A stretch of DNA of 64,000 nucleotides from an uncultured Lachnospiraceae bacterium. Lineage in GTDB: Bacteria > Bacillota > Clostridia > Lachnospirales > Lachnospiraceae. The stretch covers positions 743-64,742 of the forward strand of contig CAZJEN010000019.1 of assembly GCA_964545045.1 (NCBI GenBank), written 5' to 3'. Made by a program: the position numbers and the translations under genes. This document shows, piece by piece, positions 1-64,000 of the stretch. A model generated the notes under the pieces. It searched no databases, was not told where the DNA came from, and saw only the letters and a list, made by a program, of their open reading frames with translations. Positions within the stretch are counted from its first letter, which is position 1, and each line of letters starts with the position of its first letter.

Positions 1-5
1 AAAAC

Positions 6-37
6 AAAGGTTGTCCGTAAGGGCAGCCTTTTGTTGT
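6..37 (+). terminator. Rho-independent terminator of a gene lying upstream of the window
   Basis: Hairpin AAGGTTGTCC-GTAA-GGGCAGCCTT followed by TTTTGTTGT. Confidence 0.5.
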
Positions 38-96
38 AATGGGGAGAGTTAACTGACTCTAATAAATAATCCAACTTTCCTAATTTCTTTTTCTAT

Positions 97-124
97 TTGA
101 AAATCCAGCGAAGTATGATATAAT
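97..124 (+). promoter_or_regulatory. Sigma-A type promoter of the FGGY kinase gene
   Basis: TTGAAA (97-102), 16-nt spacer, extended -10 TGaTATAAT (116-124). Confidence 0.6.
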
Positions 125-133
125 ATTCGCGAA

Positions 134-247
134 GGCAAAACGAGTATGACGAACGATGCCCGACGGATGCGTGCATCCGAGAGGACATGATTCGGCATAC
201 GAGAGCGCACGCGAGCCGTGAGAAACGAAGTTTCTCGAGGCTTTGCC
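134..247 (+). repeat. GC-rich structured element in the 5' leader (extragenic palindrome A)
   Basis: Closing pairing GGCAAAACGAG / CTCGAGGCTTTGCC encloses hairpins CGGATGC-G-TGCATCCG and GAGAAAC-GA-AGTTTCTC. Lies between the promoter and the RBS of the kinase gene. Confidence 0.4.
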
Positions 248-310
248 GAGCAATCTAATAAGCAAAGCGGGGAGGATATCGCTTTGTTAAAAATAAAAGG
301 AGATAAAGGT

Positions 311-1903
311 ATGAATGCAAAGGACATTATTTTAAACGGCAAGGCAGCCCTCGGTATCGAGTTCGGTTCTACCAGAATCAAGGCTGTATTAATCGGTGAG
401 AACCACGAGACCCTGGCCCTCGGTACTCATGACTGGGAGAATCGTCTGGTAGACGGTATCTGGACCTACACATTAGAGGATATCTGGGGCGGTTTACAGG
501 ATTGTTACGCAAGCATGGTTGCGGATGTAAAGGCAAAGTATGACGTAGAGGTGACCAAGCTTTCCGCCATCGGTTTTTCTGCAATGATGCATGGTTATTT
601 GGCATTTGATAAGGACGACAATTTACTGGTTCCATTCCGTACCTGGAGAAATACCATTACGGCACAGTCCAGTGCAATTTTGACCGAGAAGTTAGGCTTC
701 AATATTCCGCAGAGATGGAGTATTTCCCATTTGTATCAGGCAGTATTAAATAAAGAGGAGCACGTAAAGGATGTAGCGTTCTTTACGACCCTTGCAGGTT
801 ATATTCATTACAAGTTGACCGGGGAAAAGGTACTGGGTGTAGGTGATGCTTCCGGTATGTTCCCGATCGATGCAAATACCAACGACTACAATCAGAAGAT
901 GATTGCTCAGTTTGACGAGCTGATGGCTGGAGAAGGTTTCTCCTGGAAGCTGGCTGATATCCTTCCGAAGAGTCTGAATGCAGGTGAAGCAGCAGGTACG
1001 TTGACCGCTGAGGGTGCAAAGCTTCTTGACGTTTCCGGTAAGCTTGAGGCCGGTATTCCGCTTTGTCCGCCGGAGGGCGACGCAGGTACCGGTATGGTAG
1101 CAACCAATGCGGTAGCGGTAGGCACCGGTAATGTTTCCGCAGGTACTTCCATCTTCTCCATGATTGTTACCGAGAAGGATTTGGACGGTGTACATGAGGA
1201 AATCGATATGGTAACTACCCCGGACGGTAAGCCGGTAGCAATGGTACACTGTAACAATTGTACCTCTGATTTGAATGCATGGGTCAATCTGTTCAAGGAA
1301 TTTGCGGATACCTTCGGCATGAGCGTAGATATGAACGATTTATACGGAACCCTATACCGCAAGGCTTTGGAAGGCGATGCGGATTGCGGCGGACTGGTTT
1401 CCTTTAACTATTTCTCCGGAGAGCCGGTAACCGGTTTCGGGGAAGGACGTCCGATGTTTGTACGTAAGCCGGATGCGAAGTTTAGCCTGGCAAACTTCAT
1501 GAGAACCCATATTTTGTCTTCTCTTGCCACCATCAAGATCGGCAACGACATTCTGATTAAGGAAGAGGGCGTAAAGGTTGACTGTATCATGGGACACGGT
1601 GGTCTGTTTAAGACTCCGGTGGTTGGTCAGAAGCTTCTGGCGGCGGCTCTGAACACTTCCGTAACCGTTATGGATACCGCAAGTGAGGGCGGCCCGTGGG
1701 GTATGGCTGTACTGGCTGCTTACATGGCAAACAAGGCAGAAGGCGAGACCTTAAGCGCATACTTAAACGACAAGGTTTTCGCAGGCCAGACTGGCACCAC
1801 CCTGGCTCCGGATGCTGCGGATGTGGCAGGTTTCGATGCTTTCGTAGAAAGCTACAAGGCTTGCTTTGCGGCAGAGCACGGCGCAGTGGATAACTGGAAG
1901 TAA
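311..1903 (+). CDS. FGGY-family carbohydrate kinase (xylulokinase-like)
   Basis: ATG at 311 preceded by AAAGGAG. N-terminal [13 protein letters not shown] ATPase motif and a size of about 530 aa. The ORF-track start at 218 lies inside the structured leader. Confidence 0.85.
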
Positions 1904-1938
1904 ATCTTTTTTACTACATAACATCTTGTGATAATATT

Positions 1939-1996
1939 CCCCCGAAGTGCGTAAACTGTTACTATTACAGTTTGCATACTTCGGGGGTGTTTTTTT
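1939..1996 (+). terminator. Rho-independent terminator after the kinase gene
   Basis: CCCCCGAAGT ... ACTTCGGGGG stem followed by TGTTTTTTT; the next ATG (1997) follows immediately. Confidence 0.75.
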
Positions 1997-2512
1997 ATGA
2001 ATGCGTTGAAAAAGTTCTGTGTCATAGGCTTCTTTGTAACCACGGTGCTTGGGATTTTGTCCCATTTCGTTTACGACTGGACGGGAGGCGGCTTTTTAAT
2101 CGGGCTGTTCTTTCCGGTAAACGAATCCACCTGGGAGCATATGAAGCTTTTATTTTTCCCGATGTTTTTATTTGCGCTGGTGGCGGGAAAACGAATGGAA
2201 CGACAGTATCCTTGTATCTATAACGCCATGTTTACGGGGATTTTGGTAGGGTTGGCCATGATTCCGACCTTGTTTTATACCTATTCCGGTATCTTGGGCT
2301 ATCATGTGGCATGGGCAAACATTGCAGTGTATGTCATCAGTGTGCTTGTGGCGTATGTGGTGGTATACCGGGAGGCAACGACCTGCAAGAATCAGGATTC
2401 CCAGGTATTGCGAATCGTGATGTATGTATTGGTGGTTGCGTTTATGATATTCACCGTATATCCACCGGAAATCGGTCTGTTTCAGGTGCCGCCGCCGGAA
2501 GGGAGAAGGTAA
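1997..2512 (+). CDS. Small polytopic membrane protein (DUF6512-like by recollection)
   Basis: 171-aa ORF with several hydrophobic helices and the motif NESTWEHMKLLFFP. Confidence 0.65.
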   Translation: MNALKKFCVIGFFVTTVLGILSHFVYDWTGGGFLIGLFFPVNESTWEHMKLLFFPMFLFALVAGKRMERQYPCIYNAMFTGILVGLAMIPTLFYTYSGILGYHVAWANIAVYVISVLVAYVVVYREATTCKNQDSQVLRIVMYVLVVAFMIFTVYPPEIGLFQVPPPEGRR

Positions 2513-2609
2513 CGGAGACTGTGGGCAGATAAACGGTGTATTTGAGGTAGGAGGATAAGAGCGCAGGAGTCCCCTAAGGTAAATAAGAAAAATTTAAAGG
2601 TAAATAATA

Positions 2610-2639
2610 TTGACAACATATGTAAACGCGTGTTAATAT
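2610..2639 (+). promoter_or_regulatory. Promoter of the lipoprotein cluster
   Basis: TTGACA (2610-2615), 18-nt spacer, TGtTAATAT extended -10 (2631-2639). Confidence 0.55.
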
Positions 2640-2688
2640 ATAAGTAAGTTAAATTTACTTTTGTTTACACCACGAGGAGGATACCATT

Positions 2689-4059
2689 ATGAAACATAAA
2701 GGACTATGTGCATTGGCAACAGCAGCAATGTTAGTATTAGCAGCAGGTTGCGGAAGTAGTACGGGAGAAGAGAATCCGCAGAATCAGGTGACGGAGGCAG
2801 TGTCCCCTACGGAAGTACCGGAAGCAACCGTAACGACCGAACCGACGGCAACACCTGCACCTACCGCAACACCGGTACCAACAAACTATATGGAGGCCAA
2901 CGGTATCGAGGTGTTGGGAGCGGGATGGCATAGTTATACCGGGTACACATATAGGGAACAGGATGAAGCAGGAAATCCGGTTCTGGAGATGGGAGAATAT
3001 GCATGTAGATTTGAAGTGGAGGAAGAGGATAACGGAGACGGCACCAAAACAATTGAAGCAACGATATCTGTTATGCCGCATATCTATGAAGACGGATATT
3101 GGGTACATATAACAATGGGGGGCTTTGTGGATTTGCAAAGCGGTAAGGCGTTTTCTCCACAGAATATGGATATTGAGCAAGCTACGGTTTTGAAACAGGA
3201 AGAAAAAAATTATGAGTTGATGTTATTTTGTTCCAGCCAGAAGGCTTCTTCAACGAATCCATATAATACGCAGCGATATATATTGACATGTCCGTCCGAT
3301 TATGAGGATGCGGGATTCTATATTACAAGTTTTGATGTGACAACGAATGAAGCATATATCGAACGGATGGGGCTTTGGAAAAAGCTGAATTATATTCGTC
3401 ACGGAGAAGCAGAAATGCTTGTATTCGGAGTGAACGAGGGCTTGAATACTATGGCAAAGACGGCAGAGAAGCCGTTGCCGGAGCCGGAAGGAAGTTTTTA
3501 TGAAGAAAACGGTATTGAGATAAAGGGAGAAGGAACGCATACCTGGTTGGGAACGGAATTTGTGGATAGAAAGAATAGCGAAACCGGTGTTTGGGAGTTG
3601 GTTTCGGTTGAAACGAAGGAAGTGGAAACTGAGTTTTATGTAACGGAAGAGTCTTTGGGTGACGGTACGAAAATAGTCAAAGGAACGTTTGTATTTGTGG
3701 ATGAGGTATCTGAGGATGCAGCAAGTGGGATTATGTGTACCTGCGGAATTGCGGATAAAAAGACCGGTTTAGTGTATATGCCGCGTACTTATTTTCTGGC
3801 AGAGCCTCATGTAATGGAGAAGGACGGAGAGGAAATATCCATATTGGTTGCTGTGGAGCAAGAGGTTGAGGTGCTTGATGACGGAAAAGAAAAAGTCAGT
3901 ATGATATATTCAATTATTTGTCCGGAGAATTACGAGGATGCTGTATTTTTCATCACCGGAAAATATGAGCGTACAGATAGGGATTCTTCGGAGAAGAGAG
4001 AACCGTATTCTTTAACTGAGTTGGAAAACGGTGAGACCGATTTAGTGTTCTTCCGATAG
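2689..4059 (+). CDS. Lipoprotein, paralog 1 (two copies of an uncharacterised ~190-aa domain)
   Basis: RBS GAGGAGG; signal peptide with lipobox LAAGC; Pro/Thr-rich linker; internal duplication (YILTCPSDYEDAGFYIT vs YSIICPENYEDAVFFIT). Confidence 0.85.
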   Translation: MKHKGLCALATAAMLVLAAGCGSSTGEENPQNQVTEAVSPTEVPEATVTTEPTATPAPTATPVPTNYMEANGIEVLGAGWHSYTGYTYREQDEAGNPVLEMGEYACRFEVEEEDNGDGTKTIEATISVMPHIYEDGYWVHITMGGFVDLQSGKAFSPQNMDIEQATVLKQEEKNYELMLFCSSQKASSTNPYNTQRYILTCPSDYEDAGFYITSFDVTTNEAYIERMGLWKKLNYIRHGEAEMLVFGVNEGLNTMAKTAEKPLPEPEGSFYEENGIEIKGEGTHTWLGTEFVDRKNSETGVWELVSVETKEVETEFYVTEESLGDGTKIVKGTFVFVDEVSEDAASGIMCTCGIADKKTGLVYMPRTYFLAEPHVMEKDGEEISILVAVEQEVEVLDDGKEKVSMIYSIICPENYEDAVFFITGKYERTDRDSSEKREPYSLTELENGETDLVFFR

Positions 4060-4091
4060 TAATGGGAACATATAGTAGAGGAGTTTAGGAT

Positions 4092-4862
4092 ATGAAACAC
4101 AAAGGTCTTTATGTATTGGCAACAGCAGCAATATTAGCATTGGTAGCAGGATGCGGAAGCAATCAGGCAGAAGAGAACCCGCAGAATCAGGTAACGGAGG
4201 AAGTGTCCCCTACGGGAGCACCGGAAGTAACCGCAACGACCGAACCGACGGCAACTCCCGCACCTACTGCGACACCGGCACCGGCAAACTATATGGAGGC
4301 TAACGGGCTTGAGGTGTTGGGTGCGGGCTGGCACACCTGTAAAGGTTACGTCGTTGAAAGATGGGACGAGAACGATGAGGAGGTGATCGCTCTTGCGGAT
4401 TGTACCTACCGGTTCCAAGTGGAGGAGGAAGAAGCTGAGGGCGGAACGAAAATCATCCGAGCGACACTGGATCGGATTCCCTATCTTTCCCCAAACGGTT
4501 GGAGCGCCCTGGCACAGGTCGGATTCGTGGACTTACAGACCGGAAAGGCTTATTTACCGATGATACCGGATATTCCTCATACCACATTATTAAAAAGGGA
4601 CGAAGAAACGCTTGAAATACAGATTTTTATAGAGAGGGATCTACCCTCCGTTACCAATCCGTATTATACGGAACGGTATACGTTGGTTTGCCCGGCGGAG
4701 TATGAAGATGCGGGATTTTATATCACCGGCGATGACCTGAGGTCACAGGAATTCGTAGAAGAAATCGGTATATGGAAGTTGTTAAAATATATCCCCCATG
4801 GGAAATCAGATATTCTGGTATTCGGTGTAAATGAAGGACTGGCAACTATGCCGGAAAAATAA
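4092..4862 (+). CDS. Lipoprotein, paralog 2 (single domain)
   Basis: RBS GAGGAG; lipobox LVAGC; N-terminal ~75 aa almost identical to paralogs 1 and 3; YTLVCPAEYEDAGFYIT motif. Confidence 0.85.
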   Translation: MKHKGLYVLATAAILALVAGCGSNQAEENPQNQVTEEVSPTGAPEVTATTEPTATPAPTATPAPANYMEANGLEVLGAGWHTCKGYVVERWDENDEEVIALADCTYRFQVEEEEAEGGTKIIRATLDRIPYLSPNGWSALAQVGFVDLQTGKAYLPMIPDIPHTTLLKRDEETLEIQIFIERDLPSVTNPYYTERYTLVCPAEYEDAGFYITGDDLRSQEFVEEIGIWKLLKYIPHGKSDILVFGVNEGLATMPEK

Positions 4863-4886
4863 CAAAGAACGAAGGAGAGGAAGCTT

Positions 4887-6269
4887 ATGAAACGCAAAGG
4901 ACTTTATGTATTGGCAACAGCAGCGATGTTAGCATTGGCGGCAGGCTGCGGAAATAATCAGGGAGAAGAGAAACCGCAGAATCAGGTGACGGAGGCAGTG
5001 TCCCCTACGGAGGCGACGGAGGCAACCGCTACCCCGGAACCGACGGCAACCCCTGCACCGACCGCGACACCGGTACCGGCAAACTATATGGAGGCCAACG
5101 GGATTGAGGTGCTGGGAGCAGGGAATTATACCTGCAAGGGTTATGTAGCACAGGAATGGGATGAGAACGGAGAGGTAGTGGTAGCTCTTGCGGATTGTGA
5201 GTACCTTTTTGAGGTGACGGAAGAGGATAACGGAGACGGGACAAAAACTATTTATGCAGCTTTAAGCCAGATACCGTATGTAACGGAGAATGGCGGTTGG
5301 AGTGCCTATATAATGGGAGGTTTTGTAGATTTACAGACCGGAAAGTCTTTTGTGCCGATGAATCGGGATGTGGCGCAGATTACGATGTTAAAGCAGGAGG
5401 ATAAAGAATATGAGTTGCAGCTTGCGGTGGAGTATGAGCCGCCGTCTGTAACCTATCCGTATTATACGGAGAAGTATACCTTGGTTTGCCCGTCAGACTA
5501 TGAAGATGCAGGATTTTATATCACCAGCTGTGATAGCAATGCAGATTATGAGGCGTATGGGGAACGTAAGGGGCTTTGGAAAAAGTTAAATTATATCCGT
5601 CACGGAGAAGCGGAGCTGTTTGTGTTCGGCGTGAATAAGGGCCTGGTAACCGAACAGAAGAGACCGATAGACGGTGCGGAGCTTGCCGAGGAGAATTATT
5701 TCGAGACAAACGGTTTTACTGCAAAGGGTGAAGGAACCTATACCTGGCTGGGTATGGAAGCAACACGAAGATGGAACGAAGAAGCAGGACATTGGGAGTC
5801 GGTTTCTCTGGAAGAGAATGAGTTTACGACTACGATTTCTATCACGGAGGAGTCTTTGGGAGACGGAACTAAGATGATTAAGGGAACCTTTATTGAGCTA
5901 CTCGAGCAGATATCCGAGGATGAAGTGAAAATACCGTACAAAAGGTATGGTATTGCAGACAAGAAAACAGGTCTGGCATATCGAGCACGTACCTATAATT
6001 TGGCGGAACCGTATGTGTTGGAGAAGGACGGAGAGGAGATTTCTATATTCGTGGGAATGGAAATTGTTGAAGAAAATCTGGGCGGTGGCAAGATAGACTC
6101 CAGGACAACCTTTACGTTGATTTGCCCGGAAGATTATAATGATGCAGTAATTTACCTGACTGCTGATGTGGAGATAGATGAGGATGAGCATACGTATTTT
6201 AATGAGCAGGAAGTGTTCTCCTTGAACGAACTGGAGCATGGCGATTATGAGCTGATGTTCTTCCAATAA
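4887..6269 (+). CDS. Lipoprotein, paralog 3 (two domains)
   Basis: RBS AAGGAGAGG; lipobox LAAGC; same PT linker and NYMEANGIEVLGAG entry motif; second domain FTLICPEDYNDAVIYLT. Confidence 0.85.
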   Translation: MKRKGLYVLATAAMLALAAGCGNNQGEEKPQNQVTEAVSPTEATEATATPEPTATPAPTATPVPANYMEANGIEVLGAGNYTCKGYVAQEWDENGEVVVALADCEYLFEVTEEDNGDGTKTIYAALSQIPYVTENGGWSAYIMGGFVDLQTGKSFVPMNRDVAQITMLKQEDKEYELQLAVEYEPPSVTYPYYTEKYTLVCPSDYEDAGFYITSCDSNADYEAYGERKGLWKKLNYIRHGEAELFVFGVNKGLVTEQKRPIDGAELAEENYFETNGFTAKGEGTYTWLGMEATRRWNEEAGHWESVSLEENEFTTTISITEESLGDGTKMIKGTFIELLEQISEDEVKIPYKRYGIADKKTGLAYRARTYNLAEPYVLEKDGEEISIFVGMEIVEENLGGGKIDSRTTFTLICPEDYNDAVIYLTADVEIDEDEHTYFNEQEVFSLNELEHGDYELMFFQ

Positions 6270-6315
6270 ACAAGATGTCATACAGCGTAGAAATAGGGTG
6301 GGGAAAAGTTAGTGC

Positions 6316-6344
6316 TTGTATTTTTAATTTACTTATGATATGAT
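6316..6344 (+). promoter_or_regulatory. Candidate promoter of the ABC-F leader transcript
   Basis: TTGTAT (6316-6321), 17-nt spacer, TGaTATGAT (6336-6344). Confidence 0.45.
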
Positions 6345-6587
6345 GAGGATAATAAAAGGAAAGGCGCAGTTTGCGTAAGGTGAGGCAATGAGTAACAGAT
6401 AGTTTTTTCGGACAGGACAAACAGGATTGATAGAAGCCTAGGATATTGTATAGGTTTGTTTGTGTATGCCGAAATCAGACTATCGCACTTATGTACCGAG
6501 CCTTTGAAGGATGTCATGTGGAGCGTGAAATGTAGGGTTTTTTAGGAAGTTCCGGTTTCACAGACATGTAATAGGTTTGATTTGTGT

Positions 6588-6622
6588 AAGTCTGCTTTCG
6601 GTATGAGAGCAGACTTTCTTTC
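6588..6622 (+). terminator. Terminator-like hairpin inside the ABC-F leader (candidate attenuator)
   Basis: AAGTCTGCT-11 nt-AGCAGACTT followed by TCTTTCGT; located 165 nt upstream of the ABC-F start. Confidence 0.45.
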
Positions 6623-6752
6623 GTGCAGGCAAAGTGAGCATGCGAGCAATCCGCGTGTGCTTGCACACAAGCGGATGCGCAGTCATGCGAACGCGCCCAC
6701 GACCGAGCGACATTGTCGCGAGGTGCGTGTGGTGCGAAGCACAGCCTGCACG
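6622..6752 (+). repeat. GC-rich extragenic palindrome B
   Basis: Outer pairing CGTGCAGGC / GCCTGCACG; inner pairings ATCCGC-GTGTGC-TT-GCACAC-AA-GCGGAT and GCGAC-ATT-GTCGC. Confidence 0.45.
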
Positions 6753-6785
6753 GATAAGAACTACAGGCTTCGGTTAGGAGGCACT

Positions 6786-8339
6786 ATGTTACAGATTAAA
6801 AATTTAACCATTACCCATAAAAAGGATTTGCGCTCCATCGTACAGAACTTTTCCCTCGTATTAAACGACGGGGACAAGGCGGTAATGATCGGAGAGGAAG
6901 GCAACGGGAAGTCCACGGTGTTAAAGTGGATTTATGACCCGGAACTGGTGGAAGATTACGCAGAGGGACAGGGAGAGCGTATTTTAAACAGAGAGCGGCT
7001 GGGGTATCTGGCCCAGGAGCTGCCGGCGGAACATAAGGAAAAGACCTTATACGAGTATTTTTCGGAGGAGCCGGCGTTCTGGGAGCAGACGCCGAAGGAT
7101 TTGAGTAAAATGGCGGGAGAGTTCGGCCTTTCTACTGAGTTTTTCTATGGAGAGCAGAAGCTTGCGACCCTCTCCGGCGGCGAGAAAATCAAGGCTCAGC
7201 TACTACGGCTCATAATGGAGGAGCCGACGGCGCTTCTTTTGGACGAGCCGAGTAACGACATTGATATCGAGACTCTGGAGTGGCTGGAACGGTTTATTCT
7301 GGATTGGAAACATATCGTACTTTACATTTCTCATGATGAAACTCTCATTGAGCGTACCGCCAATATGGTCATCCACATGGAGCAGTTAAAGCGGAAGACC
7401 GAAAGCAGATATACAGTGGCAAAGATGCCGTATGAGCAGTATATCGCAGAGCGGAAGGCAGGCATGGAACGGCAGGAGCGTCTGGCGCAAAACGACCGGA
7501 GGGAGAAGGAAATCCGGGATGAGAAGCTGCGGAAGATGGAGCAAAAGGTTGGTAGCAGACTGGATAATATCTCTAAAGCAGAACGGGATGCCATCGGTCA
7601 AATGATGAAAAAGAAGATGAAGGTTGTAAAGAGCATGGAAAAGCGGTTCGAGCGGGAAGATGAGAATATGACCGAAATGCCGGAGGCAGAGGAAGCAATT
7701 TTCTTTAAACTGGGAGATAAGGAGTCCAAGATACCTGCAGGAAAGACTGTGATTGAGTACAGTCTGGACCGTCTTATAACCCCGGACGGAGAACGGGTGC
7801 TGGCAAAAGATATTAAGCTACTGGTCCGTGGCTCCGAGAAGCTTTGCTTTATCGGGAAAAACGGTGCGGGAAAGACCACATTGCTTCGGAAAATGGCAGA
7901 GGAGCTGCTGGCACGAAAGGATATTCATGCGGAATATATGCCGCAAAATTATGAAGAATTGATGGACTTGACCATGACGCCGGTGGATTTTCTGGATACC
8001 ACGGGGGAGAAGGAGGAGCGTACCAGAATCCGCACTTATCTCGGTTCTTTAAAGTATACTGCAGACGAAATGGATCATCCGATGTCGGAGTTGTCCGGCG
8101 GACAGAAGGCTAAGGTATTGCTCCTGAAGATGAGTCTGTCCAAAGCCAATGTGTTGATCCTTGACGAGCCGACAAGAAACTTTTCTCCGTTGTCGGGAGG
8201 TGTGATTCGAAAGCTCCTTGCGGAGTTTCCGGGAGCCATACTCAGTATTTCTCACGACCGAAAATATATGGAGGAAGTGTGTGATACGATTTACCGGCTG
8301 ACGGAGGAAGGACTTCGCAAGGTGGAAAAAGAAGAGTAA
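6786..8339 (+). CDS. ABC-F family ATPase (two ABC domains, long charged linker, no membrane domain)
   Basis: ATG 6786 after GGAGG. Walker A GEEGNGKST and GKNGAGKTT; signatures LSGGEKIKA and LSGGQKAKV; Walker B LLLDEP and LILDEP. The inter-domain linker is a ~100-aa Arg/Lys/Glu-rich stretch. Confidence 0.9.
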   Translation: MLQIKNLTITHKKDLRSIVQNFSLVLNDGDKAVMIGEEGNGKSTVLKWIYDPELVEDYAEGQGERILNRERLGYLAQELPAEHKEKTLYEYFSEEPAFWEQTPKDLSKMAGEFGLSTEFFYGEQKLATLSGGEKIKAQLLRLIMEEPTALLLDEPSNDIDIETLEWLERFILDWKHIVLYISHDETLIERTANMVIHMEQLKRKTESRYTVAKMPYEQYIAERKAGMERQERLAQNDRREKEIRDEKLRKMEQKVGSRLDNISKAERDAIGQMMKKKMKVVKSMEKRFEREDENMTEMPEAEEAIFFKLGDKESKIPAGKTVIEYSLDRLITPDGERVLAKDIKLLVRGSEKLCFIGKNGAGKTTLLRKMAEELLARKDIHAEYMPQNYEELMDLTMTPVDFLDTTGEKEERTRIRTYLGSLKYTADEMDHPMSELSGGQKAKVLLLKMSLSKANVLILDEPTRNFSPLSGGVIRKLLAEFPGAILSISHDRKYMEEVCDTIYRLTEEGLRKVEKEE

Positions 8340-8463
8340 TGTTTGTATTCAAAAAGTCAAGCAAACCGCTGCTACATTTGCTATAGTATACTTAAGCAAT
8401 GAAGGAACCCGATTCATTGACAAAGAAGCGCTTCTTTTAGGGAAAAGAGAAAGAGGGTATCGT

Positions 8464-9261
8464 ATGAACAAAATCGAAATACTGACAACGGCATTGGAAT
8501 ACATCGAGGCCAATCTTTCGTCGGAGATTAAAACGGAGGACGTGGCCGGGGCATGCTATTGCTCCAAAGCGGCATTAGAGAAGCTGTTCCGGTGTCTCAA
8601 TCACATGAGTGTTCATGATTATGTGATTCGCAGACGCATGACACTGGCAGCCCGGATGATGCGGCAGCAACCGGAGGTAAGTGTACTGGATGTGGCACTT
8701 GCTTACGGGTACAGTACCAATGAGTCCTTTTCCAGAGCTTTTAAAAAGGTGTGGGACTGCAATCCGTCGGAGTTTAAAGAAAATCCCCTGCATTTCGAGT
8801 TGTTTCCGAGACGTTACCCGCCTACCATGAAAGGAGACGCGATAATTATGAAAAATGTAGACATCAGTGAATTATACGAGTTTTTTAAGACGAGAAAGAA
8901 TTGTTATTTTGTATGCTGCGACATTGATCATTTGGTGCCGATTAACGAGATTTCCAATAAAGCCGGAGACATGGCAATTTTAGAGTCTTTGCGCCGTATG
9001 GAAGCAGAAGCGGGAGCTGAGGATGTGATTTTCCGTATCGGCGGCGATGAATTTGCCCTGTTAACCGACAGTGAAGACGCAGCGTATGCGGAAGCTATTG
9101 CTGAGCGTATCCGTGCAAACAACGGCAAGCCGATTGTATTTGAAGGAAAAGAAATCCCGCTCAGCCTTCACATTGCGGTAACGAAGTATTCTTCCGGGAA
9201 TGTTCGTTATAAGGATTTGTTCGAGCAGTTACACAATGCCATTATGGAAGTGAAAAAATAA
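8464..9261 (+). CDS. AraC-type HTH domain fused to a GGDEF domain
   Basis: N-terminal AraC signature (GYSTNESFSRAFKKVW); C-terminal RIGGDEFALL motif. Confidence 0.8.
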   Translation: MNKIEILTTALEYIEANLSSEIKTEDVAGACYCSKAALEKLFRCLNHMSVHDYVIRRRMTLAARMMRQQPEVSVLDVALAYGYSTNESFSRAFKKVWDCNPSEFKENPLHFELFPRRYPPTMKGDAIIMKNVDISELYEFFKTRKNCYFVCCDIDHLVPINEISNKAGDMAILESLRRMEAEAGAEDVIFRIGGDEFALLTDSEDAAYAEAIAERIRANNGKPIVFEGKEIPLSLHIAVTKYSSGNVRYKDLFEQLHNAIMEVKK

Positions 9262-9275
9262 AAGGATACAAAGGG

Positions 9276-9309
9276 AAAAGAGAGTGTCGTAAAACGGCAC
9301 TCTCTTTTT
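9276..9309. terminator. Bidirectional terminator between convergent genes
   Basis: AAAAGAGAGTG ... CACTCTCTTTTT. Confidence 0.7.
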
Positions 9310-9327
9310 AGAGGGGGGATTAATCTA

Positions 9328-10356
9328 TTATAAGTTTGATATCAGCGCATCATGGATGTCTTTGTTGATTTCACCGGAGACATCAAAGTTCATCTCTTTG
9401 TAGCTCCATACGGCCCTTGGAATCCGAAGCTCTTCAAGAGCGGTGTGGATGTCCTCAAACCAACGTAAGGTGCTTTCTCGGTCTGCATTATCGATAACGC
9501 CGTATTCGCCGCAATACATCGGGACATCAAATTTTTCGGCAATTTCCATGGCCGGAGCAAACAATCTTCTGAAATAGTCCGCGGATAAAACGTTATCTCC
9601 GAGGGTGTCGAATTCTGCGTCGAAATCGGTTCCGTAAACCATTGCAGACTCTGCACGGGTCTCGGCGGCGGTACGCGGATACGTGGTGTGGAAATCTCTC
9701 GGCATGGTCTTGATCCAACCTGCAGCCTGATGGGTGAAAATCATCGGACTGTAGCAGTGGAAGGTAAAGACAATATTCTCGTCTGCCGGAGCCTCTAACA
9801 GAGACAGTCCGTAAATACTGCTGTTATAGATACCACCGATAATAATCTTTTTCGCAGGAGCAAGGGTGCGGATTGCCGCGATGGTCTCTGCGGAAATCTT
9901 GTTCCACGGCTCTGCGGTGGAACGGTCTGTAACCTCGTTCAACAACTCAAAGGCAATGTTTTCATTATCACCGTAGCGTCTTGTAAACTCCATCCAAAGC
10001 TTGATAAACATATCCTGAAGTCCGCGGTCGGTGAAGAAATTGCAATAGGTTTCATCATCGAATACGTAACCGCAGGTTTTATGTAAATCCAAAACCAGCT
10101 TTAAACCGTTGGCTTCACACCATGCAATACAGTCATCGATATGACGGAAGCCGGATTCGATAAAGGAACCGTCCTCATTCTGTACTACATTGTAGTCTAC
10201 CGGGAGACGGACATGGTCCATGCCCCAGGAGGCAATCAAATCAATGTCTTTCTTCGTAATAAAGGTGCTGTAATGCTCTTCGTTGTACTTGTTACCGCAC
10301 TGGGAGAGCCAGCCTCCTAAATTAATACCCTTTAAATATCCCTTGAATTCTCGCAT
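9328..10356 (-). CDS. Glycoside hydrolase family 5 (cellulase-like)
   Basis: GINLGGWLSQ entry motif, acid/base FELLNEV, nucleophile region YCGEYG. Confidence 0.85.
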   Translation of the reverse strand: MREFKGYLKGINLGGWLSQCGNKYNEEHYSTFITKKDIDLIASWGMDHVRLPVDYNVVQNEDGSFIESGFRHIDDCIAWCEANGLKLVLDLHKTCGYVFDDETYCNFFTDRGLQDMFIKLWMEFTRRYGDNENIAFELLNEVTDRSTAEPWNKISAETIAAIRTLAPAKKIIIGGIYNSSIYGLSLLEAPADENIVFTFHCYSPMIFTHQAAGWIKTMPRDFHTTYPRTAAETRAESAMVYGTDFDAEFDTLGDNVLSADYFRRLFAPAMEIAEKFDVPMYCGEYGVIDNADRESTLRWFEDIHTALEELRIPRAVWSYKEMNFDVSGEINKDIHDALISNL

Positions 10357-10650
10357 ATGAATCGCTCCTTTCTAAAACCGACGTTTTCAGAATGTCGCGT
10401 ACAATATTCCATGTTTCAACGTCAGTATAGCACATTCTCATAAAAAGGATACAATAAAGTTGTGTTTTTTGTCAATGTGTTGTTATGAAGTTTGTGAACT
10501 TATTAATATTTTGGGAATGGAATGAACAGATTGTAAGCGCTATCATTGTAAGTTAACAGAAAAAGTGATACAATAAAATTGACTGCACAGGCAGAGAAAG
10601 TCGGAGAAAATCCGACATAGAGTGTTGGCTTTTGAAGGAGGATAGTCTGT

Positions 10651-13600
10651 ATGACAAAAAGGCGTCTTTGGAATGACGGGTGGGAGTTTGCGGAGAAGCA
10701 GATCGGTACCCCGGCAGAAGAGATTTTTATGGAAAAAGAGAGCTGGTTAGCGGTGGATTTGCCGCATGACTGGCTGATTTACGATGCAACGGATTTGTAC
10801 CGGGACGGTGAAGGCTGGTATAGAAAGAGTTTTTCCTATATGCCGTCAGAGGAGAGAGTGTCTTTACGGTTTGACGGTGTTTATATGAATTGTACCGTAT
10901 ATGTAAATGAGAAGCGGGTATACGACTGGAAATACGGATATTCTGCCTTTGAGTTTGATATAACGGATGCTTTATGGGCCGGAGAGAATACGGTTTATGT
11001 ACAGGTGCGGCATCAGAGTCCGAATTCCCGTTGGTATTCGGGTGCGGGGATTTACCGTAATGTCTGGTTTGTGTCCCGTCCGCAGGTACACTTGGCCAGT
11101 GACGGTGTGTATGCACATATTCTGGAGCACAACGGAGATTACGTTCTGACGGTAACTACGGAGGCGGAGTGCGGTGCCGGAACAAATCTGGGTGCTTTGG
11201 ACCTGTCCGATACGGCAGCGGCGTTCCGTGAGGGCGTTCCGGGGAATTTAGCTGCAGCCGGGGATGTGAGCGGTGTCAAAGTAAGACATACGGTTCTTTC
11301 ACCGGAGGGGGATGTGGTAACATGCAGTGAAGGTAGTCCGCTTGTGGGAGCCTTTGCAACCGATACCCAGGAGTTCTTTGTGAAGATACCGAAGGTGTGG
11401 GACATCGAGAATCCGGTGCTGTATACTTTGGTAACGGAGCTGGTAAAGGAGGAAGCTGTGGTGGATGAACTGAGACAGTCCATCGGTTTCCGTAAGCTTT
11501 TGTTTACGACGGAGCAAGGCCTTTTCTTAAACGGCAGACATATCAAGTTAAACGGTGTTTGCGAGCATCATGATTTGGGTTGCCTGGGTGCGGCATTTAA
11601 TAAAGCGGCATTACGCAGACAGTTTGAAAAGCTGAAGAAAATGGGTGTGAATGCCCTGCGTACTTCTCACAACATGCCGGCGAAGGAGTTTATGGAACTG
11701 GCGGATGAGATGGGCTTTTTGGTAGTGGCGGAGGCCTTTGACATGTGGGAGCGTCCGAAGACGCAGTACGATTATGCCCGCTTTTTAAAGGAATGGTATC
11801 CTGCGGATGTGGCAAGCTGGATTCGTCGTGACCGGAATCATCCGTCCCTTCTTATGTGGAGTATCGGTAATGAAATTTACGATACCCATGCGGATGAACA
11901 CGGATTGGAGATTACGAAATATTTGACGGAAGCAGTGCATACCCATGACCCGCGGGAGAATGCACCGGTGACCATCGGCTCCAATTATATGCCGTGGGAA
12001 AATGCACAGAAATGTGCGGATTATGTGAAGTATGCGGGCTATAACTACGGAGAGATGTGTTACGAGGAGCATCATAAGGCACATCCGGACTGGTACATTT
12101 ACGGCAGTGAGACCTGTTCCACGGTACAGAGCCGGGGCGTATACAAGTTCCCGTTTGAACAGTCTGTTTTGTGTGATGATGACGAGCAGTGTTCCTCTCT
12201 CGGAAATTGTACCACCAGCTGGGGAGCAAAGTCTACGGAGCAGTGTATTTATTCCGACAGAGATGCGAAGTTTTCTATGGGACACTTTATCTGGACCGGT
12301 TTTGACTATATCGGAGAGCCGACTCCGTACCATACGAAGAATTCTTACTTCGGGCAGATTGATACGGCGGGCTTTTTCAAGGACCAGGCCTATATGTATC
12401 AGGCGGAATGGACGGATTACAAGAAAGCTCCGATGGTACACATTTTCCCGTATTGGGACTTCTCTTTGGGACAGACGGTAGATGTGCGGATTTGCTCCAA
12501 TGCCCCACGGGTAGAGCTGTTTGTAAACGGTGTGTCTCAGGGAGTTTATGATATTGACCATGAGAACGGGAAGAAGCTTCTGGGGCATTGGCAGGTGCCT
12601 TATGTGCCGGGCGAGATTACAGCGGTGGCTTATGATGAAAACGGTGTCGAGATAGCGAGAGACACCGAGCATTCCTTCGGCGACCCGGCAAGGCTTGTGT
12701 TAAAGCCGGAAAGTACGGTGATGAAGGCAGACGGCAGAGATTTAATCTTTGTGGAAATCGGTACAGAGGATATGGACGGATATCCGGTAAAAAATGCCAC
12801 CAACCGTGTTCATATTTCTGTAGAAGGTGCGGGACGTCTGGTAGGTCTGGATAACGGCGACAGTACAGATTTCGATCATTATAAAGCAACCAGCCGGAGA
12901 ATGTTTTCCGGAAAGCTCCTGGCGGTAATCGCCGCAAAGAAGGAGCCGGGAGACATTGTGGTGAAGGCCACCTCTGTGGGACTTCCGGAGGCGTCGGTTA
13001 CGTTACGGGCAGAAGCTTCGGCGGTACCGGAGGGCGTGGCTGCGACGGAGGACAATGCGGTAGCGGAAGCAAGATGGCTTGCGAAGAAAGAAGAAGCATT
13101 TGTGGCACAATGGAAGAAACGTATGGCAGAGGAGGTTCCGGTACGTCGTATCGACATTGTGACGGAGGGAACGAACCGTTTGGATGCAGAGCGTAAGGAG
13201 GTAACTCTTACGGCAAAGGTATATCCGGAAAACGCTACCTATCAGGAAATTTTGTGGCGCGTGACCAACAACGGCGGTGTGGATTCCAACATTGCGAAAC
13301 TGGCCGATACGGAAACGGGAAAGACCTCCTTCAGCAAGGAAAGCGGACTTTCTTACGGCAAGAACGTTACGTTAACTGCGCTCGGTGACGGCGAGGTCAG
13401 AGTACGTTGTAATACGAAAAACGGCGGGGATAAGATTCGCTTGATTTCCGATATGGACTTTGAGATTTCCGGTATCGGAACGGCATTTATCAATCCGTAC
13501 GAGCTGGTATCCGGTAGCCTGTACAGCCGGTATGACGGCGTGGTAACCAACGGAAACGAAAGAGGCGTGGCTACCGCCAGAGACGGGAAGACCACGGTGA

Positions 13601-14244
13601 CCTTTGATAACGTGGATTTCGGTGCTTTCGGCTCCGATGAAATCACATTACCGATTTTTGAACTTGGAAACCAACCGGTTGCCATCGAAATTTGGGAAGG
13701 AGCGCCACAGGATGCGGGAAGTATCCTTGTGGATACGGTCATCTATCATGTGCCGTCGATTTGGAATACTTACCAGGAGCGTACTTATAAACTTCCAAAG
13801 AGGTTCAAAGGCGTTACAAGCATCAGCTTTGTAACGGAGCATAAGATACATTTGAAGGGCTTTGTGTTTGCAAAGAAAGAGAAGGCCTTTGAAACTCTTT
13901 CCGTAAAGGAAAATTCATCCATTTACGGCGATACTTTTACGGTGGAAGAGGATGCCATTACCGGTATCGGTAACAACGTGACCGTAGTATTTGAGGATAT
14001 GAATTTCGGAGAAAAGGGAGCGGCGAAGCTGACAATTTGCGGTAAGAGCCGTTTGCCTGTGAATTCCATCCATGTGCGTTTTAACACGGAGCATGGTGAT
14101 GTGAACGAAGTGGCGGAATTTGCCTGGGCAGATGAGTATACGGAGAGAGTTTTTGAATTTTCTAAGGTAACCGGAAAAGCAACGGTAAACTTTGTGTTCC
14201 TGCCGGGATGTGACTTTGACTTTCAGTGGTTCCGCTTTGAGTAG
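10651..14244 (+). CDS. Glycoside hydrolase family 2 (beta-galactosidase/glucuronidase-like) with C-terminal accessory/carbohydrate-binding-like domains
   Basis: RBS GAAGGAGG. GH2 N-terminal pattern (WEFAEKQ...LPHDW), TIM-barrel motifs (HHDLG, RTSHNMP, WSIGNE) and a 1197-aa length. Confidence 0.85.
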   Translation: MTKRRLWNDGWEFAEKQIGTPAEEIFMEKESWLAVDLPHDWLIYDATDLYRDGEGWYRKSFSYMPSEERVSLRFDGVYMNCTVYVNEKRVYDWKYGYSAFEFDITDALWAGENTVYVQVRHQSPNSRWYSGAGIYRNVWFVSRPQVHLASDGVYAHILEHNGDYVLTVTTEAECGAGTNLGALDLSDTAAAFREGVPGNLAAAGDVSGVKVRHTVLSPEGDVVTCSEGSPLVGAFATDTQEFFVKIPKVWDIENPVLYTLVTELVKEEAVVDELRQSIGFRKLLFTTEQGLFLNGRHIKLNGVCEHHDLGCLGAAFNKAALRRQFEKLKKMGVNALRTSHNMPAKEFMELADEMGFLVVAEAFDMWERPKTQYDYARFLKEWYPADVASWIRRDRNHPSLLMWSIGNEIYDTHADEHGLEITKYLTEAVHTHDPRENAPVTIGSNYMPWENAQKCADYVKYAGYNYGEMCYEEHHKAHPDWYIYGSETCSTVQSRGVYKFPFEQSVLCDDDEQCSSLGNCTTSWGAKSTEQCIYSDRDAKFSMGHFIWTGFDYIGEPTPYHTKNSYFGQIDTAGFFKDQAYMYQAEWTDYKKAPMVHIFPYWDFSLGQTVDVRICSNAPRVELFVNGVSQGVYDIDHENGKKLLGHWQVPYVPGEITAVAYDENGVEIARDTEHSFGDPARLVLKPESTVMKADGRDLIFVEIGTEDMDGYPVKNATNRVHISVEGAGRLVGLDNGDSTDFDHYKATSRRMFSGKLLAVIAAKKEPGDIVVKATSVGLPEASVTLRAEASAVPEGVAATEDNAVAEARWLAKKEEAFVAQWKKRMAEEVPVRRIDIVTEGTNRLDAERKEVTLTAKVYPENATYQEILWRVTNNGGVDSNIAKLADTETGKTSFSKESGLSYGKNVTLTALGDGEVRVRCNTKNGGDKIRLISDMDFEISGIGTAFINPYELVSGSLYSRYDGVVTNGNERGVATARDGKTTVTFDNVDFGAFGSDEITLPIFELGNQPVAIEIWEGAPQDAGSILVDTVIYHVPSIWNTYQERTYKLPKRFKGVTSISFVTEHKIHLKGFVFAKKEKAFETLSVKENSSIYGDTFTVEEDAITGIGNNVTVVFEDMNFGEKGAAKLTICGKSRLPVNSIHVRFNTEHGDVNEVAEFAWADEYTERVFEFSKVTGKATVNFVFLPGCDFDFQWFRFE

Positions 14245-14414
14245 CGCGGCGTCCCATTCTTGCAAGTGGGAGGTTTGCTAAGACCGAAAAGACGAACAGA
14301 GGAATATCTTTCTTGCTGAGCGCAACGCCTCGTCAATCTTCCTCTGCCCGTTTTTCGGTTTAGGCAAGTCCTCGGACACTTGCAAGAATTCGCCACACCC
14401 GAAGCCGCCGCGCT
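14243..14414. repeat. Long imperfect extragenic palindrome C (~172 nt)
   Basis: Arms share AGCGCGGCG, CTTGCAAGTG and TTGC(T/C)TAA(G/A)ACCGAAAA(G/A)ACG..CAGAGGAA in inverted orientation. Starts in the GH2 stop codon and ends before the GH2 terminator. Confidence 0.6.
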
Positions 14415-14424
14415 TTAAATTAGA

Positions 14425-14470
14425 GAGGAGTTGTTCTCTTATACAGAGTTCAACGCCTCTTTTTCTTTAT
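14425..14470 (+). terminator. Rho-independent terminator of the GH2 gene
   Basis: GAGGAGTTG ... CAACGCCTC followed by TTTTTCTTTATGTTTTTTTT. Confidence 0.65.
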
Positions 14471-14603
14471 GTTTTTTTTACGGAAATTTGTCTTGGCTTT
14501 ACAGAGATTTAACACCCTTTTCCTGTATACTAAACTTGTCCGCGTATAACGAAAGCGTGGAAAACAGAAAACCGGTCGCAGACCGGCTTTAGGAGGATTG
14601 TAC

Positions 14604-15656
14604 ATGAATATTTCGTTTTCTTACTTCTGGGAGCAGATGTTGGCAAATCCGGTGCTGTTAATTGCGGTGCTGTTGACGCTGGGGGTTATTTTTGTAAACG
14701 GCTGGACCGATGCCCCGAATGCTATTGCCACTTGTGTTGCTACACGAAGTATGCCGGCAGGAGCAGCAATTTTGATGTCGGCGGTATGTAACTTTTTAGG
14801 TGTGCTGGTAATGTCTCTGGTGAATACTACGGTGGCCATGACCATCAAGAACATGGTGAATTTCAACGGAGATAACCGGAAGGCACTGATTGCCCTGTGC
14901 GCCGCCATGTTTGCTATTGTGGTATGGGCGGTGGCAGCCTGGTATTTCGGAATTCCTACCAGCGAAAGTCATGCGCTCATTGCGGGGTTGTCCGGAGCGG
15001 CGATTTCCCTACAGGGAGGTCTTTCCGGTATTAATCCGGCAGAGTGGATGAAGGTTGTCTACGGATTAGGGCTTTCCAGTATTCTGGGCTTTGCATCCGG
15101 ATACGGGGCTTCAAAGATGACTATTTTTCTTTGCAAAAACATGGAACGTCGGAAGACCAACAAGTTCTTTACGGGAGCACAGATTGCGGGTAGTGCGGCA
15201 ACTTCTTTTATGCATGGAGCTCAGGACGGACAAAAGTTTATGGGCGTGCTTTTGCTGGCACTGTTTTTGGTAAACGGGTCCGATACAACCACGGCAGTGC
15301 AGCCTCCGTTTTGGATGATGCTTTTGTGTTCCGTGGTTATGGGACTGGGAACCTCCATCGGAGGAAAGAAGATTATTAAGTCCGTCGGTATGGATATGGT
15401 GCGTCTGGAGAAATTCCAAGGGTTTTCCGCGGATATTGCGGCGAGCTTTTGTTTGTTTTTATCTTCCGCCTTCGGTATTCCGGTCAGTACGACCCATACG
15501 AAGACTACAGCGATTATGGGTGTCGGTGCGGTAAAGCGTCTCTCGGCCATCAATTTCGGAGTGGTGAAAGAGATGGTGCTGACCTGGATATTGACTTTTC
15601 CGGGATGCGGACTCATCGGATTTTTGATGGCTCAGTTATTTATGGTATTGGCATAA
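14604..15656 (+). CDS. Inorganic phosphate transporter, PiT family
   Basis: AGGAGG 7 nt upstream of ATG 14604 (the track start 14598 is TTG); NGWTDAPNAIAT motif; polytopic. Confidence 0.9.
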   Translation: MNISFSYFWEQMLANPVLLIAVLLTLGVIFVNGWTDAPNAIATCVATRSMPAGAAILMSAVCNFLGVLVMSLVNTTVAMTIKNMVNFNGDNRKALIALCAAMFAIVVWAVAAWYFGIPTSESHALIAGLSGAAISLQGGLSGINPAEWMKVVYGLGLSSILGFASGYGASKMTIFLCKNMERRKTNKFFTGAQIAGSAATSFMHGAQDGQKFMGVLLLALFLVNGSDTTTAVQPPFWMMLLCSVVMGLGTSIGGKKIIKSVGMDMVRLEKFQGFSADIAASFCLFLSSAFGIPVSTTHTKTTAIMGVGAVKRLSAINFGVVKEMVLTWILTFPGCGLIGFLMAQLFMVLA

Positions 15657-15712
15657 GGAGAGTTTGGAATAAGACAATTGTAGAGAACATAGAGTGAAAA
15701 GGAGAACAGATT

Positions 15713-16336
15713 ATGGCAAAAAAAGGTGACCGTTACTATTTTGATAATTTTATTGCATGTGTGGAGTGCTCCCACCGTGCGGCAATGTTGCTTGGGGAGA
15801 CCTTAAAGAATTATTCTAAGGCGGACATGGCAAAGAAGCGGGAGCAGATTCATGAAATCGAGCATGAGGCGGATATGAAAAAGCATGAGTTGATGCACAT
15901 GTTAAACAAGGCGTTTATTACGCCGATCGAGCGTGAGGATATTGTTTCTTTGGCGCAGAATCTGGATGATATTACGGATACCATTGAAGATGTATTTTTG
16001 CGGATTTACATTTGCGATATCGATAAGGTAAAGCAGAACGCAATTGAAATGACTGACCTTGTGATTGCGGCCTGTGATGCCCTTAAGACTGCTATGGAGG
16101 AGTTTCCGGAGTTCCGCAAATCTACGAAACTGAAGGAGTATTTGATTCGCATCAATGACTTGGAGGAAAAGGGCGATCAGCTTTATATCGAAGGCATGCG
16201 TGCGCTTCATACCGGTGGAGAGGCTGCGTTGACAGTCATTGCATGGCGTGATATTTATTCCTATCTGGAGCGTTGTATGGATGCTTGTGAGCATGCGGCG
16301 GATATTGTGGAAGCAGTGATTATGAAGAATTCGTAG
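15713..16336 (+). CDS. DUF47 / PhoU-like phosphate-transport accessory protein
   Basis: 207-aa helical protein directly after the Pit gene; the family is typically paired with PiT. Confidence 0.8.
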   Translation: MAKKGDRYYFDNFIACVECSHRAAMLLGETLKNYSKADMAKKREQIHEIEHEADMKKHELMHMLNKAFITPIEREDIVSLAQNLDDITDTIEDVFLRIYICDIDKVKQNAIEMTDLVIAACDALKTAMEEFPEFRKSTKLKEYLIRINDLEEKGDQLYIEGMRALHTGGEAALTVIAWRDIYSYLERCMDACEHAADIVEAVIMKNS

Positions 16337-16338
16337 GA

Positions 16339-17244
16339 GTGTTTGTCAATAAAAGCTGTGTGAAGAGAAATGTTGGAATCGGAGGTAGAAAGCAGTTGGA
16401 AGTGTTTTTTAAGGGGCTGTGGATCGGAGGAACCATGACGGTGCCGGGGGTATCCGGAGGAACCATGGCTATATTGGTCGGTATTTATGACCGGCTCATC
16501 GGAGCGGTCAGCGGACTGATTCCGAAGAGAAGCGAAGGAAAGGTGTGTTGGAAGGAATATCGAAAGGGTGCCTTGTACAATCTTCTGTTCCTGACGGTTT
16601 TTCTGCTCGGTGCGGGCTTGGGAATGCTCTTGTTTGCAAAGGTGATTTCAGGCCTTTTGGAACAGCCGGTAGCCGGCGGATATGTACGGTTTTTCTTCCT
16701 TGGTGCGGTGGCAGGCGGAATTCCGTTGATTCTGGCTTCCGCAAAGGTAAAAAAGTTTTCGATATGGCTGATTGTACTTCCGGTAATCGGTGCGGGCTTG
16801 GTGTACGGACTGACTTTTTTGCCGGAGGAGATGTTTTCCCTGGAGGCGGCAGGCGGCGTAGGTGCGTTTTTACTGAAGCTTGCGGGCGGTATTATTCTGG
16901 CCATTGCGTTGGTGCTGCCGGGAGTGAGTGCATCCCAGATGCTTTATACTTTGGGGATTTATGAAGAACTTCTTTCCTGTATCAGTGATTTTGAACTTGT
17001 ACCGTTGATTCCGCTGGGAATCGGTACGGTTCTGGGAATTTTATTGGTTACAAAGACATTGGATATGCTGATGAGTAAGTACCCGAAGCAGACGTTCTTA
17101 ATTATCTTCGGATTTATTTTGGGTTCCTTGCCGGAACTGTTTCCGCAGGACGCGGCGGGGAACTATCTGCTGTGCGGGGTATGTGTGGCGGCTGGATTTT
17201 TGTTGGCGTATGCAATTGGAAGAAGGGAGAGAGAAAAGGAATAA
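16339..17244 (+). CDS. DUF368 family membrane protein (family implicated in undecaprenyl-phosphate recycling)
   Basis: VPGVSGGTMAILVGIYDRLI motif; polytopic. Start uncertain (GTG 16339 or TTG 16396 after GGAGG). Confidence 0.8.
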   Translation: MFVNKSCVKRNVGIGGRKQLEVFFKGLWIGGTMTVPGVSGGTMAILVGIYDRLIGAVSGLIPKRSEGKVCWKEYRKGALYNLLFLTVFLLGAGLGMLLFAKVISGLLEQPVAGGYVRFFFLGAVAGGIPLILASAKVKKFSIWLIVLPVIGAGLVYGLTFLPEEMFSLEAAGGVGAFLLKLAGGIILAIALVLPGVSASQMLYTLGIYEELLSCISDFELVPLIPLGIGTVLGILLVTKTLDMLMSKYPKQTFLIIFGFILGSLPELFPQDAAGNYLLCGVCVAAGFLLAYAIGRREREKE

Positions 17245-17246
17245 TT

Positions 17247-17432
17247 CTATGCCCGTTTATCCCAAATCTTCTTTCCGGTGGATATAATTCCGAAACAGCC
17301 GGCAAGAAGAAAGTATACAAGGGCAGTTTCTCCCTGATATACTTTTACAAATCCGTATAGGAGAAACAGTAAGGAAATCAAGGAAAGAACGGTACTCAAA
17401 ACTGCAGTTATTTTTTTTAGTCGATGATGCAT
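17247..17432 (-). CDS. Small two-helix membrane protein, function unknown
   Basis: 61-aa ORF with AGGAGG 8 nt upstream of the ATG. Confidence 0.5.
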   Translation of the reverse strand: MHHRLKKITAVLSTVLSLISLLFLLYGFVKVYQGETALVYFLLAGCFGIISTGKKIWDKRA

Positions 17433-17470
17433 TCGTTAAGCCTCCTGAAAGAAAATCATATAGGATTGAC

Positions 17471-17500
17471 AAAGGGCCGCGTTTTACACGCAGCCCTTTT
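17471..17500. terminator. Bidirectional terminator downstream of the decarboxylase genes
   Basis: AAAGGGCCGCG-TTTTACA-CGCAGCCCTTTTG. Confidence 0.6.
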
Positions 17501-17531
17501 GTATGTTTGGTATTTTATCAAAAGTATTTCT

Positions 17532-17672
17532 TTATTCGGCATCCTTCTTCTTGCCGGTCTTAGAAAGCAGGAATACCACAATCATAACGATGATGATGGT
17601 TGCGAAAATACCGAGCATACCTTTTCCCATGATTTCCAGGGTGTCCATTACATTATCCCAATTGATATTCAT
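17532..17672 (-). CDS. OadG-like small membrane subunit (46 aa, absent from the ORF track)
   Basis: GGAGG 7 nt upstream of the ATG, immediately after the beta-subunit stop. Translation MNINWDNVMDTLEIMGKGMLGIFATIIIVMIVVFLLSKTGKKKDAE. Confidence 0.6.
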   Translation of the reverse strand: MNINWDNVMDTLEIMGKGMLGIFATIIIVMIVVFLLSKTGKKKDAE

Positions 17673-17684
17673 CACAGCACCTCC

Positions 17685-18818
17685 TTATAACATACCGAGA
17701 ACAAGCTTGATAACGAGACCGCCCGCAACTGCGGAAGCAATCTGACCTGCTACGTTTGCGCCTGCCGCATGCATCAGGATGATGTTACCCGGCTCTTCCT
17801 TCTGTGCCATCTTCTGAACCACACGGGAAGCCATCGGGAATGCGGAAATACCGGCTGCACCGACCATCGGGTTGATCTTGTTCTTACGGAACAGGTTCAT
17901 GAACTTCGCAAGCATAACGCCGCCGATGGTATCGAAAATGAATGCAACGAGACCGATGACCATAATCAGTAAGGTATCTACCTTTACGAAATCCTCTGCG
18001 CGCATGCTGAAGGAAATGGTAAGACCGAGAAGCAGGGTGATTAAATTTGCAAGGTTGTTCTGAGCGGTATCGGACATGGTGCCGAGCACACCGCACTCAC
18101 GCAGTAAGTTACCGAACATCAGGAAACCTACCAGGGAAACAGACTGCGGGGAAATAAAGCCGACTACAAAGGTAACGATAATCGGGAACAAGATACGGGT
18201 TACCTTGGAAACGTTCTTCGGATTGTATTCCATATGGATCCGGCGTTCTTTTTTCGTCGTGGTAAGCTTGATTACCGCCGGCTGAATAATCGGAACCAGT
18301 GCCATGTAGGAATATGCCGCAACGGCAATTGCACCGACGTACTTGGACTTTAATACCTGAGATACCAAAATCGCAGTCGGACCGTCCGCAGCACCGATGA
18401 TACCGATGGAAGCAGCGTCCTTTAAGTCGAAACCGAAAATTGCCGCAAGAGTGATGGCAAAGAAAATACCGAACTGTGCCGCACCGCCGAATAAGAACAT
18501 GGACGGATTGGAAAGCAGCGGTCCGAAGTCAATCATTGCACCGATACCGATGAACAAAAGAATCGGCATTGCCTCGGAAGCATGAATACCGACTTCGAAT
18601 AACCATTCAATGATACCGGCAGCTTCCACACCCTCGATGGTCTGGTCTAACACAGACGTGAACGGGAAGTTAACAAGAATCGCACCGAAGCCCATCGGAA
18701 CCAAGAGGGACGGCTCGTATTCCTTTTTGATACCCAGCCAGATGAGCAGGGCACCGATTGCGTACATGACACACTGCTGCCAGGTGACAGACATGATGCC
18801 TTCGATTAAGAAATCCAT
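17685..18818 (-). CDS. Sodium-ion-translocating decarboxylase beta subunit (OadB/GcdB/MmdB family)
   Basis: 377-aa polytopic protein; N-terminus and length typical of the family; RBS AAAGGAGAG. Confidence 0.85.
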   Translation of the reverse strand: MDFLIEGIMSVTWQQCVMYAIGALLIWLGIKKEYEPSLLVPMGFGAILVNFPFTSVLDQTIEGVEAAGIIEWLFEVGIHASEAMPILLFIGIGAMIDFGPLLSNPSMFLFGGAAQFGIFFAITLAAIFGFDLKDAASIGIIGAADGPTAILVSQVLKSKYVGAIAVAAYSYMALVPIIQPAVIKLTTTKKERRIHMEYNPKNVSKVTRILFPIIVTFVVGFISPQSVSLVGFLMFGNLLRECGVLGTMSDTAQNNLANLITLLLGLTISFSMRAEDFVKVDTLLIMVIGLVAFIFDTIGGVMLAKFMNLFRKNKINPMVGAAGISAFPMASRVVQKMAQKEEPGNIILMHAAGANVAGQIASAVAGGLVIKLVLGML

Positions 18819-18850
18819 AGTTTCTCTCCTTTGAGTATGATAGTAGAGTA

Positions 18851-19000
18851 GCGCAAAAGAAAAAGACCTCTGTCACAACGAATCCAATGTTGTAACAAAA
18901 GTCTTGCCATTTCAATTCCGAGCGGATTGCTTTCAATCGTTCTGACGCAACGGAATGCACATAAGTGCCGGCTACTCCCTTTTGAGTACCTAACATATTA
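18851..19000 (-). promoter_or_regulatory. Structured 5' leader with an intrinsic terminator (candidate riboswitch/attenuator) upstream of the decarboxylase beta subunit
   Basis: On the minus strand, a 17-bp stem AAGACUUUUGUUACAAC / GUUGUGACAGAGGUCUU (18863-18905) is followed by UUUCUUUUG, about 30 nt before the RBS. A ~90-nt multi-hairpin region precedes it. Confidence 0.5.
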
Positions 19001-19077
19001 ATTATATAATAATTTTGTAAAAAAAGCTAGTACTTTTTATGTTAAGGGGGTGCTAAGAAAAGCGGGGTACAATCAAT

Positions 19078-20022
19078 TTATGAACAATCGGAGGCGGAAG
19101 CGGATACGGAATCCATCAGTTCCTTCATATGGAGAGCCATTTCCTTTGCATCTGTGTAATCCTCGCTTTGCAGTAGCATATGAATGGTAGCCAGCTGATT
19201 ATGAAAATCGTGGCGTATTTTTGCAAGAGCCTCGCTGTGCTGTTCCAGTTCATGGTAATGTTTTTCCTCTATTTGATAGAGTGTTTGCAGCTCACGGTAG
19301 GCGGCTTTTGCAGCAGATTTTTCTTCCTGGTTTATTAGAGATAGGAAAAGAAATAGATTTGCTATGAAAAGTATGACCGGTGCAATTAAGGAAAAATGTA
19401 AGTTTCCTTCGGAGATATCGGCGGCGTACACAACAAAAAGGATAGTAGGTGCAATTAGTTGTATGATTGTAAATACTGCAATCATACAGAAGCGGCGTTT
19501 ACGTTTGATATGTTCGACGAGCTTTAAGAGAAAAATAAACAAAGGGCAGAACATAATCGTAAGGATATTCAAGATTAAAAGAGGAAGTACCATGGTTTTC
19601 GAATAATAATTCATACTTAGCGTTATATGAAGGGCATATTTTAGTAAAGCAGAATAAATAGCTTCAACTGTAAGGGAAAATAATAATAGCATAAGAATAC
19701 ACTTGCCGAATTTTTCCCAGAAGGAGTTTTTAAAAGTGATAATCGTATAACAAAAGAGCGTTAATGTACTGCATAACGCGAAGAGGGCTGATACGAAAGG
19801 ATTGATTGCGGCACATTTAAAGAAAACCGAAACATATAGGATAAGACAATAAAGTAATGTATTCTGTATACGGTTTTTCTTTGGCGTCAGGAAAAAGCTT
19901 AGGATAAAAAATTGAAATCCGCCATTTAGTAAAACAAGAAGGCTGTTAATCAGTAAAAACATGGAGGCACCCGTGGTAAATGCTAACGCTACTTGATGAC
20001 TAATATCATTTTGATAAGGCAT
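19078..20022 (-). CDS. Sensor-kinase-like membrane protein that ends after the H-box/DHp helices (no ATPase domain)
   Basis: Multi-pass N-terminus, then AKIRHDFHNQLATIHMLLQSEDYTDAKEM (SpoOB-type/HPK10-like H-box). The ORF stops ~25 aa later. Confidence 0.6.
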   Translation of the reverse strand: MPYQNDISHQVALAFTTGASMFLLINSLLVLLNGGFQFFILSFFLTPKKNRIQNTLLYCLILYVSVFFKCAAINPFVSALFALCSTLTLFCYTIITFKNSFWEKFGKCILMLLLFSLTVEAIYSALLKYALHITLSMNYYSKTMVLPLLILNILTIMFCPLFIFLLKLVEHIKRKRRFCMIAVFTIIQLIAPTILFVVYAADISEGNLHFSLIAPVILFIANLFLFLSLINQEEKSAAKAAYRELQTLYQIEEKHYHELEQHSEALAKIRHDFHNQLATIHMLLQSEDYTDAKEMALHMKELMDSVSASASDCS

Positions 20023-20188
20023 ATTGCTTTATCAAATGGTGTTTCGGATGTCATCTGTCGTTTGTCCCACTTTATCTGTCATTCGTCGTAAAAAGATAAT
20101 CTTTCCTCCTGGTATGGTAAGATGAGTACAACAAAGGAAGTCAAGCTTCCGAAGTTAAATCAAATTATCATACGAGGAGGAATTTATT

Positions 20189-21301
20189 ATGAAGAACAAG
20201 ACGCATAAGAAGAATGTTGACAGAAAGTTAGGACGAGCAGTTTTGGTGATGGCGGTGATTATCGCACTCATGGTTAGCGTATTCCTGCGGAAGGCAGCAG
20301 ATGCTCAGGCAGCCACGAAGGACGTAATCGGATACGCAACGTTGGATGCAACTTGGGTGAATCTTGGTTTGAACTGGTACATGACCGGAGGAACCAGCGG
20401 TAAGGTGGTACGTGGTGAGTCCTTTGTGGTCTATGAAAAGAAGATGGTAAACGGCACCAACCGTTATTACGTTTATGCGGAAAACGCAGATATCTACGGT
20501 TACATTTCCGAGCGTTTCATTGATTATACGCCGGTGGAAGAGTCCAAGAAGGAGATTATCGGATATGCGAAGTTAAATGCAAATTGGGTAAATCTCGGTT
20601 TGAATTGGAATATGACCGGTGGCACCAGTGGCCGTGTTGTACCGGGTGAGACCTTCATTCTCTATGAGAAGAAGATGGTAAACGGAACGAATCGTTATTA
20701 CGTATATGCGGAAAATGCAGGAATCTACGGTTACATTTCCGAACGTTTCCTTACGTTAGTGGATGCAGAGGCAAGCGGTAAGGATGAAAACCGCCTCGCA
20801 TTGGATGTGGCACTTCACGTACAGGAGACTAGCACGACTTGTGGTGTTGCCAGTGTTAAGATGGTGCTGGATTACCTTGGTATTAAGAATTCTTCCGGTA
20901 GTTATTATTCCGAAAGTGCTCTTTGGAAGTGGGCAAACAGCTACGGAGAAGGTACTTATGTATACCGTATTGCCCAGACCCTTACGAAGTACGGTGCTGC
21001 TTACAAGTATGTTCACATGGGTAATGCGGTAAGTGAAGATTACTGGAATGAGTTAGAAAAGTCTTTGGAAAATAACAGACCGGTGCTTATTCCGATTAAG
21101 CCTACGAAGAATAGTTACTGGGATTATAGTAGCGGACATTACATCCTTGTAACCGGAATGTATGTTGACGGAGATGGCGAGAAGCAGGTCATCATCAATG
21201 ACTGTCACTATAAGTATAGTGCGGAGGATAAAGTGGTTCCGTTAAAGGAACTGGTACGTGTGAGTAAGAACCATAGTGCTTACATTATTGTAGGTAAGTA
21301 A
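20189..21301 (+). CDS. Secreted/anchored protein with two tandem repeat domains and a C-terminal papain-like (peptidase C39-like) domain
   Basis: N-terminal hydrophobic anchor and a repeated ~64-aa module. C-terminal TSTTCGVASVKM (Cys), SGHYILVTG (His) and IINDCHY. Confidence 0.75.
   Translation: MKNKTHKKNVDRKLGRAVLVMAVIIALMVSVFLRKAADAQAATKDVIGYATLDATWVNLGLNWYMTGGTSGKVVRGESFVVYEKKMVNGTNRYYVYAENADIYGYISERFIDYTPVEESKKEIIGYAKLNANWVNLGLNWNMTGGTSGRVVPGETFILYEKKMVNGTNRYYVYAENAGIYGYISERFLTLVDAEASGKDENRLALDVALHVQETSTTCGVASVKMVLDYLGIKNSSGSYYSESALWKWANSYGEGTYVYRIAQTLTKYGAAYKYVHMGNAVSEDYWNELEKSLENNRPVLIPIKPTKNSYWDYSSGHYILVTGMYVDGDGEKQVIINDCHYKYSAEDKVVPLKELVRVSKNHSAYIIVGK
20327..20749 (+). repeat. Intragenic tandem duplication (two units, period 231 bp)
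   Basis: Units 20327-20518 and 20558-20749 encode near-identical IGYA..WVNLGLNW.MTGGTSG.VV.GE.F..YEKKMVNGTNRYYVYAENA.IYGYISERF. Confidence 0.85.
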
Positions 21302-21330
21302 GTCGTTATTCATAGAAAGAAATGAGGTAT

Positions 21331-21370
21331 AAAAGGATGCAATCGTTTTAGGGACGGTTGCATCCTTTTT
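21331..21370 (+). terminator. Rho-independent terminator
   Basis: AAAAGGATGCAATCG ... ACGGTTGCATCCTTTTT. Confidence 0.75.
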
Positions 21371-21516
21371 CTCATTAAATCAGAAATAAGGTTGACATGT
21401 TGTAAATATGTGATAAAATAAAGACTAACAAAGATAGTTCGTATGTTTTATGTGTTAGGAATAATATTGTGAACATAGGTACATGGTATAGAAGTATAAA
21501 TTTGTTATAATAATAC

Positions 21517-21545
21517 TTGAAAATATTACTTATAAGTAATATAAT
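21517..21545 (+). promoter_or_regulatory. Promoter with an embedded 20-bp perfect palindrome (candidate antitoxin operator)
   Basis: TTGAAA (21517-21522), 17-nt spacer, TATAAT (21540-21545). Palindrome ATATTACTTATAAGTAATAT at 21523-21542. Confidence 0.65.
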
Positions 21546-21568
21546 GGTACAGAGGAGGAGGTTTCGGG

Positions 21569-21955
21569 GTGAAACTGGAGAAGCTGGATATGGAGGGACT
21601 GAATGACGTGTATGCGTTAGACGTTATTCGGAAGGAATTTACAAAGGCTGTGTCAGAGTGTTGGAAAGAGAACGCACCGTGGCAAAGATATCAAAAGAAA
21701 TTGATACAGGATCTGGCGGTTTTAGATGAGGAAAAAGAAGGAGCAATTGATTTTCCACAGTATGAGAAGTTGTCGGGAGAAGAGGGACTTTACTGTATAA
21801 GGCATCCCGAGACAAAGAAAAATGTACGAGTAATTTATACGATTGTAGAAGGAGAGACGATTATATTGTTGACTGCATTTTTAGAAAAGAATGCAGGTGA
21901 TTATCAAAAGGCAATACGTCTTGCCAGGAATCGGCTGAAATGGTTGGAAAGTTAA
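21569..21955 (+). CDS. RelE/ParE-superfamily toxin, HigB/Gp49-like
   Basis: GTG start after GGAGGAGG; C-terminal pattern VRVIYTIVEGETIILLTAFLEKNAGDYQKAIRLARNRL. Confidence 0.7.
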   Translation: MKLEKLDMEGLNDVYALDVIRKEFTKAVSECWKENAPWQRYQKKLIQDLAVLDEEKEGAIDFPQYEKLSGEEGLYCIRHPETKKNVRVIYTIVEGETIILLTAFLEKNAGDYQKAIRLARNRLKWLES

Positions 21956-21983
21956 TTTTTTGAGTGGAAATGGAGGAGACAAA

Positions 21984-22382
21984 ATGGGTATTACAGAGAA
22001 AATTAGTGGAGCAAAGAAGGTAAGTTGGCTGTCCCAAGGAATTTCTGAGGCAGAGGTAAAAACAACGGTTGAGTTGGCGAAGATTTCTGCAAAGATAGAA
22101 AGATGCAGACTGGAATTTGGAATGACGCAAAAGGAGTTTGCGGATTATATGGGTGTAACGCAAGGAATGGTATCAAAGTGGGAAAGCAGAGAATATAATT
22201 TTACAATTCGTTCATTGAACGAAATCGCTGAAAAATTGGGAGTATATGTTTCTGTTAGTATGGATAAGACATGTGAGAGGAATAATTATCTTATGATTAA
22301 ATGGGAGGAAGAAAAAATCAAATCTGATAAAGCGATAAAACGGTGGATGGATGTGTATGACAGTAAGGGGGCGATAGCGTAA
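21984..22382 (+). CDS. XRE-family HTH antitoxin (HigA-like) with a C-terminal extension
   Basis: ATG 21984 after GGAGGAG; HTH MTQKEFADYMGVTQGMVSKWE; ~45-aa tail beyond the HTH domain. Confidence 0.75.
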   Translation: MGITEKISGAKKVSWLSQGISEAEVKTTVELAKISAKIERCRLEFGMTQKEFADYMGVTQGMVSKWESREYNFTIRSLNEIAEKLGVYVSVSMDKTCERNNYLMIKWEEEKIKSDKAIKRWMDVYDSKGAIA

Positions 22383-22813
22383 TGGGACTCAATTATGTGG
22401 TTAATGATATAGAATTGTTGGGTACAACTGTCCGTGAATTAAATATAGAAAATATGATTGTTGACGTGGAGAAAGACGGTAAAAGAAATTTTGGACTGTG
22501 TATTAATGAGCCTAAGTTTCAAAAAACAGAGGAAGGTTTATTCGGGCAACTTTGTATTGATTTCGAAGTGGAGATAGTACAGCCTGAGGATAAAGTTTGC
22601 AAGATTCAATTATCACTGGAAGGTGCGTTTTTGTCTGAAAGGGATATTGAAGATGAGAAGTTTAAGGAAATGGTACTTGTGAACGGTGCGGCCGCACTTA
22701 TCGGAATAGCACGCGGAAAAATTGAAGCTATTTCTGCAAATGTTTTCAATAACGGAAAAATAGTGATTCCGTTTGTGAATGTGATTGATTATTATAAGGA
22801 GTGTAGTGAATAG
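22382..22813 (+). CDS. SecB-like chaperone candidate (third gene of a TAC module)
   Basis: TAATG stop/start overlap with the antitoxin; 143 aa. The pattern LSLEGAFLS...LVNGAAALIGIARGKIEAISANVFNNGKIVIPFVNVIDYY parallels E. coli SecB GIFSIAG...[40 protein letters not shown]. Confidence 0.5.
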   Translation: MGLNYVVNDIELLGTTVRELNIENMIVDVEKDGKRNFGLCINEPKFQKTEEGLFGQLCIDFEVEIVQPEDKVCKIQLSLEGAFLSERDIEDEKFKEMVLVNGAAALIGIARGKIEAISANVFNNGKIVIPFVNVIDYYKECSE

Positions 22814-22837
22814 CTTTTATATTATTTTCCAATTTGA

Positions 22838-22900
22838 CTCCCGAAAGGCTTTGTGGTATTCTGATGTTGGATTCCACAGAAGTTTTTCGGGAGGTTTTTT
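22838..22900 (+). terminator. Rho-independent terminator whose 3' arm contains the RBS of the next gene
   Basis: CTCCCGAAAGGCTTTGTGG ... CCACAGAAGTTTTTCGGGAG followed by GTTTTTT, then ATG at 22901. Confidence 0.7.
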
Positions 22901-23815
22901 ATGGAAAAATACAGTTATTCCGCATTTGCGTATGTATATGACGAGCTGATGGACAATGTGCCTTATGATGAGTGGACGGCGTATTTGATTGGATTATTAA
23001 AAGAGAACGGCGTGGCAGAAGGGCTGGTGTGCGAGCTGGGTTGCGGAACCGGACAGATGACAAGACGTTTGGCAGCAGCGGGCTATGATATGATTGGTAT
23101 CGATTTGTCCGAGGAGATGCTTGATGTAGCCAGAGAGCAGGAGTACGGAGTATATGAGGGCGACTTTGGTGAAGAAGAATTTGACGAAAGTGTACCGGAT
23201 GCGGATGATGATTTTGATAGCGCGCCAGATGGCGAAGAAGGAGAGATTGGCGAAGTAGACGCCGCCGAACCTTCCATCCTTTACCTTCAGCAGGATATGC
23301 GTGAGTTTGAGTTATACGGCACCGTGTCTGCGGTGGTCAGCATTTGCGACAGCATGAATTATATGACCTCCGATGAGGATTTGTTACAGGTGTTCCGTCT
23401 GGTAAATAATTATCTGGATAAGGACGGCGTGTTCATTTTTGACATGAATACCGAGTACAAGTATAAGGAGCTGATGGGGGATACCACCATTGCGGAGAAC
23501 CGTGAGGATGTCAGTTTCATCTGGGAGAATCTGTACGATGAGGAAAAGCGACTGAATGAGTATTGCCTGACTTTATTTGCAAAGGCTGAGCAAGATGAGG
23601 AGGAAGAGGGCGCGGCACCTTTGTATGAAAAGTACGAAGAGGTGCATTTGCAACGGGCGTATCCTCTTGCAGAGGTAAAAAGACTACTTGCTGAGGCCGG
23701 TATGACCTTTGTGGCGGCCTACGATGTGCTTACCCATGAGGAGCCGGGACCGCAGTGTGAACGGATGTATATCGTGGCAAAGGAAGGACATCAGAGTGGA
23801 AAGACGTATTTGTAG
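22901..23815 (+). CDS. Class I SAM-dependent methyltransferase with an acidic insertion
   Basis: Motif I ELGCGTGQMT; ~43-aa Asp/Glu-rich insert (23144-23272). Confidence 0.8.
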   Translation: MEKYSYSAFAYVYDELMDNVPYDEWTAYLIGLLKENGVAEGLVCELGCGTGQMTRRLAAAGYDMIGIDLSEEMLDVAREQEYGVYEGDFGEEEFDESVPDADDDFDSAPDGEEGEIGEVDAAEPSILYLQQDMREFELYGTVSAVVSICDSMNYMTSDEDLLQVFRLVNNYLDKDGVFIFDMNTEYKYKELMGDTTIAENREDVSFIWENLYDEEKRLNEYCLTLFAKAEQDEEEEGAAPLYEKYEEVHLQRAYPLAEVKRLLAEAGMTFVAAYDVLTHEEPGPQCERMYIVAKEGHQSGKTYL

Positions 23816-23901
23816 GAAATTTGTGTGTTGGTGATGCGGTTTGTTGATGTCGGTAAAAGTGAAAGTGTATCATGAGGTAGCGTACGATTTAAGGAGCGTT
23901 T

Positions 23902-24987
23902 ATGAATATAGATGATAAAAAAGCATTCCGTAAACAGATGCTTGCCAAGCGGGATGCCATTCCCTATGAAAACAGAATAGAAGCAGACCGGGCGCGGAAC
24001 GAGCTTATCCGAAGCTGGGATGTTTATCAAAATGCCGAGCTGTTGCTTTTTTATGTGAGCTATCGCAGTGAGGCAGATACGTTACAGTTGCTTAAGGAAG
24101 CCCTCGAAGCCGGACGTAATGTGGCGGTTCCGAAGGTGGTAGGTACCGAGATGGTGTTTTACCGGATTATAGACTTCTCGCAGCTGATAGAAGGCTATAA
24201 AGGAATTTTGGAGCCGGATACAGAACGCTGCGAGGCAGTAACCGAAATGAACAGCGTAGATGATGGGCGAATGCAGTCGGTGACGAAACCGGCTCTACCG
24301 GAACATACCCTTCTCTTCGTGCCAGGTTGCGCCTTTGATAAAACCGGTGGACGCATGGGCTACGGTGGCGGATTTTATGATCGGTTTATGGAAAAGTACC
24401 CGGATATACTCAAGGTGGCGCTGGCCTACGAGGAGCAGTTGATGCCGGAGGTGCCGCGGGAAGTCCATGATAAGCCGGTGAACGTGATTGTGACGGAAGA
24501 GAGGAGAATAGAAATGGATCGAGTATACGGTGCCAGAGGAACCCGTGCAAAGGAATTGTTTTTAGAGGGCTATAATTGTGCCCAGGCGGTGGTGCTGGCT
24601 TATGAGGATTATTTTGAGGAGAGCTCGGAGACTTTGGCGCAGCTGGTGTCGGCCTTTGGCGGCGGAATGGGGCGACTTCGTGAGGTGTGCGGTTCCGTCA
24701 GTGGCATGTTTTTCGTATTAAGTAAAGTATACGGCTACGCAGACCCGAAGGAAAAGGACGGAAAGATGGACCTATATGCCAGAGTGCAGGAACTGGCGGC
24801 ACGGTTCCGGGAGCGAAACGGTTCCATTGTCTGCCGGGAGCTGTTAGGATTATCGGAAAAGATAAGTGTGCCGGTACCGGAGGCGAGAACGCCGGAGTAC
24901 TACAAAAAGCGTCCGTGCCCGGATATTATCGCGGATGCGGCGGATATTCTGGAGGAGTATTTGCGGGAACAGGGGAAGTTGAAGTAA
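23902..24987 (+). CDS. 5-formyltetrahydrofolate cyclo-ligase fused to a C_GCAxxG_C_C family domain
   Basis: N-terminal half shows the 5-FCL pattern (KKAFRKQMLAKRDAI ... GYGGGFYDRF); C-terminal half has GYNCAQAVVLAY and GGGMG..EVCGSVSG. Confidence 0.8.
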   Translation: MNIDDKKAFRKQMLAKRDAIPYENRIEADRARNELIRSWDVYQNAELLLFYVSYRSEADTLQLLKEALEAGRNVAVPKVVGTEMVFYRIIDFSQLIEGYKGILEPDTERCEAVTEMNSVDDGRMQSVTKPALPEHTLLFVPGCAFDKTGGRMGYGGGFYDRFMEKYPDILKVALAYEEQLMPEVPREVHDKPVNVIVTEERRIEMDRVYGARGTRAKELFLEGYNCAQAVVLAYEDYFEESSETLAQLVSAFGGGMGRLREVCGSVSGMFFVLSKVYGYADPKEKDGKMDLYARVQELAARFRERNGSIVCRELLGLSEKISVPVPEARTPEYYKKRPCPDIIADAADILEEYLREQGKLK

Positions 24988-25184
24988 ACATAAAAGCCTG
25001 AAACGGAAGATGTTATCCAAAACAGATTTTAGAGATTTTCGAGAAAAACAGAATAATTAAACAGAAATCAAGACACGCTAACCTAGAGTGAATTTTTGGA
25101 TGTGAGCAAAAACGTTTGGACCGGTGAAAAGGCCGGGAGAAACAAACGAAGACGGTACAGTTCAAAACGATAGGAGGGCGTGTC

Positions 25185-26612
25185 TTGACCGGTTTAAAGG
25201 AGAATTTTGAAGAGAGTGTGGCGTATTTTAATAATACGTTACGGGTGACAGAAAATTTTGACGTACTATATCACACCTTTGAAATGGGTGGAAAAAAGGC
25301 TTGCATGTACTTTATCGACGGTATGGTAAAGGATGAAGTGATGCAGAAGCTGTTGCAGTACTTTTTTGGACTGAAGGCGAAGGATATGCCGGAGGACATT
25401 CACGGGGTATTAAAGAAGTTTATGCCTTATGTGGAGGTAGGGCTGATTACATCGGCGGATGAAGCGATCCGGAATATTTTATCCGGTGTGCCGGTTCTGA
25501 TTCTGGAGGGCTATGATAAGATTATTTCCATCGATGCCAGAACCTACCCGGCCCGCAGTGTGGATGAACCGGAAAAGGATAAGGTCATGCGGGGCTCCAG
25601 GGACGGTTTTGTGGAAACGTTGGTGTTTAATACGGCCCTCATCCGCAGACGTATTCGTGACCCGCGGCTGACCATGTATATTACAGAGGCGGGGACCGTG
25701 TCTCACACGGATATTGTGCTTTGCTATATGGAAGACCGGGTGGAGAAAAAATTTCTGGAGGAGATTAAACGACGTATTAAAAAGATTTCTGTGGAGTCTC
25801 TGACCATGAACCAGCAGAGTCTCGCGGAGTGTCTGTATCACGGAAAATGGTTCAATCCTTTCCCGAAGTTTAAGTTTACGGAGCGCCCGGATGCGGCGGC
25901 AGCGGCGGTGCTTGAAGGGGATATTATTATTCTGGTGGATAATGCTCCTCAGGCTATGATATTGCCCACTACGATTTTTGATATTGTGGAGGAGGCGGAT
26001 GATTATTATTTTCCGCCGATTACGGGAACGTATTTGCGCCTGACCCGGTTTGTGACAAATATTCTGGCGCTGATTTTGACGCCGACCTTTATGCTTTTAA
26101 TGCAGCACCCCGAATGGATCAGTGAACGGTGGCAGTTCATTGTGGTGAAGGATCCGTTAAATATCCCGCTGCTACTGCAGTTTTTGATTTTGGAATTTGC
26201 CTTGGACGGTCTGCGTTTGGCGTCCTTAAATACGCCGAATACCTTAAGTCTGCCCCTCAGCGTGATTGCCGGTGTGATTATCGGGGATTTTACGGTGCAG
26301 AGCGGGTGGTTCAACTCCGAAGCTATGTTATATATGGCTTTCGTGGCTATTGCAAACTATACCCAGGTGAGTCTGGAGTTGGGGTATGCGCTGAAGTTTA
26401 TGCGTATCACATTGCTGATTTTAACCCATTGTTTTGGCCTTTGGGGCTATATCGGAGGAATTGCGCTGGATATTTTGGCGATTGCCTTTAACAAGACCAT
26501 CGGCGGCAGAAGCTATTTGTATCCGCTGGTGCCGTTAAAACCGAGACAGTTGGTGCAGAGAATTTTCCGGGTACCGCTGCCGAAAAGTGAGAACCAAAAG
26601 GCGGCAAGATAA
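25185..26612 (+). CDS. GerA-family spore germination protein / SpoVAF-like
   Basis: TTG start after AGGAGGG; soluble N-domain plus C-terminal membrane helices; no adjacent GerB/GerC partners. Confidence 0.75.
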   Translation: MTGLKENFEESVAYFNNTLRVTENFDVLYHTFEMGGKKACMYFIDGMVKDEVMQKLLQYFFGLKAKDMPEDIHGVLKKFMPYVEVGLITSADEAIRNILSGVPVLILEGYDKIISIDARTYPARSVDEPEKDKVMRGSRDGFVETLVFNTALIRRRIRDPRLTMYITEAGTVSHTDIVLCYMEDRVEKKFLEEIKRRIKKISVESLTMNQQSLAECLYHGKWFNPFPKFKFTERPDAAAAAVLEGDIIILVDNAPQAMILPTTIFDIVEEADDYYFPPITGTYLRLTRFVTNILALILTPTFMLLMQHPEWISERWQFIVVKDPLNIPLLLQFLILEFALDGLRLASLNTPNTLSLPLSVIAGVIIGDFTVQSGWFNSEAMLYMAFVAIANYTQVSLELGYALKFMRITLLILTHCFGLWGYIGGIALDILAIAFNKTIGGRSYLYPLVPLKPRQLVQRIFRVPLPKSENQKAAR

Positions 26613-26660
26613 AACGGGATACGAGAAGAAAATCGAAGGGAAACATGACAAAAGTCAAGA

Positions 26661-26730
26661 AAAAAGGAACTGCAGTAATGTATTCCGGGGGCAATACGCC
26701 TTGGGAAACGGCTGCAGTTCCTTCTTTGTA
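26661..26730. terminator. Possible bidirectional terminator between convergent genes
   Basis: AAGGAACTGCAG ... CTGCAGTTCCTT flanked by an A-run and CTTCTTTGT; the loop is long (36 nt). Confidence 0.4.
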
Positions 26731-26794
26731 TCAGGCACAGGCTGTGCCCGAACAGATATGTATGGTCAGTTACCTTGTTTCAAAAAGCAAGAGT

Positions 26795-29071
26795 CTAACG
26801 ATACCATTCCTTGTTGAAATCGTCGTAAATCGGATCATAGTTCTTGTCTTCTTCGAATACGGAAGTGGTCAGGTCGGACAAATCCAAGGTCGGTTCCTTG
26901 CCGTAGACGTGGTAATTAAAGTAATCAATCATATAATTCATGTCCTCGGCAATGACCGCATGACCTTCCTTATGAATGTTAATCGCAATGTTTTCCTTGA
27001 TTCCAAGGAACTCGTAAATGGACTGGGCAGCCTTATAGCACAGGTGCATGGACGGCGCATTTACCCAGTCTTCACTGATACAGGAACCGATGATAAAAAG
27101 GTAACGGTCCTCGTCGGCGCATAAGGATGCCAGCATGTACTGATCCATCGGCAGGTAGGTCACATCGGAGAAGTTTAAGAACATATCGTTAAACCAGCCC
27201 TGTTCGCCGGAGGACTGCAGGCTGCCCAGCGGTTCGTTGGCACCGTAGGTATAAGATGCCGGACCGTTTTCGGAGGAAAAGTCGTAATTTTTTCCTTCCG
27301 ACATATAGCGGTATATTGCAAGACCGCCGGCACCGGAACAGGACGGAGCCACCATTTTAAATCTCGGTTCAAAAGCACCGCAGACGGAAGCTGCTTTGCC
27401 CCAACGGGATACGCCGGTAACGATGGAGTTCTCGCTGTTGATGTGCAACTCCTCACCGAGTCCCGCTTCCAAGGCATCCAAAACTTTGGAGGCACCCCAG
27501 GACCAAGCCGACAGTACACCGGTTTGTTCCTTCCAACTGTCGCCGTACGGATACAGGTCGTAGAAGGCTCCTACATGCTTATTATCGTCGGAAGCAATTT
27601 CGTAGGTATTTAAAATCACGGTGGCATATCCTTTTTCTACCGCCAATTGTTCCTGAATACCGCTGTGCATGCCCACGATAACCGGCCAGCCGCCTTCCGG
27701 CATTTCGCATTTAGAAGCGTCCGGAACGGACACGGTGACGGTAAAGGAAGCAGTTCTGCCTTCCCGTTCTACGGTAATCTTTAACTTGTTGCCGTTTAAA
27801 TCATAGGTCAGGTTTTCACCGGTTCCGTCACGCCATACACCGTACATATAGTACTGGTACATGCCGTGGATTTCATCCGCACGCTTTTTCCAATCGGCAA
27901 CGGTTTCTACATAGCTGCCGTCTAAGAACAAATATGGGTCAGGAAGTCCGGCGTTTGCAGTCAGATTCTTTGCGGATACATAACCGCTGCCGTCGTTTAA
28001 TTGTCCTACGGCTTCTTTTAAGTCGGCCAGTGCCGTATCAACTTCTTCCTGGGTGGCAGCTTCGTTTGCCAAAACAGCTTCTGCCGTTTGCATCGGAGCA
28101 TTCAGAACCTCCGGATTGCCGTACAGGGAGAGGTTAAAGCCCTTTACCTGCTTTAAATAACCTTCCAGCTGTCCTTTCACAATCTTGTTTTCGGTGCTTT
28201 CCTTACAGGTCAGAATTAATTCTCCCATGGCGGACGGCTTCTCCCATGCGGAGCCGGATTTATCGAAAATATTTATTGTGCCCACGCGTGTGCCGCTGTT
28301 ACCTGCTTCGTTTACTTGCAGGTCAAATCCCATCACCGTTCCGTTTGCTGGAATGCTGCTCCACATAACACCGGACTCAATGATATAGCCGATTTTCTTG
28401 CCGGTTTCATCTTTCAGTATTTTGGTAGCGGTAACAAAACGTGTCGGGTCGCCGGCATCCGTACTTTGTTCGTTGTCGAAATTGACACGGTAATGGACAT
28501 CGTCTGCCTGATAGGAGCTTGCCTTGTCATTTAACTCGTCCAAGAAAACTTCTACGGAATCCTGCTCATAGGCGTTTCCGCTGGCTTTATTCAGCACGTC
28601 GTCCGTTACAACCGTTAAGGTATAAAGAAATCCTTCGTCCCAAAGAACTTTGAATACCGGAGCAGCCTTGACGGACGGAGAGGATTTGATTCCCGGATAA
28701 ACCGGTTCTGCATATTTCCAGACATCGTCGATTTCACCGTCCAAAACAGGAGAACCGTATACCGCATTGATTCTGCCGGCATCGTCAAATGCTGCGATTT
28801 TTGCTTCGGTCGGCAGCTCGATAATCGGAGCCTTAGTCGGTACGGGCGTAGCGGTCGGCTTTGGAGTGCTTGTCGGTACGGGCGTATTTGTTGGAGCCGG
28901 AGTGCTCGTCGGAGTCGGAGCCTCTGTCGAATCCGTGGCTTCGGTCGGAGTTACGTCTTCCGAAGGATTTTTCGTGCTCACCGGTTCGGTTTGGTTACAG
29001 GCGGCAAGGCATAAGACAGAAAATGCCAGAAGTGCCGTGAGTAACAATTTGTTTTTGCTTTTCATTCCCAT
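26795..29071 (-). CDS. Lipoprotein with a CBM9-like domain and a CE15 glucuronoyl esterase domain
   Basis: Lipobox LAAC; PT linker; DDVWKYAEP...DSVEVFLDE (CBM9-like); GVSRWGKAA (CE15 G-x-S-R-x-G nucleophile motif). Confidence 0.8.
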   Translation of the reverse strand: MGMKSKNKLLLTALLAFSVLCLAACNQTEPVSTKNPSEDVTPTEATDSTEAPTPTSTPAPTNTPVPTSTPKPTATPVPTKAPIIELPTEAKIAAFDDAGRINAVYGSPVLDGEIDDVWKYAEPVYPGIKSSPSVKAAPVFKVLWDEGFLYTLTVVTDDVLNKASGNAYEQDSVEVFLDELNDKASSYQADDVHYRVNFDNEQSTDAGDPTRFVTATKILKDETGKKIGYIIESGVMWSSIPANGTVMGFDLQVNEAGNSGTRVGTINIFDKSGSAWEKPSAMGELILTCKESTENKIVKGQLEGYLKQVKGFNLSLYGNPEVLNAPMQTAEAVLANEAATQEEVDTALADLKEAVGQLNDGSGYVSAKNLTANAGLPDPYLFLDGSYVETVADWKKRADEIHGMYQYYMYGVWRDGTGENLTYDLNGNKLKITVEREGRTASFTVTVSVPDASKCEMPEGGWPVIVGMHSGIQEQLAVEKGYATVILNTYEIASDDNKHVGAFYDLYPYGDSWKEQTGVLSAWSWGASKVLDALEAGLGEELHINSENSIVTGVSRWGKAASVCGAFEPRFKMVAPSCSGAGGLAIYRYMSEGKNYDFSSENGPASYTYGANEPLGSLQSSGEQGWFNDMFLNFSDVTYLPMDQYMLASLCADEDRYLFIIGSCISEDWVNAPSMHLCYKAAQSIYEFLGIKENIAINIHKEGHAVIAEDMNYMIDYFNYHVYGKEPTLDLSDLTTSVFEEDKNYDPIYDDFNKEWYR

Positions 29072-29304
29072 TTTATCCTTTCGTTGTTTTGTTTGAAAAA
29101 ACTACAGTGCTATTGTACTATAGTCGGGACCTTTTGGCTAGTGTTATTTTGTTAATTAGACAACTATTTTGCTTATTTTCTGTTTATAACTTACACTTTA
29201 TCTTGGGTCATTGTGAAAATGCGGTTGTTTCCTTGCATGAAATGTGCTATCATAAAAATAAGTATATTTTGCTTGCAAAAGATAGCAGTGAAAGGAGATT
29301 TACC

Positions 29305-32154
29305 ATGGGTTTTAAGCTGGTTCACGGGAGCAGTGCGGTACCGTTTGTTGTAGAGAAGGAAGCATTTGAGGGTGTGCGCCTCGTTGCGGAAAAGGTTTGT
29401 AAGGATGTACAGTTGGTATCGGGGAAGCTACCGAAGGTAGAACAGCCGAAGAAGGTGAAGAAACCGTCCGGCTGTGTGTTGGCGGCAACGGTGGGACAGA
29501 GCCCGATTCTTGACTTGTATGAGAGCGAGGGACTTCTTGATTTGTCCGATATTAAGGGCAAAAGAGAGGTTTATAAGATTGCTGTGGTAGGAGACGGAAA
29601 CAAGGCTGTTTTAGTGGTGGCCGGCAGTGATAAGCGCGGTACCATTTACGGTCTGTTCCATATTTCCGAATGTATCGGTGTATCTCATTTGGTGTACTGG
29701 GCGGATGTGCTGCCGGTAAAATGCAAGGAGCCGACGGTGGCGGATGCGCAGATGATTACGTCCAAAGAGCCGTCCGTAAAGTACAGAGGTTTCTTTATTA
29801 ATGATGAGTGGCCGTCCTTCGGGGGCTGGACCTGTGAGAAGTTCGGCGGTTTTAACGCAAAGATGTACGAGCATGTATTTGAACTGTTGCTACGTATGAA
29901 GGGTAATTATTTATGGCCGGCAATGTGGTCCGCATCCTTCCCGCTTGACGGGCCGGGACTGGCAAACGCAGAACTGGCGGATACATACGGTATTGTTATG
30001 GGGACCTCTCATCATGAGCCTTGTCTTCGTGCCAGTGAGGAGTGGGACAAGGTAAGAGGTCCGGAGACCCGCTTCGGAGACGAATGGAATTATTATACCA
30101 ATCGTGACGGCCTGTTAAAGTATTGGGAAGAGGGACTTGCCCGCAGCGGTAAGTTTGAGAATATTATTACCATCGGTATGCGCGGCGAGCGTGATACCTC
30201 CATGCTGGGACCGGATGCAACTCTGGAGCAGAATATCAGCCTGTTAAAGGATATTATTACGGAGCAGAGAAAGTTGATTGCCAAGTATGTGGATGAGGAT
30301 ACCTCGAAAGTGCCGCAGATGCTGGCTCTGTACAAAGAGGTAGAGGAGTATTTCTACGGTGACGCCGAGACCGCGGGACTTAAGGATTGGGACGGTTTGG
30401 ACGGCGTGACCTTAATGCTTTGTGAGGATAACTTCGGTAATATGCGTACGCTTCCGAAGAAGGAGTTCCGTGAGCATAAGGGCGGCTTCGGTATGTATTA
30501 TCACTTTGACTACCATGGAGGTCCGGTGTCCTATGAATGGGTAAACTCTACGCCGATTGCAAAGGTTTGGGAGCAGATGTCCATGGCCTATGATTACGGG
30601 ATTCGTGACATTTGGATTGTGAATGTAGGTGATTTAAAGCCGCAGGAGTTCCCGCTTTCCTATTTCATGAATCTTGCTTATGATTTCGAGAAGAACGGTA
30701 CTGCAGCTCCGAATCAGACGGAAGCTTTTACGGACGCATTTGTAAAGGCACAGTTTTCCGGCGGTTTTAATGAAGAGGAACTAAACGAGATTTCCTACAT
30801 TTTGAAGGAGTATACCAGATTAAACGGTATGCGTCGTCCGGAGGTTATGGCGGCAAATATTTATCATCCGGTACATTACGGAGAGACGGAGAAAATCCGT
30901 GCCAGAGCGCAGAAGCTTGCGGAAACCGCTACAAAGCTGTATGTTTCCTGTAAGAAGGAGTACAAGGCGGCGTTCTGTCAGTTGGTGTATTTCCCGGCAG
31001 TGGCTTCCGCAAATGTGATTCAGATGCAGACAGCCTCCGGCCTGAATCAGTATTATGCAAGATGGGGAATGACAGTGGCAAATCGTTATGCCAAGGAAAT
31101 CGAAAGTGCTATTGTAAGAGACACGGAGTTGACCGAGGAGTATCACAAGACAGCGGACGGAAAGTGGAACCACATGATGTCTTCCGCACATATCGGCTTC
31201 CGTGCATGGAACGATGAAGGCTGGCAGTATCCGGTAGCACAGACTGTATACGGAGTAAAGGGCGCAAGACCGGCGGTTCGTGTGTACGGAGAAGGAAGAG
31301 TTTACCTTGGCGGAAGTATTGCGGTTACCACGCCGAGAGCCGGCGGAGCAGTTCGTGTGGAGCTGTTAAACGGCGGTGCGGCTAAGGTTGAGTTTTCTGC
31401 GGTTGCGGAAGGTGAGTGCTCCGTGGATACGGAAAAGGGCGCTTATGAGTTGAACGCTTGGCTTACGGTAAATGTGGCCGGCGGTGAAGCGGGAGCAGCC
31501 GGTACGGTGAAGATTTTCGCAAACGGAAGAACTTTTGAGCTTAAGATAGAACGTGTAGCTCCGGCGCTTGTAAAGCTTAAGAAGGAGAGTTTTGCGGAGG
31601 ATTATAGGAAGCAGGTACAGGGCATCGGTGAATACGTAGTATTTGAAGCCGGAGATTTTGCGGAAAGTCGTAAGGCAGGCAATGCAGAGTACAAGCTTTT
31701 GACAAATTACGGACGTACGAAGGATTCCGTAAAGGTATATCCGACGACGGAAAGTTTTACGGCAGAACAGGCTGCGAAGCACGAGACGGCAGAACTGGCG
31801 TATATGTTTGAGGCGGCACGGGAAGGACAGTACGGAGTGTCGATATATGTTTCTCCGACCAATCCGCTCTACCCGGGAGATGAGCAGCGTCTGGCACTTA
31901 CAGCAAACGACGAAACAACAGAGGTGTTTTCTACGCTTCCGAAAAACTTTCTGGCAGGAAATTGCTGGAATGCGGAATGGAATAATAATGTATTGGATAA
32001 CATTAGAGAATGTAAGCTGACTGTAACGTTAAAGAAAGGGGAAAACCGCCTGACTGTGGGTGCGGTGGATGCCGGAGTGGTTGTACAGAAGATTGTTGTG
32101 TACCCGCTTGCAAAGCCGTTTAAGGAGTCCTACCTCGGTCCGTGTGGAGAATAA
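29305..32154 (+). CDS. Glycoside hydrolase family 115 (xylan alpha-glucuronidase-like)
   Basis: ATG 29305 after AAAGGAG; ~950 aa; N-terminal pattern typical of GH115. The 72-codon upstream ORF extension has no RBS and is AT-rich. Confidence 0.75.
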   Translation: MGFKLVHGSSAVPFVVEKEAFEGVRLVAEKVCKDVQLVSGKLPKVEQPKKVKKPSGCVLAATVGQSPILDLYESEGLLDLSDIKGKREVYKIAVVGDGNKAVLVVAGSDKRGTIYGLFHISECIGVSHLVYWADVLPVKCKEPTVADAQMITSKEPSVKYRGFFINDEWPSFGGWTCEKFGGFNAKMYEHVFELLLRMKGNYLWPAMWSASFPLDGPGLANAELADTYGIVMGTSHHEPCLRASEEWDKVRGPETRFGDEWNYYTNRDGLLKYWEEGLARSGKFENIITIGMRGERDTSMLGPDATLEQNISLLKDIITEQRKLIAKYVDEDTSKVPQMLALYKEVEEYFYGDAETAGLKDWDGLDGVTLMLCEDNFGNMRTLPKKEFREHKGGFGMYYHFDYHGGPVSYEWVNSTPIAKVWEQMSMAYDYGIRDIWIVNVGDLKPQEFPLSYFMNLAYDFEKNGTAAPNQTEAFTDAFVKAQFSGGFNEEELNEISYILKEYTRLNGMRRPEVMAANIYHPVHYGETEKIRARAQKLAETATKLYVSCKKEYKAAFCQLVYFPAVASANVIQMQTASGLNQYYARWGMTVANRYAKEIESAIVRDTELTEEYHKTADGKWNHMMSSAHIGFRAWNDEGWQYPVAQTVYGVKGARPAVRVYGEGRVYLGGSIAVTTPRAGGAVRVELLNGGAAKVEFSAVAEGECSVDTEKGAYELNAWLTVNVAGGEAGAAGTVKIFANGRTFELKIERVAPALVKLKKESFAEDYRKQVQGIGEYVVFEAGDFAESRKAGNAEYKLLTNYGRTKDSVKVYPTTESFTAEQAAKHETAELAYMFEAAREGQYGVSIYVSPTNPLYPGDEQRLALTANDETTEVFSTLPKNFLAGNCWNAEWNNNVLDNIRECKLTVTLKKGENRLTVGAVDAGVVVQKIVVYPLAKPFKESYLGPCGE

Positions 32155-32157
32155 ACT

Positions 32158-32820
32158 ATGAGTAGTATTACGTATGAAGCAGTAAAAGCAAACCCAAGTG
32201 TGGAAACCTATATCAAGAAGGCGGATGAGTCTTTAAAGGCTCTCGGCTATACGGAGCATAGCTTTGCACATGTGACAAAGGTTGCGGTGGTGGCCAGCGA
32301 TATTTTACAAACTCTCGGTTACAGCGAACGGGAAATTGAACTGGCGAAGATTGCGGGATATCTGCATGATATCGGCAATGTGATTAATCGTATCGACCAT
32401 GCCCAGAGCGGTGCAGTGATGGCGTTCCGTATTTTGGATAAGATGGGCGCGGACGACGAGGATATTGCTACCATTATTACCGCCATCGGTAATCATGACG
32501 AGTCTACCGCTTATCCGGTGAATCCGGTAGCGGCGGCGCTTATTTTGGCGGACAAGACGGACGTGCGCTATACCCGTGTCCGCAATCAGGATTTTGCGAC
32601 CTTTGATATTCACGACCGTGTGAATTATTCCGTAAAGGAGTCTGAAGTGATTGTGCGCAAGGGTGAGTGTATCGAGCTGAAGCTGACCATTGATACCAAA
32701 GAGTGCTCGGTGGCCAATTATTTCGAGATTTTCTTAAATCGTATGATTCTTTGTAAGAAGGCAGCAGAACGGTTAAATCATGCCTTTCGCCTGGTGATTA
32801 ACGGACAACAGCTGATGTAA
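32158..32820 (+). CDS. HD-domain phosphohydrolase
   Basis: GYLHDIGN and GNHDE motifs. Confidence 0.75.
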   Translation: MSSITYEAVKANPSVETYIKKADESLKALGYTEHSFAHVTKVAVVASDILQTLGYSEREIELAKIAGYLHDIGNVINRIDHAQSGAVMAFRILDKMGADDEDIATIITAIGNHDESTAYPVNPVAAALILADKTDVRYTRVRNQDFATFDIHDRVNYSVKESEVIVRKGECIELKLTIDTKECSVANYFEIFLNRMILCKKAAERLNHAFRLVINGQQLM

Positions 32821-32832
32821 TTTGTTTTTTTG

Positions 32833-32875
32833 AAAGCGGACCTCGGACCGGTTGGATCCGGGTGTCCGCTTTTTG
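32833..32875 (+). terminator. Rho-independent terminator
   Basis: AAAGCGGAC ... GTCCGCTTTTTG. Confidence 0.75.
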
Positions 32876-32898
32876 CGAATACAAAGGAGGGGAAGCCT

Positions 32899-34593
32899 AT
32901 GGTGACATGGTTTTATCTGGCAGTACTTGTTGTTGCGGTCTTTATGACCGGAAGTATTTTGCTTAAGAATCGTAAAGTAGATAATGCGTTCATTTTGTTC
33001 GGCATTTTGTTAACCGTGAATTGTGCGGGACAATATATGCTGGCTGTTTCGCAGACGGTGGAAAGTGCGGTTTGGGCAAATAAGATTATGTATGTGGGAG
33101 GATGCTATCTGCCTTTTGTGGTTTTTCTTGTTGTGACAAGATTATGTAATATAAGAGTAAACCGCTATTTCAAATTATTTTTGTTAGGATATGCGACACT
33201 TGTTCTTGCCTTTGTTGTGACCATAGGTCATAATGAATTATATTATGTGTCGGTGGAATTGGTACATGGAAACGGCTTCAATTATTTGATAAAAGAATAC
33301 GGACCGTTTCATGTACTGTACCCGGTTATGATGATAGTGTACAGTGTCATGTTGATTTCGTTTGTGGGGTATGCAATCAAGAAACGAAAAGAGATTCCGA
33401 CACGTACGGTAGTGACCATGAGTTGCCTTTGTTCCGCAATGTTCCTTACCTATATTTTAGAACGGGTTTTGAAATCGGAGGTCAGCTTTCTCCCGGTTGG
33501 ATATATCATTGGAATGACGCTTCTTATGCGATACTTTGACCGGATTAATATGTATGATATGTCTGCGAATATTGTAAGTTCTATAGAAAAACTGCAGGAA
33601 TATGGTTATATCGTAATCGACAATAAGTGTCGGTATGTCAGTGCAAACAATAATATTAAAGCTTTGTTTCCGGAGGTAAAGAACTGGGTGATTGATAAGG
33701 TAATACCGGCTTCGGACAGTTGTTTGTATCAGAAAGTAATACGAGGCTTGTTACGTGATGACGATGAAATAAGAACAAGCCGGACCATTACGGTGGATGA
33801 CCGATATTTTCAAATAGAGGTGAGGGAGTTAACACACGGGAGAAAGGCATTTGCCGGATTTTTAATTGAATTTATTGACCGAACCACCGAACGTAAATAT
33901 TATAATGCCATTGAAGAGTACAATTCCAAACTGGAAAAGGAAGTGGAAGATAAAACAGAGCATATTACCTATATTAAAGATATGATGGTGCTTGGTATGG
34001 CGGAAATGGTGGAAAACCGGGACAGTAACACCGGAGGTCATATTAAGCGGACCAGTGAAGTGGTACATATCTTTGCGGAACGGCTGATGAAGGATAAGGA
34101 GAGATTCGGACTCTCCGGGGAGTTTTTAAAGCTTGTGATAAAAGCGGCACCGATGCATGATTTGGGTAAAGTAGCCATTGATGATGCGGTATTACGTAAG
34201 CCGGGGAAGTATACGGATGAGGAGTACGCGGAGATGAAGCGTCATTCCGCGGAAGGTGCCCGGATTGTGGAAAGTATTCTGCAGGGGGTGGAGGATGATG
34301 CCTTTGTGGAAGTGGCAAAGAATGTGGCGCATTATCATCATGAGAAATGGAACGGCTTCGGGTATCCGATGGGAAAGGCAGGGACGGAAATTCCTGTGGA
34401 GGCCCGCATTATGGCACTGGCGGATGTATTTGATGCATTGGTAAGTAAGCGTTGTTATAAGGAGGCGTTTTCCTACGACGAGGCATTTAATATTATGGAA
34501 GAGTCCATGGGACAGCATTTTGACCCGGAGTTGGGTCGCGTTTTTATGGAGTGCAGACAGGAACTGGAAGCGTTCTATAATCAGAATAAGTAA
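32899..34593 (+). CDS. Multi-pass membrane sensor with a C-terminal HD-GYP domain (c-di-GMP phosphodiesterase family)
   Basis: ATG after AAGGAGGGG; ~7 N-terminal TM helices; HDLGK ... HHEKWNGFGYP signature. Confidence 0.8.
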   Translation: MVTWFYLAVLVVAVFMTGSILLKNRKVDNAFILFGILLTVNCAGQYMLAVSQTVESAVWANKIMYVGGCYLPFVVFLVVTRLCNIRVNRYFKLFLLGYATLVLAFVVTIGHNELYYVSVELVHGNGFNYLIKEYGPFHVLYPVMMIVYSVMLISFVGYAIKKRKEIPTRTVVTMSCLCSAMFLTYILERVLKSEVSFLPVGYIIGMTLLMRYFDRINMYDMSANIVSSIEKLQEYGYIVIDNKCRYVSANNNIKALFPEVKNWVIDKVIPASDSCLYQKVIRGLLRDDDEIRTSRTITVDDRYFQIEVRELTHGRKAFAGFLIEFIDRTTERKYYNAIEEYNSKLEKEVEDKTEHITYIKDMMVLGMAEMVENRDSNTGGHIKRTSEVVHIFAERLMKDKERFGLSGEFLKLVIKAAPMHDLGKVAIDDAVLRKPGKYTDEEYAEMKRHSAEGARIVESILQGVEDDAFVEVAKNVAHYHHEKWNGFGYPMGKAGTEIPVEARIMALADVFDALVSKRCYKEAFSYDEAFNIMEESMGQHFDPELGRVFMECRQELEAFYNQNK

Positions 34594-34693
34594 CAGATAT
34601 AAGATTTTTTCACGTTACTGTAAAAAAGTGCTTGCATTCTAAGAAAAGAAGAGTTACAATATTTGTCATATTAGTAAGAAAGGCAGGGCGCAG

Positions 34694-35188
34694 ATGAAGC
34701 TGATTGCTACCGTAGATAACAATTGGGCCATCGGAAATCGAGGTGGACGACTGGTTCGTATTCCGACGGATGAGCGTTTCTTTCGTTTTGAGACTATGTA
34801 CAAGACCGTGGTAATGGGACGCTGTGTGCAGGAGGAGTTTTCCGCAGGACAGCCGCCTCGTGATCGTAACAACATCATTTTAACGAAGAAGAAAGACCTG
34901 AAGTTAAATGATGTAACGGTGGTGCATAGCTTTGAGGAAGCCATGGAAGCCATCTCAAAGTATCCGACCGATCAGGTGTATGTCATCGGAGGAGCATCGG
35001 TGTTTGAACAGTTTTTGCCGTACTGCGACGAAGCCTTTATTACAAAGATTGATTATGAATATGATGCGGACACGTATTTCCTGAATCTGGATAAGGATCC
35101 GGAGTGGGAGCTGGCAGATGTTTCCGACGAGCAGACCTATTATGATTTGATTTACGAGCGTTGCCGTTATGTCCGTAAGAAAAAGTAA
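34694..35188 (+). CDS. folA: Dihydrofolate reductase
   Basis: 164 aa; IATVDNNWAIG ... VVMGR ... VIGGASVFEQF pattern. Confidence 0.85.
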   Translation: MKLIATVDNNWAIGNRGGRLVRIPTDERFFRFETMYKTVVMGRCVQEEFSAGQPPRDRNNIILTKKKDLKLNDVTVVHSFEEAMEAISKYPTDQVYVIGGASVFEQFLPYCDEAFITKIDYEYDADTYFLNLDKDPEWELADVSDEQTYYDLIYERCRYVRKKK

Positions 35189-35204
35189 GCAGGAGGATAG
35201 AATT

Positions 35205-36275
35205 ATGTTAAACATCAGAATCGAGAAAACTACCAATCCGAAGCCGTTGCCGACTCCGGAGGACCCGTTAAAGTTCGGTACCATTTTTACCGACCACATG
35301 TTTATTATGAATTATGAGACCGGCAAGGGCTGGTTCGACCCGCGTGTCGTACCGTACCAGCCGATCGTTTTAGAGCCGTCCGCAATGGTATTCCATTACG
35401 GTCAGGAAATGTTCGAGGGCTTAAAGGCGTATCGTGCCGATGACGGCAGAGTGCTTTTGTTCCGTCCGGACATGAACGCAAAGCGTACCAACAACACCAA
35501 CAAGAGATTGTGCATTCCGGAACTTCCGATTGAGGATTTCGTAGAGGCTGTTAAGGCTGTGGTTAAGGTAGATGAGGCATGGGTTCCGAATAAGCCGGGT
35601 ACTTCCCTGTACATTCGTCCGTTCATCATCGCAACCGACCCGTTCCTCGGTGTACGTCCGTCCGATACATACCAGTTCATCATCATCCTTTCCCCGGTTG
35701 GACCGTACTATCCGGAAGGTCTTAACCCGGTTAAGATTTGGATTGAGGATGACTATGTAAGAGCCGTAAAGGGCGGTATCGGTGAGGCAAAGACCGGCGG
35801 TAACTACGTGGCTTCCATGGCAGCACAGATGAAGGCACATGACGCAGGTTACTCTCAGGTATTGTGGCTTGACGGCGTAGAGCGTAAGTACATCGAAGAA
35901 GTAGGCGCAATGAACATCTTCTTCAAGATTAACGGCACCATCGTAACCCCGATGTTAAACGGCAGTATCTTACCGGGTATCACCAGAAACTCCGTTATTG
36001 AGCTTTGTAAGGAGTGGGGACTTCCTGTAGAGGAGCGTCGTGTTTCCGCACAGGAGCTTGTAGACGCTTACGAGGCAGGTACTTTGGAGGAAGTATTCGG
36101 TACCGGTACCGCAGCGGTTATTTCTCCGGTAGGTGCACTTCGTTTCGGTGACCGCGTAATGCAGATTAAGGACGGTTCCATCGGCGAGTACAGCCAGAAG
36201 CTGTACGACACCATCACCGGCATCCAGCTTGGTAAGATTAAGGAAACCAAGGGCTGGGTAGTTGAGGTTAAGTAA
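35205..36275 (+). CDS. ilvE: Branched-chain amino acid aminotransferase
   Basis: ATG 35205 after AGGAGG; FGTIFTDHMF, YHYGQEMFEGLKAY and the GGNY region. Confidence 0.9.
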   Translation: MLNIRIEKTTNPKPLPTPEDPLKFGTIFTDHMFIMNYETGKGWFDPRVVPYQPIVLEPSAMVFHYGQEMFEGLKAYRADDGRVLLFRPDMNAKRTNNTNKRLCIPELPIEDFVEAVKAVVKVDEAWVPNKPGTSLYIRPFIIATDPFLGVRPSDTYQFIIILSPVGPYYPEGLNPVKIWIEDDYVRAVKGGIGEAKTGGNYVASMAAQMKAHDAGYSQVLWLDGVERKYIEEVGAMNIFFKINGTIVTPMLNGSILPGITRNSVIELCKEWGLPVEERRVSAQELVDAYEAGTLEEVFGTGTAAVISPVGALRFGDRVMQIKDGSIGEYSQKLYDTITGIQLGKIKETKGWVVEVK

Positions 36276-36294
36276 GAGAATAGCAGAATTATAC

Positions 36295-36328
36295 GGCGGT
36301 GTATCTCGGAAGGGGTACACTGCCTTTT
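36295..36328 (+). terminator. Rho-independent terminator of ilvE
   Basis: GGCGGTGTA ... TACACTGCC followed by TTTT. Confidence 0.6.
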
Positions 36329-36400
36329 CCATATTTATTATGTTAACGGAAAATAATATATGTTATGATATACTTTTATAGAGGCGGAGGAAATCGTGAT

Positions 36401-37171
36401 ATGTGTGTGGAGCATTCAGAAAGATGGAAAGCAATCGTTTTAGATTTGGATGAAACTCTTTTGCATTCGGACGGCAGTGTTTCGGAATATACATTAGAGA
36501 TACTGCACGAATGTAAAAAAAGAGGAATAGTTGTCGTTGTGGCAACAGCAAGATTTTGGTTTAAAGCAGAGAAGTATTTAAATATTATTTTACCTGACTA
36601 TGCAATATTGGCAGACGGGACACAAATCTATCATGCCGGGGAAATGATTCATGGCTACGAAATGGATAAATCACAGAGTAGCGGAATTATAAATGAATTA
36701 CTGAAAAAAGAAGAGTTTGATTTTGTGGTAAGTGTAGGGAAACAGCTGTTATGTTCCGGAGGTGGGATAGAGGAGAAATGGCGCAAGTCCGTAAATTTTA
36801 AAGACTCGTTGGAAGCTCCGGTTTATAAAATAGCAGCAATACTCAAGGGATACGAGGAAGCAAAAGAATTGGCTGAAAACTATGATTGTCGCTTGTATTC
36901 TTACCGTGGTGAAGACTTATATGGATTTGCAAGCAGTAAATCGGGGAAGTATCAGGCGGTTTTGGCTTTGGGAAAAATACTTCACATTAATCCGGAAGAA
37001 ATGATTGCCTTTGGTGATGATGAAAACGATTATGAGATATTAAAAAACGTGGGAAAAGGTGTGGCGGTAAATAATGCAATTCCTATGATAAGGGAGGTTG
37101 CCGATGATATTACCGAAAGCAATAATGACGATGGGGTTGCAAAGTATATAGAGAAATTACTAAGCAAGTGA
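36401..37171 (+). CDS. Cof-type HAD-IIB hydrolase
   Basis: IVLDLDETLL motif I; FGDDENDYEIL motif IV. Confidence 0.8.
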   Translation: MCVEHSERWKAIVLDLDETLLHSDGSVSEYTLEILHECKKRGIVVVVATARFWFKAEKYLNIILPDYAILADGTQIYHAGEMIHGYEMDKSQSSGIINELLKKEEFDFVVSVGKQLLCSGGGIEEKWRKSVNFKDSLEAPVYKIAAILKGYEEAKELAENYDCRLYSYRGEDLYGFASSKSGKYQAVLALGKILHINPEEMIAFGDDENDYEILKNVGKGVAVNNAIPMIREVADDITESNNDDGVAKYIEKLLSK

Positions 37172-37263
37172 TAGTCTTGGATGAGGAAGTGAAGAGGTTG
37201 TGAAAACAATGAACGGGATTTATGAGAAACTGTGGGAGGAGTATGAGAAGTTGATCCGATAGA

Positions 37264-38076
37264 ATGCGAGGACAAAATATAGAAAGAGGGGATATTGTGT
37301 TTGATAAAAGAGCAATTGAGTCGGAATTGAGAAAAATGCTAGCACTTGATTTTAACTGTGAGCCTGAGGATTTTGACAAAAAAGAAAACATCATTGTAGT
37401 TCCGAAGGAGCTTCCGGGAAGGCGGGAGTATACGCCGAAAAAGGCGTTTTTCTCCATGGTTACCATGGGAAAGAATGTGGTAATGAATGCACCGGAGGAG
37501 ATGCATGAGTGGTTGGAAAACTGGTGCAAAGGAAGAGAAAGCATCTGGCTGTTTGAACATCATAATCTGATGGAACTGGAGGCTGAGCTTGCAAAGTACG
37601 GGAAGCGCTTGTGGCAGAGTCATCACATGTTTTTGCCGAAGGCCCGGATGGAAGACGTAGACGGGCTTGTTGAAATGCTAAAGGCAGACGGGGATATTGA
37701 GATACAGTGGTTTGAACAGAAAGATATCCATGCATTGTACGGTCGGCCGGAGTTTCCGAATGCGCTGTGTGATTGTTTCAAGCCGGAGCGTCCGGATGTG
37801 CTGGCGGTAGGTGCCATGCATGATGGTCAGATAGTCGGTCTGGCAGGATGCTCTGCAGATACGAAGCTGTTCTGGCAAATCGGAATCGATGTGCTTCCGG
37901 AGTGGAGAGGTAAGGGAATTGCAACAATGCTGGTAAGATTACTGAAAAATGAATGCTTCCGCAGAGGTGCGATACCGTTTTACGGGACAAGCCTGTCGAA
38001 CCTGGGTTCCTGGCATGTGGCGCTGGGGAGCGGTTTCTATCCGGCTTGGGTAGAGATAGCGACCAAGGAGGTGTAA
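37264..38076 (+). CDS. GNAT-family N-acetyltransferase
   Basis: C-terminal acetyl-CoA motif region LPEWRGKGIATMLV. Start uncertain (ATG 37264 or GTG 37297). Confidence 0.7.
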   Translation: MRGQNIERGDIVFDKRAIESELRKMLALDFNCEPEDFDKKENIIVVPKELPGRREYTPKKAFFSMVTMGKNVVMNAPEEMHEWLENWCKGRESIWLFEHHNLMELEAELAKYGKRLWQSHHMFLPKARMEDVDGLVEMLKADGDIEIQWFEQKDIHALYGRPEFPNALCDCFKPERPDVLAVGAMHDGQIVGLAGCSADTKLFWQIGIDVLPEWRGKGIATMLVRLLKNECFRRGAIPFYGTSLSNLGSWHVALGSGFYPAWVEIATKEV

Positions 38077-38085
38077 CCTCGTAAT

Positions 38086-38538
38086 ATGGATTGGATGCAC
38101 ATGGGGTTGAAAAAGAGGAGACTTTTGCTGATTGTATCCGTTGTGGTAATGTTGCAGTTGGTGTATTACGGAATAAGAGATGTTTATGAAGTGTGTGACA
38201 GGTTTTCCAAAGAGCCGGTCAGTGAAGAAGAAACGTATGTGTTGGAGAAATTGCCGCCGGGAACGAAGGTTATCGATACCGGACACCGATACGGGAGTAT
38301 TCAGAGAGAAAATCACGAGCTTATCGGCGGAGCTATTATGAAATTCGTGTTAGGTATCGGATTTTTCGTATGGTGTTTGTTGAAATATTGGGAGGAAAAG
38401 CGGCTGACGGAGGAGGCAGAACGGCAGTTACGTAAAAAAAGAGAGATAGAAACAAACCTTATGTTGGATAAGGAAAAGCGACTGGCGAAGTACCGGGGAG
38501 AGGACAAGGGAAATGATACGGAGGAGGATTTATTTTAG
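38086..38538 (+). CDS. Hypothetical membrane protein
   Basis: 150-aa ORF with two hydrophobic helices and a charged C-terminus; no recognised family. Confidence 0.45.
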   Translation: MDWMHMGLKKRRLLLIVSVVVMLQLVYYGIRDVYEVCDRFSKEPVSEEETYVLEKLPPGTKVIDTGHRYGSIQRENHELIGGAIMKFVLGIGFFVWCLLKYWEEKRLTEEAERQLRKKREIETNLMLDKEKRLAKYRGEDKGNDTEEDLF

Positions 38539-38735
38539 GAAATGATGGGGCATGCATTGCTTCCCTCATTTTGATATGTCTTCGTTCTGATACTCAACTC
38601 TTGCAAACAGGCAAACCTTATGTTATACTACCATTATTATGGGTTCGTGGGCTCTTGCGTAAACGAACCTGAACTTGAATTAGTTTACGGGACGGGCAAA
38701 AGATGGCTTGTCTTGTTTGAAAGCGAGGATTTTGT

Positions 38736-40547
38736 ATGGCAGCGGACCAGACAAAGATTAGAAATTTTTGTATTATTGCGCATATCGACCACGGTAAGTC
38801 TACCTTGGCGGACCGTATTATCGAAAAGACCGGTCTTCTTACCAGTCGTGAAATGCAGGCGCAGGTATTGGACAATATGGATTTGGAGCGTGAGCGCGGT
38901 ATCACCATTAAGGCCCAGACCGTGCGTACCGTTTACAAGGCGAAGGACGGCGAGGAGTATGTGTTTAACTTAATCGATACACCGGGCCATGTGGATTTTA
39001 ACTATGAGGTTTCCCGTTCCCTTGCAGCTTGTGAGGGCGCGATTTTGGTGGTAGATGCGGCACAGGGTATCGAGGCACAGACCTTGGCGAATGTGTACCT
39101 TGCTCTTGATCATAATCTGGATATTATGCCGGTGATCAATAAGATTGACCTGCCGAGTGCAGACCCGGAGCGAGTTATCAATGAGATTGAGGATGTCATC
39201 GGTTTGGAGGCACAGGATGCACCGCTGATTTCCGCAAAGAACGGCATTAATATCGAGGATGTGTTGGAGCAGATTGTAGCAAAGATTCCGGCACCGCAGG
39301 GAGATGCCAATGCACCGCTTAAGGCTCTGATTTTCGACTCCGTATATGATGCGTACAAGGGCGTTATTATTTTCTGCCGTGTGATGGAAGGTACCGTAAA
39401 GGCGGGGACCCGTATCCGTATGATGGCAACCGGCGCGGAGGCGGAGGTTGTGGAGCTCGGTATTTTCGGACCGGGACGTTTCATCCCGTGTGAGGAGCTT
39501 TCCGCAGGTATGGTAGGTTACATTACCGCCAGCCTGAAGAATGTAAAGGATACCCGTGTGGGTGATACGGTGACCAATGCGAAGGAGCCGTGCGCCGAGG
39601 CGTTGCCGGGCTATAAAAAGGTAAATCCGATGGTGTACTGCGGTATGTATCCGGCAGACGGTGCGAAGTATCCGGATTTAAGAGATGCGTTAGAGAAGCT
39701 TCAGTTAAACGATGCGGCATTGCAGTTTGAGCCGGAGACCTCTATTGCGTTAGGCTTCGGTTTCCGTTGCGGTTTCTTAGGACTGTTACACTTAGAGATT
39801 ATTCAGGAGCGTTTGGAGCGTGAGTACAATCTAGACCTTGTGACTACCGCGCCGAGCGTAATTTACAAAGTATATAAGACCAACGGCGAGGTTATCGAGA
39901 TTACCAACCCGTCCAATCTTCCGGATCCGTCGGAGATTGAGCACATGGAGGAACCGTTTGTTTCTGCGGAGATTATGGTAACCACGGAATTTGTGGGTGC
40001 AATTATGACCCTGTGTCAGGAGCGCCGCGGTATTTACCTTGGTATGGAATACATGGAGCAGACGAGAGCGCTTCTTAAGTACGAGCTTCCGCTTAATGAA
40101 ATCATTTACGATTTCTTTGATGCATTGAAATCACGTTCCAGAGGCTATGCATCCTTTGACTATGAGCTGAAGGGTTATGTACCGAGTGAGCTGGTAAAGC
40201 TGGATATTTTAGTAAACCGTGAGGAAGTGGATGCCTTGTCCTTTATTGTACACGGCGAAACCGCTTACGAGCGTGGCAGAAGAATGTGCGAGCGTTTGAA
40301 GGATGAGATTCCGAGACAGCTTTTCGAGATTCCGATTCAGGCAGCCATCGGTAGCAAGATTATTGCGAGAGAGACCGTAAAAGCAATGCGTAAGGACGTA
40401 CTTGCAAAGTGTTACGGCGGTGATATCTCCCGTAAGAAGAAGCTCCTGGAGAAGCAGAAGGAAGGTAAGAAGCGTATGCGCCAGGTAGGTAATGTAGAGA
40501 TACCGCAGAAGGCGTTTATGAGTGTATTGAAGCTGGATGAAGAGTAA
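38736..40547 (+). CDS. lepA: Elongation factor 4
   Basis: [21 protein letters not shown]-domain; 603 aa; conserved position before hemW. Confidence 0.97.
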
Positions 40548-40637
40548 GAAATACTTGCGAAAGCAGAAGAAATATGATACACTGAAATCAGAAAGGAACA
40601 ACCGCCCACAAGGTGGGTTGACCTAATTGATGAGTTA

Positions 40638-40684
40638 GAAAGACCACCCAGTCAACCGGTCAAAGTTAAGAGGGTGGTTTTTCT
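40638..40684. terminator. Bidirectional terminator (lepA on the plus strand, small ORF on the minus strand)
   Basis: AGAAAGACCACCC ... GGGTGGTTTTTCT. Confidence 0.65.
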
Positions 40685-40692
40685 ATGTTTAT

Positions 40693-40788
40693 TTACTTAC
40701 AAAACGTAAAAACGAATGTAAGCAAAGCTATAAGAAAGAGTCCGAAGGACAACAAATCTCGAAAATCAAATTTGTTCTGATTCTTCAT
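40693..40788 (-). CDS. 31-aa hydrophobic peptide, holin-like/type I toxin-like (absent from the ORF track)
   Basis: MKNQNKFDFRDLLSFGLFLIALLTFVFTFCK. GGAGGTGGAG RBS, its own strong promoter, an SD-sequestering hairpin CCUUCAUUC/GAAUGGAGG, and a terminator directly after the stop. Confidence 0.55.
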   Translation of the reverse strand: MKNQNKFDFRDLLSFGLFLIALLTFVFTFCK

Positions 40789-40855
40789 AAGCTCCACCTC
40801 CATTCTTTAGGAATGAAGGTCACCCCACCCTGTAACACGATTGTTCCATGAGTCT

Positions 40856-40884
40856 AGTATAACAAAACCAGAACAAGGGTTCAA
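40856..40884 (-). promoter_or_regulatory. Promoter of the 31-aa peptide gene
   Basis: Minus strand TTGAAC, 17-nt spacer, TGtTATACT extended -10. Confidence 0.6.
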
Positions 40885-40912
40885 GTAAAAACTCCGAAAT
40901 GAGGGAATTAAA

Positions 40913-42232
40913 ATGAAAAAGAAAGAAATAGCAGAAAAACGTCCTCTGGGACTTTATATCCACATTCCGTTTTGTGTAAAGAAGTGTGCTTATTGTGATT
41001 TTCTGTCCTTCCCGTCGGATGAAGTGGCAAAGGAGCGATATGTAGACGCCCTTTGTGAGGAAATCAGAGCCAACAAAGAGAATGTAGAAGAATATCTGGT
41101 AGAGACTGTATATTTTGGTGGCGGTACACCGAGTGTGCTGTCGGTAGAGCAGATAGAGAAGATATTCGGGACGATTTTGGAAACTTTTTCTGTACGGGGA
41201 TTCGAAGAGGAAAAGCCGGGGAAGCAAGAGAAAAAAGAAAAAAAGAAACTGCGTCTTGGGAAGAAGAATGTCGAAGAACAGGAACAGACAGAGACTCCGG
41301 AAATTCGCCTGCAACGAGTTTTAAGCGGCGAACTGGCGGAGGTTACCATCGAGGTGAATCCGGGAACGGCAGACAGAGAGAAGTTTGCGGCACTTTACGA
41401 GCTAGGGTTCAATCGTCTCAGCATGGGCCTGCAATCTGCTATAACAGAAGAATTGAAATGTCTTGGGCGAATTCACACGAAGGAACAGTTTGCAGATTGC
41501 GTGAAAGCCGCAAGAGAGGCAGGATTTCGTAATATCAGCGGCGATTTGATGTCGGGGCTTCCGGAGCAGACCGAAGAAACTCTGACCGAGAGTATTCGTT
41601 TTCTTTTGGCACAACAGCCGGAACATATTTCGGTGTATAGTTTGCAGGTTGAGGAGGGTACGGAGTTTTATATGCGGTATGGTGAGGATGGACCGGAGAA
41701 GGCAAAGCTTCCGGATGAGGATGAGGATCGGGCGATGTATGAATTGACCGGAAGGCTTTTGTCAGAAGCAGGGTATGAGCGTTACGAGATTTCTAATTAT
41801 GCAAAGCCGGGCTTTGAGAGCCGCCATAACAGTTCTTATTGGACGGGAAGGGAGTATTTGGGCTTAGGTCTTGGTGCGTCGTCTCTTATGTCCAATGCCA
41901 GATTCCACAATACCATGGATATGGAGGAGTATTTGGAAGGAGCGACGGATCCGTTTTCCATTCGAGAGGATATGGAACGTCTGGTGCAGAAGGAACTGAT
42001 GGAAGAGTTTATGTTTCTGGGGCTCCGGATGTGTCGAGGCATTGAAAAAGCGGAGTTTAAGAGGCGTTTTAAATGTGAGATTGAGACGATTTACGGAGAC
42101 GTAATGAAGCGTCTGGTTTCTCAGGGAGTGCTTGCGGAAGCAGAAGGAAGGGTGTTCCTGACGACCAGAGGAATCGATGTCAGCAATGTGGTGCTGGCAG
42201 AGTTTTTGTTGGATGAGTTTGTGCGGAGGTAA
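40913..42232 (+). CDS. hemW: Radical SAM heme chaperone HemW (HemN-like) with a Lys/Glu-rich insertion
   Basis: LYIHIPFCVKKCAYCDF CxxxCxxC motif; position after lepA; low-complexity insert at 41195-41329. Confidence 0.9.
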   Translation: MKKKEIAEKRPLGLYIHIPFCVKKCAYCDFLSFPSDEVAKERYVDALCEEIRANKENVEEYLVETVYFGGGTPSVLSVEQIEKIFGTILETFSVRGFEEEKPGKQEKKEKKKLRLGKKNVEEQEQTETPEIRLQRVLSGELAEVTIEVNPGTADREKFAALYELGFNRLSMGLQSAITEELKCLGRIHTKEQFADCVKAAREAGFRNISGDLMSGLPEQTEETLTESIRFLLAQQPEHISVYSLQVEEGTEFYMRYGEDGPEKAKLPDEDEDRAMYELTGRLLSEAGYERYEISNYAKPGFESRHNSSYWTGREYLGLGLGASSLMSNARFHNTMDMEEYLEGATDPFSIREDMERLVQKELMEEFMFLGLRMCRGIEKAEFKRRFKCEIETIYGDVMKRLVSQGVLAEAEGRVFLTTRGIDVSNVVLAEFLLDEFVRR

Positions 42233-42884
42233 ACGGGAGGTCGTTATAAAAGTAATTGTATTTGACTTGGGCGGTACGTTAATGCAATATGTGGGGATGC
42301 CTCATTCCTGGGTAGAGTTTTATAAACAAGGCTTCGAAGCAATCTGCCGGACCTTTGGGTGTCAGGTGTCGGAAGCGGAGATTGAACGGTCCATACAATG
42401 CTTAACAGAAATGAATCCAAGAGTGAACTACCGGGAGGAGGAATACTTGCCGGAGGAAATGTTCGCGAAGGCGCTGGTTCATTGGCCGGAAGAATTGCCG
42501 ATTGAGGAATGCGTTAAGGTGTTTTTGGACGGTTTAGAATTAAGGGCCGAACTTTATCCGGACGCGATTGTGATACTGCGGGATTTGAAGGAAAAGGGGT
42601 ACAAAATAGCAGCCTTAACGGATTTATCCAGCGGATTTCCGGATGAGCGGTTCCGGCAGGACATCGCAGTACTTATGGGATGTTTTGATTATTATGTATC
42701 CTCTGCAGTTTCCGGTGTCAGAAAACCGAATGACGGCGGACTGCGGATGATTGCCGAAAAGTTTGGAGTGTCTCTTTCGGAGATTGTTTTGGTGGGGGAT
42801 GAGGAGAAAGACGCCCGGACTGCGGAACGGGCCGGATGTAGGTTTGTACGCATGACCGGAGCGGGAAGAGGGAAGGGAGTATAA
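42213..42884 (+). CDS. HAD-superfamily hydrolase
   Basis: VIVFDLGGTLMQ motif I and LVGDEEKD motif IV. Start uncertain; ATG 42213 overlaps the hemW end. Confidence 0.7.
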   Translation: MSLCGGKREVVIKVIVFDLGGTLMQYVGMPHSWVEFYKQGFEAICRTFGCQVSEAEIERSIQCLTEMNPRVNYREEEYLPEEMFAKALVHWPEELPIEECVKVFLDGLELRAELYPDAIVILRDLKEKGYKIAALTDLSSGFPDERFRQDIAVLMGCFDYYVSSAVSGVRKPNDGGLRMIAEKFGVSLSEIVLVGDEEKDARTAERAGCRFVRMTGAGRGKGV

Positions 42885-42936
42885 GCGGTTTGGAGGAACT
42901 GTTGAAAAGATTGGAGTGTATGGGGGGAAGTTGGAG

Positions 42937-42966
42937 TTGACAATTGCTCAAAAGTAATGTTATACT
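42937..42966 (+). promoter_or_regulatory. Promoter of candidate antitoxin sRNA (copy 1)
   Basis: TTGACA (42937-42942), 18-nt spacer, TGtTATACT (42958-42966). Confidence 0.6.
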
Positions 42967-42972
42967 TAGGTC

Positions 42973-43066
42973 AGAAAAGGTGCTACCGATAGAACGGTTG
43001 CCCTGAAATTTTGGGTTACAAAAAAGTAACTGTCAAGTTCTCAGGCTCGGACAGTTACTTTTTTGC
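42973..43066 (+). ncRNA. Candidate ~95-nt sRNA convergent with, and overlapping the 3' end of, the 35-aa peptide gene (copy 1)
   Basis: Strong promoter upstream. Ends in hairpin AAAAAAGTAACTGTC...GACAGTTACTTTTTT, which also contains the peptide stop codon on the other strand. Confidence 0.45.
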
Positions 43067-43280
43067 GTTTTTACCGTTGGAATAGCCTAACTTGTAGGCT
43101 GCACCGCAAGCGATACTTACAATAGCAATCAAATAATACACAGATTCTATAGTCAAATACATAAGCGCAAAAACCTCCCTTTTACATATTCTTGAAGGCA
43201 TGAGCATCCAAGTGAAATCTATGTAAACAGAGCTTGTACTCTCCGGGGGAGGGCAACCGTCCTACCGTACTATGTAGCAC
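42980..43280. repeat. Direct repeat copy 1 (~300 bp) = type I toxin-antitoxin-like module
   Basis: Aligns by eye along its length with 51763-52067. Ends are inverted: GTGCTACCGATAGAACGGTTGCCC ... GGGCAACCGTCCTACCGTACTATGTAGCAC. Confidence 0.85.
43055..43162 (-). CDS. 35-aa hydrophobic peptide, type I toxin-like (copy 1, absent from the ORF track)
   Basis: MYLTIESVYYLIAIVSIACGAAYKLGYSNGKNAKK; GGGAGG RBS 10 nt upstream; the 5' UTR contains the complementary CCCUCCC. Confidence 0.55.
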   Translation of the reverse strand: MYLTIESVYYLIAIVSIACGAAYKLGYSNGKNAKK

Positions 43281-43288
43281 CTAAGAAT

Positions 43289-43317
43289 AGTATAAAACAT
43301 AAATTCGAAAATGTCAA
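43289..43317 (-). promoter_or_regulatory. Promoter of the 35-aa peptide mRNA (copy 1)
   Basis: Minus strand TTGACA, 17-nt spacer, TATACT; predicted start at the repeat boundary. Confidence 0.6.
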
Positions 43318-43401
43318 CGAATAATCGAACATATATTCTTGACAAACGGTGAGAAATGGGCTAATATGAAGATATACAATTGTGTTTGAGGAGGCTATAG
43401 T

Positions 43402-43782
43402 ATGGACGGGATTATCAGAAAGAATTTGGATGATGCATTTGCAAATGAGTGTGCCTATTCGGAAGTGGTGGAGGCCGGTGATTGGGTGTTTCTGAATTTT
43501 TGTGTAGGAAATGTGGGCGGTACAGTGGAAGAACAGGTACATGGCGCTCTTGACCAGATGGAAGCACGTCTTGCGTTGGTGGGACTTACACTGGAGGCTG
43601 TGGTGAAAGTTGATGTTTTAATGAAAGATCCTTGGAATATCCCTGCTATGGAGAAGGTATTTGCTGAGCGTTTTAAAGGAAAGTACCCGGCAAGAAAGAC
43701 GATTGCCACGGAGTTTGCTCACAAGGGCGGCGAGAACGGATTGCAGGTGCAAATCGATGCAATTGCGTATAAAGGTCATTGA
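43402..43782 (+). CDS. RidA/YjgF/L-PSP family protein
   Basis: 126 aa; GAGGAGG RBS; ...YPARKTIA... pattern typical of the family. Confidence 0.75.
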   Translation: MDGIIRKNLDDAFANECAYSEVVEAGDWVFLNFCVGNVGGTVEEQVHGALDQMEARLALVGLTLEAVVKVDVLMKDPWNIPAMEKVFAERFKGKYPARKTIATEFAHKGGENGLQVQIDAIAYKGH

Positions 43783-43820
43783 TGTGGCATAGGGAAGGAA
43801 AGATTTCGATAAAATAAGTC

Positions 43821-43956
43821 TTGCATTTTTTCGTTACATTGTGTATAAAGTAATAGTAGAAAAAGAATACGTTAACTGCCACCGGGTAGTGAATGCGAAG
43901 CATTCGTAGCACATCGTTAGGTCTTAGAAGATGTGTCTGCGGATGCTTTTTGTTTG
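43821..43956 (+). promoter_or_regulatory. Promoter plus leader with an intrinsic terminator upstream of pnuC (candidate riboswitch/attenuator)
   Basis: TTGCAT, 17-nt spacer, TATAAA (43821-43849). Terminator AGCATTCGTAGCACATC ... GATGTGTCTGCGGATGCT followed by TTTTTGTTTG (43899-43956). A competing hairpin GAATGC-GAA-GCATTC (43891-43905) shares the left arm. Confidence 0.5.
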
Positions 43957-44068
43957 AAGGCAAAATCCGAAATGTTATATTACAAAAAGGTAGTTGAAAA
44001 ATGTATAAATCGTAGATAGTTACTTCTGTGGCAGACAAGACTCAGTAGAGAAAAGGAGAACTTTATAT

Positions 44069-44758
44069 ATGAAAAAACGGACTACTTATTTCACCAAAAC
44101 CGAACTTATTCTCTGGTTCGGTTCTATGACCTTAATATTGGCGGCCTTTTGCCTGTTTGACCGGGAAAGTTACTTGACGTTGAGTGCGTCATTGATCGGC
44201 GTGACTTCCCTAATTTTTGCGGCGAAAGGGAATCCGGTGTCTCAGGTGCTGATGATTGCATTTAGCATTTTATATGGGATTATTTCCTATTCTTTTGCCT
44301 ATTACGGGGAGATGCTGACTTATCTAGGAATGACGCTTCCAATGTCGGTGATTGCACTGGTTGCTTGGCTTCGGAATCCGTACGAAGGGAAGAAATCGGA
44401 GGTGAAGGTAAATCATATAGGGAAAAAAGATATTGTATGGATGGTGCTCCTGACGGCAGTGGTAACAGTCGCGTTTTATTTCATATTGGAGGCTTTTGAT
44501 ACCGCCAATATTGTGCCGAGTACGATTTCCGTGACCACCAGCTTTTTGGCGGTGTTTCTGACGTTCCGCCGCAGTCCTTACTATGCGTTGGCTTATGCGG
44601 CCAATGATATTGTGCTCATTGTGCTGTGGGTGTTGGCATCCATAGAGGACATTCATTATGTGTCTGTGGCGGTTTGTTTTGTGGTGTTTTTTGTAAATGA
44701 TATGTACGGATTTGTCAGTTGGCGGAGAATGGCAAAACGCCAGAGGGAGAATGAATGA
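44069..44758 (+). CDS. pnuC: PnuC-family (nicotinamide riboside-type) transporter
   Basis: 229-aa polytopic protein; AAKGNPVSQ...WLRNPY pattern typical of PnuC. Confidence 0.8.
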   Translation: MKKRTTYFTKTELILWFGSMTLILAAFCLFDRESYLTLSASLIGVTSLIFAAKGNPVSQVLMIAFSILYGIISYSFAYYGEMLTYLGMTLPMSVIALVAWLRNPYEGKKSEVKVNHIGKKDIVWMVLLTAVVTVAFYFILEAFDTANIVPSTISVTTSFLAVFLTFRRSPYYALAYAANDIVLIVLWVLASIEDIHYVSVAVCFVVFFVNDMYGFVSWRRMAKRQRENE

Positions 44759-44855
44759 GAAATATTCTGCTAGTTGACTAGAGCGAAAAGCATAGCTTGT
44801 ATTTCGTATGAACAAGCGGTATAATTTTTTTAGGAAAGATTTTTGGGAGGAGACT

Positions 44856-45332
44856 ATGTACAAGCATTATGACAAGGACGGCGCGGCAATCAGTCTGCAT
44901 GACAGCAGAGCCGAAAAGGCAACTTATGAAAACGGTATATTAACCTTTTATTTTCCAGAGGACGGATTCTGGATACTTTCGGAACATGAGGAAAATTCTG
45001 CGGTCGAAGCGGTACGGACGGATGCCTCCGAGGTGCGGTTTCATTTATTATATGAAACCGAAGATGAGTCTCAGTGTTATGTGTTCGATAAGAAATCGGA
45101 ACGAAAGGCAGTGCGGAAGCAGTGGACGCTTTCAGAACTGGTTTCTGCAATAAACAACGGGAAGTATCAACTGGAGTTTTTGTATCGGTACGCAGGCGGA
45201 TATAAGGAACTGGTATTTTACTGCGAGATATGTCAGGATAAGAAACCGTATCGTAGGGAATGCCAGTTGTGGCTGAGTGTGCAGGATGTGACCTATTGTT
45301 GGAATGATTTTGCGAAATGTTACAGAGAATAG
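44856..45332 (+). CDS. Hypothetical protein
   Basis: ATG 44856 after GGGAGGAG; 158 aa; no recognised motif. Confidence 0.55.
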   Translation: MYKHYDKDGAAISLHDSRAEKATYENGILTFYFPEDGFWILSEHEENSAVEAVRTDASEVRFHLLYETEDESQCYVFDKKSERKAVRKQWTLSELVSAINNGKYQLEFLYRYAGGYKELVFYCEICQDKKPYRRECQLWLSVQDVTYCWNDFAKCYRE

Positions 45333-45365
45333 TAGAAAGATTATTCTATAAGGAGATTATGTTAA

Positions 45366-45701
45366 ATGGAGCAATCCACATTTGAACTTATATACAATGT
45401 CGTCAAACAGATTCCAAAAGGTTCCGTCGCAACTTATGGCCAGGTTGCTGCCCTTGCCGGAAATAAACGTTGGGCACGTGTCGTAGGCTACGCCCTTCAT
45501 GCCAATCCGGATCCGGAACATATTCCATGCCATAGAGTGGTGAATCGGGAAGGTGCGGTATCGGAAGCCTTTGCCTTCGGTGGCGAAAACCGGCAGGTGG
45601 AGCTTCTGCGTGAGGAAGGAGTGGAAGTTACCGGTAAGAAGGTGGACCTCACGAAGTACCGCTGGAACCGGATGACGATGGAGATGTTGGGGAAGGAATA
45701 G
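45366..45701 (+). CDS. MGMT-family DNA-binding domain protein (single-domain alkyltransferase-like, Cys retained)
   Basis: 111 aa; IPCHRVVN active-site-type motif; no N-terminal domain. Confidence 0.8.
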   Translation: MEQSTFELIYNVVKQIPKGSVATYGQVAALAGNKRWARVVGYALHANPDPEHIPCHRVVNREGAVSEAFAFGGENRQVELLREEGVEVTGKKVDLTKYRWNRMTMEMLGKE

Positions 45702-45741
45702 GGTAATGTAAAGATTATAGTTGGTTATATTGTTAAAAGAG

Positions 45742-45785
45742 AAAAGTAACGGCCAGTTGTCAAACGTTGACCGTTACTTTTTTAT
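45742..45785. terminator. Bidirectional terminator sharing its stem sequence with the terminators of the two repeat modules
   Basis: AAAAGTAACGG ... CCGTTACTTTTTT; compare AAAAAAGTAACGGTC...GACCGTTACTTTTTT at 51805-51849. Confidence 0.65.
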
Positions 45786-46210
45786 TGTCTTTTTACTTTG
45801 ATTTTCGTAAATTCTATAATTTCTTTTTTATCCGTTTCGGATAGTTTTTCAAAATAATACAAAAGTTCTTTTTCTAAAACAGTATGGAACTGGTACTTTT
45901 TCTTATTGGTTTCGTTGCTGAAGTGACTGAGGTACTCGCCGAAATCTTCTGCGGTATGATCAGGTGTGGAGGTATTAAAAAAATAAATAGAAGGATCAAG
46001 CTCGACGGTATTTGCCATAAGATCATCGACGGTAATGCCATAAAACTTGGCAAGCTTGTAGAGTATATCATTGCTTGGAGTTCTTTTGCCGGTTTCGTAA
46101 TGGGAATAGGTTTGTCTGACAACACCAAGCGCGGCAGCTACATCGGCTTGATTATAGTTGTGAAGTTTTCGAAGTTCTTTTATCTTGCACGCAAGAGTCT
46201 TGTTTGTCAT
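45782..46210 (-). CDS. XRE-family HTH regulator (candidate controller of the adjacent operon)
   Basis: ATG 46210 after GAGGTG; HTH NQADVAAALGVVRQTYSHYETGKRTP; divergent from the methyltransferase operon. Confidence 0.8.
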   Translation of the reverse strand: MTNKTLACKIKELRKLHNYNQADVAAALGVVRQTYSHYETGKRTPSNDILYKLAKFYGITVDDLMANTVELDPSIYFFNTSTPDHTAEDFGEYLSHFSNETNKKKYQFHTVLEKELLYYFEKLSETDKKEIIEFTKIKVKRQ

Positions 46211-46285
46211 GGAAGTCACCTCGTATCGTTTAACTGTCAGAATGAAAAATCATAAGTAAAGTATAGTCGGTTTGTAATACAAAGA

Positions 46286-46363
46286 TGCTACGCGATGTAG
46301 CAAATATTTGACAAAAATGTAAAATAGGTGTAGCATTATGTTAAAATGCTACAAAGTGTAGCG
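46286..46363. promoter_or_regulatory. Divergent promoter region with repeated TGCTAC/GTAGCA operator-like boxes
   Basis: TGCTAC-GCGAT-GTAGCA (46286-46302) and TGCTAC-AAAGT-GTAGCG (46347-46363), plus GTAGCA at 46330-46335. TTGACA at 46308-46313; TGtTAAAAT at 46339-46347. Confidence 0.6.
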
Positions 46364-46443
46364 TTTTGCCGTTGCATAGAACTGCGGGAAGTCGGTTTGG
46401 ATTGAAACGGTGGTCAAAATCCGAGGGAGGAGACGTTGCACTT

Positions 46444-47205
46444 ATGGAAAAACAGGTGAAATCTAAGCAGCGCGTGGCTGATCACGGAGAGGTTTTTACC
46501 GCTGAACGTGAAGTGCAGGCAATGTGCGATTTGGTGAAGCAAGAGACGGAACGAATCGATAGTCGTTTTTTGGAGCCAGCTTGCGGTGACGGAAATTTTC
46601 TTTCTGCGATTTTGGAACGAAAATTAACGGTTGTTACAAAAAAGTACAGACGTAGCGCCTATGACTGGGAGCGTAACGCATTATTGGCGTTGGGAAGCAT
46701 TTATGGGGTAGATATTATGCCGGATAATGTTCTTGCCTGTCAGGAGCGTCTGTTTGAAATTTGGAATAAAGAATACAAGAAGGTTTGCAAAAAAGAATGC
46801 AATGATGCAACGAGAGAAGCGGCGAGGTTTATCCTTTATTTGAACATTGTCTGTGGAAATGCACTGACATTGCTGTGCTGTGATGATGAGGGGAAGGAAC
46901 TGGAAACCCCGATTGTCTTCTCGGAATGGACCTTCCCTTTTAATGACGCACGTATGCAACGTAAGGATTATACGTTCGCTGAACTTTTGGCGGCGGAAGA
47001 TTCAAACGTTAAGAAGAAAAAGCAGGAGGGTGAGTCCTTCGTTCAAGGAACGCTCTTCGATATGGAGTCGGAGAAGGTGGGTGATGAAGGCCGATTCTTG
47101 CAGCAATATATTGCACATTATCGGTGCATTCAAGAGGATGATACCCGTCGAAAGGGAGCAAATCCCTACTTATATCTGACAAAGGAGGAAACGGACAATG
47201 GCTAA
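46444..47205 (+). CDS. DNA-methyltransferase-like protein with a degenerate catalytic motif and no target-recognition domain
   Basis: HGEVFT, motif I LEPACGDGNFL, IYGVDIMPDNV and NIVCGNALT are present. TFPF occupies the position where (D/N)PP(Y/F) is expected. 253 aa. Confidence 0.7.
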   Translation: MEKQVKSKQRVADHGEVFTAEREVQAMCDLVKQETERIDSRFLEPACGDGNFLSAILERKLTVVTKKYRRSAYDWERNALLALGSIYGVDIMPDNVLACQERLFEIWNKEYKKVCKKECNDATREAARFILYLNIVCGNALTLLCCDDEGKELETPIVFSEWTFPFNDARMQRKDYTFAELLAAEDSNVKKKKQEGESFVQGTLFDMESEKVGDEGRFLQQYIAHYRCIQEDDTRRKGANPYLYLTKEETDNG

Positions 47206-48763
47206 CGGTCTTTTTGATAATGTGTATAATCCTGATGTGTTATCTTGTTTGGCAAACCTCTCTAACGATGAGGTATTTACACCGCCTGAAATGGTAAATC
47301 AGATGTTGGATATGCTTCCACAGGAATTGTTTCGCAATCCTGATACCACCTTTTTGGACCCGGCTTGTAAAACAGGAGTTTTCCTGCGAGAGATTGCAAA
47401 GAGACTGATTGTCGGTCTGGAACCTCAGTTCCCGGATTTGCAGGAACGACTGGACCATATTTTTCATAAGCAGTTGTATGGAATTGCGATTACGGAGTTA
47501 ACAAGTCTTCTTTCGAGAAGAGGGTTGTATTGTTCGAAGTATCCGAATAGTGAGTTTTCGGTGTCTTATTTTGATGAGAAACACCAAGACGGAAATATTC
47601 GTTTTAAGAAAATACGACACACATGGGAACCGGAAAAACTCATGAGAGACCTAAACGGGCGAAAAATTGGAAAGTGCATCTGGTGTGGAGCTTCGAGAGA
47701 TGAGTATGACCGGTCGAAAGAGTTGGAGACGCATGCTTATGAATGGATTCATGCAAATCAGCCAGAGGAGATATTTGGTATGAAATTCGATGTAATAATT
47801 GGTAATCCGCCTTATCAGTTAAGTGATGGCGGTAATGGTGCAAGTGCAAAACCGATATATAATCTATTTGTGGAACAGGCTAAGAAATTAAATCCGCGCT
47901 TCTTGATTATGATTATTCCATCTCGTTGGTTCGCCGGAGGAAAAGGTTTGGACGATTTTCGTGAAGCTATGTTAACAGATAGAAGGGTAGTTAGGATAGT
48001 TGACTATGTAAATGCAAAGGATTGTTTCGCTGGGATTAGCCTCGGTGGAGGTGTGTGTTATTTTTTATGGGATAGAGACAATCCGCGGAAATGTGAGTTT
48101 ACAAATATTCATGATGGAAAAGAATCGACAGATTTACGAGATCTTTCTGAGTTTCCTGTATTTGTTCGATACAATGAAGCGATATCTGTTATTCGGAAAG
48201 TATTAGATAAAAATGAACAAAAGGTTTCGGAAGTTGTTGGGTCAAGAAATCCATTTGGTCTTTCATCCGCTGTTCGTGGTGATAAAGACAAGACGGGAAT
48301 TACTGTATATTCCAGTGGCGGGATCGGAAATATAGCAGAAAAAGAGGTAACACAAGGAAAACATTTAATAAATCAATATAAGGTTATGATTAGTAAGGTA
48401 ACAAGTGAGCATGCTGGTGAGCCTGATAAGAGTGGAATGTTTTCTGTACTGTCAACAGTACGTGTTTTGAAACCACAAGAAGTGTGTACGGATTCCTATT
48501 TGATTGCGTATGAATCTAACAATGCCGTATTTGCAGAAAATTTTGCCCAATATATGTGTACAAAATTTTTTAGATTTCTTTTGCTTCAGGCTGTTTCATC
48601 GATTAATCTTTCAAAGGATAAGTTTCAATTTGTTCCTATGCAAGATTTCACGAAAACATGGACTGATGAAATGTTGTATGAAAAATATGAACTTACGCAG
48701 GATGAAGTTGAGTTTATTGAGTCTATGATGAAAGAAAAGGAATTGGAGGGAGGAATTAGGTAA
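47198..48763 (+). CDS. N6-adenine DNA methyltransferase (gamma-class, Eco57I-like methylase domain)
   Basis: AGGAGG RBS; 8-nt overlap with the upstream gene; DEVFTPPEMV, LDPACKTGVFL, FDVIIGNPPYQLSDGG; ~250-aa C-terminal region (putative TRD). Confidence 0.85.
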   Translation: MANGLFDNVYNPDVLSCLANLSNDEVFTPPEMVNQMLDMLPQELFRNPDTTFLDPACKTGVFLREIAKRLIVGLEPQFPDLQERLDHIFHKQLYGIAITELTSLLSRRGLYCSKYPNSEFSVSYFDEKHQDGNIRFKKIRHTWEPEKLMRDLNGRKIGKCIWCGASRDEYDRSKELETHAYEWIHANQPEEIFGMKFDVIIGNPPYQLSDGGNGASAKPIYNLFVEQAKKLNPRFLIMIIPSRWFAGGKGLDDFREAMLTDRRVVRIVDYVNAKDCFAGISLGGGVCYFLWDRDNPRKCEFTNIHDGKESTDLRDLSEFPVFVRYNEAISVIRKVLDKNEQKVSEVVGSRNPFGLSSAVRGDKDKTGITVYSSGGIGNIAEKEVTQGKHLINQYKVMISKVTSEHAGEPDKSGMFSVLSTVRVLKPQEVCTDSYLIAYESNNAVFAENFAQYMCTKFFRFLLLQAVSSINLSKDKFQFVPMQDFTKTWTDEMLYEKYELTQDEVEFIESMMKEKELEGGIR

Positions 48764-51699
48764 TGGCCCAGGAGTTTTTCTTACAACGCCCATCAGTAAC
48801 CCCAACAATCTATGTTTATAACCTCCCGCAAGTAACTACCCACAAAGGCTATGTAAAGGTTGGCTATACTGACCGTGACGCAGAAACACGTATCAATGAG
48901 CAGATGCATACCAGTGGCCTAAAAGCCAACATTCTTTATACGGAATCTGCAATGTGTTCCGACGGTTCCGTTTTTACTGACAAAGAGGTACATCGTGTTT
49001 TGCGTCGTAAAGGCTTCCGTCAGATGAATGAGGGCAATGACCGGAATGAATGGTTTAAGTGTACAGTGGCAGATGTCAAGGCGGCGATTGTGGAGTTAAA
49101 GGAAGGTATTATTACGGAAGCCAGTCGTACCGCTACATTTAAAATGCGTCCGGAGCAACATCATGCTGTAAATCGTACAATGGAGTATTATGCATATGCA
49201 GCGAAGGAAGAACCGGGCAGGCCGCCGAAGTTCCTTTGGAACGCAAAGATGCGTTTTGGTAAGACCTTCGCAGCGTATCAGCTTGCAAAGAAGATGGACT
49301 TTAAGCGTATCCTTGTTTTGACTTTTAAACCTGCGGTGGAATCTGCATGGCGCGAGGATTTGATGACCCATGTAGACTTTGATGGCTGGCAGTTTATTTC
49401 CAATAAGGATGCTGCCGGAAATCATGTGAACATTGATCGTGAGTATATTTATGCGGATAAAAAGAGACCGATTGTGGTGTTCGGTTCTTTTCAGGATTTG
49501 TTAGGAACAAATGAAGCAGGAGGCATCAAAGCCAAGAATGAGTTCATTCATTCGGATAATTGGGATCTCGTGATTTTTGATGAATATCATTTCGGTGCCT
49601 GGCGTGAAAATGCAAGAAAGTTGTTCGAAAATCCGGATGAAGAAGAAACGGCAGATTTTGATGTTGAGAAGTACGGTTTGGAAGAAGCAGGAAACGCTTA
49701 CAATGAGACGTTTTTGCCAATCACAACCGGTCACTATTTGTTCCTGTCGGGCACACCGTTCCGCGCGATCAACAGTGGCGAGTTTATTGAGGACCAGATT
49801 TATAACTGGACGTATTCCGATGAACAGCGTGCAAAAGAAACCTGGGTGGGTTCTAACAATCCATACGCCGCATTACCTCGTATGGTGATGCTTACCTATC
49901 GTATTCCGGACAGCATTCGTCAGATTGCTATGCAGGGGGAATTTAACGAATTTGACCTTAATGTATTCTTTTCGGCAAAAGGCAAGGGTGACGAGGCGAA
50001 GTTTGTATATGAAAATGAAGTACAGAAGTGGCTTGATCTTATCCGCGGTTCTTATCTGCCGTCTAATATCGACGATATGAAGCTGGGACAGGATAAACGT
50101 CCTCCGATGCCGTATTCCGATACTCGTTTACTGAATGTGCTGTCACATACACTTTGGTTTTTGCCGAATGTTGCATCTTGTCAGGCAATGTACAATTTGA
50201 TGATGCAGAAGCAGAATGCATGGTTCAATCAGCGTTATACGATTAACGTTTGCGCCGGGACCAGAGCCGGTATCGGTTTGGATGCGCTTGTTCCTGTGCA
50301 GCGTTCTATGGGAGACCCGCTTGTAACGCAGACCATTACCTTGTCTTGCGGTAAGTTGACAACCGGTGTTACCGTTAGGCCTTGGACCGGAGTTTTTATG
50401 CTGCGTAATCTGAAAAGTCCCGAAACCTATTTCCAGACTGCATTCCGTGTACAGTCTCCGTGGGAAATTACGGATGAGTCCGGGAATCGTCAGATTATGA
50501 AGCAGGAGTGTTATGTGTTTGATTTTGCGTTGGACCGTGCGCTTCGCCAAATTTCCGATTATAGTTGCCGCTTGGATGTAAGGGAATCCAATCCGGAAAA
50601 GAAGGTTGCAGAATTTATCAGCTTCCTTCCGGTACTTGCTTATGACGGAAGCAGTATGCACCAAATCAGTGCGCAGGATATTTTGGATATTGCTATGGCA
50701 GGTACGTCTGCAACACTTCTTGCAAAGCGTTGGGAGTCTGCGTTGCTGGTTAATGTAGATAATGATACGCTTACCCGTCTGATGGCTAGTAAGGAGGCAA
50801 TGAATGCGCTTATGAATATTGAGGGCTTCCGTTCTCTGAACCAGGATATTCAGACCATTATTAATAAGTCCGAAGCAGTTAAGAAAGCCAAAAAGGACGG
50901 CGGAGAAAAGACACAGAAAGAAAAGAAGGAACTTACCGAGCAGGAAAAAGAATATAAGTCCATGCGTAAGAAGATTCAGGAAAAGCTGATTAAATTTGCT
51001 ACCCGTGTTCCGATATTTATGTATCTTACGGATTATCGTGAACGTTCCTTAAGGGATGTGATTACACAACTTGAACCGGGGCTCTTTAAAAAGGTTACCG
51101 GTTTGGATGTGAAGGATTTTGAATTGTTGTGCTCTCTCGGGGTGTTCAATGCAAACCTGATGAACGATGCTATTTTTAAATTTAAGCGTTATGAAGACTC
51201 CAGTCTTTCTTATACCGGTATCGATAAACACAAGGATAAGGATGTCGGCGGTTGGGATACCGTAATTAAACGAGAGGAGTATGACAGGCTTTTTTATAAC
51301 CAGCAGGCGACAATGGAACAGCCGGCGATTTTTGAAGTACCGGTTGCGGCAGAAGACGTCCCGGTTTCGGAAAGAAAACCGGCGGGAAGTCAGAGAAGCG
51401 TTTCGGTAAGTTCCGAACCACAGGCAAAGTCCGGAGAACTGCGATTGATTACCGCGCAGTATGGAGTGAAGTCGCCTGTATATGCAATGAAGGTGGCGGA
51501 TGAACCGTCGGAGTACGGAGTATCCGAGGTGCCGAAGATTAAGAGAGGGGACCAGGTAATACATAAGACCTTCGGAGAAGGTACCATTACCGGAATCGAC
51601 AAGGCACAGACGCATATTCGTGTTACATTTGCCGTGGGGGAAAAGATGTTTATCTATCCGGAAGCATTTGAAAAAGGATTTCTTGTTTTAAAGGAGTAA
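48763..51699 (+). CDS. GIY-YIG/T5orf172-like nuclease domain + SF2 (ResIII-like) helicase + PcrA/UvrD-Tudor-like C-terminal domain
   Basis: TAATG overlap with the methylase. N-terminus TIYVY...VKVGYT...NEWF. Helicase motifs RFGKTF, VIFDEYH, LSGTP, QTAFRVQSP. C-terminus GDQVIHKTFGEGTITGIDKAQTHIRVTF. Confidence 0.8.
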   Translation: MAQEFFLQRPSVTPTIYVYNLPQVTTHKGYVKVGYTDRDAETRINEQMHTSGLKANILYTESAMCSDGSVFTDKEVHRVLRRKGFRQMNEGNDRNEWFKCTVADVKAAIVELKEGIITEASRTATFKMRPEQHHAVNRTMEYYAYAAKEEPGRPPKFLWNAKMRFGKTFAAYQLAKKMDFKRILVLTFKPAVESAWREDLMTHVDFDGWQFISNKDAAGNHVNIDREYIYADKKRPIVVFGSFQDLLGTNEAGGIKAKNEFIHSDNWDLVIFDEYHFGAWRENARKLFENPDEEETADFDVEKYGLEEAGNAYNETFLPITTGHYLFLSGTPFRAINSGEFIEDQIYNWTYSDEQRAKETWVGSNNPYAALPRMVMLTYRIPDSIRQIAMQGEFNEFDLNVFFSAKGKGDEAKFVYENEVQKWLDLIRGSYLPSNIDDMKLGQDKRPPMPYSDTRLLNVLSHTLWFLPNVASCQAMYNLMMQKQNAWFNQRYTINVCAGTRAGIGLDALVPVQRSMGDPLVTQTITLSCGKLTTGVTVRPWTGVFMLRNLKSPETYFQTAFRVQSPWEITDESGNRQIMKQECYVFDFALDRALRQISDYSCRLDVRESNPEKKVAEFISFLPVLAYDGSSMHQISAQDILDIAMAGTSATLLAKRWESALLVNVDNDTLTRLMASKEAMNALMNIEGFRSLNQDIQTIINKSEAVKKAKKDGGEKTQKEKKELTEQEKEYKSMRKKIQEKLIKFATRVPIFMYLTDYRERSLRDVITQLEPGLFKKVTGLDVKDFELLCSLGVFNANLMNDAIFKFKRYEDSSLSYTGIDKHKDKDVGGWDTVIKREEYDRLFYNQQATMEQPAIFEVPVAAEDVPVSERKPAGSQRSVSVSSEPQAKSGELRLITAQYGVKSPVYAMKVADEPSEYGVSEVPKIKRGDQVIHKTFGEGTITGIDKAQTHIRVTFAVGEKMFIYPEAFEKGFLVLKE

Positions 51700-51721
51700 T
51701 CTATACAAGATAAAGTTTCGG

Positions 51722-51750
51722 TTGCTTTTTATTAGAAAGCATGCTATAAT
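51722..51750 (+). promoter_or_regulatory. Promoter of candidate antitoxin sRNA (copy 2)
   Basis: TTGCTT, 17-nt spacer, TGcTATAAT. Confidence 0.6.
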
Positions 51751-51756
51751 AAAACA

Positions 51757-51851
51757 AAGAAAGTGCTACCGATAGAACGGTTGCCCTGAAATTTGACGAA
51801 TTACAAAAAAGTAACGGTCAGCTTACCAGGCGAGGACCGTTACTTTTTTGC
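51757..51851 (+). ncRNA. Candidate ~95-nt convergent sRNA (copy 2)
   Basis: Promoter upstream; terminator AAAAAAGTAACGGTC...GACCGTTACTTTTTT with a compensatory T>G / A>C change relative to copy 1. Confidence 0.45.
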
Positions 51852-52067
51852 GTTTTTACCATTGGCATAACCTAACTTGTAGGCTGCACCGCAGGCGATA
51901 CTTACAATAGCAATCAAATAGTACACAGATTCTATAGTTAAATACATAAGCGCAAAAACCTCCCTTTTACATGTTTCCAAAGGTGAGTACCTATGGATGA
52001 AGCATCTATGTAAACAGAGCTTGTACTCTCTGGGGGAGGGCAACCGTCCTACCGTACTTAGTAGCAC
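51763..52067. repeat. Direct repeat copy 2 (~300 bp) = type I toxin-antitoxin-like module
   Basis: Same organisation as 42980-43280; most divergent in the middle of the 5' UTR and in the terminator loop. Confidence 0.85.
51840..51947 (-). CDS. 35-aa hydrophobic peptide, type I toxin-like (copy 2)
   Basis: MYLTIESVYYLIAIVSIACGAAYKLGYANGKNAKK (one substitution vs copy 1); GGGAGG RBS. The 75-aa track ORF is an upstream extension. Confidence 0.55.
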   Translation of the reverse strand: MYLTIESVYYLIAIVSIACGAAYKLGYANGKNAKK

Positions 52068-52075
52068 TTTAGTAC

Positions 52076-52104
52076 ATTATAGGTCGTAGGATAATAGATG
52101 TCAA
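52076..52104 (-). promoter_or_regulatory. Promoter of the 35-aa peptide mRNA (copy 2)
   Basis: Minus strand TTGACA, 17-nt spacer, TATAAT. Confidence 0.65.
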
Positions 52105-52139
52105 TCGAACAAATTATTAAAATTATTTCACCTTACCAC

Positions 52140-52209
52140 TTGACAAATGTTTCTTGTGGTGTTATTTTATAGACACAAGGTATTAGCACTCCATCGAGTT
52201 GAGTGCTAA
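52140..52209 (+). promoter_or_regulatory. hrcA-dnaK operon promoter with CIRCE operator
   Basis: TTGACA at 52140-52145; perfect CIRCE TTAGCACTC-N9-GAGTGCTAA at 52183-52209. Confidence 0.9.
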
Positions 52210-52234
52210 CAAAGTAAAAAGGACACCGCGTAGC

Positions 52235-53296
52235 ATGGAAACCAAGGAGAAGGGGAACAGGAGGGAACCGGTGGAATTAGACGAGAGAAAACTTAAGATT
52301 TTACAAGCGATTATCAAGAACTACCTTGAAACCGGTGAGCCGGTAGGCTCCCGTACCATTTCGAAGTTTACGGATTTGAATTTAAGCTCCGCTACCATTC
52401 GAAATGAAATGTCCGATTTGGAAGAGTTAGGCTACATCGTACAGCCTCATACTTCCGCAGGCCGCATTCCTTCCGATAAGGGCTATCGTCTTTATGTGGA
52501 CACCATGATGCAGAGCCGCATGCAGGAAGTGGAGCAGATGTGGGACGCTCTGAACGACAAGGCGGATAAGATGGAGACCCTGCTTCAGCAGGTGGCAAAG
52601 CTGTTGGCGGTAAATACCAACTATGCGACACTGGTGACCGGACCGCAGTACCGCAGCCGGAAAGTGAAGTTTATCCAGCTGACGGATGTGGATGAGACCC
52701 AGCTTCTGGCGGTCATCGTTCTGGAAGGCAACATCGTAAAGAACAAGATGCTTCCTCTGGCAGCAGGCCTTGGTAAAGAAGATATCTTAAAGTTGAATAT
52801 AGTATTGAACACCTACCTGACGGGCTTGGATATGTCCGAGATTAACCTTTCGGTGATCGCAAAGCTGAAGGAGCAGGCAGGGGGGCTCGGAAATGTGATT
52901 TCTGAGTTGTTGGATGCCATCGCGCAGGCCATCAGCGAAGAAGAGGACATCCCGGTTTACACCAGCGGAGCAACGAATATTTTAAAGTATCCGGAGCTTT
53001 CCGACAATCACGTTGCCAGCGATTTGCTTTATGAGCTGGAGGAAAAGAAGTACTTGACGGAGCTTTTAAACGAGAACAGCGAAGAGCACGGCATTCAGGT
53101 GTATATCGGTCAGGAGACCTCGGTGGAGTCCATGAAGGATTGTTCCGTGGTGACCGCCACCTATGAGATAGAGGACGGTATTTACGGCCGTATCGGTATT
53201 GTAGGTCCGAAGCGTATGGATTACGAAAAGGTGGTAGGTACGCTGCAAACCTTAAAGAGTCAGTTAGATGATATTTTTAAGAAGAATAAAGAGTAA
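52235..53296 (+). CDS. hrcA: Heat-inducible transcription repressor HrcA
   Basis: ERKLKILQAIIKNYLETGEPVGSRTISK N-terminus. Start uncertain (ATG 52235 or the GTG a few codons downstream); the track start lies inside CIRCE. Confidence 0.9.
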   Translation: METKEKGNRREPVELDERKLKILQAIIKNYLETGEPVGSRTISKFTDLNLSSATIRNEMSDLEELGYIVQPHTSAGRIPSDKGYRLYVDTMMQSRMQEVEQMWDALNDKADKMETLLQQVAKLLAVNTNYATLVTGPQYRSRKVKFIQLTDVDETQLLAVIVLEGNIVKNKMLPLAAGLGKEDILKLNIVLNTYLTGLDMSEINLSVIAKLKEQAGGLGNVISELLDAIAQAISEEEDIPVYTSGATNILKYPELSDNHVASDLLYELEEKKYLTELLNENSEEHGIQVYIGQETSVESMKDCSVVTATYEIEDGIYGRIGIVGPKRMDYEKVVGTLQTLKSQLDDIFKKNKE

Positions 53297-53314
53297 CGAA
53301 GAAAGGTGAAGAAA

Positions 53315-53935
53315 ATGGCAGAGCAGGAAGTGAAAAATCCGGACGAGACCATGGAAGAGGCAGTAGAAGAAACCATGGAAACTCAGGCGGAAGAAACGGT
53401 TGCCGAAGAGACGGAAGAGACCGTAGAGACTGCGGAAGCAGAGGCTACCGAGGGAGCCAAAGAGGGCAAGGGCCTTTTTAAGAAGAAGGAAAAGAAAGAT
53501 AAGAGAGACGAGCAGATTGCGGAGTTAAACGATAAGGTGCTTCGTCAGATGGCAGAGTTTGAGAATTTCAGAAAGCGTACCGAGAAGGAAAAGGCGGCAA
53601 TGTTTGAAATCGGTGCAAAGAGCATCGTAGAAAAGCTTCTTCCGGTCATCGATAACTTTGAACGCGGACTGGCTGCACTTTCCGAAGAGGAGAGAAACGG
53701 GGCATTCGCACAGGGCATCGAAAAGATTTACAAGCAGCTTCTGACGGAGCTTGCGGAAGCAGGTGTTACGCCGATTGAGGCGGTAGGCAAAGAGTTCAAT
53801 CCGGATTTTCATAATGCGGTTATGCACATAGAAGATGAAAATCTTGGTGAGAATATAGTGGCAGAGGAGTTCCAGAAGGGTTACATGTATAAGGATTCCG
53901 TGGTACGTCACAGTATGGTAAAGGTAGCCAACTAA
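53315..53935 (+). CDS. grpE: Nucleotide exchange factor GrpE
   Basis: RQMAEFENFRKR motif; acidic N-terminus; operon position. Confidence 0.92.
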   Translation: MAEQEVKNPDETMEEAVEETMETQAEETVAEETEETVETAEAEATEGAKEGKGLFKKKEKKDKRDEQIAELNDKVLRQMAEFENFRKRTEKEKAAMFEIGAKSIVEKLLPVIDNFERGLAALSEEERNGAFAQGIEKIYKQLLTELAEAGVTPIEAVGKEFNPDFHNAVMHIEDENLGENIVAEEFQKGYMYKDSVVRHSMVKVAN

Positions 53936-53948
53936 AATATTTATATAG

Positions 53949-55826
<1,878 letters not shown>

Positions 55827-55849
55827 TCCGGAATAAGGATTTCAATGAC

Positions 55850-55881
55850 TATGGCGCAGGGGGAGAAGTTCCCCTGTGCCA
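55850..55881 (+). other. Stem-loop between dnaK and dnaJ
   Basis: ATGGCGCAGGGG ... CCCCTGTGCCAT; no directly adjoining U-tract. Confidence 0.35.
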
Positions 55882-55944
55882 TAAAAGTGTTTTAAGGAAG
55901 ATGCACCTTCCCTACGGAAACGGTGTGAAACGGAGGAGTTTAAG

Positions 55945-57105
55945 ATGGCTGACAGTAAGCGGGACTACTATGAGGTCCTTGGCGTGTCTAAGACCGCCAC
56001 GGACGATGAAATAAAGAAGGCGTACCGCCAGACGGCAAAGAAGTATCATCCGGATATGAACCCGGGGGATAAGGAAGCGGAGGCGAAGTTTAAGGAGGCT
56101 TCCGAAGCGTATGCGATTTTAAGTGATGCGGAGAAGAGAAGACAGTACGACCAGTTCGGTCACGCAGCCTTTGAACAGGGCGGTGGTGGCGGAGCCGGCG
56201 GCTTTGATTTCTCCGGCATGGATATGGGCGATATCTTCGGCGATATTTTCGGCGATTTATTCGGTGGCGGCAGACGCAGCAGAGGCGGAAATACCGGTCC
56301 GCAGAAGGGAGCCAATGTCCGTACCGGCATTCGTATTACCTTTAACGAGGCGGTATTCGGTACCGAAAAGGAACTGGATTTGAATTTGAAAGATAAATGT
56401 GATACTTGTAGTGGCAGCGGTGCAAAGCCGGGAACCCAGAGCGAGACCTGTTCGAAATGTGGCGGTAAGGGCCAGGTGGTATATACCCAGCAGTCCTTAT
56501 TCGGTATGGTTCGTAATGTGCAGGCTTGTCCGGATTGTCGCGGTACCGGTAAGATTATTAAGGAAAAGTGTCCGGATTGTTACGGCAACGGTTATGTAAC
56601 GAAGCGGAAGAAGATTCAGGTGTCTGTTCCGGCAGGTATCGACCACGGTCAGAGCATCCGTATTCGCGGAAAGGGCGAGCCGGGAGTCAACGGCGGCGAG
56701 CAGGGTGATTTGCTTGTTGAGGTAGCGGTAAGCTCCCATCCGATTTTCCAACGTCAGGAGTACGATATCTACTCTACCGCGCCGATGTCCTTTACTCAGG
56801 CTGCCCTGGGGGGCGATGTGCGTATCAGTACCGTAGACGGCGATGTGTTATATACCATTAAGCCGGGTACCCAGACCGATACGAAGATTCGTCTTCGCGG
56901 TAAGGGTGTTCCGACCCTTCGGAACAAGGATATTCGCGGTGACCATTATGTAACTTTAGTGGTACAGGTACCGTCGAAGCTGACCTCCGAGCAGAAGGAG
57001 CTTCTTGAAAAGTATGCGGAAGCCTCCGGCGAGCGTAACGATGACGGCGGCGATAAGAACGACAGGGGCGGCAAAGGAAAGAAGTCGAAGTTTTTCGGAA
57101 AGTAA
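55945..57105 (+). CDS. dnaJ: Co-chaperone DnaJ
   Basis: J-domain YHPDMNPGD; Gly-rich linker; four CxxCxGxG zinc motifs. Confidence 0.97.
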
Positions 57106-57115
57106 AAAGAAAATC

Positions 57116-57155
57116 GGAACCGGGAGAAGACGAACTTTCCCGGTTCTTTTCTTTT
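57116..57155 (+). terminator. Rho-independent terminator after dnaJ
   Basis: GGAACCGGGA ... TCCCGGTTC followed by TTTTCTTTTG. Confidence 0.75.
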
Positions 57156-57268
57156 GGCGGAAGAGGTTGGAATCCGGCGCCGTGAAATGTGTTTTGATTG
57201 AATAGTTGGAGGAAGTATGGTATACTAACCACAAAACGGCATTTCGGAAAAGATAAAGGAGACAGACT

Positions 57269-58270
57269 ATGAAGTGGATTAAGATGGAGATGAAGACAAC
57301 CACGGAGGCAGTAGATTTAGTGAGTGTGATGCTTGCCGACCTTGGCGTGGAAGGAATCGAAATTTCGGATTTTGTTCCGCTTTCCGAGGAGGACAAGCAG
57401 AAGATGTTTATTGATATTTTGCCGGAGCTTCCGGAGGACGACGGCAGCGCGGTGGTAAATTTTTATTTGGATACCGATACGGATATCGAGGCGTTAAAGG
57501 CGAACATTGCGGTAGAACTTTCCGAACTTCGTCAGTTTGTGGATGTGGGAAGCGGCGAGCTTTCTGTATCCGAAACTGAGGATAAGGACTGGATTAACAA
57601 CTGGAAGGAGTTCTTTAAGCCGTTCCGTGTGGATGACAGCATTGTGATTAAGCCGACCTGGGAAGAGTTGACGGAGAAAAAGGACGGTGACCTTGTGGTG
57701 GAAATCGATCCGGGCACTGCTTTCGGTACCGGTGCTCACGAGACCACAAAGCTTTGTATCTGGAACTTAAAGAAGTATTTAAAGAAGGGTGACACTGTAT
57801 TTGATGTAGGTTGCGGAAGCGGTATTCTCTCCATCATCTCCATGATGTTAGGTGCGGATTATGCGGCGGCCGTGGATATCGATCCGATTGCGGTAGGCGT
57901 AACCGCGGAGAATGCGGAAGTGAATAAGCTGGCGGCTACGGTATGTGAAAAGGACGAGAAGGGCCTGCCGGTATTTACCGGAAAGAGCGGTCTGATTGAA
58001 GTGTCTGACGGAAATGTTATCGGAGATGCAGCGATGCGCGAAGCGGTCGGTCTCGGAAAATACGATATCGTGGTAGCAAATATTTTGGCCGATGTGATTA
58101 TTCCGTTGTCCGGTGTGGCTCGTGAGTTTATGAAGCCGGGAGCCTTGTTTATCAGCTCCGGTATCATTAACATGAAGCAGGAAGCGGTAGAAGCGGCATT
58201 AAAGGAAAACGGTTTTGAAATCGTGGAGATTGTAACCCAGGGAGATTGGGTGTCTATCGTGGCGAAGTAG
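57269..58270 (+). CDS. prmA: Ribosomal protein L11 methyltransferase
   Basis: FGTGAHETT and DVGCGSGILS motifs; conserved position after dnaJ. Confidence 0.9.
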   Translation: MKWIKMEMKTTTEAVDLVSVMLADLGVEGIEISDFVPLSEEDKQKMFIDILPELPEDDGSAVVNFYLDTDTDIEALKANIAVELSELRQFVDVGSGELSVSETEDKDWINNWKEFFKPFRVDDSIVIKPTWEELTEKKDGDLVVEIDPGTAFGTGAHETTKLCIWNLKKYLKKGDTVFDVGCGSGILSIISMMLGADYAAAVDIDPIAVGVTAENAEVNKLAATVCEKDEKGLPVFTGKSGLIEVSDGNVIGDAAMREAVGLGKYDIVVANILADVIIPLSGVAREFMKPGALFISSGIINMKQEAVEAALKENGFEIVEIVTQGDWVSIVAK

Positions 58271-58284
58271 CAGAAAGGAAAACT

Positions 58285-59031
58285 ATGTATCGTTTTTATA
58301 TCGAACCGTCCCAAAAGCAGGGCGATACCATTGAGATTATCGGGGAAGATGTCAATCATATCAAAAATGTGCTTCGCATGAAAAACGGCGAGAAGTTTAT
58401 TTTGTGCGACGGTGCCGGTACGGACTATTTGTGCGAGCTTGCAGGAAGCAGAGAACGCAATTTGGTTGCTACAATTTTGGAAGAGAAGCAGTCTGATACG
58501 GAGCTTCCTGTGCGCTTGGTGTTGTATCAGGGACTGCCGAAAAAGGATAAGATGGAACTGATTATTCAGAAGGCGGTGGAACTGGGGGCGGCAGAGATTG
58601 TGCCGGTAGTGACAAAGCGTACCATCGTAAAGACCGAGGGCGGTAAAGAAGAAAAGAAGCTGGCTCGTTGGCAGGCTATTGCCGAGAGTGCGGCAAAGCA
58701 GTCCGGGCGTGGCATAATTCCGACAGTGGCACCGATACATACCTGGAAAGAAGCACTTGCGTCCATGGAGAATTTAGACTATAATGTAATTCTGTATGAA
58801 AACGCGGAGGGCATGAAGCCGACGGCGGAGTGCTTGAAAGTAGCGGGACAGAAAGGAAGCATCGGTATCTTCGTGGGACCGGAAGGCGGTTTTACGGAGG
58901 ATGAGGTGGCGCAGTGTACAGAACACGGTGCAGAGCGTCTTTCCCTCGGAAAGCGGATTTTACGAACGGAGACGGCGGGACTTGCTATGCTGTCTATGCT
59001 GATGCTGTCGATTGAGTGTAACGAAGAATAG
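58285..59031 (+). CDS. rsmE: 16S rRNA (uracil1498-N3)-methyltransferase
   Basis: MYRFYIEP start; FVGPEGGFTEDE and LGKRILRTETA motifs. Confidence 0.88.
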   Translation: MYRFYIEPSQKQGDTIEIIGEDVNHIKNVLRMKNGEKFILCDGAGTDYLCELAGSRERNLVATILEEKQSDTELPVRLVLYQGLPKKDKMELIIQKAVELGAAEIVPVVTKRTIVKTEGGKEEKKLARWQAIAESAAKQSGRGIIPTVAPIHTWKEALASMENLDYNVILYENAEGMKPTAECLKVAGQKGSIGIFVGPEGGFTEDEVAQCTEHGAERLSLGKRILRTETAGLAMLSMLMLSIECNEE

Positions 59032-59039
59032 GAGATTTC

Positions 59040-60239
59040 ATGGAAGCGTATTTGGATAATTCGGCCACAACTAAAATCAATGATGATGTACTGGCTTTGA
59101 TGGAGCGGGTATATCGGGAAGATTTCGGGAATCCGTCTTCCCGCCATAAAAAGGGCATGGAAGCGGAGCGTTATATTAAGACGGCAAAGGAGCAGATTGC
59201 AGCGACCTTAAAGTGTAAGCCGGAGGAGATTTTCTTTACATCCGGCGGTACTGAGTCCAACAATATGGCCTTGATCGGTACGGCTCTTGCCAATAAGCGC
59301 AGTGGTATGCATATTATTACCACGTCTTTCGAGCATCCGTCGGTGTATGAGCCGATGTTCTTCCTAGAGGAGTTAGGCTTTCGAGTGACTTATCTGGCTC
59401 CGGGACCTGAGGGTACGGTTACGGTAGATGCGTTAAAGGAAGCTCTTTGCGAGGATACGATTTTGGTATCGGTAATGGCCGTGAACAACGAAGTGGGTGC
59501 AGTGCAGGATATTACGGCACTGGGAGCTGCGGTAAAGGAGTACAACCCGGCTATATTGTTCCATGTGGATGCCATTCAGGCCTACGGAAAGTTCCGGATT
59601 TATCCGAAACGGCAGAATATTGATTTACTTTCGGTCAGTGCCCATAAGCTTCACGGACCGAAGGGCTGCGGATTTTTATATGTAAAAGAAAAGACAAAGA
59701 TTAAGCCGATTCTTCACGGCGGCGGCCAGCAGAAAGGCATGCGGTCCGGTACGGAAAATGTACCGGGAGTTGCGGGGCTTGGTCTGGCGGCAGAGCTTGC
59801 ATGCAAGGAGATTGAAAGTTTACAGGAGCACTTGTTTGAGCTGAAGAAGTATTTTGCGGAAGGAATTGCGGAGATACCGGATGTGACAGTGCACTTGGTG
59901 GATAACAAGGATGGGGCACCGATAGATGTTACGGAACGGGAAGCTAGACTGAGAAAGACAGCACCGCACATTATGAGTGTGGGTTTTGCGGGCGTGCGTA
60001 GTGAAGTATTGCTTCACGCATTGGAGGAAAAAGGAATTTACGTATCCTCCGGTTCGGCTTGCTCGTCCAACCATCCGGCAGTCAGCGGAACGCTAAAAGC
60101 AATTGATGTAAGGAAAGAATTACTGGACGCTACGGTGCGGTTCAGTTTTTGTAAGGATACGACAAAAGAGGAGCTGGAGTATACTTTGACGGTGTTAAAG
60201 GAGTTGTTACCGCAGCTTCGTAGATTTTGGCGGAAGTAA
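59040..60239 (+). CDS. Cysteine desulfurase (NifS/IscS-type)
   Basis: PLP-lysine region SAHKLHGPKG; SSGSACSS active-site Cys loop; adjacent to thiI. Confidence 0.88.
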   Translation: MEAYLDNSATTKINDDVLALMERVYREDFGNPSSRHKKGMEAERYIKTAKEQIAATLKCKPEEIFFTSGGTESNNMALIGTALANKRSGMHIITTSFEHPSVYEPMFFLEELGFRVTYLAPGPEGTVTVDALKEALCEDTILVSVMAVNNEVGAVQDITALGAAVKEYNPAILFHVDAIQAYGKFRIYPKRQNIDLLSVSAHKLHGPKGCGFLYVKEKTKIKPILHGGGQQKGMRSGTENVPGVAGLGLAAELACKEIESLQEHLFELKKYFAEGIAEIPDVTVHLVDNKDGAPIDVTEREARLRKTAPHIMSVGFAGVRSEVLLHALEEKGIYVSSGSACSSNHPAVSGTLKAIDVRKELLDATVRFSFCKDTTKEELEYTLTVLKELLPQLRRFWRK

Positions 60240-60329
60240 GAAAAGGAACGTGAGAGTGACGGTTCGGCGAATGAGAGCCGCACGACAGAGCTTGCCGAAA
60301 GGACGGCAGAGAGAAAATTGGAGGATAAT

Positions 60330-61508
60330 ATGTATCAGGCTTTTTTGGTAAAGTACGGTGAAATCGGATTAAAGGGAAGCAATCGCCACATTTTTGAGAA
60401 TGCATTAAAGAACCGAATTATGGACAGCTTGCGTCCGCTCGGCGAGTACACGGTTGTTCGTGAGCAGGGAAGAATTTTTGTGGAGTGTCCGCAGGGCTAT
60501 GACTACGAAGATACGGTAGAAGCGCTGGGACGTGTATTTGGTGTCATCGGATTTTGTCCGGTAAAGGTGGTGGATACCACGGAATGGGAGACGGTAAAGC
60601 AGGCTGTGGGCGATTTTGTAGAGGAGATGTATCCGCAGAAGAACTTTACCTTTAAGATGGCGGCAAAGCGTGCGGATAAGCAGTATCCGTTGACTTCTCC
60701 GGAGATTTGCGCAAACATGGGAGAATATTTATTGTCCCGTTTTTCCGAATTGTCTGTGGATGTACATGACCCGCAGGAAGTGATTACTGTAGAAATCAGA
60801 AACCGTGCATATATTTACTCCAAGGTTCTGGCAGGACCGGGCGGAATGCCGGTAGGCACTGCAGGAAAGGCAATGCTTTTGTTGTCCGGCGGTATCGACA
60901 GTCCGGTGGCAGGCTATATGATTTCTAAGCGCGGTGTGGCACTGGAGGCAACCTATTTTCATGCGCCGCCTTACACCAGCGACCGTGCAAAGGAAAAAGT
61001 TGTGGATTTGGCAAGAATCGTCAGCCGTTATACCGGCCCGATTCGCCTGAATGTAGTAAACTTTACGGATATTCAGTTGGCAATTTACGAGAAGTGTCCG
61101 CATGAACAATTGACCATTATTATGCGCCGTTATATGATGCGTATTGCGGAGCATTTTGCAAATAAGAGCGACTGTCTCGGGTTGATTACCGGTGAAAGTA
61201 TCGGTCAGGTGGCAAGCCAGACCATGCACAGCTTGCTGACCACCAATGCGGTATGTGAGCTTCCGGTATTCCGTCCGCTTATCGGTATGGACAAAGTAGA
61301 AATCATTGACATTGCACAGAAAATCGGCACCTTTGAGACCTCTATCTTACCGTATGAGGACTGCTGTACCATTTTCGTGGCAAAGCACCCGGTAACGAAG
61401 CCGATTTTGTCTGCAATTGAGAAGTCTGAGGAGTTACTTGCGGATGTCATTGATGATTTGATGAAGGAAGCAATCGAGACGACGGAAGTAATCGAAGTGA
61501 GAGCGTAA
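60330..61508 (+). CDS. thiI: tRNA 4-thiouridine synthase ThiI
   Basis: ATG 60330 after GGAGG; KYGEIGLKG THUMP-type N-terminus; PP-loop LLSGGIDSPVA. Confidence 0.9.
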   Translation: MYQAFLVKYGEIGLKGSNRHIFENALKNRIMDSLRPLGEYTVVREQGRIFVECPQGYDYEDTVEALGRVFGVIGFCPVKVVDTTEWETVKQAVGDFVEEMYPQKNFTFKMAAKRADKQYPLTSPEICANMGEYLLSRFSELSVDVHDPQEVITVEIRNRAYIYSKVLAGPGGMPVGTAGKAMLLLSGGIDSPVAGYMISKRGVALEATYFHAPPYTSDRAKEKVVDLARIVSRYTGPIRLNVVNFTDIQLAIYEKCPHEQLTIIMRRYMMRIAEHFANKSDCLGLITGESIGQVASQTMHSLLTTNAVCELPVFRPLIGMDKVEIIDIAQKIGTFETSILPYEDCCTIFVAKHPVTKPILSAIEKSEELLADVIDDLMKEAIETTEVIEVRA

Positions 61509-61587
61509 GTTATGAGGTTTTGAGAAAGCGGAGAGAAACTTTGATAACAGAGTAATTACCGATTTCCTTTTATGACAAAGAAGGGAG

Positions 61588-61852
61588 AAAATTGATTTTG
61601 TAATAAGAAGGTATGTGTGTATAGTATATTTTTGAATTTGTGTAGGATGTTAGACTTTCTTATTGCTTCGATGGCTGTCAACAATTTCCGGACACGGATG
61701 TCCGGAAAAGACGTGCACGCGGCACGGATGGCGCGTAAGCGTCGGTTGTAGGAAATTGAGGAAAGTTTTGACCGAAGCAATTAGAAAGACTTATATCCGG
61801 AACCCATGAACAAAATATATTATACACACATACCTTCGAATAAATCAATTTT
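61588..61852. repeat. 265-bp near-continuous palindrome D between convergent genes (MITE-like or large hairpin RNA)
   Basis: ~83-bp arms share AAAATTGATTT, GAAGGTATGTGTGTATA, TATATTTT, CTTTCT and ATTGCTTCG in inverted orientation. The ~100-bp GC-rich centre contains CCGGACACGGATGTCCGG. Confidence 0.7.
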
Positions 61853-61860
61853 GCCCTGAT

Positions 61861-61894
61861 GGAAACAAAAGAAAGAGGATACGTTTGTATCCTC
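61861..61894 (-). terminator. Rho-independent terminator of the HPr-like gene
   Basis: Minus strand GAGGATAC-AAAC-GTATCCTC followed by UUUCUUUUGUUUCC. Confidence 0.7.
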
Positions 61895-61923
61895 CCCAGT
61901 TTGTAACAATACCTTTTATTTGA

Positions 61924-62157
61924 TTACTCAACGATGTACGGTGCTAAAACAGCAAGAACAGCGTCTAAGTTGTCCTGAGCATGAACATTTAAGTCGATCG
62001 GCTTAGAAAGGTCCAAGCTGAAAATACCCATGATGGACTTTGCATCGATAACATATCTTCCGGAAACTAAATCAAAATCGGAATCGAACTTGGTGATCTC
62101 GTTAACGAAAGCCTTTACCTTGTCGATAGAATTTAAGGAAATTTTTACGGTCTTCAT
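61924..62157 (-). CDS. HPr-family-like small protein lacking the canonical His15 region
   Basis: 77 aa; IDAKSIMGIFSLDL resembles the HPr Ser46 region; no GLHARPA-type N-terminal motif. Confidence 0.65.
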   Translation of the reverse strand: MKTVKISLNSIDKVKAFVNEITKFDSDFDLVSGRYVIDAKSIMGIFSLDLSKPIDLNVHAQDNLDAVLAVLAPYIVE

Positions 62158-62327
62158 AATAGTACTCCTCCTTCTTTGTTGATCAAGACGCTTATGAATT
62201 AAGCATCTTTATACTTATATAGTACCGTTTGCTGATAAAAATGTCAATATACAAATGTGATAAAAAAGTTAGTTAATTTTGTTGTAAAATATAAAAATGT
62301 ACGAAAACTCGGGAAAGGAACGATGGA

Positions 62328-63731
62328 ATGAACAATAAAAAGCATATCATGGAAGGAAAAAAGGTGGCTTTTTTAACCTTGGGTTGTAAAGTGAATTCCT
62401 ATGAGACGGAAGGTATGCGTGAACTGTATATAAAAGCGGGTGCCGTTGAAACCGAGTTTAGCGAAGTGGCGGATATTTATGTAGTAAATACCTGTTCCGT
62501 CACCAATATGGCAGACCGGAAATCCAGACAAATGCTGCATCGTGCAAAGAAAAAGAATCCGGATGCACTGGTGGTGGCAGCGGGGTGTTATGCTCAGGCG
62601 GCGGGGGAGAAGCTTTCGGTGCAGGAGGGTATCGATTTAGTTGTGGGTAACAATCAAAAGGCCCGGATTGTAGAACTGACGGAGGAGGCTTTGGCTAAGA
62701 AGGAAGAGCGTCTTTGCGCATTGCTTGATATCGGAAAAGAGAAGGAATACGAGGAATTACCGATTGAGACGGTAACGGAGCGGACCAGAGCCTATATTAA
62801 AATTGAGGACGGCTGTAACCAGTTTTGCAGCTACTGTATTATTCCTTATGTGAGAGGAAGAGTGCGTTCCCGGGGAGAAGAGGAAGTTTTGACGGAAATT
62901 ACCCGGTTGGCGAAGGCCGGTTATAAGGAAGTGGTGTTGACCGGAATTCATTTGTCGTCCTATGGTCTGGAAAAAGAAAAAAATGAGCTAAGGGCTTCAG
63001 AGTTTGACCGGACTTTGGCGGAGAAAACAGCCAAAGAACTGCCGTTGTTGCAATTGCTTCGTCAGGTGCAGGAAATCGAAGGAATTGAGCGGATTCGCCT
63101 CGGCTCCTTAGAACCACGCATTATGACGGAGGAGTTTGTACGGGAGCTGTCTTTGCTGTCAAAGATTTGTCCGCATTTCCATTTGTCGTTGCAGAGCGGT
63201 TGTGATGCCACCTTAAAGCGCATGAACCGTAAGTACACTACGGCGGAATACGCACAGGCAGTGGAGTATCTGCGCCGTTATTTTGACAGACCGGCCATTA
63301 CCACGGATATTATTGTGGGATTTCCGGGAGAGACGGAAGAAGAGTTCGAAGAGACGTTAAGATTTGCGGAAAAGATTGCCTTTTCCCAGATTCACATTTT
63401 TAAGTATTCCAGACGAGGAGGAACAGTGGCAGATCGGATGGAGCATCAGGTGCCGGAGCCGGTAAAGTCGGAGCGGAGTGATGTGCTGGAGCAACTGGAA
63501 CAAAAGATGCGGGAGGCGTATATTTCCGGATTTGCCGGAGTGGAAGAAGCCGTTCTTTTGGAGGAAGAGACCGAAGCGGACGGAACGGCATATATGGTGG
63601 GACATACTACCCGTTATGTGAAGGTTTTTGTACCGACAGCAGAGGAAACGGTACAACCGAACGAAACTGTCCGGGTAAGAATTTCGGATGTGCGCCTGAC
63701 GGACGGAATCAAGGCGGAAAGAATCGGATAA
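62328..63731 (+). CDS. mtaB: tRNA t6A37 methylthiotransferase MtaB
   Basis: VAFLTLGCKVNSYE N-terminal domain; radical SAM CNQFCSYC; TRAM-like C-terminus. Confidence 0.9.
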   Translation: MNNKKHIMEGKKVAFLTLGCKVNSYETEGMRELYIKAGAVETEFSEVADIYVVNTCSVTNMADRKSRQMLHRAKKKNPDALVVAAGCYAQAAGEKLSVQEGIDLVVGNNQKARIVELTEEALAKKEERLCALLDIGKEKEYEELPIETVTERTRAYIKIEDGCNQFCSYCIIPYVRGRVRSRGEEEVLTEITRLAKAGYKEVVLTGIHLSSYGLEKEKNELRASEFDRTLAEKTAKELPLLQLLRQVQEIEGIERIRLGSLEPRIMTEEFVRELSLLSKICPHFHLSLQSGCDATLKRMNRKYTTAEYAQAVEYLRRYFDRPAITTDIIVGFPGETEEEFEETLRFAEKIAFSQIHIFKYSRRGGTVADRMEHQVPEPVKSERSDVLEQLEQKMREAYISGFAGVEEAVLLEEETEADGTAYMVGHTTRYVKVFVPTAEETVQPNETVRVRISDVRLTDGIKAERIG

Positions 63732-63860
63732 ACGGTATTTGTATACGGAAGAGAATACGTAAATTTCTCTGAAAAGGATTGAAATTTTCCCGGAAATATA
63801 TTATGATGGATAATAATGGACAGAGTGCGACATTGATTGAACGGAGGAGCGTGTAAACTT

Positions 63861-64000
63861 ATGCAGGAGACGAATCACACACAGTTTTTTAAAGTGGAAA
63901 AGAATATGATGCCGGATGTGCATGAGATTTTGACTACGGTTCATCGTGCGCTCACGGAGCAGGGATATAATCCGGTAAATCAGATTGTCGGTTATATTAT
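63861..64000 (+). CDS. IreB/UPF0297 family protein (3' end beyond the window)
   Basis: ATG after GGAGGAG; ...ALTEQGYNPVNQIVGYI matches the conserved GYNPINQIVGYL core. Confidence 0.7.
   Translation, partial: MQETNHTQFFKVEKNMMPDVHEILTTVHRALTEQGYNPVNQIVGYI

Follow-up and report, generated by a model that had tools for sequence, protein, structure and literature searches.

Probable stepwise filling of the hemW-hrcA gap by accessory genes, toxin-antitoxin-like repeats and a restriction-modification-like cassette in an uncultured Lachnospiraceae bacterium

Introduction

Does the accessory DNA between hemW and hrcA in an uncultured Lachnospiraceae bacterium form one island, and how did it come to lie there? 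The locus was analysed in a stretch of 64,000 nucleotides (GenBank assembly GCA_964545045.1, contig CAZJEN010000019.1, positions 743 to 64,742 of the forward strand), hereafter called the window. A preliminary description, made from the sequence alone, had interpreted the roughly 8.5 kb between two directly repeated toxin-like modules as a single island that could be gained or lost by homologous recombination between the repeats. The window was compared with 18 genomes of the same genus, all of them metagenome-assembled genomes (MAGs), 16 of which have an occupied hemW-hrcA gap, and with the contigs assembled from eight metagenome runs, which break at repeats and drop rare variants.

Genes and junction states of the hemW-hrcA gap

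Apart from the repeats and the cassette described below, the region contains the following genes.

40913..42232, + strand: hemW, radical SAM/HemN_C (Pfam Radical_SAM 5e-25, HemN_C 8e-15), the left conserved anchor, present in all relatives
42177..42884, + strand: HAD-family hydrolase (Pfam Hydrolase 7.6e-20), accessory, outside the left repeat
43402..43782, + strand: RidA/YjgF-family gene (Pfam Ribonuc_L-PSP 5.8e-12)
44069..44758, + strand: PnuC-family transporter (Pfam 3.4e-35, NCBIfam PnuC 2.5e-18), genus backbone
44808..45332, + strand: hypothetical 174-aa protein (hyp174), accessory, no family match in Pfam or NCBIfam
45366..45701, + strand: MGMT-family protein of 111 aa (Pfam DNA_binding_1 8.5e-28; PCHR at residue 54), genus backbone
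52140..53296, + strand: hrcA with its promoter and CIRCE operator (52183-52209), the right conserved anchor (Pfam HrcA 4.2e-64)

The true start of the HAD hydrolase is probably near 42240, and pnuC is preceded by a conserved leader (43821-44068). As had been proposed, the DNA of this gap is accessory: hemW adjoins hrcA in G004 (gap of 174 bp) and G014 (130 bp), and across the order the gap measures 0.7 kb or less in 15 of 45 loci. The preliminary description had proposed checking relatives for an empty site with a single repeat copy; the empty sites of G004 and G014 carry no copy. Where the gap is occupied, its genes are shared piecemeal. The MGMT-like gene was found in 14 of the 16 genomes, pnuC in 13 (75-89% identity), hyp174 in 5 (G005, G008, G010, G012 and G013) and ridA in only 2 (G005 and G010, 94-98% identity); ridA occurs at this locus in no other genome of the genus and is kept only together with the left module. 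The HAD gene was seen in G005, G009 and G012, is absent in G002 and L006, and was not found beside hemW in nine further genomes of the genus.

hrcA normally follows the MGMT-like gene directly, as in 11 same-genus genomes that include G001, G002, G005, G006, G008, G010, G017, G018 and G019. Three other states were observed at this junction: a toxin-deleted module remnant in G012; an intact module in G009, where the MGMT stop abuts the equivalent of window position 51712; and an XRE gene, a restriction-modification (R-M) system and a module, in that order, in G000 (the genome of the window) and G013. Twelve of the 16 occupied-gap genomes have no module at the hrcA junction (counting G012, with its toxin-less remnant), and the hrcA promoter and CIRCE operator are conserved in every state. 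The slot cargo of G013 is a canonical Type III system (Mod 8.8e-214, Res 5e-289), the first gene of which is unrelated to orf279, the first gene of the operon in the window. In the genus tree G000 groups with G002 and G009 while G013 belongs to another subclade, indicating that slot occupancy is patchy.

None of the ORFs in the interval matched a Pfam or NCBIfam profile for a recombinase or transposase, which bears out the earlier remark that no integrase or transposase was visible, and ARAGORN found no tRNA and hence no tRNA-type integration site. At the Rfam gathering threshold the whole window had a sole match, a TwoAYGGAY RNA at 61638-61805.

The direct repeats as predicted toxin-antitoxin-like modules

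The two directly repeated modules proved to be real, with bounds refined to 42972-43317 (copy 1) and 51755-52104 (copy 2). They are about 87% identical, with sub-blocks of 175 nt at 91%, 101 nt at 81% and 40 nt at 93% identity, and are spaced 8783-8787 bp apart; copy 2 was matched by BLAST at E=4e-106, and the two are the total for the 3.06-Mb assembly. With their promoters, the modules cover ~42937-43317 and ~51722-52104. Their parts were assigned as follows.

42937..43317, no strand: repeat copy 1, type I toxin-antitoxin (TA)-like module; orthologues by position in G005 (L004) and G010 (L007)
42937-42942 (TTGACA), with TGtTATACT ending at 42966, + strand: copy 1 small-RNA promoter
42972..43072, + strand: copy 1 predicted small RNA of ~95 nt, antitoxin candidate
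From 42980: copy 1 invariant 5' hairpin element
43022-43066: copy 1 bidirectional terminator
43055..43162, - strand: copy 1 hydrophobic peptide ORF of 35 aa (MYLTIESVYYLIAIVSIACGAAYKLGYSNGKNAKK), toxin candidate
43312-43317, - strand: copy 1 toxin promoter -35
51712..52135, no strand: repeat copy 2, hrcA-proximal type I TA-like module; orthologues by position in G009 (intact) and G013 (toxin disrupted)
51722-51727 (TTGCTT) and 51745-51750 (TATAAT): copy 2 small-RNA promoter
From 51763: copy 2 invariant element
51947..51840, - strand: copy 2 toxin ORF
52099-52104, - strand: copy 2 toxin promoter -35

Each repeat is predicted to be a type I TA-like module comprising a minus-strand 35-aa peptide and a convergent small RNA. 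The toxin promoter is TTGACA-17-TATACT and the toxin ORF has the Shine-Dalgarno sequence GGGAGG, which pairs with an anti-Shine-Dalgarno CCCUCC of the toxin 5' untranslated region (UTR) in both the MFE and the centroid folds and would thereby be sequestered. The small RNA folds with -34.7 kcal/mol (z=-4.4 against shuffles), its promoter is convergent with that of the toxin, and one terminator is common to the small RNA and the toxin mRNA. Across 12 module copies the 5' hairpin is invariant and the terminator shows one compensatory pair; over 9 copies two toxin ORF alleles are conserved. In one metatranscriptome, contigs cover the module only and none lies on the flanks.

Convergent, 3'-overlapping antisense RNAs characterize the type I TA systems TxpA/RatA and BsrG/SR4 of Bacillus subtilis and Fst/RNA II (par) of Enterococcus faecalis. 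The module resembles these in its hydrophobic peptide of ~35 aa with a basic tail, its long structured 5' UTR occluding the Shine-Dalgarno sequence, its predicted convergent small RNA and shared bidirectional terminator, and its presence as several chromosomal copies, some of them reduced to remnants that have lost the toxin and kept the small RNA. The ~95-nt RNA would, by construction of the shared terminator, be complementary to the 3' end of the toxin mRNA, and by analogy with TxpA/RatA and BsrG/SR4 it would trigger degradation of that mRNA; the peptide would be expected to be toxic and to be under antisense control. Unlike described type I TA families, the module has no sequence match in the family databases: the 35-aa peptide matched nothing in Pfam or NCBIfam at E<=1, and the RNA nothing in Rfam at the gathering threshold (whole window) or at E<=1 (42900-44100). 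It also differs from par, which has complementary direct repeats, in that both of its transcripts start with a near-identical element of ~30 nt (GUGCUAC...GGUUGCCCU) that forms an inverted repeat in the DNA. The presence of this element at both ends raised the idea of a MITE-like mobile element, which was rejected as unsupported: both transcripts have this element as their conserved 5' leader, target-site duplications are not seen, and the module sites keep their synteny between species.

The module family is dispersed over at least 4-5 chromosomal sites in the genus, including two housekeeping loci in other species. A decay series is seen at the hrcA junction, from intact (G009) through toxin disrupted (G013) to toxin deleted with the small RNA kept (G012). 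Derivatives that lack a functional toxin ORF and keep the small RNA (G012, G013) are an indirect hint of toxicity and neutralisation.

Segment-wise comparison addressed the relationship of the two copies. The toxin ORFs of the two copies are 94% identical, against 69% to the G009 toxin ORF. The copy 2 promoters, in turn, are 97% and 90% identical to those of the G009 module, against 55% and 47% to those of copy 1, and the outer segments of copy 1 match the left-position copies of G005 and G010. In its outer and regulatory segments each copy has its orthologue in the module that occupies the corresponding position in other species, not in the other copy, and copies 1 and 2 were not each other's closest kin over their full length. 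Judged by these identities, each copy appears to be an old, position-specific resident. The likeness of the two reflects strong constraint on the module core together with a shared toxin-ORF allele, possibly derived from gene conversion, and not a duplication made by an insertion.

The restriction-modification-like cassette and its predicted XRE control unit

Between the MGMT-like gene and the hrcA-proximal module lies the DNA that distinguishes the window from its relatives.

45702..51711, no strand: window-specific insertion of 6,010 bp (42.3% GC), XRE unit plus three-gene R-M-like cassette
45745..45785, no strand: terminator hairpin after MGMT and XRE, stem GTAACGGcC...GACCGTTAC
46219..45782, - strand: 145-aa HTH protein of the XRE type, predicted repressor, transcribed divergently from the cassette operon (HTH_3 8.9e-18)
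46286..46363, no strand: divergent promoter region with two TGCTAC-N5-GTAGC palindromes (46286-46302 and 46347-46363)
46366..47205, + strand: methylase-like protein, 279 aa (orf279), weak MTase N-terminal matches
47198..48763, + strand: Eco57I-family gamma-type N6-adenine methylase, 521 aa (Pfam Eco57I 2e-35)
48763..51699, + strand: T5orf172 (GIY-YIG-type nuclease) and SF2 helicase protein, 978 aa (Pfam T5orf172 1.5e-10, MUG113 4e-8, ResIII 3.9e-7)

All the cargo first listed for the interval (ridA, pnuC, the hypothetical gene, the MGMT-like gene, the methylase and the helicase) is present. The proposed XRE-methylase-helicase operon was confirmed for the methylase and helicase genes, which overlap by 1 nt at the methylase stop; the XRE gene is on the minus strand, divergently transcribed and not part of the operon, and orf279 precedes the methylase as an extra gene. 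The likely true start of orf279 is M27 at 46444. It has motif I (EPACGDGNF), lacks NPPY, and is 39% identical to the N terminus of the methylase over 54 aa. The methylase itself has motif I as LDPACKTGVF and NPPY at residue 203, and matched the PADLOC models MTase_II (2.3e-51) and REase_MTase_IIG PDLC03626 (1.6e-42). The 978-aa protein, with helicase motifs GKT and DEYH, aligned to PDLC03626 at 8.3e-33 and is predicted to be the restriction subunit. The cassette combines, in one operon, a DNA methyltransferase with catalytic motifs and a nuclease/translocase, and restriction activity would be expected of it.

Class assignment was less direct. MTase_II and REase_MTase_IIG were the best R-M models, applied to an architecture that is split and includes an extra methylase-like ORF; no Type I or Type III subunit and no NCBIfam equivalog was matched by the cassette, and a PDB sequence search gave no useful relative for the helicase-nuclease or the methylase. 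Type ISP enzymes (LlaGI/LlaBIII) are fused nuclease-helicase-methylase restriction enzymes, and PDLC03626 is a fused 'Type IIG' model of 1359 aa. Like these, the cassette combines an SF2 helicase with a gamma-type N6-adenine methylase, the helicase protein (residues 121-770) and the methylase C-terminal part (195-513) aligning to different regions of the model. Unlike them, it divides the functions between two proteins, has a nuclease of the T5orf172/GIY-YIG type instead of Mrr/PD-(D/E)XK, and includes the additional, catalytically degenerate methylase-like ORF. Homologues of the 978-aa protein occur in the same three-gene unit in two other genera (G022, 67% identity; G183, 59%), where the unit lies beside a serine recombinase and IS or beside other defence-type genes, without the XRE gene and without a TA module.

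The XRE protein has PDB relatives of the Xre, PbsX and C-protein types and an orthologue of 75% identity at the same place in G013. A plus-strand ORF at 45884-46255, overlapping the XRE gene, had no Pfam or NCBIfam match above noise. The two palindromes bracket a TTGACA at 46308-46313, and their pattern occurs 5 times in the window, where 0.57 occurrences would be expected. G013 retains both palindromes and the promoter ahead of its different R-M system; homology ends at ~46365. The XRE protein presumably represses the cassette operon through these palindromic operators.

RptR has been described as the repressor of a Type I R-M/DarTG island (PMC12255303). Set beside RptR and beside the controller (C) proteins of Type II R-M systems, the unit is similar in that a small HTH regulator adjoins an R-M operon and has short palindromic sites in the promoter, that this regulator and its sites persist beside varying defence genes, and, as in the RptR island, that a TA system is in the same island. 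The differences are that the regulator here is a divergently transcribed 145-aa XRE protein, that the operators are TGCTAC-N5-GTAGC as opposed to C-boxes or TAGCTA, and that the cargo is of Type III in G013 and a split nuclease-helicase/methylase system in the window, as opposed to Type I R-M/DarTG.

Origin of the arrangement

The observed anatomy, the orthologues of each layer, the junctions that are empty or differently filled and the conserved operators are best explained if the hemW-hrcA gap is a permissive site that was filled stepwise, in three layers, and is not one island. We consider this explanation probable. The first layer would be the genus accessory genes, with pnuC and the MGMT-like gene in most members and HAD, ridA and hyp174 in few. 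The second would be the two type I TA-like repeats, old residents of their positions that belong to a module family dispersed over the chromosome. The third would be the 6.0-kb insertion (~45702-51711) that separates the MGMT-like gene from the hrcA-proximal module, consisting of the XRE repressor with two palindromic operators and a divergent promoter that would drive the three-gene R-M-like operon. On the sequences compared, only this cassette appears to be specific to the genome. The module may have been first and the cassette added later, or an XRE-R-M-module block may have arrived and then been partly deleted.

Since the XRE/operator unit is shared with the Type III system of G013 and the slot is empty in close relatives, we infer that homologous recombination within conserved arms has most likely served to exchange or remove the cargo. 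On the left this arm would be the MGMT-like gene and the XRE gene with its operators, on the right the TA module and the hrcA promoter. A cassette-free joint from 45701 to 51720/51721 was present in metagenome runs X5, X8 and X10. The apparent swap of R-M systems is a two-point comparison, the XRE-marked slot being found in two genomes only. In the E. coli hsd 'immigration control region', different R-M systems replace each other between conserved flanks. Chromosomal hotspots of defence and R-M genes have been reviewed (PMC12707154 and PMC4176335). Like such hotspots, the slot is a fixed site between core genes, unoccupied in some relatives and filled by unrelated R-M systems in others, with no dedicated recombinase and with exchange presumably by flanking homology. 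It differs from them in its setting, a Lachnospiraceae genus in which it immediately precedes the hrcA-grpE-dnaK heat-shock operon, and in a left arm that includes a conserved repressor/operator unit apparently re-used by both cargos.

A stronger form of this explanation, which we regard as possible but doubtful, is that the XRE gene, operators and promoter on one side and the hrcA-proximal TA module on the other are the fixed arms of a dedicated docking slot, in which unrelated, promoter-less R-M cargos would come under the same controller. If true, restriction systems would have in the slot a plug-and-play platform for their expression beside the heat-shock operon, and the neighbouring toxin module would discourage its deletion.

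It is unlikely that the XRE gene, the R-M genes and copy 2 (45702-52135) are a single mobile or exchangeable unit with the TA module as its addiction element and with G009 and G012 as decay products. Both R-M-bearing genomes (G000 and G013) do have the module to the right of the R-M genes, G002 and G005 differ from the window by exactly this block (45703 joins 52119), and the toxin deletion in G012 and disruption in G013 fit a decay series. Yet G009 has the module here without any R-M system, with the 90-97% identity to the copy 2 outer segments expected of a site resident; further copies of the module occupy the left position and two housekeeping loci, and the three-gene R-M unit occurs elsewhere without module or XRE gene.

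Very unlikely, in our judgement, is the original proposal that the whole ~8.5 kb between the repeats is one island, gained or lost by recombination between the modules and stabilised by them. The repeats are direct and ~87% identical, their exact common blocks (33, 32, 27, 27 and 26 nt) could support RecA-type recombination, no integrase is present, and the 94% identity of the toxin ORFs is compatible with exchange between the copies. Composition, proposed as a check, gave a mixed outcome: between the repeats the GC content, 42.6%, lies slightly below the 45.9% of the genome (z=-1.44, 7th percentile) and the cassette is mildly atypical, but the ridA-to-MGMT part is indistinguishable from the genome (21st percentile) and inter-repeat tetranucleotide usage and distance are unremarkable. 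Against a single island, the empty sites have no repeat copy, and 14 of the 16 occupied-gap genomes share part of the cargo, most of them with no full module or one. The copies are present or absent independently, the left alone in G005 and G010 (the only relatives with a left-position module) and the hrcA-proximal alone in G009; each is orthologous to the same-position copy elsewhere, and the HAD gene, also accessory, lies outside the repeats. Nor were recombinants seen: the 18 genus genomes and the contigs of the eight runs, from which rare variants are dropped, contained no excision or deletion junction between the repeats, no HAD-module-hrcA arrangement and no joint skipping ~8.78 kb. Recombination between the repeats as the origin of the region is thus largely refuted.

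One joint in run X10, from 51849 back 8683 to 43167, was considered as a circle junction and rejected. Its shorter side is 87 nt from the conserved element and the contig runs on into a ridA of ~88% identity, which is better read as the left module of a relative, its 5' part resembling copy 2.

An assembly artefact, with contigs mis-joined across the module, is scarcely credible even though the genome is a 56-contig MAG and run contigs break at repeats, for window-identical contigs from runs of three different studies cover every unique junction (listed below), and relatives repeat the orders HAD-module-ridA (G005), module-ridA-pnuC (G010) and module-hrcA (G009 and G013).

40900-43009: hemW, HAD, into copy 1
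43158-47434: copy 1 5' UTR, ridA through MGMT, XRE, orf279
50397-51792: helicase end into copy 2
51943-53400: copy 2 into hrcA

The locus is a worked example of a "conserved" hemW-hrcA junction turned into a layered accessory region in gut Lachnospiraceae, and it corrects the tempting but wrong inference that flanking repeats make an island. It documents an unannotated family of predicted small toxin/antisense-RNA modules with a decay series, and identifies a slot where a shared XRE/operator unit stands ahead of two unrelated restriction systems. The slot could be used to study the safe expression of newly acquired restriction genes and could mark strain-level defence variation in metagenomes. 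The case is one of ordinary genome plasticity with an R-M swap slot and does not overturn current understanding.

Further observations on the XRE unit

The stem of the hairpin at 45745-45785 resembles the module terminators (family D3, 76% identity). The hairpin may conceivably be a trace of recombination in a third module copy, but its similarity is limited to the stem, and the invariant 5' element is absent from the sequence upstream. In metagenome contigs, 80 XRE homologues were kept, 79 of them at 56-61% identity, and neither the module nor either R-M cargo was beside any of the 80. Most of the 30 such loci with at least 5 kb of upstream sequence adjoin flagellin genes, indicating that the XRE family is not defence-specific. 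The MGMT-XRE junction recurs in a single 1-kb contig (L125, 81% identity).

Gene arrangement between hemW and hrcA

The genes of the lepA-hemW-hrcA block were arranged as follows (window positions).

38736-40547, plus strand, lepA
40913-42232, plus strand, hemW
42177-42884, plus strand, HAD hydrolase, outside the left repeat
43402-43782, plus strand, RidA-family gene
44069-44758, plus strand, PnuC
44808-45332, plus strand, hypothetical protein of 174 aa (hyp174)
45366-45701, plus strand, MGMT-family protein with PCHR
46219-45782, minus strand, XRE HTH protein, divergent from the R-M operon
46366-47205, plus strand, methylase-like ORF of 279 aa (orf279) without NPPY
47198-48763, plus strand, Eco57I-family methylase with NPPY
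48763-51699, plus strand, T5orf172 and ResIII helicase, 978 aa
from 52199, plus strand, hrcA, grpE, dnaK, dnaJ, prmA and rsmE

The preliminary description had named most of these genes correctly, but the XRE gene is divergent rather than part of the operon, there is an additional methylase-like ORF, and the HAD gene lies outside the left repeat. Its statement that no integrase or transposase is visible holds, with zero recombinase domains among the genes of the hemW-hrcA interval. The two direct repeats were also confirmed. A repeat search of the window gave blocks of 175 nt (91% identity, 43016-43190 and 51801-51975), 101 nt (81%, 43217-43317 and 52004-52104) and 40 nt (93%, 42972-43011 and 51755-51794), spaced 8783 to 8787 bp apart, which pairwise alignment joined into a single continuous homologous unit of ~346 nt. 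Exactly two copies, copy 1 on the left and copy 2 (E = 4e-106) next to hrcA, were found in the whole assembly (3.06 Mb in 56 contigs, 92.6% complete).

The TTG start of the listed hrcA ORF (52199) lies within a CIRCE operator, TTAGCACTC-N9-GAGTGCTAA, at 52183-52209. The true start is more likely to be the ATG at ~52235 (METKEKG...), in line with the alignments of relatives, which begin only at residue 13 to 18.

Junction states in related genomes

The window comes from an uncultured Lachnospiraceae genus. The region upstream of hrcA was compared in 18 of 19 other genomes of this genus, all of these relatives being MAGs, and in 74 loci from other genera. The arrangements within the genus form a graded series.

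hemW and hrcA adjacent, gaps of 174 and 130 bp, without repeat remnant: G004, G014
hemW, one AraC/GyrI gene or ~1.2 kb, hrcA: G007, G003
hemW, pnuC, (ECF sigma/anti-sigma), MGMT, hrcA: G001, G018, G019
longer versions with Cof-HAD, hyp174, AraC/GyrI and GNAT: G002, G005, G006, G008, G010, G012
hemW, HAD, pnuC, ..., MGMT, module, hrcA: G009
..., MGMT, XRE, R-M, module, hrcA: G000 (the window's own genome), G013

Both pnuC and the MGMT-like gene are common to most members of the genus, the latter directly adjoining the hrcA promoter/CIRCE region in most of them at the base level, and ridA and hyp174 occur in few species only. None of these four genes is cargo of a recent island. Outside the genus, 15 of 45 loci had a hemW-hrcA gap of at most 0.7 kb, another 14 had one of 0.7 to 2 kb and the other 16 a gap above 2 kb; the junction is generally permissive.

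The repeats resemble type I toxin-antitoxin modules

Each repeat copy encodes on the minus strand a 35-aa peptide, MYLTIESVYYLIAIVSIACGAAYKLGY(S/A)NGKNAKK, preceded by a GGGAGG Shine-Dalgarno sequence and a TTGACA-17-TATACT promoter; in the predicted mRNA fold, CCCUCC in the 5'-UTR pairs with this Shine-Dalgarno sequence. A second promoter, on the plus strand, would produce an RNA of ~95 nt ending at a shared bidirectional terminator that overlaps the peptide stop codon, and the fold of this RNA is far more stable than those of shuffled sequences (z = -4.4). The 5' hairpin element GTGCTACCGATAGAACGGTTGCC did not vary across 12 full or partial copies in the genus, and the terminator stem showed one compensatory change (U-A to G-C). 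This design is that of type I systems of the TxpA/RatA or Fst/par kind, with the peptide as putative toxin and the small RNA as putative antitoxin. The module had no match in Rfam, Pfam or NCBIfam, and testing did not place it in a described toxin-antitoxin family. In a gut metatranscriptome, contigs were confined to the module, and depth was zero over the HAD and ridA genes on either side, which hints that the module is transcribed.

Both predicted transcripts begin with a near-identical element of ~30 nt (GUGCUAC...ACGGU...GGUUGCCCU), which at the DNA level forms an inverted repeat.

Copy 1: 42980-43010 and 43250-43283
Copy 2: 51763-51793 and 52037-52070

The small-RNA version was invariant in 12 copies, including the loop, which would imply a sequence-specific partner. 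The first six bases of the element, TGCTAC, are identical to one half of the XRE operator palindrome, possibly by coincidence. A hairpin at 45745-45785, the terminator between the MGMT-like and XRE genes, shares its stem (GTAACGG.C/GACCGTTAC) with the module terminators. It is not preceded by a module 5' element, and it could be a relic of an old module or a product of convergence.

A 6-kb insertion in a slot with probably exchangeable cargo

In G009, AAAAGTTCTT separates the MGMT stop (window position 45701) from sequence that runs collinear with the window from 51720 onward. The same joint, 45701 to 51720/51721, skipping 6018 to 6019 bp, was present in metagenome contigs of runs X5, X8 and X10, which also contain cassette sequence. 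The strain-specific insertion, ~45702-51711, consists of the XRE gene and the three-gene R-M-like operon, together with a divergent promoter that contains two copies of the palindrome TGCTAC-N5-GTAGC (the pattern occurs 5 times in the window, compared with an expectation of 0.57). Its GC content is 42.3%, compared with 45.9% for the genome (7th percentile), and is mildly atypical. The cassette was found at 90 to 99% identity in X5, X7, X8 and X10, with depth falling sharply across the methylase's C-terminal, target-recognition half (47572-48822); contig-derived depth is a poor measure, and as a lead only this suggests that methylase specificity varies between strains.

G013 has different cargo in the same slot, the gap between MGMT and hrcA. 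It carries an XRE orthologue (75% identity) and retains the divergent promoter with both palindromes, nucleotide homology to the window ending just past the second palindrome (~46365). Beyond this lie a 229-aa protein unrelated to orf279, Type III Mod (PADLOC, 8.8e-214) and Type III Res (5e-289) genes, a module and then hrcA. In this module, ~130 bp of GC-rich DNA containing palindromes splits the toxin ORF close to the 3' end (locus L117, G013:C38, ~3410-3540); the small-RNA half is intact. In the hrcA/grpE tree, G000 groups with G002, which has no slot, and with G009, which has the module only, and G013 belongs to a different subclade together with G005 and G012, both without the slot. Slot occupancy is therefore patchy.

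We consider it probable that the hemW-hrcA accessory region was built up stepwise, with two type I toxin-antitoxin-like modules resident at their own positions, a 6-kb R-M cassette under putative XRE control occupying the slot, and cargo that is swapped or lost through homologous recombination in the conserved arms; the swap is based on two occupied genomes (G000 and G013) and the empty-site evidence. That the XRE gene, R-M operon and module instead form one unit, with the module as an addiction element, is the main alternative and considerably less likely; it fits the co-occurrence of R-M and module in both occupied genomes. However, module-only sites exist, and the three-gene R-M unit travels elsewhere without the module: it was found in two other genera at 50 to 67% identity, where its neighbours are a serine recombinase plus an rve-type IS (G022) or Schlafen/PD-(D/E)XK/SRAP genes (G183). 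Because neither XRE gene nor module is present there, the R-M cargo moves horizontally by itself.

Known precedents include hotspots of R-M and defence systems flanked by core genes, type I toxin-antitoxin families with several copies per chromosome, and repressors dedicated to R-M loci, C proteins among them. Another such repressor, RptR, recognises TAGCTA and has been described in association with a Type I R-M/DarTG island (PMC12255303). Particular to the window locus are its position immediately upstream of the hrcA operon, an unannotated module family whose two predicted transcripts have a common 5' leader, and a single XRE/operator unit ahead of two unrelated restriction systems.

The repeats as residents of their own positions

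The preliminary description had proposed a single island bounded by the repeats and gained or lost by recombination between them, which we now regard as very improbable. Segment by segment, copy 2 was 97% identical to the G009 module and 55% identical to copy 1 in the small-RNA promoter, 90% and 47% in the toxin promoter, and 69% and 94% in the toxin ORF. The outer segments of copy 1 matched left-position modules in G005 and G010. Because the outer segments match same-position modules of other species, each copy is an old resident of its own position, and the repeats are not the ends of an island. The two toxin-ORF alleles are independent of position (the left module of G005 and the right module of G009 carry the other allele), which indicates either recombination or gene conversion confined to the ORF or an exchange of alleles through transfer. 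Members of the module family also occur at two housekeeping loci syntenic across species (PmbA/TldD-AIR-synthase-like and methyltransferase-HTH/TPR). G012 and G013 have remnants with the small-RNA half only, downstream of hyp174 and of MGMT, and metagenomes contain the matching toxin-deletion joints (51848 to 52118 and 51856 to 52119).

No product of recombination between copies 1 and 2 was found in any genome or contig set, contigs being prone to break at repeats and to hide rare variants. The empty sites of G004 and G014 lack the single repeat copy that such recombination would leave. The longest exact blocks common to the two copies are 33, 32, 27, 27 and 26 nt. As a rare event, recombination between them is physically possible, but nothing indicates that it shaped the locus. 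An assembly artefact is the least probable explanation, since every unique junction is covered by contigs that match the window exactly and come from runs of three separate studies.

Other features of the block

Within the pnuC leader (43821-44068), positions 43873-43957 share 96.5% identity with G002 (flanking genes, ~81 to 83%), and their word depth was many-fold over that of the neighbouring sequence in several metagenome runs. Both features suggest a widely shared regulatory RNA, which had zero matches in Rfam even at E <= 1. Downstream of the dnaK-region genes, a TwoAYGGAY RNA (Rfam RF01731; 102 bits, E = 4.6e-17) was detected on the plus strand at 61638-61805. A second small hydrophobic peptide gene (36 aa, ...FGLFLIALLTFVFTFCK; 40693-40803, minus strand) lies between lepA and hemW and weakly resembles Pfam Hol_Tox, a putative holin-like toxin, at a score under the cutoff (E = 0.0075). 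The lepA-hemW spacing is 365 bp in the window versus ~8 kb in G009 (locus L116, G009:C42, 8435-16704), and this spacer is another variable spot within the conserved lepA-hemW-hrcA block.

Follow-up and report, generated by a model that had tools for sequence, protein, structure and literature searches.

What kind of genetic element is encoded by a compact unit of about 380 bp, with a short hydrophobic peptide on one strand and a convergent small RNA on the other? This question is raised by positions 42937 to 43317 of the window analysed here, which is a 64,000-nucleotide stretch of contig CAZJEN010000019.1 from an uncultured Lachnospiraceae bacterium. An earlier note, made from the sequence alone, had read the unit as a type I toxin-antitoxin-like module.

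The peptide ORF is located on the minus strand at 43055..43162 and encodes 35 amino acids plus stop (MYLTIESVYYLIAIVSIACGAAYKLGYSNGKNAKK), as the earlier note had it, and the stop codon (43057-43055) indeed falls inside the 16-bp inverted repeat of a terminator. In the mechanical ORF list the reading frame is given only as a 50-aa extension; this longer ORF was rejected because it has no Shine-Dalgarno (SD) sequence and because stop codons break the upstream frame in relatives. At the sequence level, the 35-aa ORF has a clear coding signature and is under purifying selection, with entropies of 0.55, 0.29, and 1.19 at codon positions 1, 2, and 3, respectively, and 3730 synonymous versus 1132 non-synonymous single-nucleotide codon differences. 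The predicted structure is a single helix over residues 5-33 (pLDDT 84.7), whereby a short polar N-terminus precedes a small-residue-rich hydrophobic helix and a cationic tail. The family alignments show an invariant C-terminal motif, YK[LI]GYxxGKNAKK, and neither a proline nor a tryptophan is conserved in any of them. Searches of Pfam, NCBIfam, and PHROGs with the peptide, the 50-aa extension, and 24 family members yielded no credible match. Likewise, the peptide motif was found in none of the papers searched. Clostridiales Fst-like matches are reportedly listed in the supplement of Fozo et al. from 2010.

The canonical minus-strand promoter described earlier was recovered at 43289..43317 (TTGACA-17-TATACT, 11/12 consensus matches) with a predicted transcription start at ~43282, and a promoter scoring at least 9/12 occupies the equivalent position in 25 of 27 related loci. 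From there, the predicted toxin transcript, which folds with a z-score of -3.2 against shuffles, would begin with a 120-nt leader (43163..43282, minus strand). The leader carries the 5' block AGGUGCUAC (43282-43274), the invariant segment ACGGUAGGAC (43268-43259), and the ACGGUUGCCCU block with the anti-SD CCCUCCCCC (43260-43245), followed by a second hairpin (43245-43241 with 43232-43228), the SD GGGAGG 11 nt 5' of the ATG (43179-43174), and the SD-AUG spacer UUUUUGCGCUU (43173-43163). Among the family loci, a conserved SD precedes the start codon by 8-11 nt. The 5' untranslated region had been said to contain a complement of GGGAGG; it does so within the stretch GCCCTCCCCC (43254-43245), and the pairing co-varies across loci. 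An anti-SD:SD duplex was predicted in all 28 loci examined (-9.9 to -17.5 kcal/mol), whereby cognate pairs were more stable than non-cognate ones (-13.5 versus -11.9 kcal/mol, permutation p < 1e-4). In the predicted ensembles the SD was paired with a mean probability of 0.90, of which 0.69 fell to nucleotides 1-45. Hairpin 2 was paired in 100% across the loci with covariation in 5/5 pairs, and a local hairpin at the mRNA 5' terminus was 93.9% paired. Furthermore, the SD-AUG spacer pairs with the end of the ORF across loci (p = 1e-4), as illustrated by the compensatory pairs UUUUUGCG:CGCAAAAA versus UUUUUGCAU:AUGCAAAAA, and also CUGCGU:AUGCAG. The leader and spacer pairings were assessed by such cognate versus non-cognate duplex tests instead of RNAalifold, which missed the anti-SD:SD helix on a plain MAFFT leader alignment due to register shifts.

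On the plus strand, the extended -10 promoter claimed before is present at 42937..42966 (TTGACA-18-TGtTATACT, 11/12 matches). Among 27 related loci, only 14 have an equivalent that reaches at least 9/12, compared to ~10% of shuffles, and the TG extension occurs in 12 loci. The antisense sRNA predicted from this promoter, ~95-100 nt in length (42973..43072), folds with a z-score of -4.2 against shuffles and matches the covariance model at 42977-43066 with 91 bits. Its A-rich leader is followed by a 5' hairpin (42978-43004), a GAAAUUU motif, a spacer, and finally the terminator. The latter is bidirectional (43019..43065), with a perfect 16-bp stem (43019-43034 / 43050-43065) between A6 and T6 flanks; it contains the stop codon of the putative toxin and forms the core of the overlap between the two RNAs. 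Since the sRNA ends at this shared terminator, its complementarity to the toxin mRNA is perfect over roughly the final 45-60 nt, a stretch that takes in the last 4-5 codons, and the coordinates fit the earlier description of a ~95-nt RNA that ends at the common hairpin and is antisense to the 3' end of the peptide mRNA. Across the family, 95.6% of the terminator cells are paired, with two-sided changes in 10 of 14 stem pairs, and the sRNA 5' hairpin is 85% paired, with 6 of 9 pairs covarying; the observed values were reached by none of 500 shuffles. The search for covariation in relatives, which had been suggested as a check, thus revealed compensatory changes in both elements. In 40 of 42 loci, the covariance model found an antisense copy adjoining the peptide gene, and its matches include loci outside the model-building set as well as loci with a decayed toxin. 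Rfam searches of the whole window at gathering thresholds and of the locus at E-values up to 10 gave nothing relevant; matches to SpF25, xanthine, and sR43 at the locus were dismissed as noise.

A second copy of the module, which the earlier note did not contain, was identified 9 kb from the first one, with its toxin gene likewise on the minus strand (~51722-52104). Its promoter matches the consensus in 12/12 positions (TTGACA-17-TATAAT, 52076..52104, predicted start ~52069), and the predicted mRNA (51800..52069) contains an SD at 51964-51959 and an ORF at 51947..51840, whose product MYLTIESVYYLIAIVSIACGAAYKLGYANGKNAKK differs from the peptide of copy 1 by a single S-to-A change. The terminator within this mRNA (51849-51804) shows a compensatory stem change relative to copy 1, from ACTGTC/GACAGT to ACGGTC/GACCGT. 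On the plus strand, the sequence TTGCTT-17-TGcTATAAT (51722-51750) presents a putative promoter for an sRNA at ~51757-51855, which matches the covariance model at 51760-51851 with 86 bits. Sequence identity between the two copies starts at the two predicted transcription starts.

The related genomes, in which the earlier note had proposed to look for the element, contain the whole arrangement at 42 loci, namely 38 loci from species-representative genomes and four IMG/VR contigs, almost all of them from Lachnospiraceae. A profile search of protein clusters with a padded version of the 35-aa alignment expanded the peptide family to at least 383 clusters, all unnamed, with 46 representatives at 50% identity. 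Judged by these searches, the module is widespread in gut Lachnospiraceae, and the comparative sequence data show that it is under selection. Several copies occur per genome, including one tandem duplicate (L017), and in several copies the toxin ORF has decayed by loss of its start codon but the sRNA is still retained. In tblastn searches of phage and plasmid collections the module was not found, and a classical addiction role is therefore unlikely. The missing plasmid or phage link would also suit a different explanation, according to which the gene encodes a regulated but non-toxic small membrane protein, for example a modulator of a membrane complex, whose level is tuned by the leader and the antisense RNA. 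Such a protein could account for the invariant C-terminal motif, which fits a specific partner as well as a toxin, and the short, small-residue-rich hydrophobic stretch is compatible with a benign membrane peptide that matches none of the known toxin families. However, the 38 loci share no conserved neighbour gene or operon partner, so that the module is autonomous, and the multi-copy genomes, the tandem duplicate, and the start-less copies that keep their sRNA are not what would be expected for such a gene. Moreover, a strong promoter combined with near-complete SD sequestration and a dedicated antisense RNA is a type I trait that would be unusual for a housekeeping micro-protein. We therefore consider a non-toxic function rather unlikely.

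Another peculiarity of the locus is the similarity between the 5' ends of the two RNAs. As the earlier note had observed, both predicted transcripts start with GGTGCTAC...ACGGTTGCCCT, which appear as inverted repeats in the DNA. Within the 64 kb this pattern matches only at the two module copies, compared to zero matches expected by chance. Across genomes, the two shared blocks change in concert, with a cognate identity of 8.4/10 versus 6.9 for non-cognate combinations in block 1 (AGGUGCUAC, p < 1e-4) and a p-value of 0.003 for block 2 (ACGGUUGCCCU). The near-identity and the co-evolution of the two 5' ends are real. In the mRNA, the sRNA-like helix between block 1 and block 2 is 88.8% paired, with covariation not above that of shuffles, and pairing between the hairpins of the two 5' domains is weak (p = 0.02, ~0.8 sd better than shuffles). 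A ~300-bp unit that is bounded by inverted repeats and present at many unrelated intergenic sites, with several copies per genome, could also be a miniature mobile element, whose terminal repeats would be the two near-identical ends and whose ORF and promoters would be incidental. Against this, nearly every locus has promoters that closely flank the repeats at a constant spacing, the repeats fold into hairpins that carry compensatory changes, and the arms have only blocks of 8-11 nt in common, with different inserts in between. Terminal repeats around a non-coding interior, as in miniature inverted-repeat elements, were not what we found, given the protein-coding signature of the interior, and the neighbourhood survey of the loci revealed no associated transposase; a mobile element is thus highly improbable. 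It is equally hard to believe in a gene for a secreted or bacteriocin-like peptide with an antisense regulator, which the small size, charge (cationic), and hydrophobicity of the peptide and sub-threshold matches to class IIb bacteriocin and BlpZ immunity models (E ~0.08) might suggest, since these matches are at noise level and occur in 1-2 of 24 members, there is neither a leader peptide nor a double-glycine site, and no locus has a transporter, immunity, or modification gene nearby.

The features that are generally expected of a type I system are a small hydrophobic peptide from a real ORF, here represented by the coding signature, the predicted helix, and the SD, and an antisense RNA gene overlapping the predicted toxin mRNA, here in 40 of 42 loci. 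The conserved ORF, the conserved promoters, the SD sequestration, the structured antisense RNA, and the multi-copy pattern support the original type I-like reading in silico. The locus thus likely represents a new family of type I toxin-antitoxin modules, with toxicity and transcription as predictions.

In such a module, the minus strand would be transcribed into a ~265-nt mRNA for the 35-aa single-helix membrane peptide, which would be translationally closed from birth. The C/U-rich anti-SD, ~70-85 nt upstream, would pair with the SD, the SD-AUG spacer would be held by the 3'-terminal codons, and the very 5' end would be folded into a small hairpin. The plus strand would give rise to a ~95-nt sRNA from its own promoter, ending at the common terminator. 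By analogy to bsrG/SR4, txpA/RatA, and par, the first contact might occur between the two complementary terminator loops. The resulting duplex could serve as a substrate for RNase III and destabilise the toxin mRNA. It might also release the spacer from the end of the ORF, whereupon the spacer could lengthen the SD-sequestering helix and keep translation off. Loop contact and a pairing-induced change at the SD are plausible because the spacer pairs with exactly that end of the ORF which is covered by the sRNA; as the mRNA is closed even in its free form, the contribution of the sRNA is inferred. Once the unstable partner has gone, translation of the leftover mRNA would, as is assumed from the known systems, yield a peptide that damages the membrane. 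Direct occlusion of the ribosome site by the sRNA, in the manner of par or SprA1AS, was considered and rejected. Complementarity of the sRNA 5' domain to the translation start region is not conserved, with -14.8 kcal/mol for cognate and -14.5 kcal/mol for non-cognate combinations (p = 0.19) and -13.7 +/- 3.8 kcal/mol for shuffled ones, and thus occlusion is not supported; an unrestricted sRNA:mRNA duplex search returned sites that were inconsistent across loci.

The copying of the mRNA 5' end by the sRNA might have a function of its own. The only direct complement of both 5' ends (AGGUGCUAC and ACGGUUGCCCU) is a toxin-strand stretch just past the terminator, and for a read-through toxin transcript a 5'-3' clamp was predicted in 28 of 28 loci. 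In the models, this clamp lowers the probability of the SD being paired from 0.90 to 0.70 on average, and to 0.36 in copy 1 and 0.10 in copy 2. It could be speculated that the tail of a minority read-through transcript folds back onto the 5' end and thereby draws the anti-SD off the SD, so that the read-through isoform would be the translatable one. The sRNA, as a perfect complement of the tail, would then compete with the mRNA 5' end for it, restore SD sequestration, and make a long RNase III substrate. That the sRNA works by molecular mimicry of the toxin mRNA 5' end and acts on such a clamp is a tentative proposal, which we regard as possible but doubtful. If true, a three-way competition between anti-anti-SD, anti-SD, and SD would be settled by a leader-copying antisense RNA, and a comparable three-way mechanism is not described among the type I systems that we reviewed.

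Among these systems, a close counterpart in layout is par of pAD1 with the Fst/RNA I-RNA II family (Fst/Ldr superfamily), which has convergent promoters, a bidirectional terminator, an SD-sequestering leader (5'-SL), and a paired extreme 5' end (5'-UH), and in which the antitoxin 5' end can pair with the region around the toxin start codon owing to the direct repeats DRa/DRb (PMC7472228). The module equally has convergent promoters at the ends of a ~400-bp unit, a common bidirectional intrinsic terminator with overlapping complementary stem-loops, a putative toxin of ~33-35 aa with a charged C-terminal tail, and repeats at the 5' ends of both RNAs. Its leader also sequesters the SD and its extreme 5' end is paired, whereby the structures are analogous and not homologous in sequence. 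The repeats of the module, however, are inverted in the DNA, which gives the two RNAs the same 5' sequence instead of complementary ones, and the sRNA 5' domain lacks the conserved pairing to the translation start region. In contrast to Fst, the peptide has neither the PXXXG(C) motif nor a conserved tryptophan. Models of Fst, Ldr, and PepA1 in Pfam and NCBIfam gave no match at E-values up to 10 with 24 members, nor did the Rfam antitoxin families match the module. The distinction from Fst/par that was drawn in the earlier note therefore holds for the repeat geometry and the toxin family, but not for the promoters, the terminator, the SD-sequestering leader, and the paired 5' end, all of which follow the par layout.

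With regard to the contact between the two RNAs, the module resembles bsrG/SR4 and txpA/RatA of Bacillus subtilis, where the overlap between a convergent antitoxin and the toxin mRNA is confined to the 3' end of the latter and the SD is sequestered inside that mRNA. For bsrG/SR4, pairing at the 3' end extends SD sequestration (PMC3834814). The overlap in the module is shorter (~45-60 nt) than in both systems, the 5' hairpin of its sRNA copies the toxin mRNA 5' end, and the peptide did not match Hol_Tox, TxpA, or BsrG. A cis-encoded antisense RNA that overlaps at the 3' side and has a distinct 5' domain outside the overlap, next to a small membrane peptide (here predicted) with a sequestered SD, is also known from SprA1/SprA1AS (PepA1) and SprG/SprF of Staphylococcus aureus. 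The 5' domain of SprA1AS reportedly pairs in trans with the ribosome site, as described by Sayed et al. in 2012, whereas such pairing is not supported for the module, and the NCBIfam models of PepA1 and PepG1 did not match the peptide. The 5'-3' fold-back of hok/sok and aapA1/IsoA1 finds a likeness here in the prediction for the read-through transcript only. In contrast to these systems, the clamp of the module would need read-through of a good terminator and is predicted to open the SD instead of closing it, the antisense RNA is located at the 3' end and not at the 5' end, and the sequences are unrelated.

Outside Clostridioides difficile, homology searches found almost no type I systems in Clostridia (PMC6563280). 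To these, the module would contribute a family of considerable size, with at least 383 protein clusters, that is specific to gut Lachnospiraceae. As a compact 380-bp unit it escapes protein, RNA, and defence-system annotation. As a testable RNA design, it combines three nested cis pairings, those of the 5' hairpin, of the anti-SD with the SD, and of the spacer with the end of the ORF, with an antisense RNA that repeats the 5' end of the mRNA at its own 5' end. If the peptide is toxic, the pair could be used in Lachnospiraceae genetics for counter-selection or containment, for which there is a precedent in C. difficile. The gut Lachnospiraceae are a dominant but little-studied group of commensals, and type I systems have been characterised in few Clostridia.

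On the minus strand of copy 1 of the module (window ~42937-43317), a consensus-site scan found a promoter, TTGACA-17-TATACT (43317..43289), from which transcription would likely start at A43282 and yield a 120-nt leader. This leader contains GCCCUCCCCC (43254-43245) and the Shine-Dalgarno (SD) sequence GGGAGG (43179-43174), both read from the strand, and is followed by an ORF of 35 codons (ATG 43162, TAA 43057-43055). The stop codon lies inside a perfect 16-bp inverted repeat with A6 and T6 flanks (43019-43034/43050-43065). At this same hairpin a plus-strand promoter is aimed (TTGACA-18-TGtTATACT, 42937..42966; consensus-site scan), with a predicted sRNA of about 95-100 nt. Strand reading and site scan thereby recovered each element that the earlier note had described for the minus strand (promoter, complementary leader motif, 35-aa ORF, stop codon within the terminator stem), and the plus-strand promoter and ~95-nt RNA ending at the same hairpin have their sites as it had proposed. 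Its claim of near-identical starts of both predicted transcripts was also confirmed: both RNAs open with GGUGCUAC...ACGGUUGCCCU, a pattern that in the 64-kb window matches at the two module copies only, with 0 matches expected by chance. Compared with 200 shuffles, the toxin RNA (z = -3.2) and the sRNA (z = -4.2) both beat all 200 in folding, and CCCUCC is paired with GGGAGG in the minimum-energy fold of the copy 1 toxin RNA. Copy 1 is flanked by a HAD hydrolase gene on one side and a RidA-family gene on the other.

The 5'-end pattern search led to the identification of copy 2 (window ~51722-52104), with the toxin on the minus strand, directly upstream of hrcA-grpE-dnaK-dnaJ. Its peptide carries a single residue change (S28A). 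The two copies are near-identical between the predicted transcription starts, and their promoters have little in common outside the -35 and -10 hexamers. The terminator stem changes in a compensatory manner from ACUGUC/GACAGU to ACGGUC/GACCGU. Many positions distinguish the terminator loops of the two copies, whose 5' domains are the same. Between an MGMT-like gene and copy 2 lies a 6-kb island (45702-51711) that carries an unassigned ORF of 279 aa together with genes for an XRE-type HTH regulator, an Eco57I-type restriction-modification methylase, and a protein of 978 aa with T5orf172 (GIY-YIG-like) and ResIII helicase parts. A close relative (locus L007; 3.2 kb at 93% identity) has the module of copy 2 without this island; thus, the module copies are not a by-product of it.

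The codon analysis, run on the final 30 codons in 28 intact copies, yielded entropies of 0.55, 0.29, and 1.19 for codon positions 1, 2, and 3, with 3730 synonymous vs. 1132 non-synonymous single-nucleotide codon differences. Judged by this codon pattern, the 35-aa ORF is a real gene. The family consensus is MITISL[EQ][ST]IYYIVAIxSILCGAAYK[LI]GYExGKNAKK. For the peptide, AlphaFold2 predicted one helix at residues 5-33 (mean pLDDT 84.7), and nearly all intact copies have an SD of the GGAGG type 8-11 nt 5' of the start codon. All 25 copies that encode alanine at position -3 use the codon GCA there, consistent with an RNA-level constraint.

A peptide search returned solely unnamed proteins of 34-36 aa. 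The profile search, with a cut-off of E up to 1, gave 383 clusters, and an exhaustive profile search gave 46 representatives at 50% identity; among these clusters and representatives there was no name beyond "hypothetical protein" and no Pfam domain. In species-representative genomes the gene is present at 38 loci, nearly all from Lachnospiraceae of human, mouse, and ruminant guts, and four IMG/VR contigs carry the module; the GenBank phage collection and the PLSDB plasmids gave no match. Conservation in related genomes, a check suggested by the earlier note together with covariation, was thus found at 38 genomic and 4 IMG/VR loci, and across the aligned loci the terminator, the sRNA 5' hairpin, and the leader hairpin covary. 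Since no flanking genes are shared across the loci, the module is autonomous. Some genomes have two copies; in L017, two complete modules stand in tandem, the second (3330-3640) ~440 bp downstream of the first and comprising promoter, leader, sRNA, and a 34-aa peptide identical to that of the first. Toxin ORFs that have lost their start codon or N-terminal half occur in L006, L021, L034, L037, and L038. The sRNA is kept at 48-82 bits beside toxin ORFs without start or 5' half in L021, L032, L034, L037, and L042, and by sequence these sRNAs are orphan antitoxin-like RNAs adjoining decayed toxins. A GC-rich insert of ~125 nt breaks the toxin ORF directly after the KLGY codons in L035 (3077-3205) and in proteins P0013-P0016, and the same insertion was seen again in several metagenome contigs. 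On the opposite strand of the insert, the Rfam Clostridiales-1 RNA model aligns over its full length, below threshold (28.9 bits; gathering score 48; E = 2e-4). The recurrence of the insert points to a small element, mobile or structured, that has the toxin gene as its target or disables it.

Alignment across loci gave the leader order promoter, 5'-terminal block, ACGGUAGGAC, ACGGUUGCCCU block, C/U-rich anti-SD, and hairpin 2. The promoter is conserved (at least 9/12 in 25/27 loci) and ACGGUAGGAC is nearly invariant. The anti-SD pairs with the SD at all loci, with energies from -9.9 to -17.5 kcal/mol, and the two sides vary jointly, for example GCCCUCC:GGGAGG vs. GUCUUCC:GGAGGAC. The mean energy was -13.5 kcal/mol for cognate vs. 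-11.9 kcal/mol for non-cognate pairs, and 0/10,000 permutations reached the observed mean. In ensemble folds of 28 full mRNAs, the SD had a mean paired probability of 0.90, of which 0.69 was with the first 45 nt. A second long-range contact joins the SD-AUG spacer UUUUGCG to the last codons CGCAAAA (N-A-K), with compensatory examples via synonymous and K/R/E codon changes (p = 1e-4). In silico, the toxin mRNA is thus predicted to be structurally closed. Hairpin 2, CAGAG-AGUACAAG-CUCUG (window 43228-43245 and its equivalents in all loci), has 100% of alignment cells paired and 5/5 pairs compensatory. Its 8-nt loop AGUACAAG is near-invariant and the stem covaries freely; no partner complementary to this loop turned up in either RNA, and a protein or the ribosome may contact it.

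For the antisense RNA, the alignment showed 95.6% of cells paired in the terminator helix, with both sides changed in 10/14 pairs, and 85% in the 5' hairpin (AGG-u-GC-u-ACCG/CGGU-u-GC-CCU), with both sides changed in 6/9 pairs. As controls, 0/500 shuffles reached the observed values, and sliding 3' partners lowered pairing to 35-54%. A covariance model matched the window at the two copies only (91 and 86 bits) and placed an antisense match immediately 3' of the peptide gene in 40/42 loci, which include some outside model building and some with a decayed toxin. The sRNA promoter scores at least 9/12 in 14/27 loci vs. ~10% of shuffles, and 12 loci have the TG extension. These comparisons indicate a conserved and structured antisense RNA.

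The module is most likely a type I toxin-antitoxin system, and with a coding ORF, SD sequestration, and a conserved structured antisense RNA, the earlier reading as type I-like has all the support that sequence analysis can give. We infer that both RNAs are expressed and the peptide is toxic: a strongly transcribed, closed mRNA would encode a small membrane peptide, and the convergent sRNA would pair with its terminal 45-60 nt. Pairing would probably begin at the complementary terminator loops, by analogy to par (PMC7472228) and SR4/bsrG (PMC3834814), where antisense pairing has been shown to start from such loops. The duplex would then lead to duplex-dependent decay of the toxin mRNA, presumably with RNase III involvement. 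As a putative structural switch, the sRNA would also mask the ORF end that otherwise binds the SD-AUG spacer, and the freed spacer would extend the SD-sequestering helix; pairing of the ACGGUUGCCCU block with the spacer is already visible in the anti-SD:SD duplex predictions.

The earlier note had set the module apart from classic Fst/par. This stood for start-region pairing and toxin motif, since the repeats provide the sRNA with no complementarity to the toxin start region and neither PXXXG(C) nor the conserved tryptophan occurs in the toxin, but not for the geometry, which is that of par/Fst. Models of Fst, Ldr, and PepA1 did not match the peptide. The 3'-overlap logic resembles that of bsrG/SR4 and txpA/RatA, but the module has no Hol_Tox and no Rfam antitoxin match. 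Among the papers searched, none has the peptide motif, and earlier homology surveys report that type I toxins are scarce in Clostridia other than C. difficile (PMC6563280; PMC2887945). Because the two defining par features failed, Hol_Tox and Rfam antitoxin matches are lacking, and the motif is absent from the papers searched, the module, which would work like a type I system, falls in none of the described families.

For one feature, the twin co-evolving 5' ends, three explanations are possible. Block 1 (AGGUGCUAC) and block 2 (ACGGUUGCCCU) are common to both RNAs, together form the sRNA 5' hairpin, and vary in concert across loci; block 1 reads GGCACUAU in L017, L019, and L022, GGUGUUG in L025 and L028, and GAUUAUC in L026. 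Identity between the two RNAs was 8.43/10 for cognate vs. 6.86/10 for non-cognate block 1 (p < 1e-4), and 8.46/14 vs. 7.70/14 for block 2 (p = 0.003). Block 1 of the mRNA has two possible partners, the invariant GUAGGAC (93.9% of cells) and block 2 (88.8%, covariation no higher than in shuffles), and block 2 is also within the anti-SD helix. Across loci, no conserved complementarity of the sRNA 5' domain to the ribosome site was found, and that to the mRNA 5' domain is weak. Directly complementary to both 5' ends is solely the toxin-strand stretch immediately beyond the shared terminator. It may be that the tail of a read-through toxin mRNA pairs with its own 5' end and opens the SD, with the sRNA competing for the tail. 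The modelled read-through transcript formed such a 5'-3' clamp in 28/28 loci (nt 1-10 pair with the tail at a probability of 0.88, nt 25-36 at 0.67), and SD pairing fell from 0.90 to a mean of 0.70, with 0.36 in copy 1 and 0.10 in copy 2. If this clamp reading, with the sRNA as a mimic of the mRNA 5' end, is true, the module would be of greater interest. It could also be that a shared protein or RNase partner keeps the ends alike, or that they descend from an inverted duplication. On the toxin strand, in window 42975-43010 and at the equivalent sites of most loci, a short U-rich run (CCUUUUCU or similar) comes after the sRNA-hairpin complement; this could form a second, weak terminator at which read-through toxin transcripts end.

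Two further elements were observed in the window. A candidate type I toxin unrelated to the module (40693-40884, minus strand) lies between lepA and what we take to be a hemN/hemW-like radical-SAM gene. It has an extended -10 promoter (TTGAAC-17-TGtTATACT, 40884..40856) and an ORF of 31-36 aa (MEVELMKNQNKFDFRDLLSFGLFLIALLTFVFTFCK) after GGAGG, with weak sub-threshold matches to Hol_Tox (E = 0.0075) and PepG1 (E = 0.0028). At 61638-61805 (+), there is a full-length TwoAYGGAY RNA (Rfam RF01731; 102 bits vs. a gathering score of 43), a relative of which is present at 125-309 in L001, one of the module loci from other genomes.

Follow-up and report, generated by a model that had tools for sequence, protein, structure and literature searches.

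The locus and its control region

The stretch of DNA analysed here, referred to as the window, is 64 kb long and carries a three-gene operon on the plus strand together with a divergent XRE gene, located where a first-pass annotation had put them. Gene 1 (46366/46444-47205, plus strand) encodes a half-methylase of 253 aa when counted from the ATG at 46444, which is the true start according to homologues and independent gene calls. Gene 2 (47198-48763, plus strand; 521 aa) encodes a predicted gamma-class N6-adenine DNA methyltransferase that has a target-recognition region in its C-terminal part, and gene 3 (48763-51699, plus strand; 978 aa) encodes a predicted nuclease-motor subunit. Direct reading of the sequence confirmed the ORFs of the coupled operon and both of its overlaps, that is, ATGGCTAA between genes 1 and 2 (47198-47205) and TAATG between genes 2 and 3 (48761-48765), with a GGAGG-type ribosome-binding site ahead of each start. 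All three ORFs are intact and translationally coupled, and the 8-nt overlap between genes 1 and 2 is the commonest arrangement among related loci.

A cassette of 6.07 kb is bracketed by two terminator-like hairpins in direct orientation. The left one (45743-45783, plus strand; AAAGTAACGGCCAG-loop-GACCGTTACTTTTTT) doubles as the 3' end of the XRE gene, and the right one (51808-51849, plus strand), 6066 bp from the left copy, has a nearly identical stem; the hairpin pattern has only these two matches in the window, with none expected by chance. The GC content of the cassette is 0.423 versus 0.460 for the window, the ninth lowest value among 116 windows of the same size. The AT-richness that had been noticed by eye is therefore real, though modest. 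The segment had also been placed in an island inserted into a conserved housekeeping block, which agrees with the finding that hemW and hrcA are adjacent in relatives and about 10 kb apart at the present locus.

The divergent gene (45782-46219, minus strand) encodes an XRE/Cro-C1-type HTH regulator of 142-145 aa (Pfam HTH_3, 8.9e-18), which also matches the PADLOC models capH (1.2e-10) and Control_protein (1.8e-6). The intergenic control region (46282-46368) contains two TGCTAC-N5-GTAGC palindromes at 46286-46301 and 46347-46362, which bracket a promoter-like TTGACA-17-TAGCAT on the plus strand (46308-46336). An additional GTAGCA half-site (46330-46335) overlaps this promoter-like site, and divergent promoter-like sites are present on the minus strand. 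With no more than one mismatch, the palindrome pattern has five matches in the window versus 0.57 expected by chance, and four of the five are the two operator-like palindromes, each read on both strands. The XRE protein is a candidate C-protein-like controller of the operon, which would bind the palindromes. A C-protein circuit consists of a small HTH protein that is conserved with the system and of palindromic C-boxes at its own promoter and at that of the R-M genes. Of these features, the HTH_3 domain and the palindromes are present; however, the protein has 142-145 aa, its gene is divergent, and an XRE-like gene was detected in the same divergent position in only 7 of 48 related loci. By tblastn, no XRE gene was found in related loci. 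Consequently, the description of the operon as XRE-controlled stands for the gene and the operator-like repeats upstream, but any such control would be local to the present copy.

The methylase and the half-methylase

The proposal that gene 2 is a complete gamma-class adenine methylase is borne out by the Pfam Eco57I match (2e-35; 122.8 bits versus a cut-off of 25.3), which places it in the gamma-class Eco57I family, and by the motifs, which follow in the order X (DEVFTPP), I (FLDPACKTGVFL) and IV (GNPPYQ) before a variable C-terminal half. The PADLOC model MTase_II (PDLC03375) matches it at 2.3e-51. Block by block, conservation ranges from 0.75 to 0.84 in the catalytic half and from 0.31 to 0.55 in residues 301-480. 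When the window is compared with phage NatCom_35866, gene 1 is 82% identical and gene 3 is 87% identical, whereas gene 2 is only 55% identical, and the divergence is located in the variable region of about residues 300-480. This pattern suggests specificity diversification, which we count in favour of a restriction-modification (R-M) reading. In motif I of gene 2 (PACKTGVF), an invariant Lys occupies the position at which most methyltransferases have the first Gly, which makes SAM binding by gene 2 an assumption. M.TaqI carries Ala at this position. The solved structures nearest to gene 2 are those of the BREX proteins PglX/BrxX, at only E=1.6e-4, and the MmeI_Mtase Pfam model gave no match to gene 2.

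Gene 1 corresponds to the N-lobe of a gamma-class N6-adenine methyltransferase, with motif X (RVADHGEVFT), motif I (FLEPACGDGNFL), YGVDI and NIVCGNAL, and ends in a disordered tail with a QxxLF-type short motif (QGTLF) and a C-terminal Y..HY motif. PADLOC MTase_II matches residues 5-108 (5.5e-10), the family profile matches Type I HsdM 3ufb (5e-4) and MmeI, and the MmeI_Mtase Pfam model matches weakly (E=0.002). The hhalign comparison with the gene-2 family gives a probability of 97%, covering only residues 14-72 of gene 1 and 23-82 of gene 2; that is, the homology is confined to motifs X and I. The family comprises 366 clusters at 50% identity (E<=1e-30). In an alignment of 29 diverse homologues, an NPPY-like motif is absent, the conserved core stops at about residue 185 and there is no TRD. 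Gene 1 lacks both the catalytic motif IV, (D/N/S)PP(Y/F/W), and the target-recognition domain of an active DNA methyltransferase, and the profiles and the alignment are in accord with its first description as a truncated pseudo-methylase that has kept the SAM-binding half. To judge from its motifs, gene 1 is a conserved, catalytically dead half-methylase. Gene 1 is more than a decayed copy: it is a member of a conserved family and its SAM-binding motifs are intact. In addition, the gene 1 core is naturally fused to the C-half of gene 2 to give a full methylase, and such orphan chimeric methylases exist without gene 3.

The predicted nuclease-motor protein

The composition suggested earlier for gene 3, that is, a GIY-YIG/T5orf172-like N-terminus, SF2 helicase motifs and a Tudor-like tail, was recovered in full, and the Pfam HMMs support both the GIY-YIG and the helicase calls. 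Residues of about 11-115 match T5orf172 (1.5e-10; 41.9 bits versus a cut-off of 20) and MUG113 (4e-8; 34.1 bits versus 22.3), both of which are Pfam families of the GIY-YIG clan, and the model of this domain has the order b-b-a-b-a-b-a with pLDDT 70-87. Among 79 sequences that come from many phyla, no variation was seen at Y17, K32, G34, T36, R43, D73, E96 and W97 or in any of the SF2 motifs of the protein. By domain assignment, the N-terminus of gene 3 belongs to the T5orf172 branch of the GIY-YIG superfamily and is a putative nuclease. The Odn protein of ICP1 is a worked example of a T5orf172 domain acting as a real nuclease (PMC8263062).

The SF2 ATPase covers residues of about 125-600 and has the SF2 motifs I, II, III, V and VI, with GKT, DEYH, SGTP, TGVT and QxxFRxQ (ResIII 3.9e-7; 30.6 bits versus a cut-off of 22.5). 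Relatives match Pfam SWI2_SNF2 and SNF2-rel_dom, and a fold search with the core returned ISWI, Chd1, INO80 and ALC1 at the top, and also Snf2, ZorD, XPB and HsdR, with a poor model. The AlphaFold models are poor (pLDDT 51 and 57), and the assignment of gene 3 to the Snf2-like SF2 proteins is drawn from low-TM local matches and the Pfam matches of relatives. A helical 'coupler'-like region (residues of about 660-840) and a disordered linker are followed by a predicted UvrD-type Tudor domain (residues of about 929-976). This tail falls under the Pfam thresholds (PcrA_UvrD_tudor, E=0.01; CarD_TRCF_RID, E=0.004), but it is modelled confidently (pLDDT 76-89) and resembles the UvrD C-terminal domain (7egs_B, TMt 0.73; 7egt_B, TMt 0.80).

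Conservation, spread and gene fusions

The trio is strongly co-conserved, as the gene-neighbourhood comparison shows. In all 56 related genome loci, gene 3 is preceded by gene 2; the order gene 1-gene 2-gene 3 is kept in 53 of the 56, and both gene 1 and gene 2 precede gene 3 in 31 of 34 viral contigs. Homologues of gene 3 from Bacillota, Bacteroidota, Actinomycetota, Chloroflexota, Pseudomonadota, Spirochaetota and others share 53-92% identity, which points to horizontal spread. Plasmids of Rhizobium, Mycolicibacterium and Legionella and a gut phage carry the trio as well; the system occurs in about 45 viral contigs and one complete phage genome, and copies almost identical to the present one circulate among gut metagenomes and phages. 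Chromosomal copies, too, exist in very many taxa, without consistent mobility genes nearby.

Variable passenger genes lie between genes 2 and 3 in 19 of 56 loci. By motif and by eye, they include DUF1016/YhcG-like, RhuM-like, Bro-N and AlbA_2-like genes as well as toxin-antitoxin pairs. Genes are likewise inserted within Type I R-M operons (PMC9881135) and Hma operons (PMC11232893).

On plasmids of Pediococcus, Enterococcus, Lactococcus and Bacillus, genes 3 and 2 are fused into one protein of 1417-1452 aa with the order nuclease-helicase-methyltransferase-TRD; a gene-1 homologue still precedes it and is always separate. In one viral contig (L213), the methylase fold itself is split: the N-half is joined to the end of gene 3, while the C-half is a separate 345-aa protein starting with FDVVIGNPPYQ. 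Such a split requires that both proteins assemble tightly. These natural fusions, including the one in which the N-half of gene 2 is paired with a separate C-half, show that genes 2 and 3 make up one enzyme.

Comparison with known systems

It had been stated that the helicase-dependent R-M enzymes characterised so far rely on PD-(D/E)xK or Mrr nucleases, and this was judged right. As for the remark that the trio belongs to no recognised family, no characterised system with this trio was found, but its kind had already been noted. Morgan et al. (2009; PMC2731913) predicted R-M systems composed of a methyltransferase, a helicase and GIY-YIG, Sisakova et al. (2012; PMC3553950) mention helicase-associated relatives using GIY-YIG, and PADLOC has a model for it. 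The 2009 and 2012 papers are from NEB and Bristol. No biochemical study or other experiment on any family member was found in the literature.

The model in question is PDLC03626 ('REase_MTase_IIG') of PADLOC-DB, a REBASE-style single-chain model of 1359 positions. Residues 121-770 of gene 3 match positions 151-800 (8.3e-33) and residues 195-513 of gene 2 match positions 1010-1358 (1.6e-42), so that it stands for the fused form of the same family. However, the label 'Type IIG' ignores the helicase, each gene covers only a part of the model, and gene 1 has no counterpart in it.

Type ISP enzymes (LlaGI, LlaBIII) likewise combine a nuclease, an SF2 ATPase of the dsDNA-translocase type, a gamma-class N6-adenine methyltransferase and a single TRD. 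Their N-to-C order is that of the fused relatives described above, and both kinds occur on plasmids in lactic acid bacteria. The N-terminal nuclease, however, is of the Mrr/PD-(D/E)xK type there and of the T5orf172/GIY-YIG superfamily here; Type ISP is a single polypeptide, whereas the present system has two polypeptides with the methylase gene first, plus the extra conserved half-methylase subunit, and part of the family has the UvrD-like Tudor tail. Type ISP enzymes are further marked by ATP-dependent translocation from an asymmetric site and by cleavage where two enzymes collide head-to-head. A PDB search with genes 2 and 3 (single sequences and family profiles) and a fused relative returned no Type ISP chain at E<=1, LlaBIII/LlaGI structures being present in the PDB.

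With Type I (HsdRMS) and Type III (Mod/Res) systems, the trio shares the placement of an ATP-dependent SF2 motor and a nuclease on one subunit and the methylase on another, as well as SAM-binding subunits. The insertion of unrelated genes within the operon recalls Type I, and the methylase-first order recalls Type III. The present system differs from Type I in having no HsdS subunit, from Type III in that Mod is beta-class while gene 2 is gamma-class, Eco57I-type and has its own TRD, and from both in its N-terminal nuclease of GIY-YIG type instead of PD-(D/E)xK. Beyond the generic ResIII ATPase domain, genes 2 and 3 have no sequence similarity to HsdR or Res.

The DnmA(YeeA)-YeeB-YeeC cluster is a looser analogue, in which an m6A methylase, an SF2 helicase and a protein with T5orf172/GIY-YIG are likewise conserved together. 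The cluster (B. subtilis, with homologues in Vibrio crassostreae) sits in defence islands (PMC9973331) and was predicted to be a Type I-like R-M system with single-strand modification (Morgan et al., 2009; PMC2731913). The methylase DnmA belongs to the MmeI family and shares homology with MmeI over most of its length (PMC2731913). On the domain layout as described, helicase (YeeB) and T5orf172 (YeeC, C-terminal) are separate there, while they form one protein with an N-terminal T5orf172 here; gene 2 is Eco57I-type and not of the MmeI family lacking PD-ExK, and a gene-1-like subunit is not described for the cluster. The in vivo tests carried out on the B. subtilis cluster detected neither restriction nor phage defence, and some effects on phage sensitivity were reported for the Vibrio homologues (PMC9973331). 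Therefore, the combination of methyltransferase, helicase and T5orf172 does not guarantee an active R-M system.

Finally, Hma (HmaABC) and BREX-related systems combine a Snf2-type helicase fused to a nuclease with a methylase and a third protein, carry Tudor domains on the helicase, and have other defence genes inserted in the operon. However, their nuclease is PD-(D/E)xK or HKD, their methylase is DUF1156-type and their third gene encodes a DUF499 ATPase. The PADLOC/NCBIfam models of Hma, BREX, Zorya, DISARM and MADS gave only weak methyltransferase-motif matches (PglX, mad2), far below the cut-offs, and no signature or accessory genes of Hma, BREX, DISARM or MADS (DUF499 or DUF1156; PglZ or BrxC; DrmA or DrmB; mad genes) are present at the locus.

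Proposed mechanism and alternative explanations

We consider it likely that the cassette is an ATP-dependent R-M system of Type ISP/Type I-like character, split into subunits and equipped with a T5orf172 nuclease in place of PD-(D/E)xK or Mrr. The observed basis consists of the domain identities, the conservation of putative catalytic residues, the co-conservation, the gene fusions and the TRD variability; methylation activity, ATP-driven translocation, DNA cleavage, a defence phenotype and the roles of gene 1 and the XRE protein are what we infer. Gene 2 would be the modification and specificity subunit: its variable C-terminal region would recognise a DNA target, at which its NPPY site would form N6-methyladenine. 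As single-TRD relatives suggest, this target is probably asymmetric, with the methyl group on just one of its strands. Gene 3 would bind gene 2 to give the restriction enzyme; at an unmethylated target, its Snf2-like motor would translocate double-stranded DNA with ATP, and its N-terminal T5orf172 domain would then make the cut, probably at a distance from the site and possibly once a collision or stall has occurred. Gene 1, in which a copy of the methylase N-lobe stands alone, may be a third, non-catalytic, SAM-binding subunit that docks on the methylase or the holoenzyme to control or tether it. In the present copy only, the XRE protein would act on the two palindromes around the operon promoter and time expression like an R-M controller protein.

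Could the trio protect the host by another logic, in which the methylase marks self but unmodified sites are not cleaved in the classical way? Variants of this would be a BREX-like block of replication without cutting, or a helicase-nuclease triggered by phage DNA structure, as in Hma or Zorya (ZorD). The solved relatives of gene 2 and the ZorD and Snf2 remodellers in the fold search of gene 3 lean this way, as do the recurrence of Tudor, Snf2 helicase and nuclease in BREX-related systems (PMC12839542) and Hma (PMC11232893) and the fact that phage genomes do not avoid the DnmA motif (PMC9973331). However, the absence of matches to BREX, Hma, Zorya and DISARM components beyond weak methyltransferase-motif ones, the lack of the accessory BREX/Hma genes and the exact Type ISP domain order of the fused forms make it unlikely.

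Less likely again is a relic or 'domesticated' system, in which gene 2 serves as an orphan epigenetic methylase and genes 3 and 1 no longer restrict in the host. There is precedent for such a conclusion in B. subtilis DnmA-YeeB-YeeC (PMC9973331), and the orphan chimeric methylases show that a lone methylase can be what is left of the system after decay; here, however, the ORFs are intact and coupled, no putative catalytic residue is missing from the nuclease or the motor, and near-identical copies are in circulation. The carriage on plasmids, viral contigs and a complete phage genome, together with phage T5orf172 domains being typical of homing-endonuclease-like genes, would fit a system that serves the mobile element and not the host, through an anti-restriction or self-protection methylase and a helicase-nuclease for replication, homing or competition, purposes that T5orf172 proteins serve in phages. 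We regard this as quite improbable, since the system is chromosomal in very many taxa without consistent mobility genes, the TRD diversification and methylase-first order fit R-M, and R-M systems themselves are commonly carried by temperate phages and plasmids.

Relatives of the R-M type that combine a helicase with GIY-YIG were thus already known, and the part for which no published description was found is gene 1. As far as its sequence can tell, the trio represents, in intact form, an uncharacterised restriction-modification-like system that is very widespread.

Organization of the operon and its surroundings

The cassette consists of a gene for an XRE-type protein on the minus strand (45782-46219; Pfam HTH_3, 8.9e-18) and, divergent from it, three genes on the plus strand, namely gene 1 (46444-47205), a half-methylase, gene 2 (47198-48763), an Eco57I-type N6-adenine methyltransferase (MTase), and gene 3 (48763-51699), with matches to T5orf172, MUG113 and ResIII. 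For gene 1 we use the start common to all homologues and to independent gene calls; the listed TTG at 46366 is located upstream of it. ORF calls and direct reading of the sequence placed the four ORFs and the two overlaps, ATGGCTAA between genes 1 and 2 (47198-47205) and TAATG between genes 2 and 3 (48761-48765), exactly where the first-pass annotation had put them. A GGAGG-type ribosome-binding site is present ahead of each downstream start, and the 8-nt overlap of genes 1 and 2 is the most frequent arrangement among related loci.

The operator-like repeats reported upstream could be recognized as two TGCTAC-N5-GTAGC palindromes in the intergenic region (46286-46301 and 46347-46362) plus one extra half-site. 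The palindromes enclose a TTGACA-17-TAGCAT promoter-like site as well as divergent promoter-like sites. Five matches to the pattern occur in the window, four of them being both strands of these two palindromes, against a chance expectation of 0.57. However, the description of the operon as XRE-controlled stands only in part: the divergent gene and the palindromes are here, but the XRE gene is outside the conserved unit, with a homologue in none of the 80 genome loci by tblastn and a divergent XRE-like gene in 7 of 48 related loci by the more sensitive phmmer. The XRE protein would regulate the window copy only.

The GC content of the cassette is 0.423, compared with 0.460 for the window, so that the segment is AT-richer than its surroundings, as had been judged by eye, to a modest degree. 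The genes lepA-hemW-hrcA-grpE-dnaK are contiguous in relatives with HrcA 61-73% identical, whereas hemW and hrcA are about 10 kb apart here. Therefore, the claim of an island inserted in a housekeeping block holds. The remaining part of the island encodes a HAD hydrolase, RidA, PnuC and a 174-aa ORF without Pfam match, and is not defence-related. Directly left of the cassette, positions 45366-45701 encode a 111-aa protein consisting of the MGMT DNA-binding/active-site domain only (Pfam DNA_binding_1, 8.5e-28); since the PCHRV cysteine motif is kept, the protein is possibly a short O6-alkylguanine transferase.

Two near-identical terminator-like hairpins in direct orientation, AAAGTAACGG[C/T]CAG ... 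GACCGTTACTTTTTT, are located at 45743-45783 and 51808-51849, 6066 bp apart. They enclose exactly the XRE gene and the three-gene operon, and the pattern occurs only twice within the window. The hairpin was absent from the 88 related loci compared and is therefore local to this genome; the pair may mark insertion boundaries in the form of a duplicated host terminator. Exact-protein look-ups found no record of the window gene 3 or DnaK, for the 111-aa protein all contigs retrieved had the same cassette and an empty site was not among them, and a metagenome scan for the right cassette junction gave no match. In addition, a perfect CIRCE element (52183-52209; TTAGCACTC-N9-GAGTGCTAA) is located upstream of hrcA, overlapping the TTG given as the start of the ORF at 52199; translation of hrcA probably begins instead at the ATG at 52236 (METKEKGN...).

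Domain composition of the three proteins

The domain results show that the three proteins had been described correctly from the sequence. Gene 2 is a complete gamma-class adenine methylase (Pfam Eco57I, 2e-35) with the motif order X-I-IV, represented by DEVFTPP, FLDPACKTGVFL and GNPPYQ, followed by a C-terminal region. Conservation per 20-residue block is 0.75-0.84 in the catalytic half and 0.31-0.55 at residues ~300-480. Compared with the phage NatCom_35866, genes 1 and 3 of the window are 82% and 87% identical, respectively, but gene 2 only 55%. This divergence is the pattern that would be expected when specificity diversifies. In alignment A5, the gene-2 family has DPxCK(S/T)GVF as motif I, with an invariant Lys (K58, window ~47369-47371) at the position occupied in most N6-MTases by the first Gly of GxG, while gene 1 retains the canonical PACGDGNF. 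Thus, the paralogous N-lobes differ systematically in the SAM loop.

For gene 3, the call of a GIY-YIG/T5orf172-like N-terminus joined to an SF2 helicase and a Tudor-like tail was borne out by the profiles (T5orf172, 1.5e-10; MUG113, 4e-8; ResIII, 3.9e-7), and its relatives also match SWI2_SNF2 and SNF2-rel_dom. The AlphaFold model has low overall quality (pLDDT 51.5, pTM 0.30); only its T5orf172 and Tudor domains and a portion of RecA1 were used. The usable parts include the beta-beta-alpha-beta-alpha-beta-alpha domain at the N-terminus (pLDDT 70-87) and a five-stranded barrel at the C-terminus (pLDDT 76-89). In the Foldseek search, the barrel corresponded to the C-terminal Tudor domain of UvrD (7egs_B and 7egt_B; TM 0.73-0.80), for which Pfam Tudor-type matches are sub-threshold, and the ATPase core, in this overall poor model, to Snf2-type translocases, ZorD, XPB and HsdR. 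The tail occurs in 32 of 79 gene-3 homologues (~40%); the others are ~840 aa long and lack it. Residues Y17, K32, G34, T36, R43, D73, E96 and W97 of the T5orf172 domain, as well as SF2 motifs I, II, III, V and VI, are invariant in these 79 sequences. The T5orf172 domain of ICP1 Odn, which retains the conserved Arg and Glu, is a proven nuclease (PMC8263062). PDB sequence searches with single proteins and family profiles gave no informative relatives of gene 3, and the matches to NAP1 were rejected as coiled-coil noise.

Gene 1 keeps the SAM-binding half of the MTase fold without NPPY or a target-recognition domain (TRD), in agreement with the initial description. MTase models match its first ~110-140 residues only, its family profile matches Type I HsdM and MmeI from motif X to motif I, and the profile-profile match to the gene-2 family (97%, E 2.9e-11) is confined to residues 14-72. 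Among 29 diverse homologues, R10, G15, E16, V17, T19, E44, P45, C47, G48, G50, F52, Y87, G88, N95, N134, G138 and W162 are invariant or nearly so, an NPPY-like motif is absent throughout, and the conserved core stops near residue 185. The family comprises hundreds of clusters at 50% identity and is represented by no PADLOC, NCBIfam or Pfam model. The AlphaFold2 model of gene 1 is poor (pLDDT 57), because it could be built only from sequences at least about 70% identical; Foldseek gave nothing below E=1.7, and this search was discarded.

Co-conservation of the trio

Whether the three genes are kept together in other genomes was examined. The gene-3 family has more than 8000 clusters at 90% identity (E<=1e-5, a lower bound), the best 120 of which are 74-92% identical, and includes Dehalococcoides mccartyi proteins annotated as 'GIY-YIG nuclease family protein'. 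A one-genome-per-species scan yielded 80 gene-3 loci with 53-92% identity in Clostridia, Bacteroidota, Fibrobacterota, Chloroflexota, Actinomycetota, Pseudomonadota, Spirochaetota, Myxococcota, Nitrospirota, Verrucomicrobiota and others. Among the 56 loci having at least 2.5 kb upstream, a gene-2 homologue is located upstream on the same strand in all 56, preceded by a gene-1 homologue in 53. Both genes are also present in 31 of 34 viral-contig loci. Annotated copies of the trio are present on plasmids of Rhizobium phaseoli, Mycolicibacterium vanbaalenii and Legionella adelaidensis. The sources of family members further include gut Bacillota and Bacteroidota, bacteria from soil and water, plasmids carried by enterococci and dairy lactic acid bacteria, and phages. 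The phage NatCom_35866 (PV036449.1, trio at 5685-10916; locus L004) is a complete gut phage genome (Ca. Heliusvirales), where the neighbours are large hypothetical genes (760 and 952 aa) and a second DNA methyltransferase.

Genes 2 and 3 are separated by 0.5-3.8 kb of unrelated genes in 19 of the 56 loci. Judged by motif and by eye, these passengers, for example in loci L015, L025, L043, L045, L050, L057, L065, L070, L071, L083 and L084, are DUF1016/YhcG-like, RhuM-like, Bro-N, RelB/HigA-type toxin-antitoxin pairs and AlbA_2/Schlafen-like. Insertion of unrelated genes follows the same pattern in Type I R-M operons (PMC9881135) and in Hma (PMC11232893).

Fusions, splits and chimeras

In Pediococcus pRS5 and many plasmids of Enterococcus, Lactiplantibacillus, Bacillus and Lactococcus, genes 3 and 2 form one protein of 1417-1452 aa in the order N-terminal nuclease region, helicase, MTase and TRD, with a small gene-1-like ORF still upstream. 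In the fused relative of a Lactococcus lactis plasmid (NZ_CP065987.1, 1892-6250; L223), the ~290 N-terminal residues before the helicase matched neither T5orf172 nor any PDB sequence. This raises the possibility that the nuclease module is exchangeable and has been swapped between lineages of the family.

The IMG/VR contig L213 (5186-10312) is a circularly permuted variant, whose tblastn pattern is shared by L214, L215 and L218. Here the methylase fold is split: a separate 345-aa C-half starts at FDVVIGNPPYQ, and the 1114-aa nuclease-helicase carries the motif X/I half ('NQIFTPK...FADLYMKSGLY') fused to its C-terminus. Since one Rossmann-type fold is divided over both proteins, a tight assembly would be required, and this split is the strongest evidence for genes 2 and 3 making one enzyme. 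Such 345-aa fragments starting at NPPY suggested that gene 1 could be the missing N-half of a split methylase. This was rejected, because the true N-half is fused to gene 3 there and gene 1, with 'QLSLF' in L213, is still extra.

Four representative chimeras of 491-532 aa (P0243, P0273, P0277 and P0370) begin with a gene-1-type core (50-67% identity with gene 1) and continue in frame into a C-half of gene-2 type that contains NPPY and TRD. Structurally, the gene-1 core is thus the equivalent of a methylase N-lobe, and it can probably bind SAM. No gene 3 follows the chimeras in L225 and L226, the two contigs long enough, so they are predicted to be orphan methylases where the context is seen, and they look like deletion products between adjacent paralogous genes that left an orphan methylase. 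In L226, a divergent HTH gene is still upstream.

The tail of gene 1

The variable, low-confidence tail (residues ~185-253) carries a short conserved peptide (alignment A4; loci L009-L088 and L213). The pattern x-L-F-[SGDANEQ] occurs in 80 of 152 non-redundant tails against 13 expected from shuffles, and Q..[LIM]F in 36 against 2. The consensus is Q-L-S-L-F-S-D, the window version is QGTLF, and a second C-terminal motif, 'P.KEY..HY', comes after it. Dalrymple et al. in 2001 reportedly described QL[SD]LF as the bacterial beta-sliding-clamp binding motif, which we take to be equal to this consensus. Alternatively, the peptide may serve for docking on gene 2 or gene 3.

Predicted mechanism and alternatives

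Gene 2 would read the target and methylate it. Gene 3 would dock on gene 2 via its helical C-terminal region, which in the fused forms continues directly into the MTase, and would translocate along dsDNA with ATP and cut with the T5orf172 domain; gene 1 would be a non-catalytic SAM-binding subunit. Beyond domain identity, conservation, synteny and fusion, this mechanism is what we infer. The trio is predicted to work like Type ISP and Type I systems. It differs from Type ISP in having no Mrr nuclease and not being a single chain, and shows no detectable sequence homology to the solved Type ISP chains.

The feature is real and intact, and its genes indicate a variant within ATP-dependent R-M. 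Decay to a system that acts as an orphan methylase, the state concluded for the DnmA-YeeB-YeeC cluster of B. subtilis (PMC9973331), seems quite improbable here; the trio differs from that cluster in methylase family and in architecture. A non-classical defence like BREX or Hma is slightly less improbable, and a selfish function of the element carrying the trio is very unlikely. Returning to the predicted R-M variant, gene 1 would be a conserved third subunit. We tentatively propose, as an unlikely reading to which we give a little more weight than to any of these alternatives, that it is a new kind of R-M subunit, a dead SAM-binding copy of the N-lobe with a disordered tail, whose QL[SD]LF-like peptide, in about half of the members, tethers the methylase or holoenzyme to the replication fork, and that the family would become the first helicase-dependent R-M shown to cut by a GIY-YIG-type nuclease, part of it being linked to RNA polymerase via the UvrD-like Tudor tail. 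If the tethering is true, sites lacking methylation on one daughter duplex would regain their mark before the motor-nuclease could act, and the self-restriction problem of single-strand-modifying R-M would be solved in a way not described before. No paper on a clamp-binding R-M subunit was found in the openly accessible literature, REBASE and subscription-only papers lying outside the search.

Relation to known systems and implications

To our knowledge, every mechanistically understood ATP-dependent restriction enzyme (Type I, ISP and III) cuts by a PD-(D/E)xK or Mrr nuclease. PLD nucleases are found in CglI and NgoAVII. The present family replaces the usual nuclease with a T5orf172/GIY-YIG domain and adds a conserved dead half-methylase. 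The first-pass annotation recognized no described family with this composition. However, uncharacterised helicase-linked relatives using GIY-YIG nucleases were flagged by Morgan et al. 2009 (PMC2731913) and Sisakova et al. 2012 (PMC3553950), and the PADLOC model PDLC03626, 'REase_MTase_IIG', represents the fused form of genes 3 and 2, so the kind is already recognized bioinformatically in outline. The literature search, with the same sources outside it, found no experiments on the family, papers on the trio, mention of the half-methylase or motif-assigning methylomes.

Current defence-finding tools probably miss the trio or report an orphan methylase. The natural series, that is, gene 1 + gene 2 + gene 3, gene 1 with gene3::gene2, gene3::gene2-N-half with a separate C-half, and gene1-core::gene2-C-half, offers ready-made constructs for methylase-motor-nuclease communication. 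In many gut and industrial strains, the trio probably influences gene flow, phage host range and how readily the cells are transformed.
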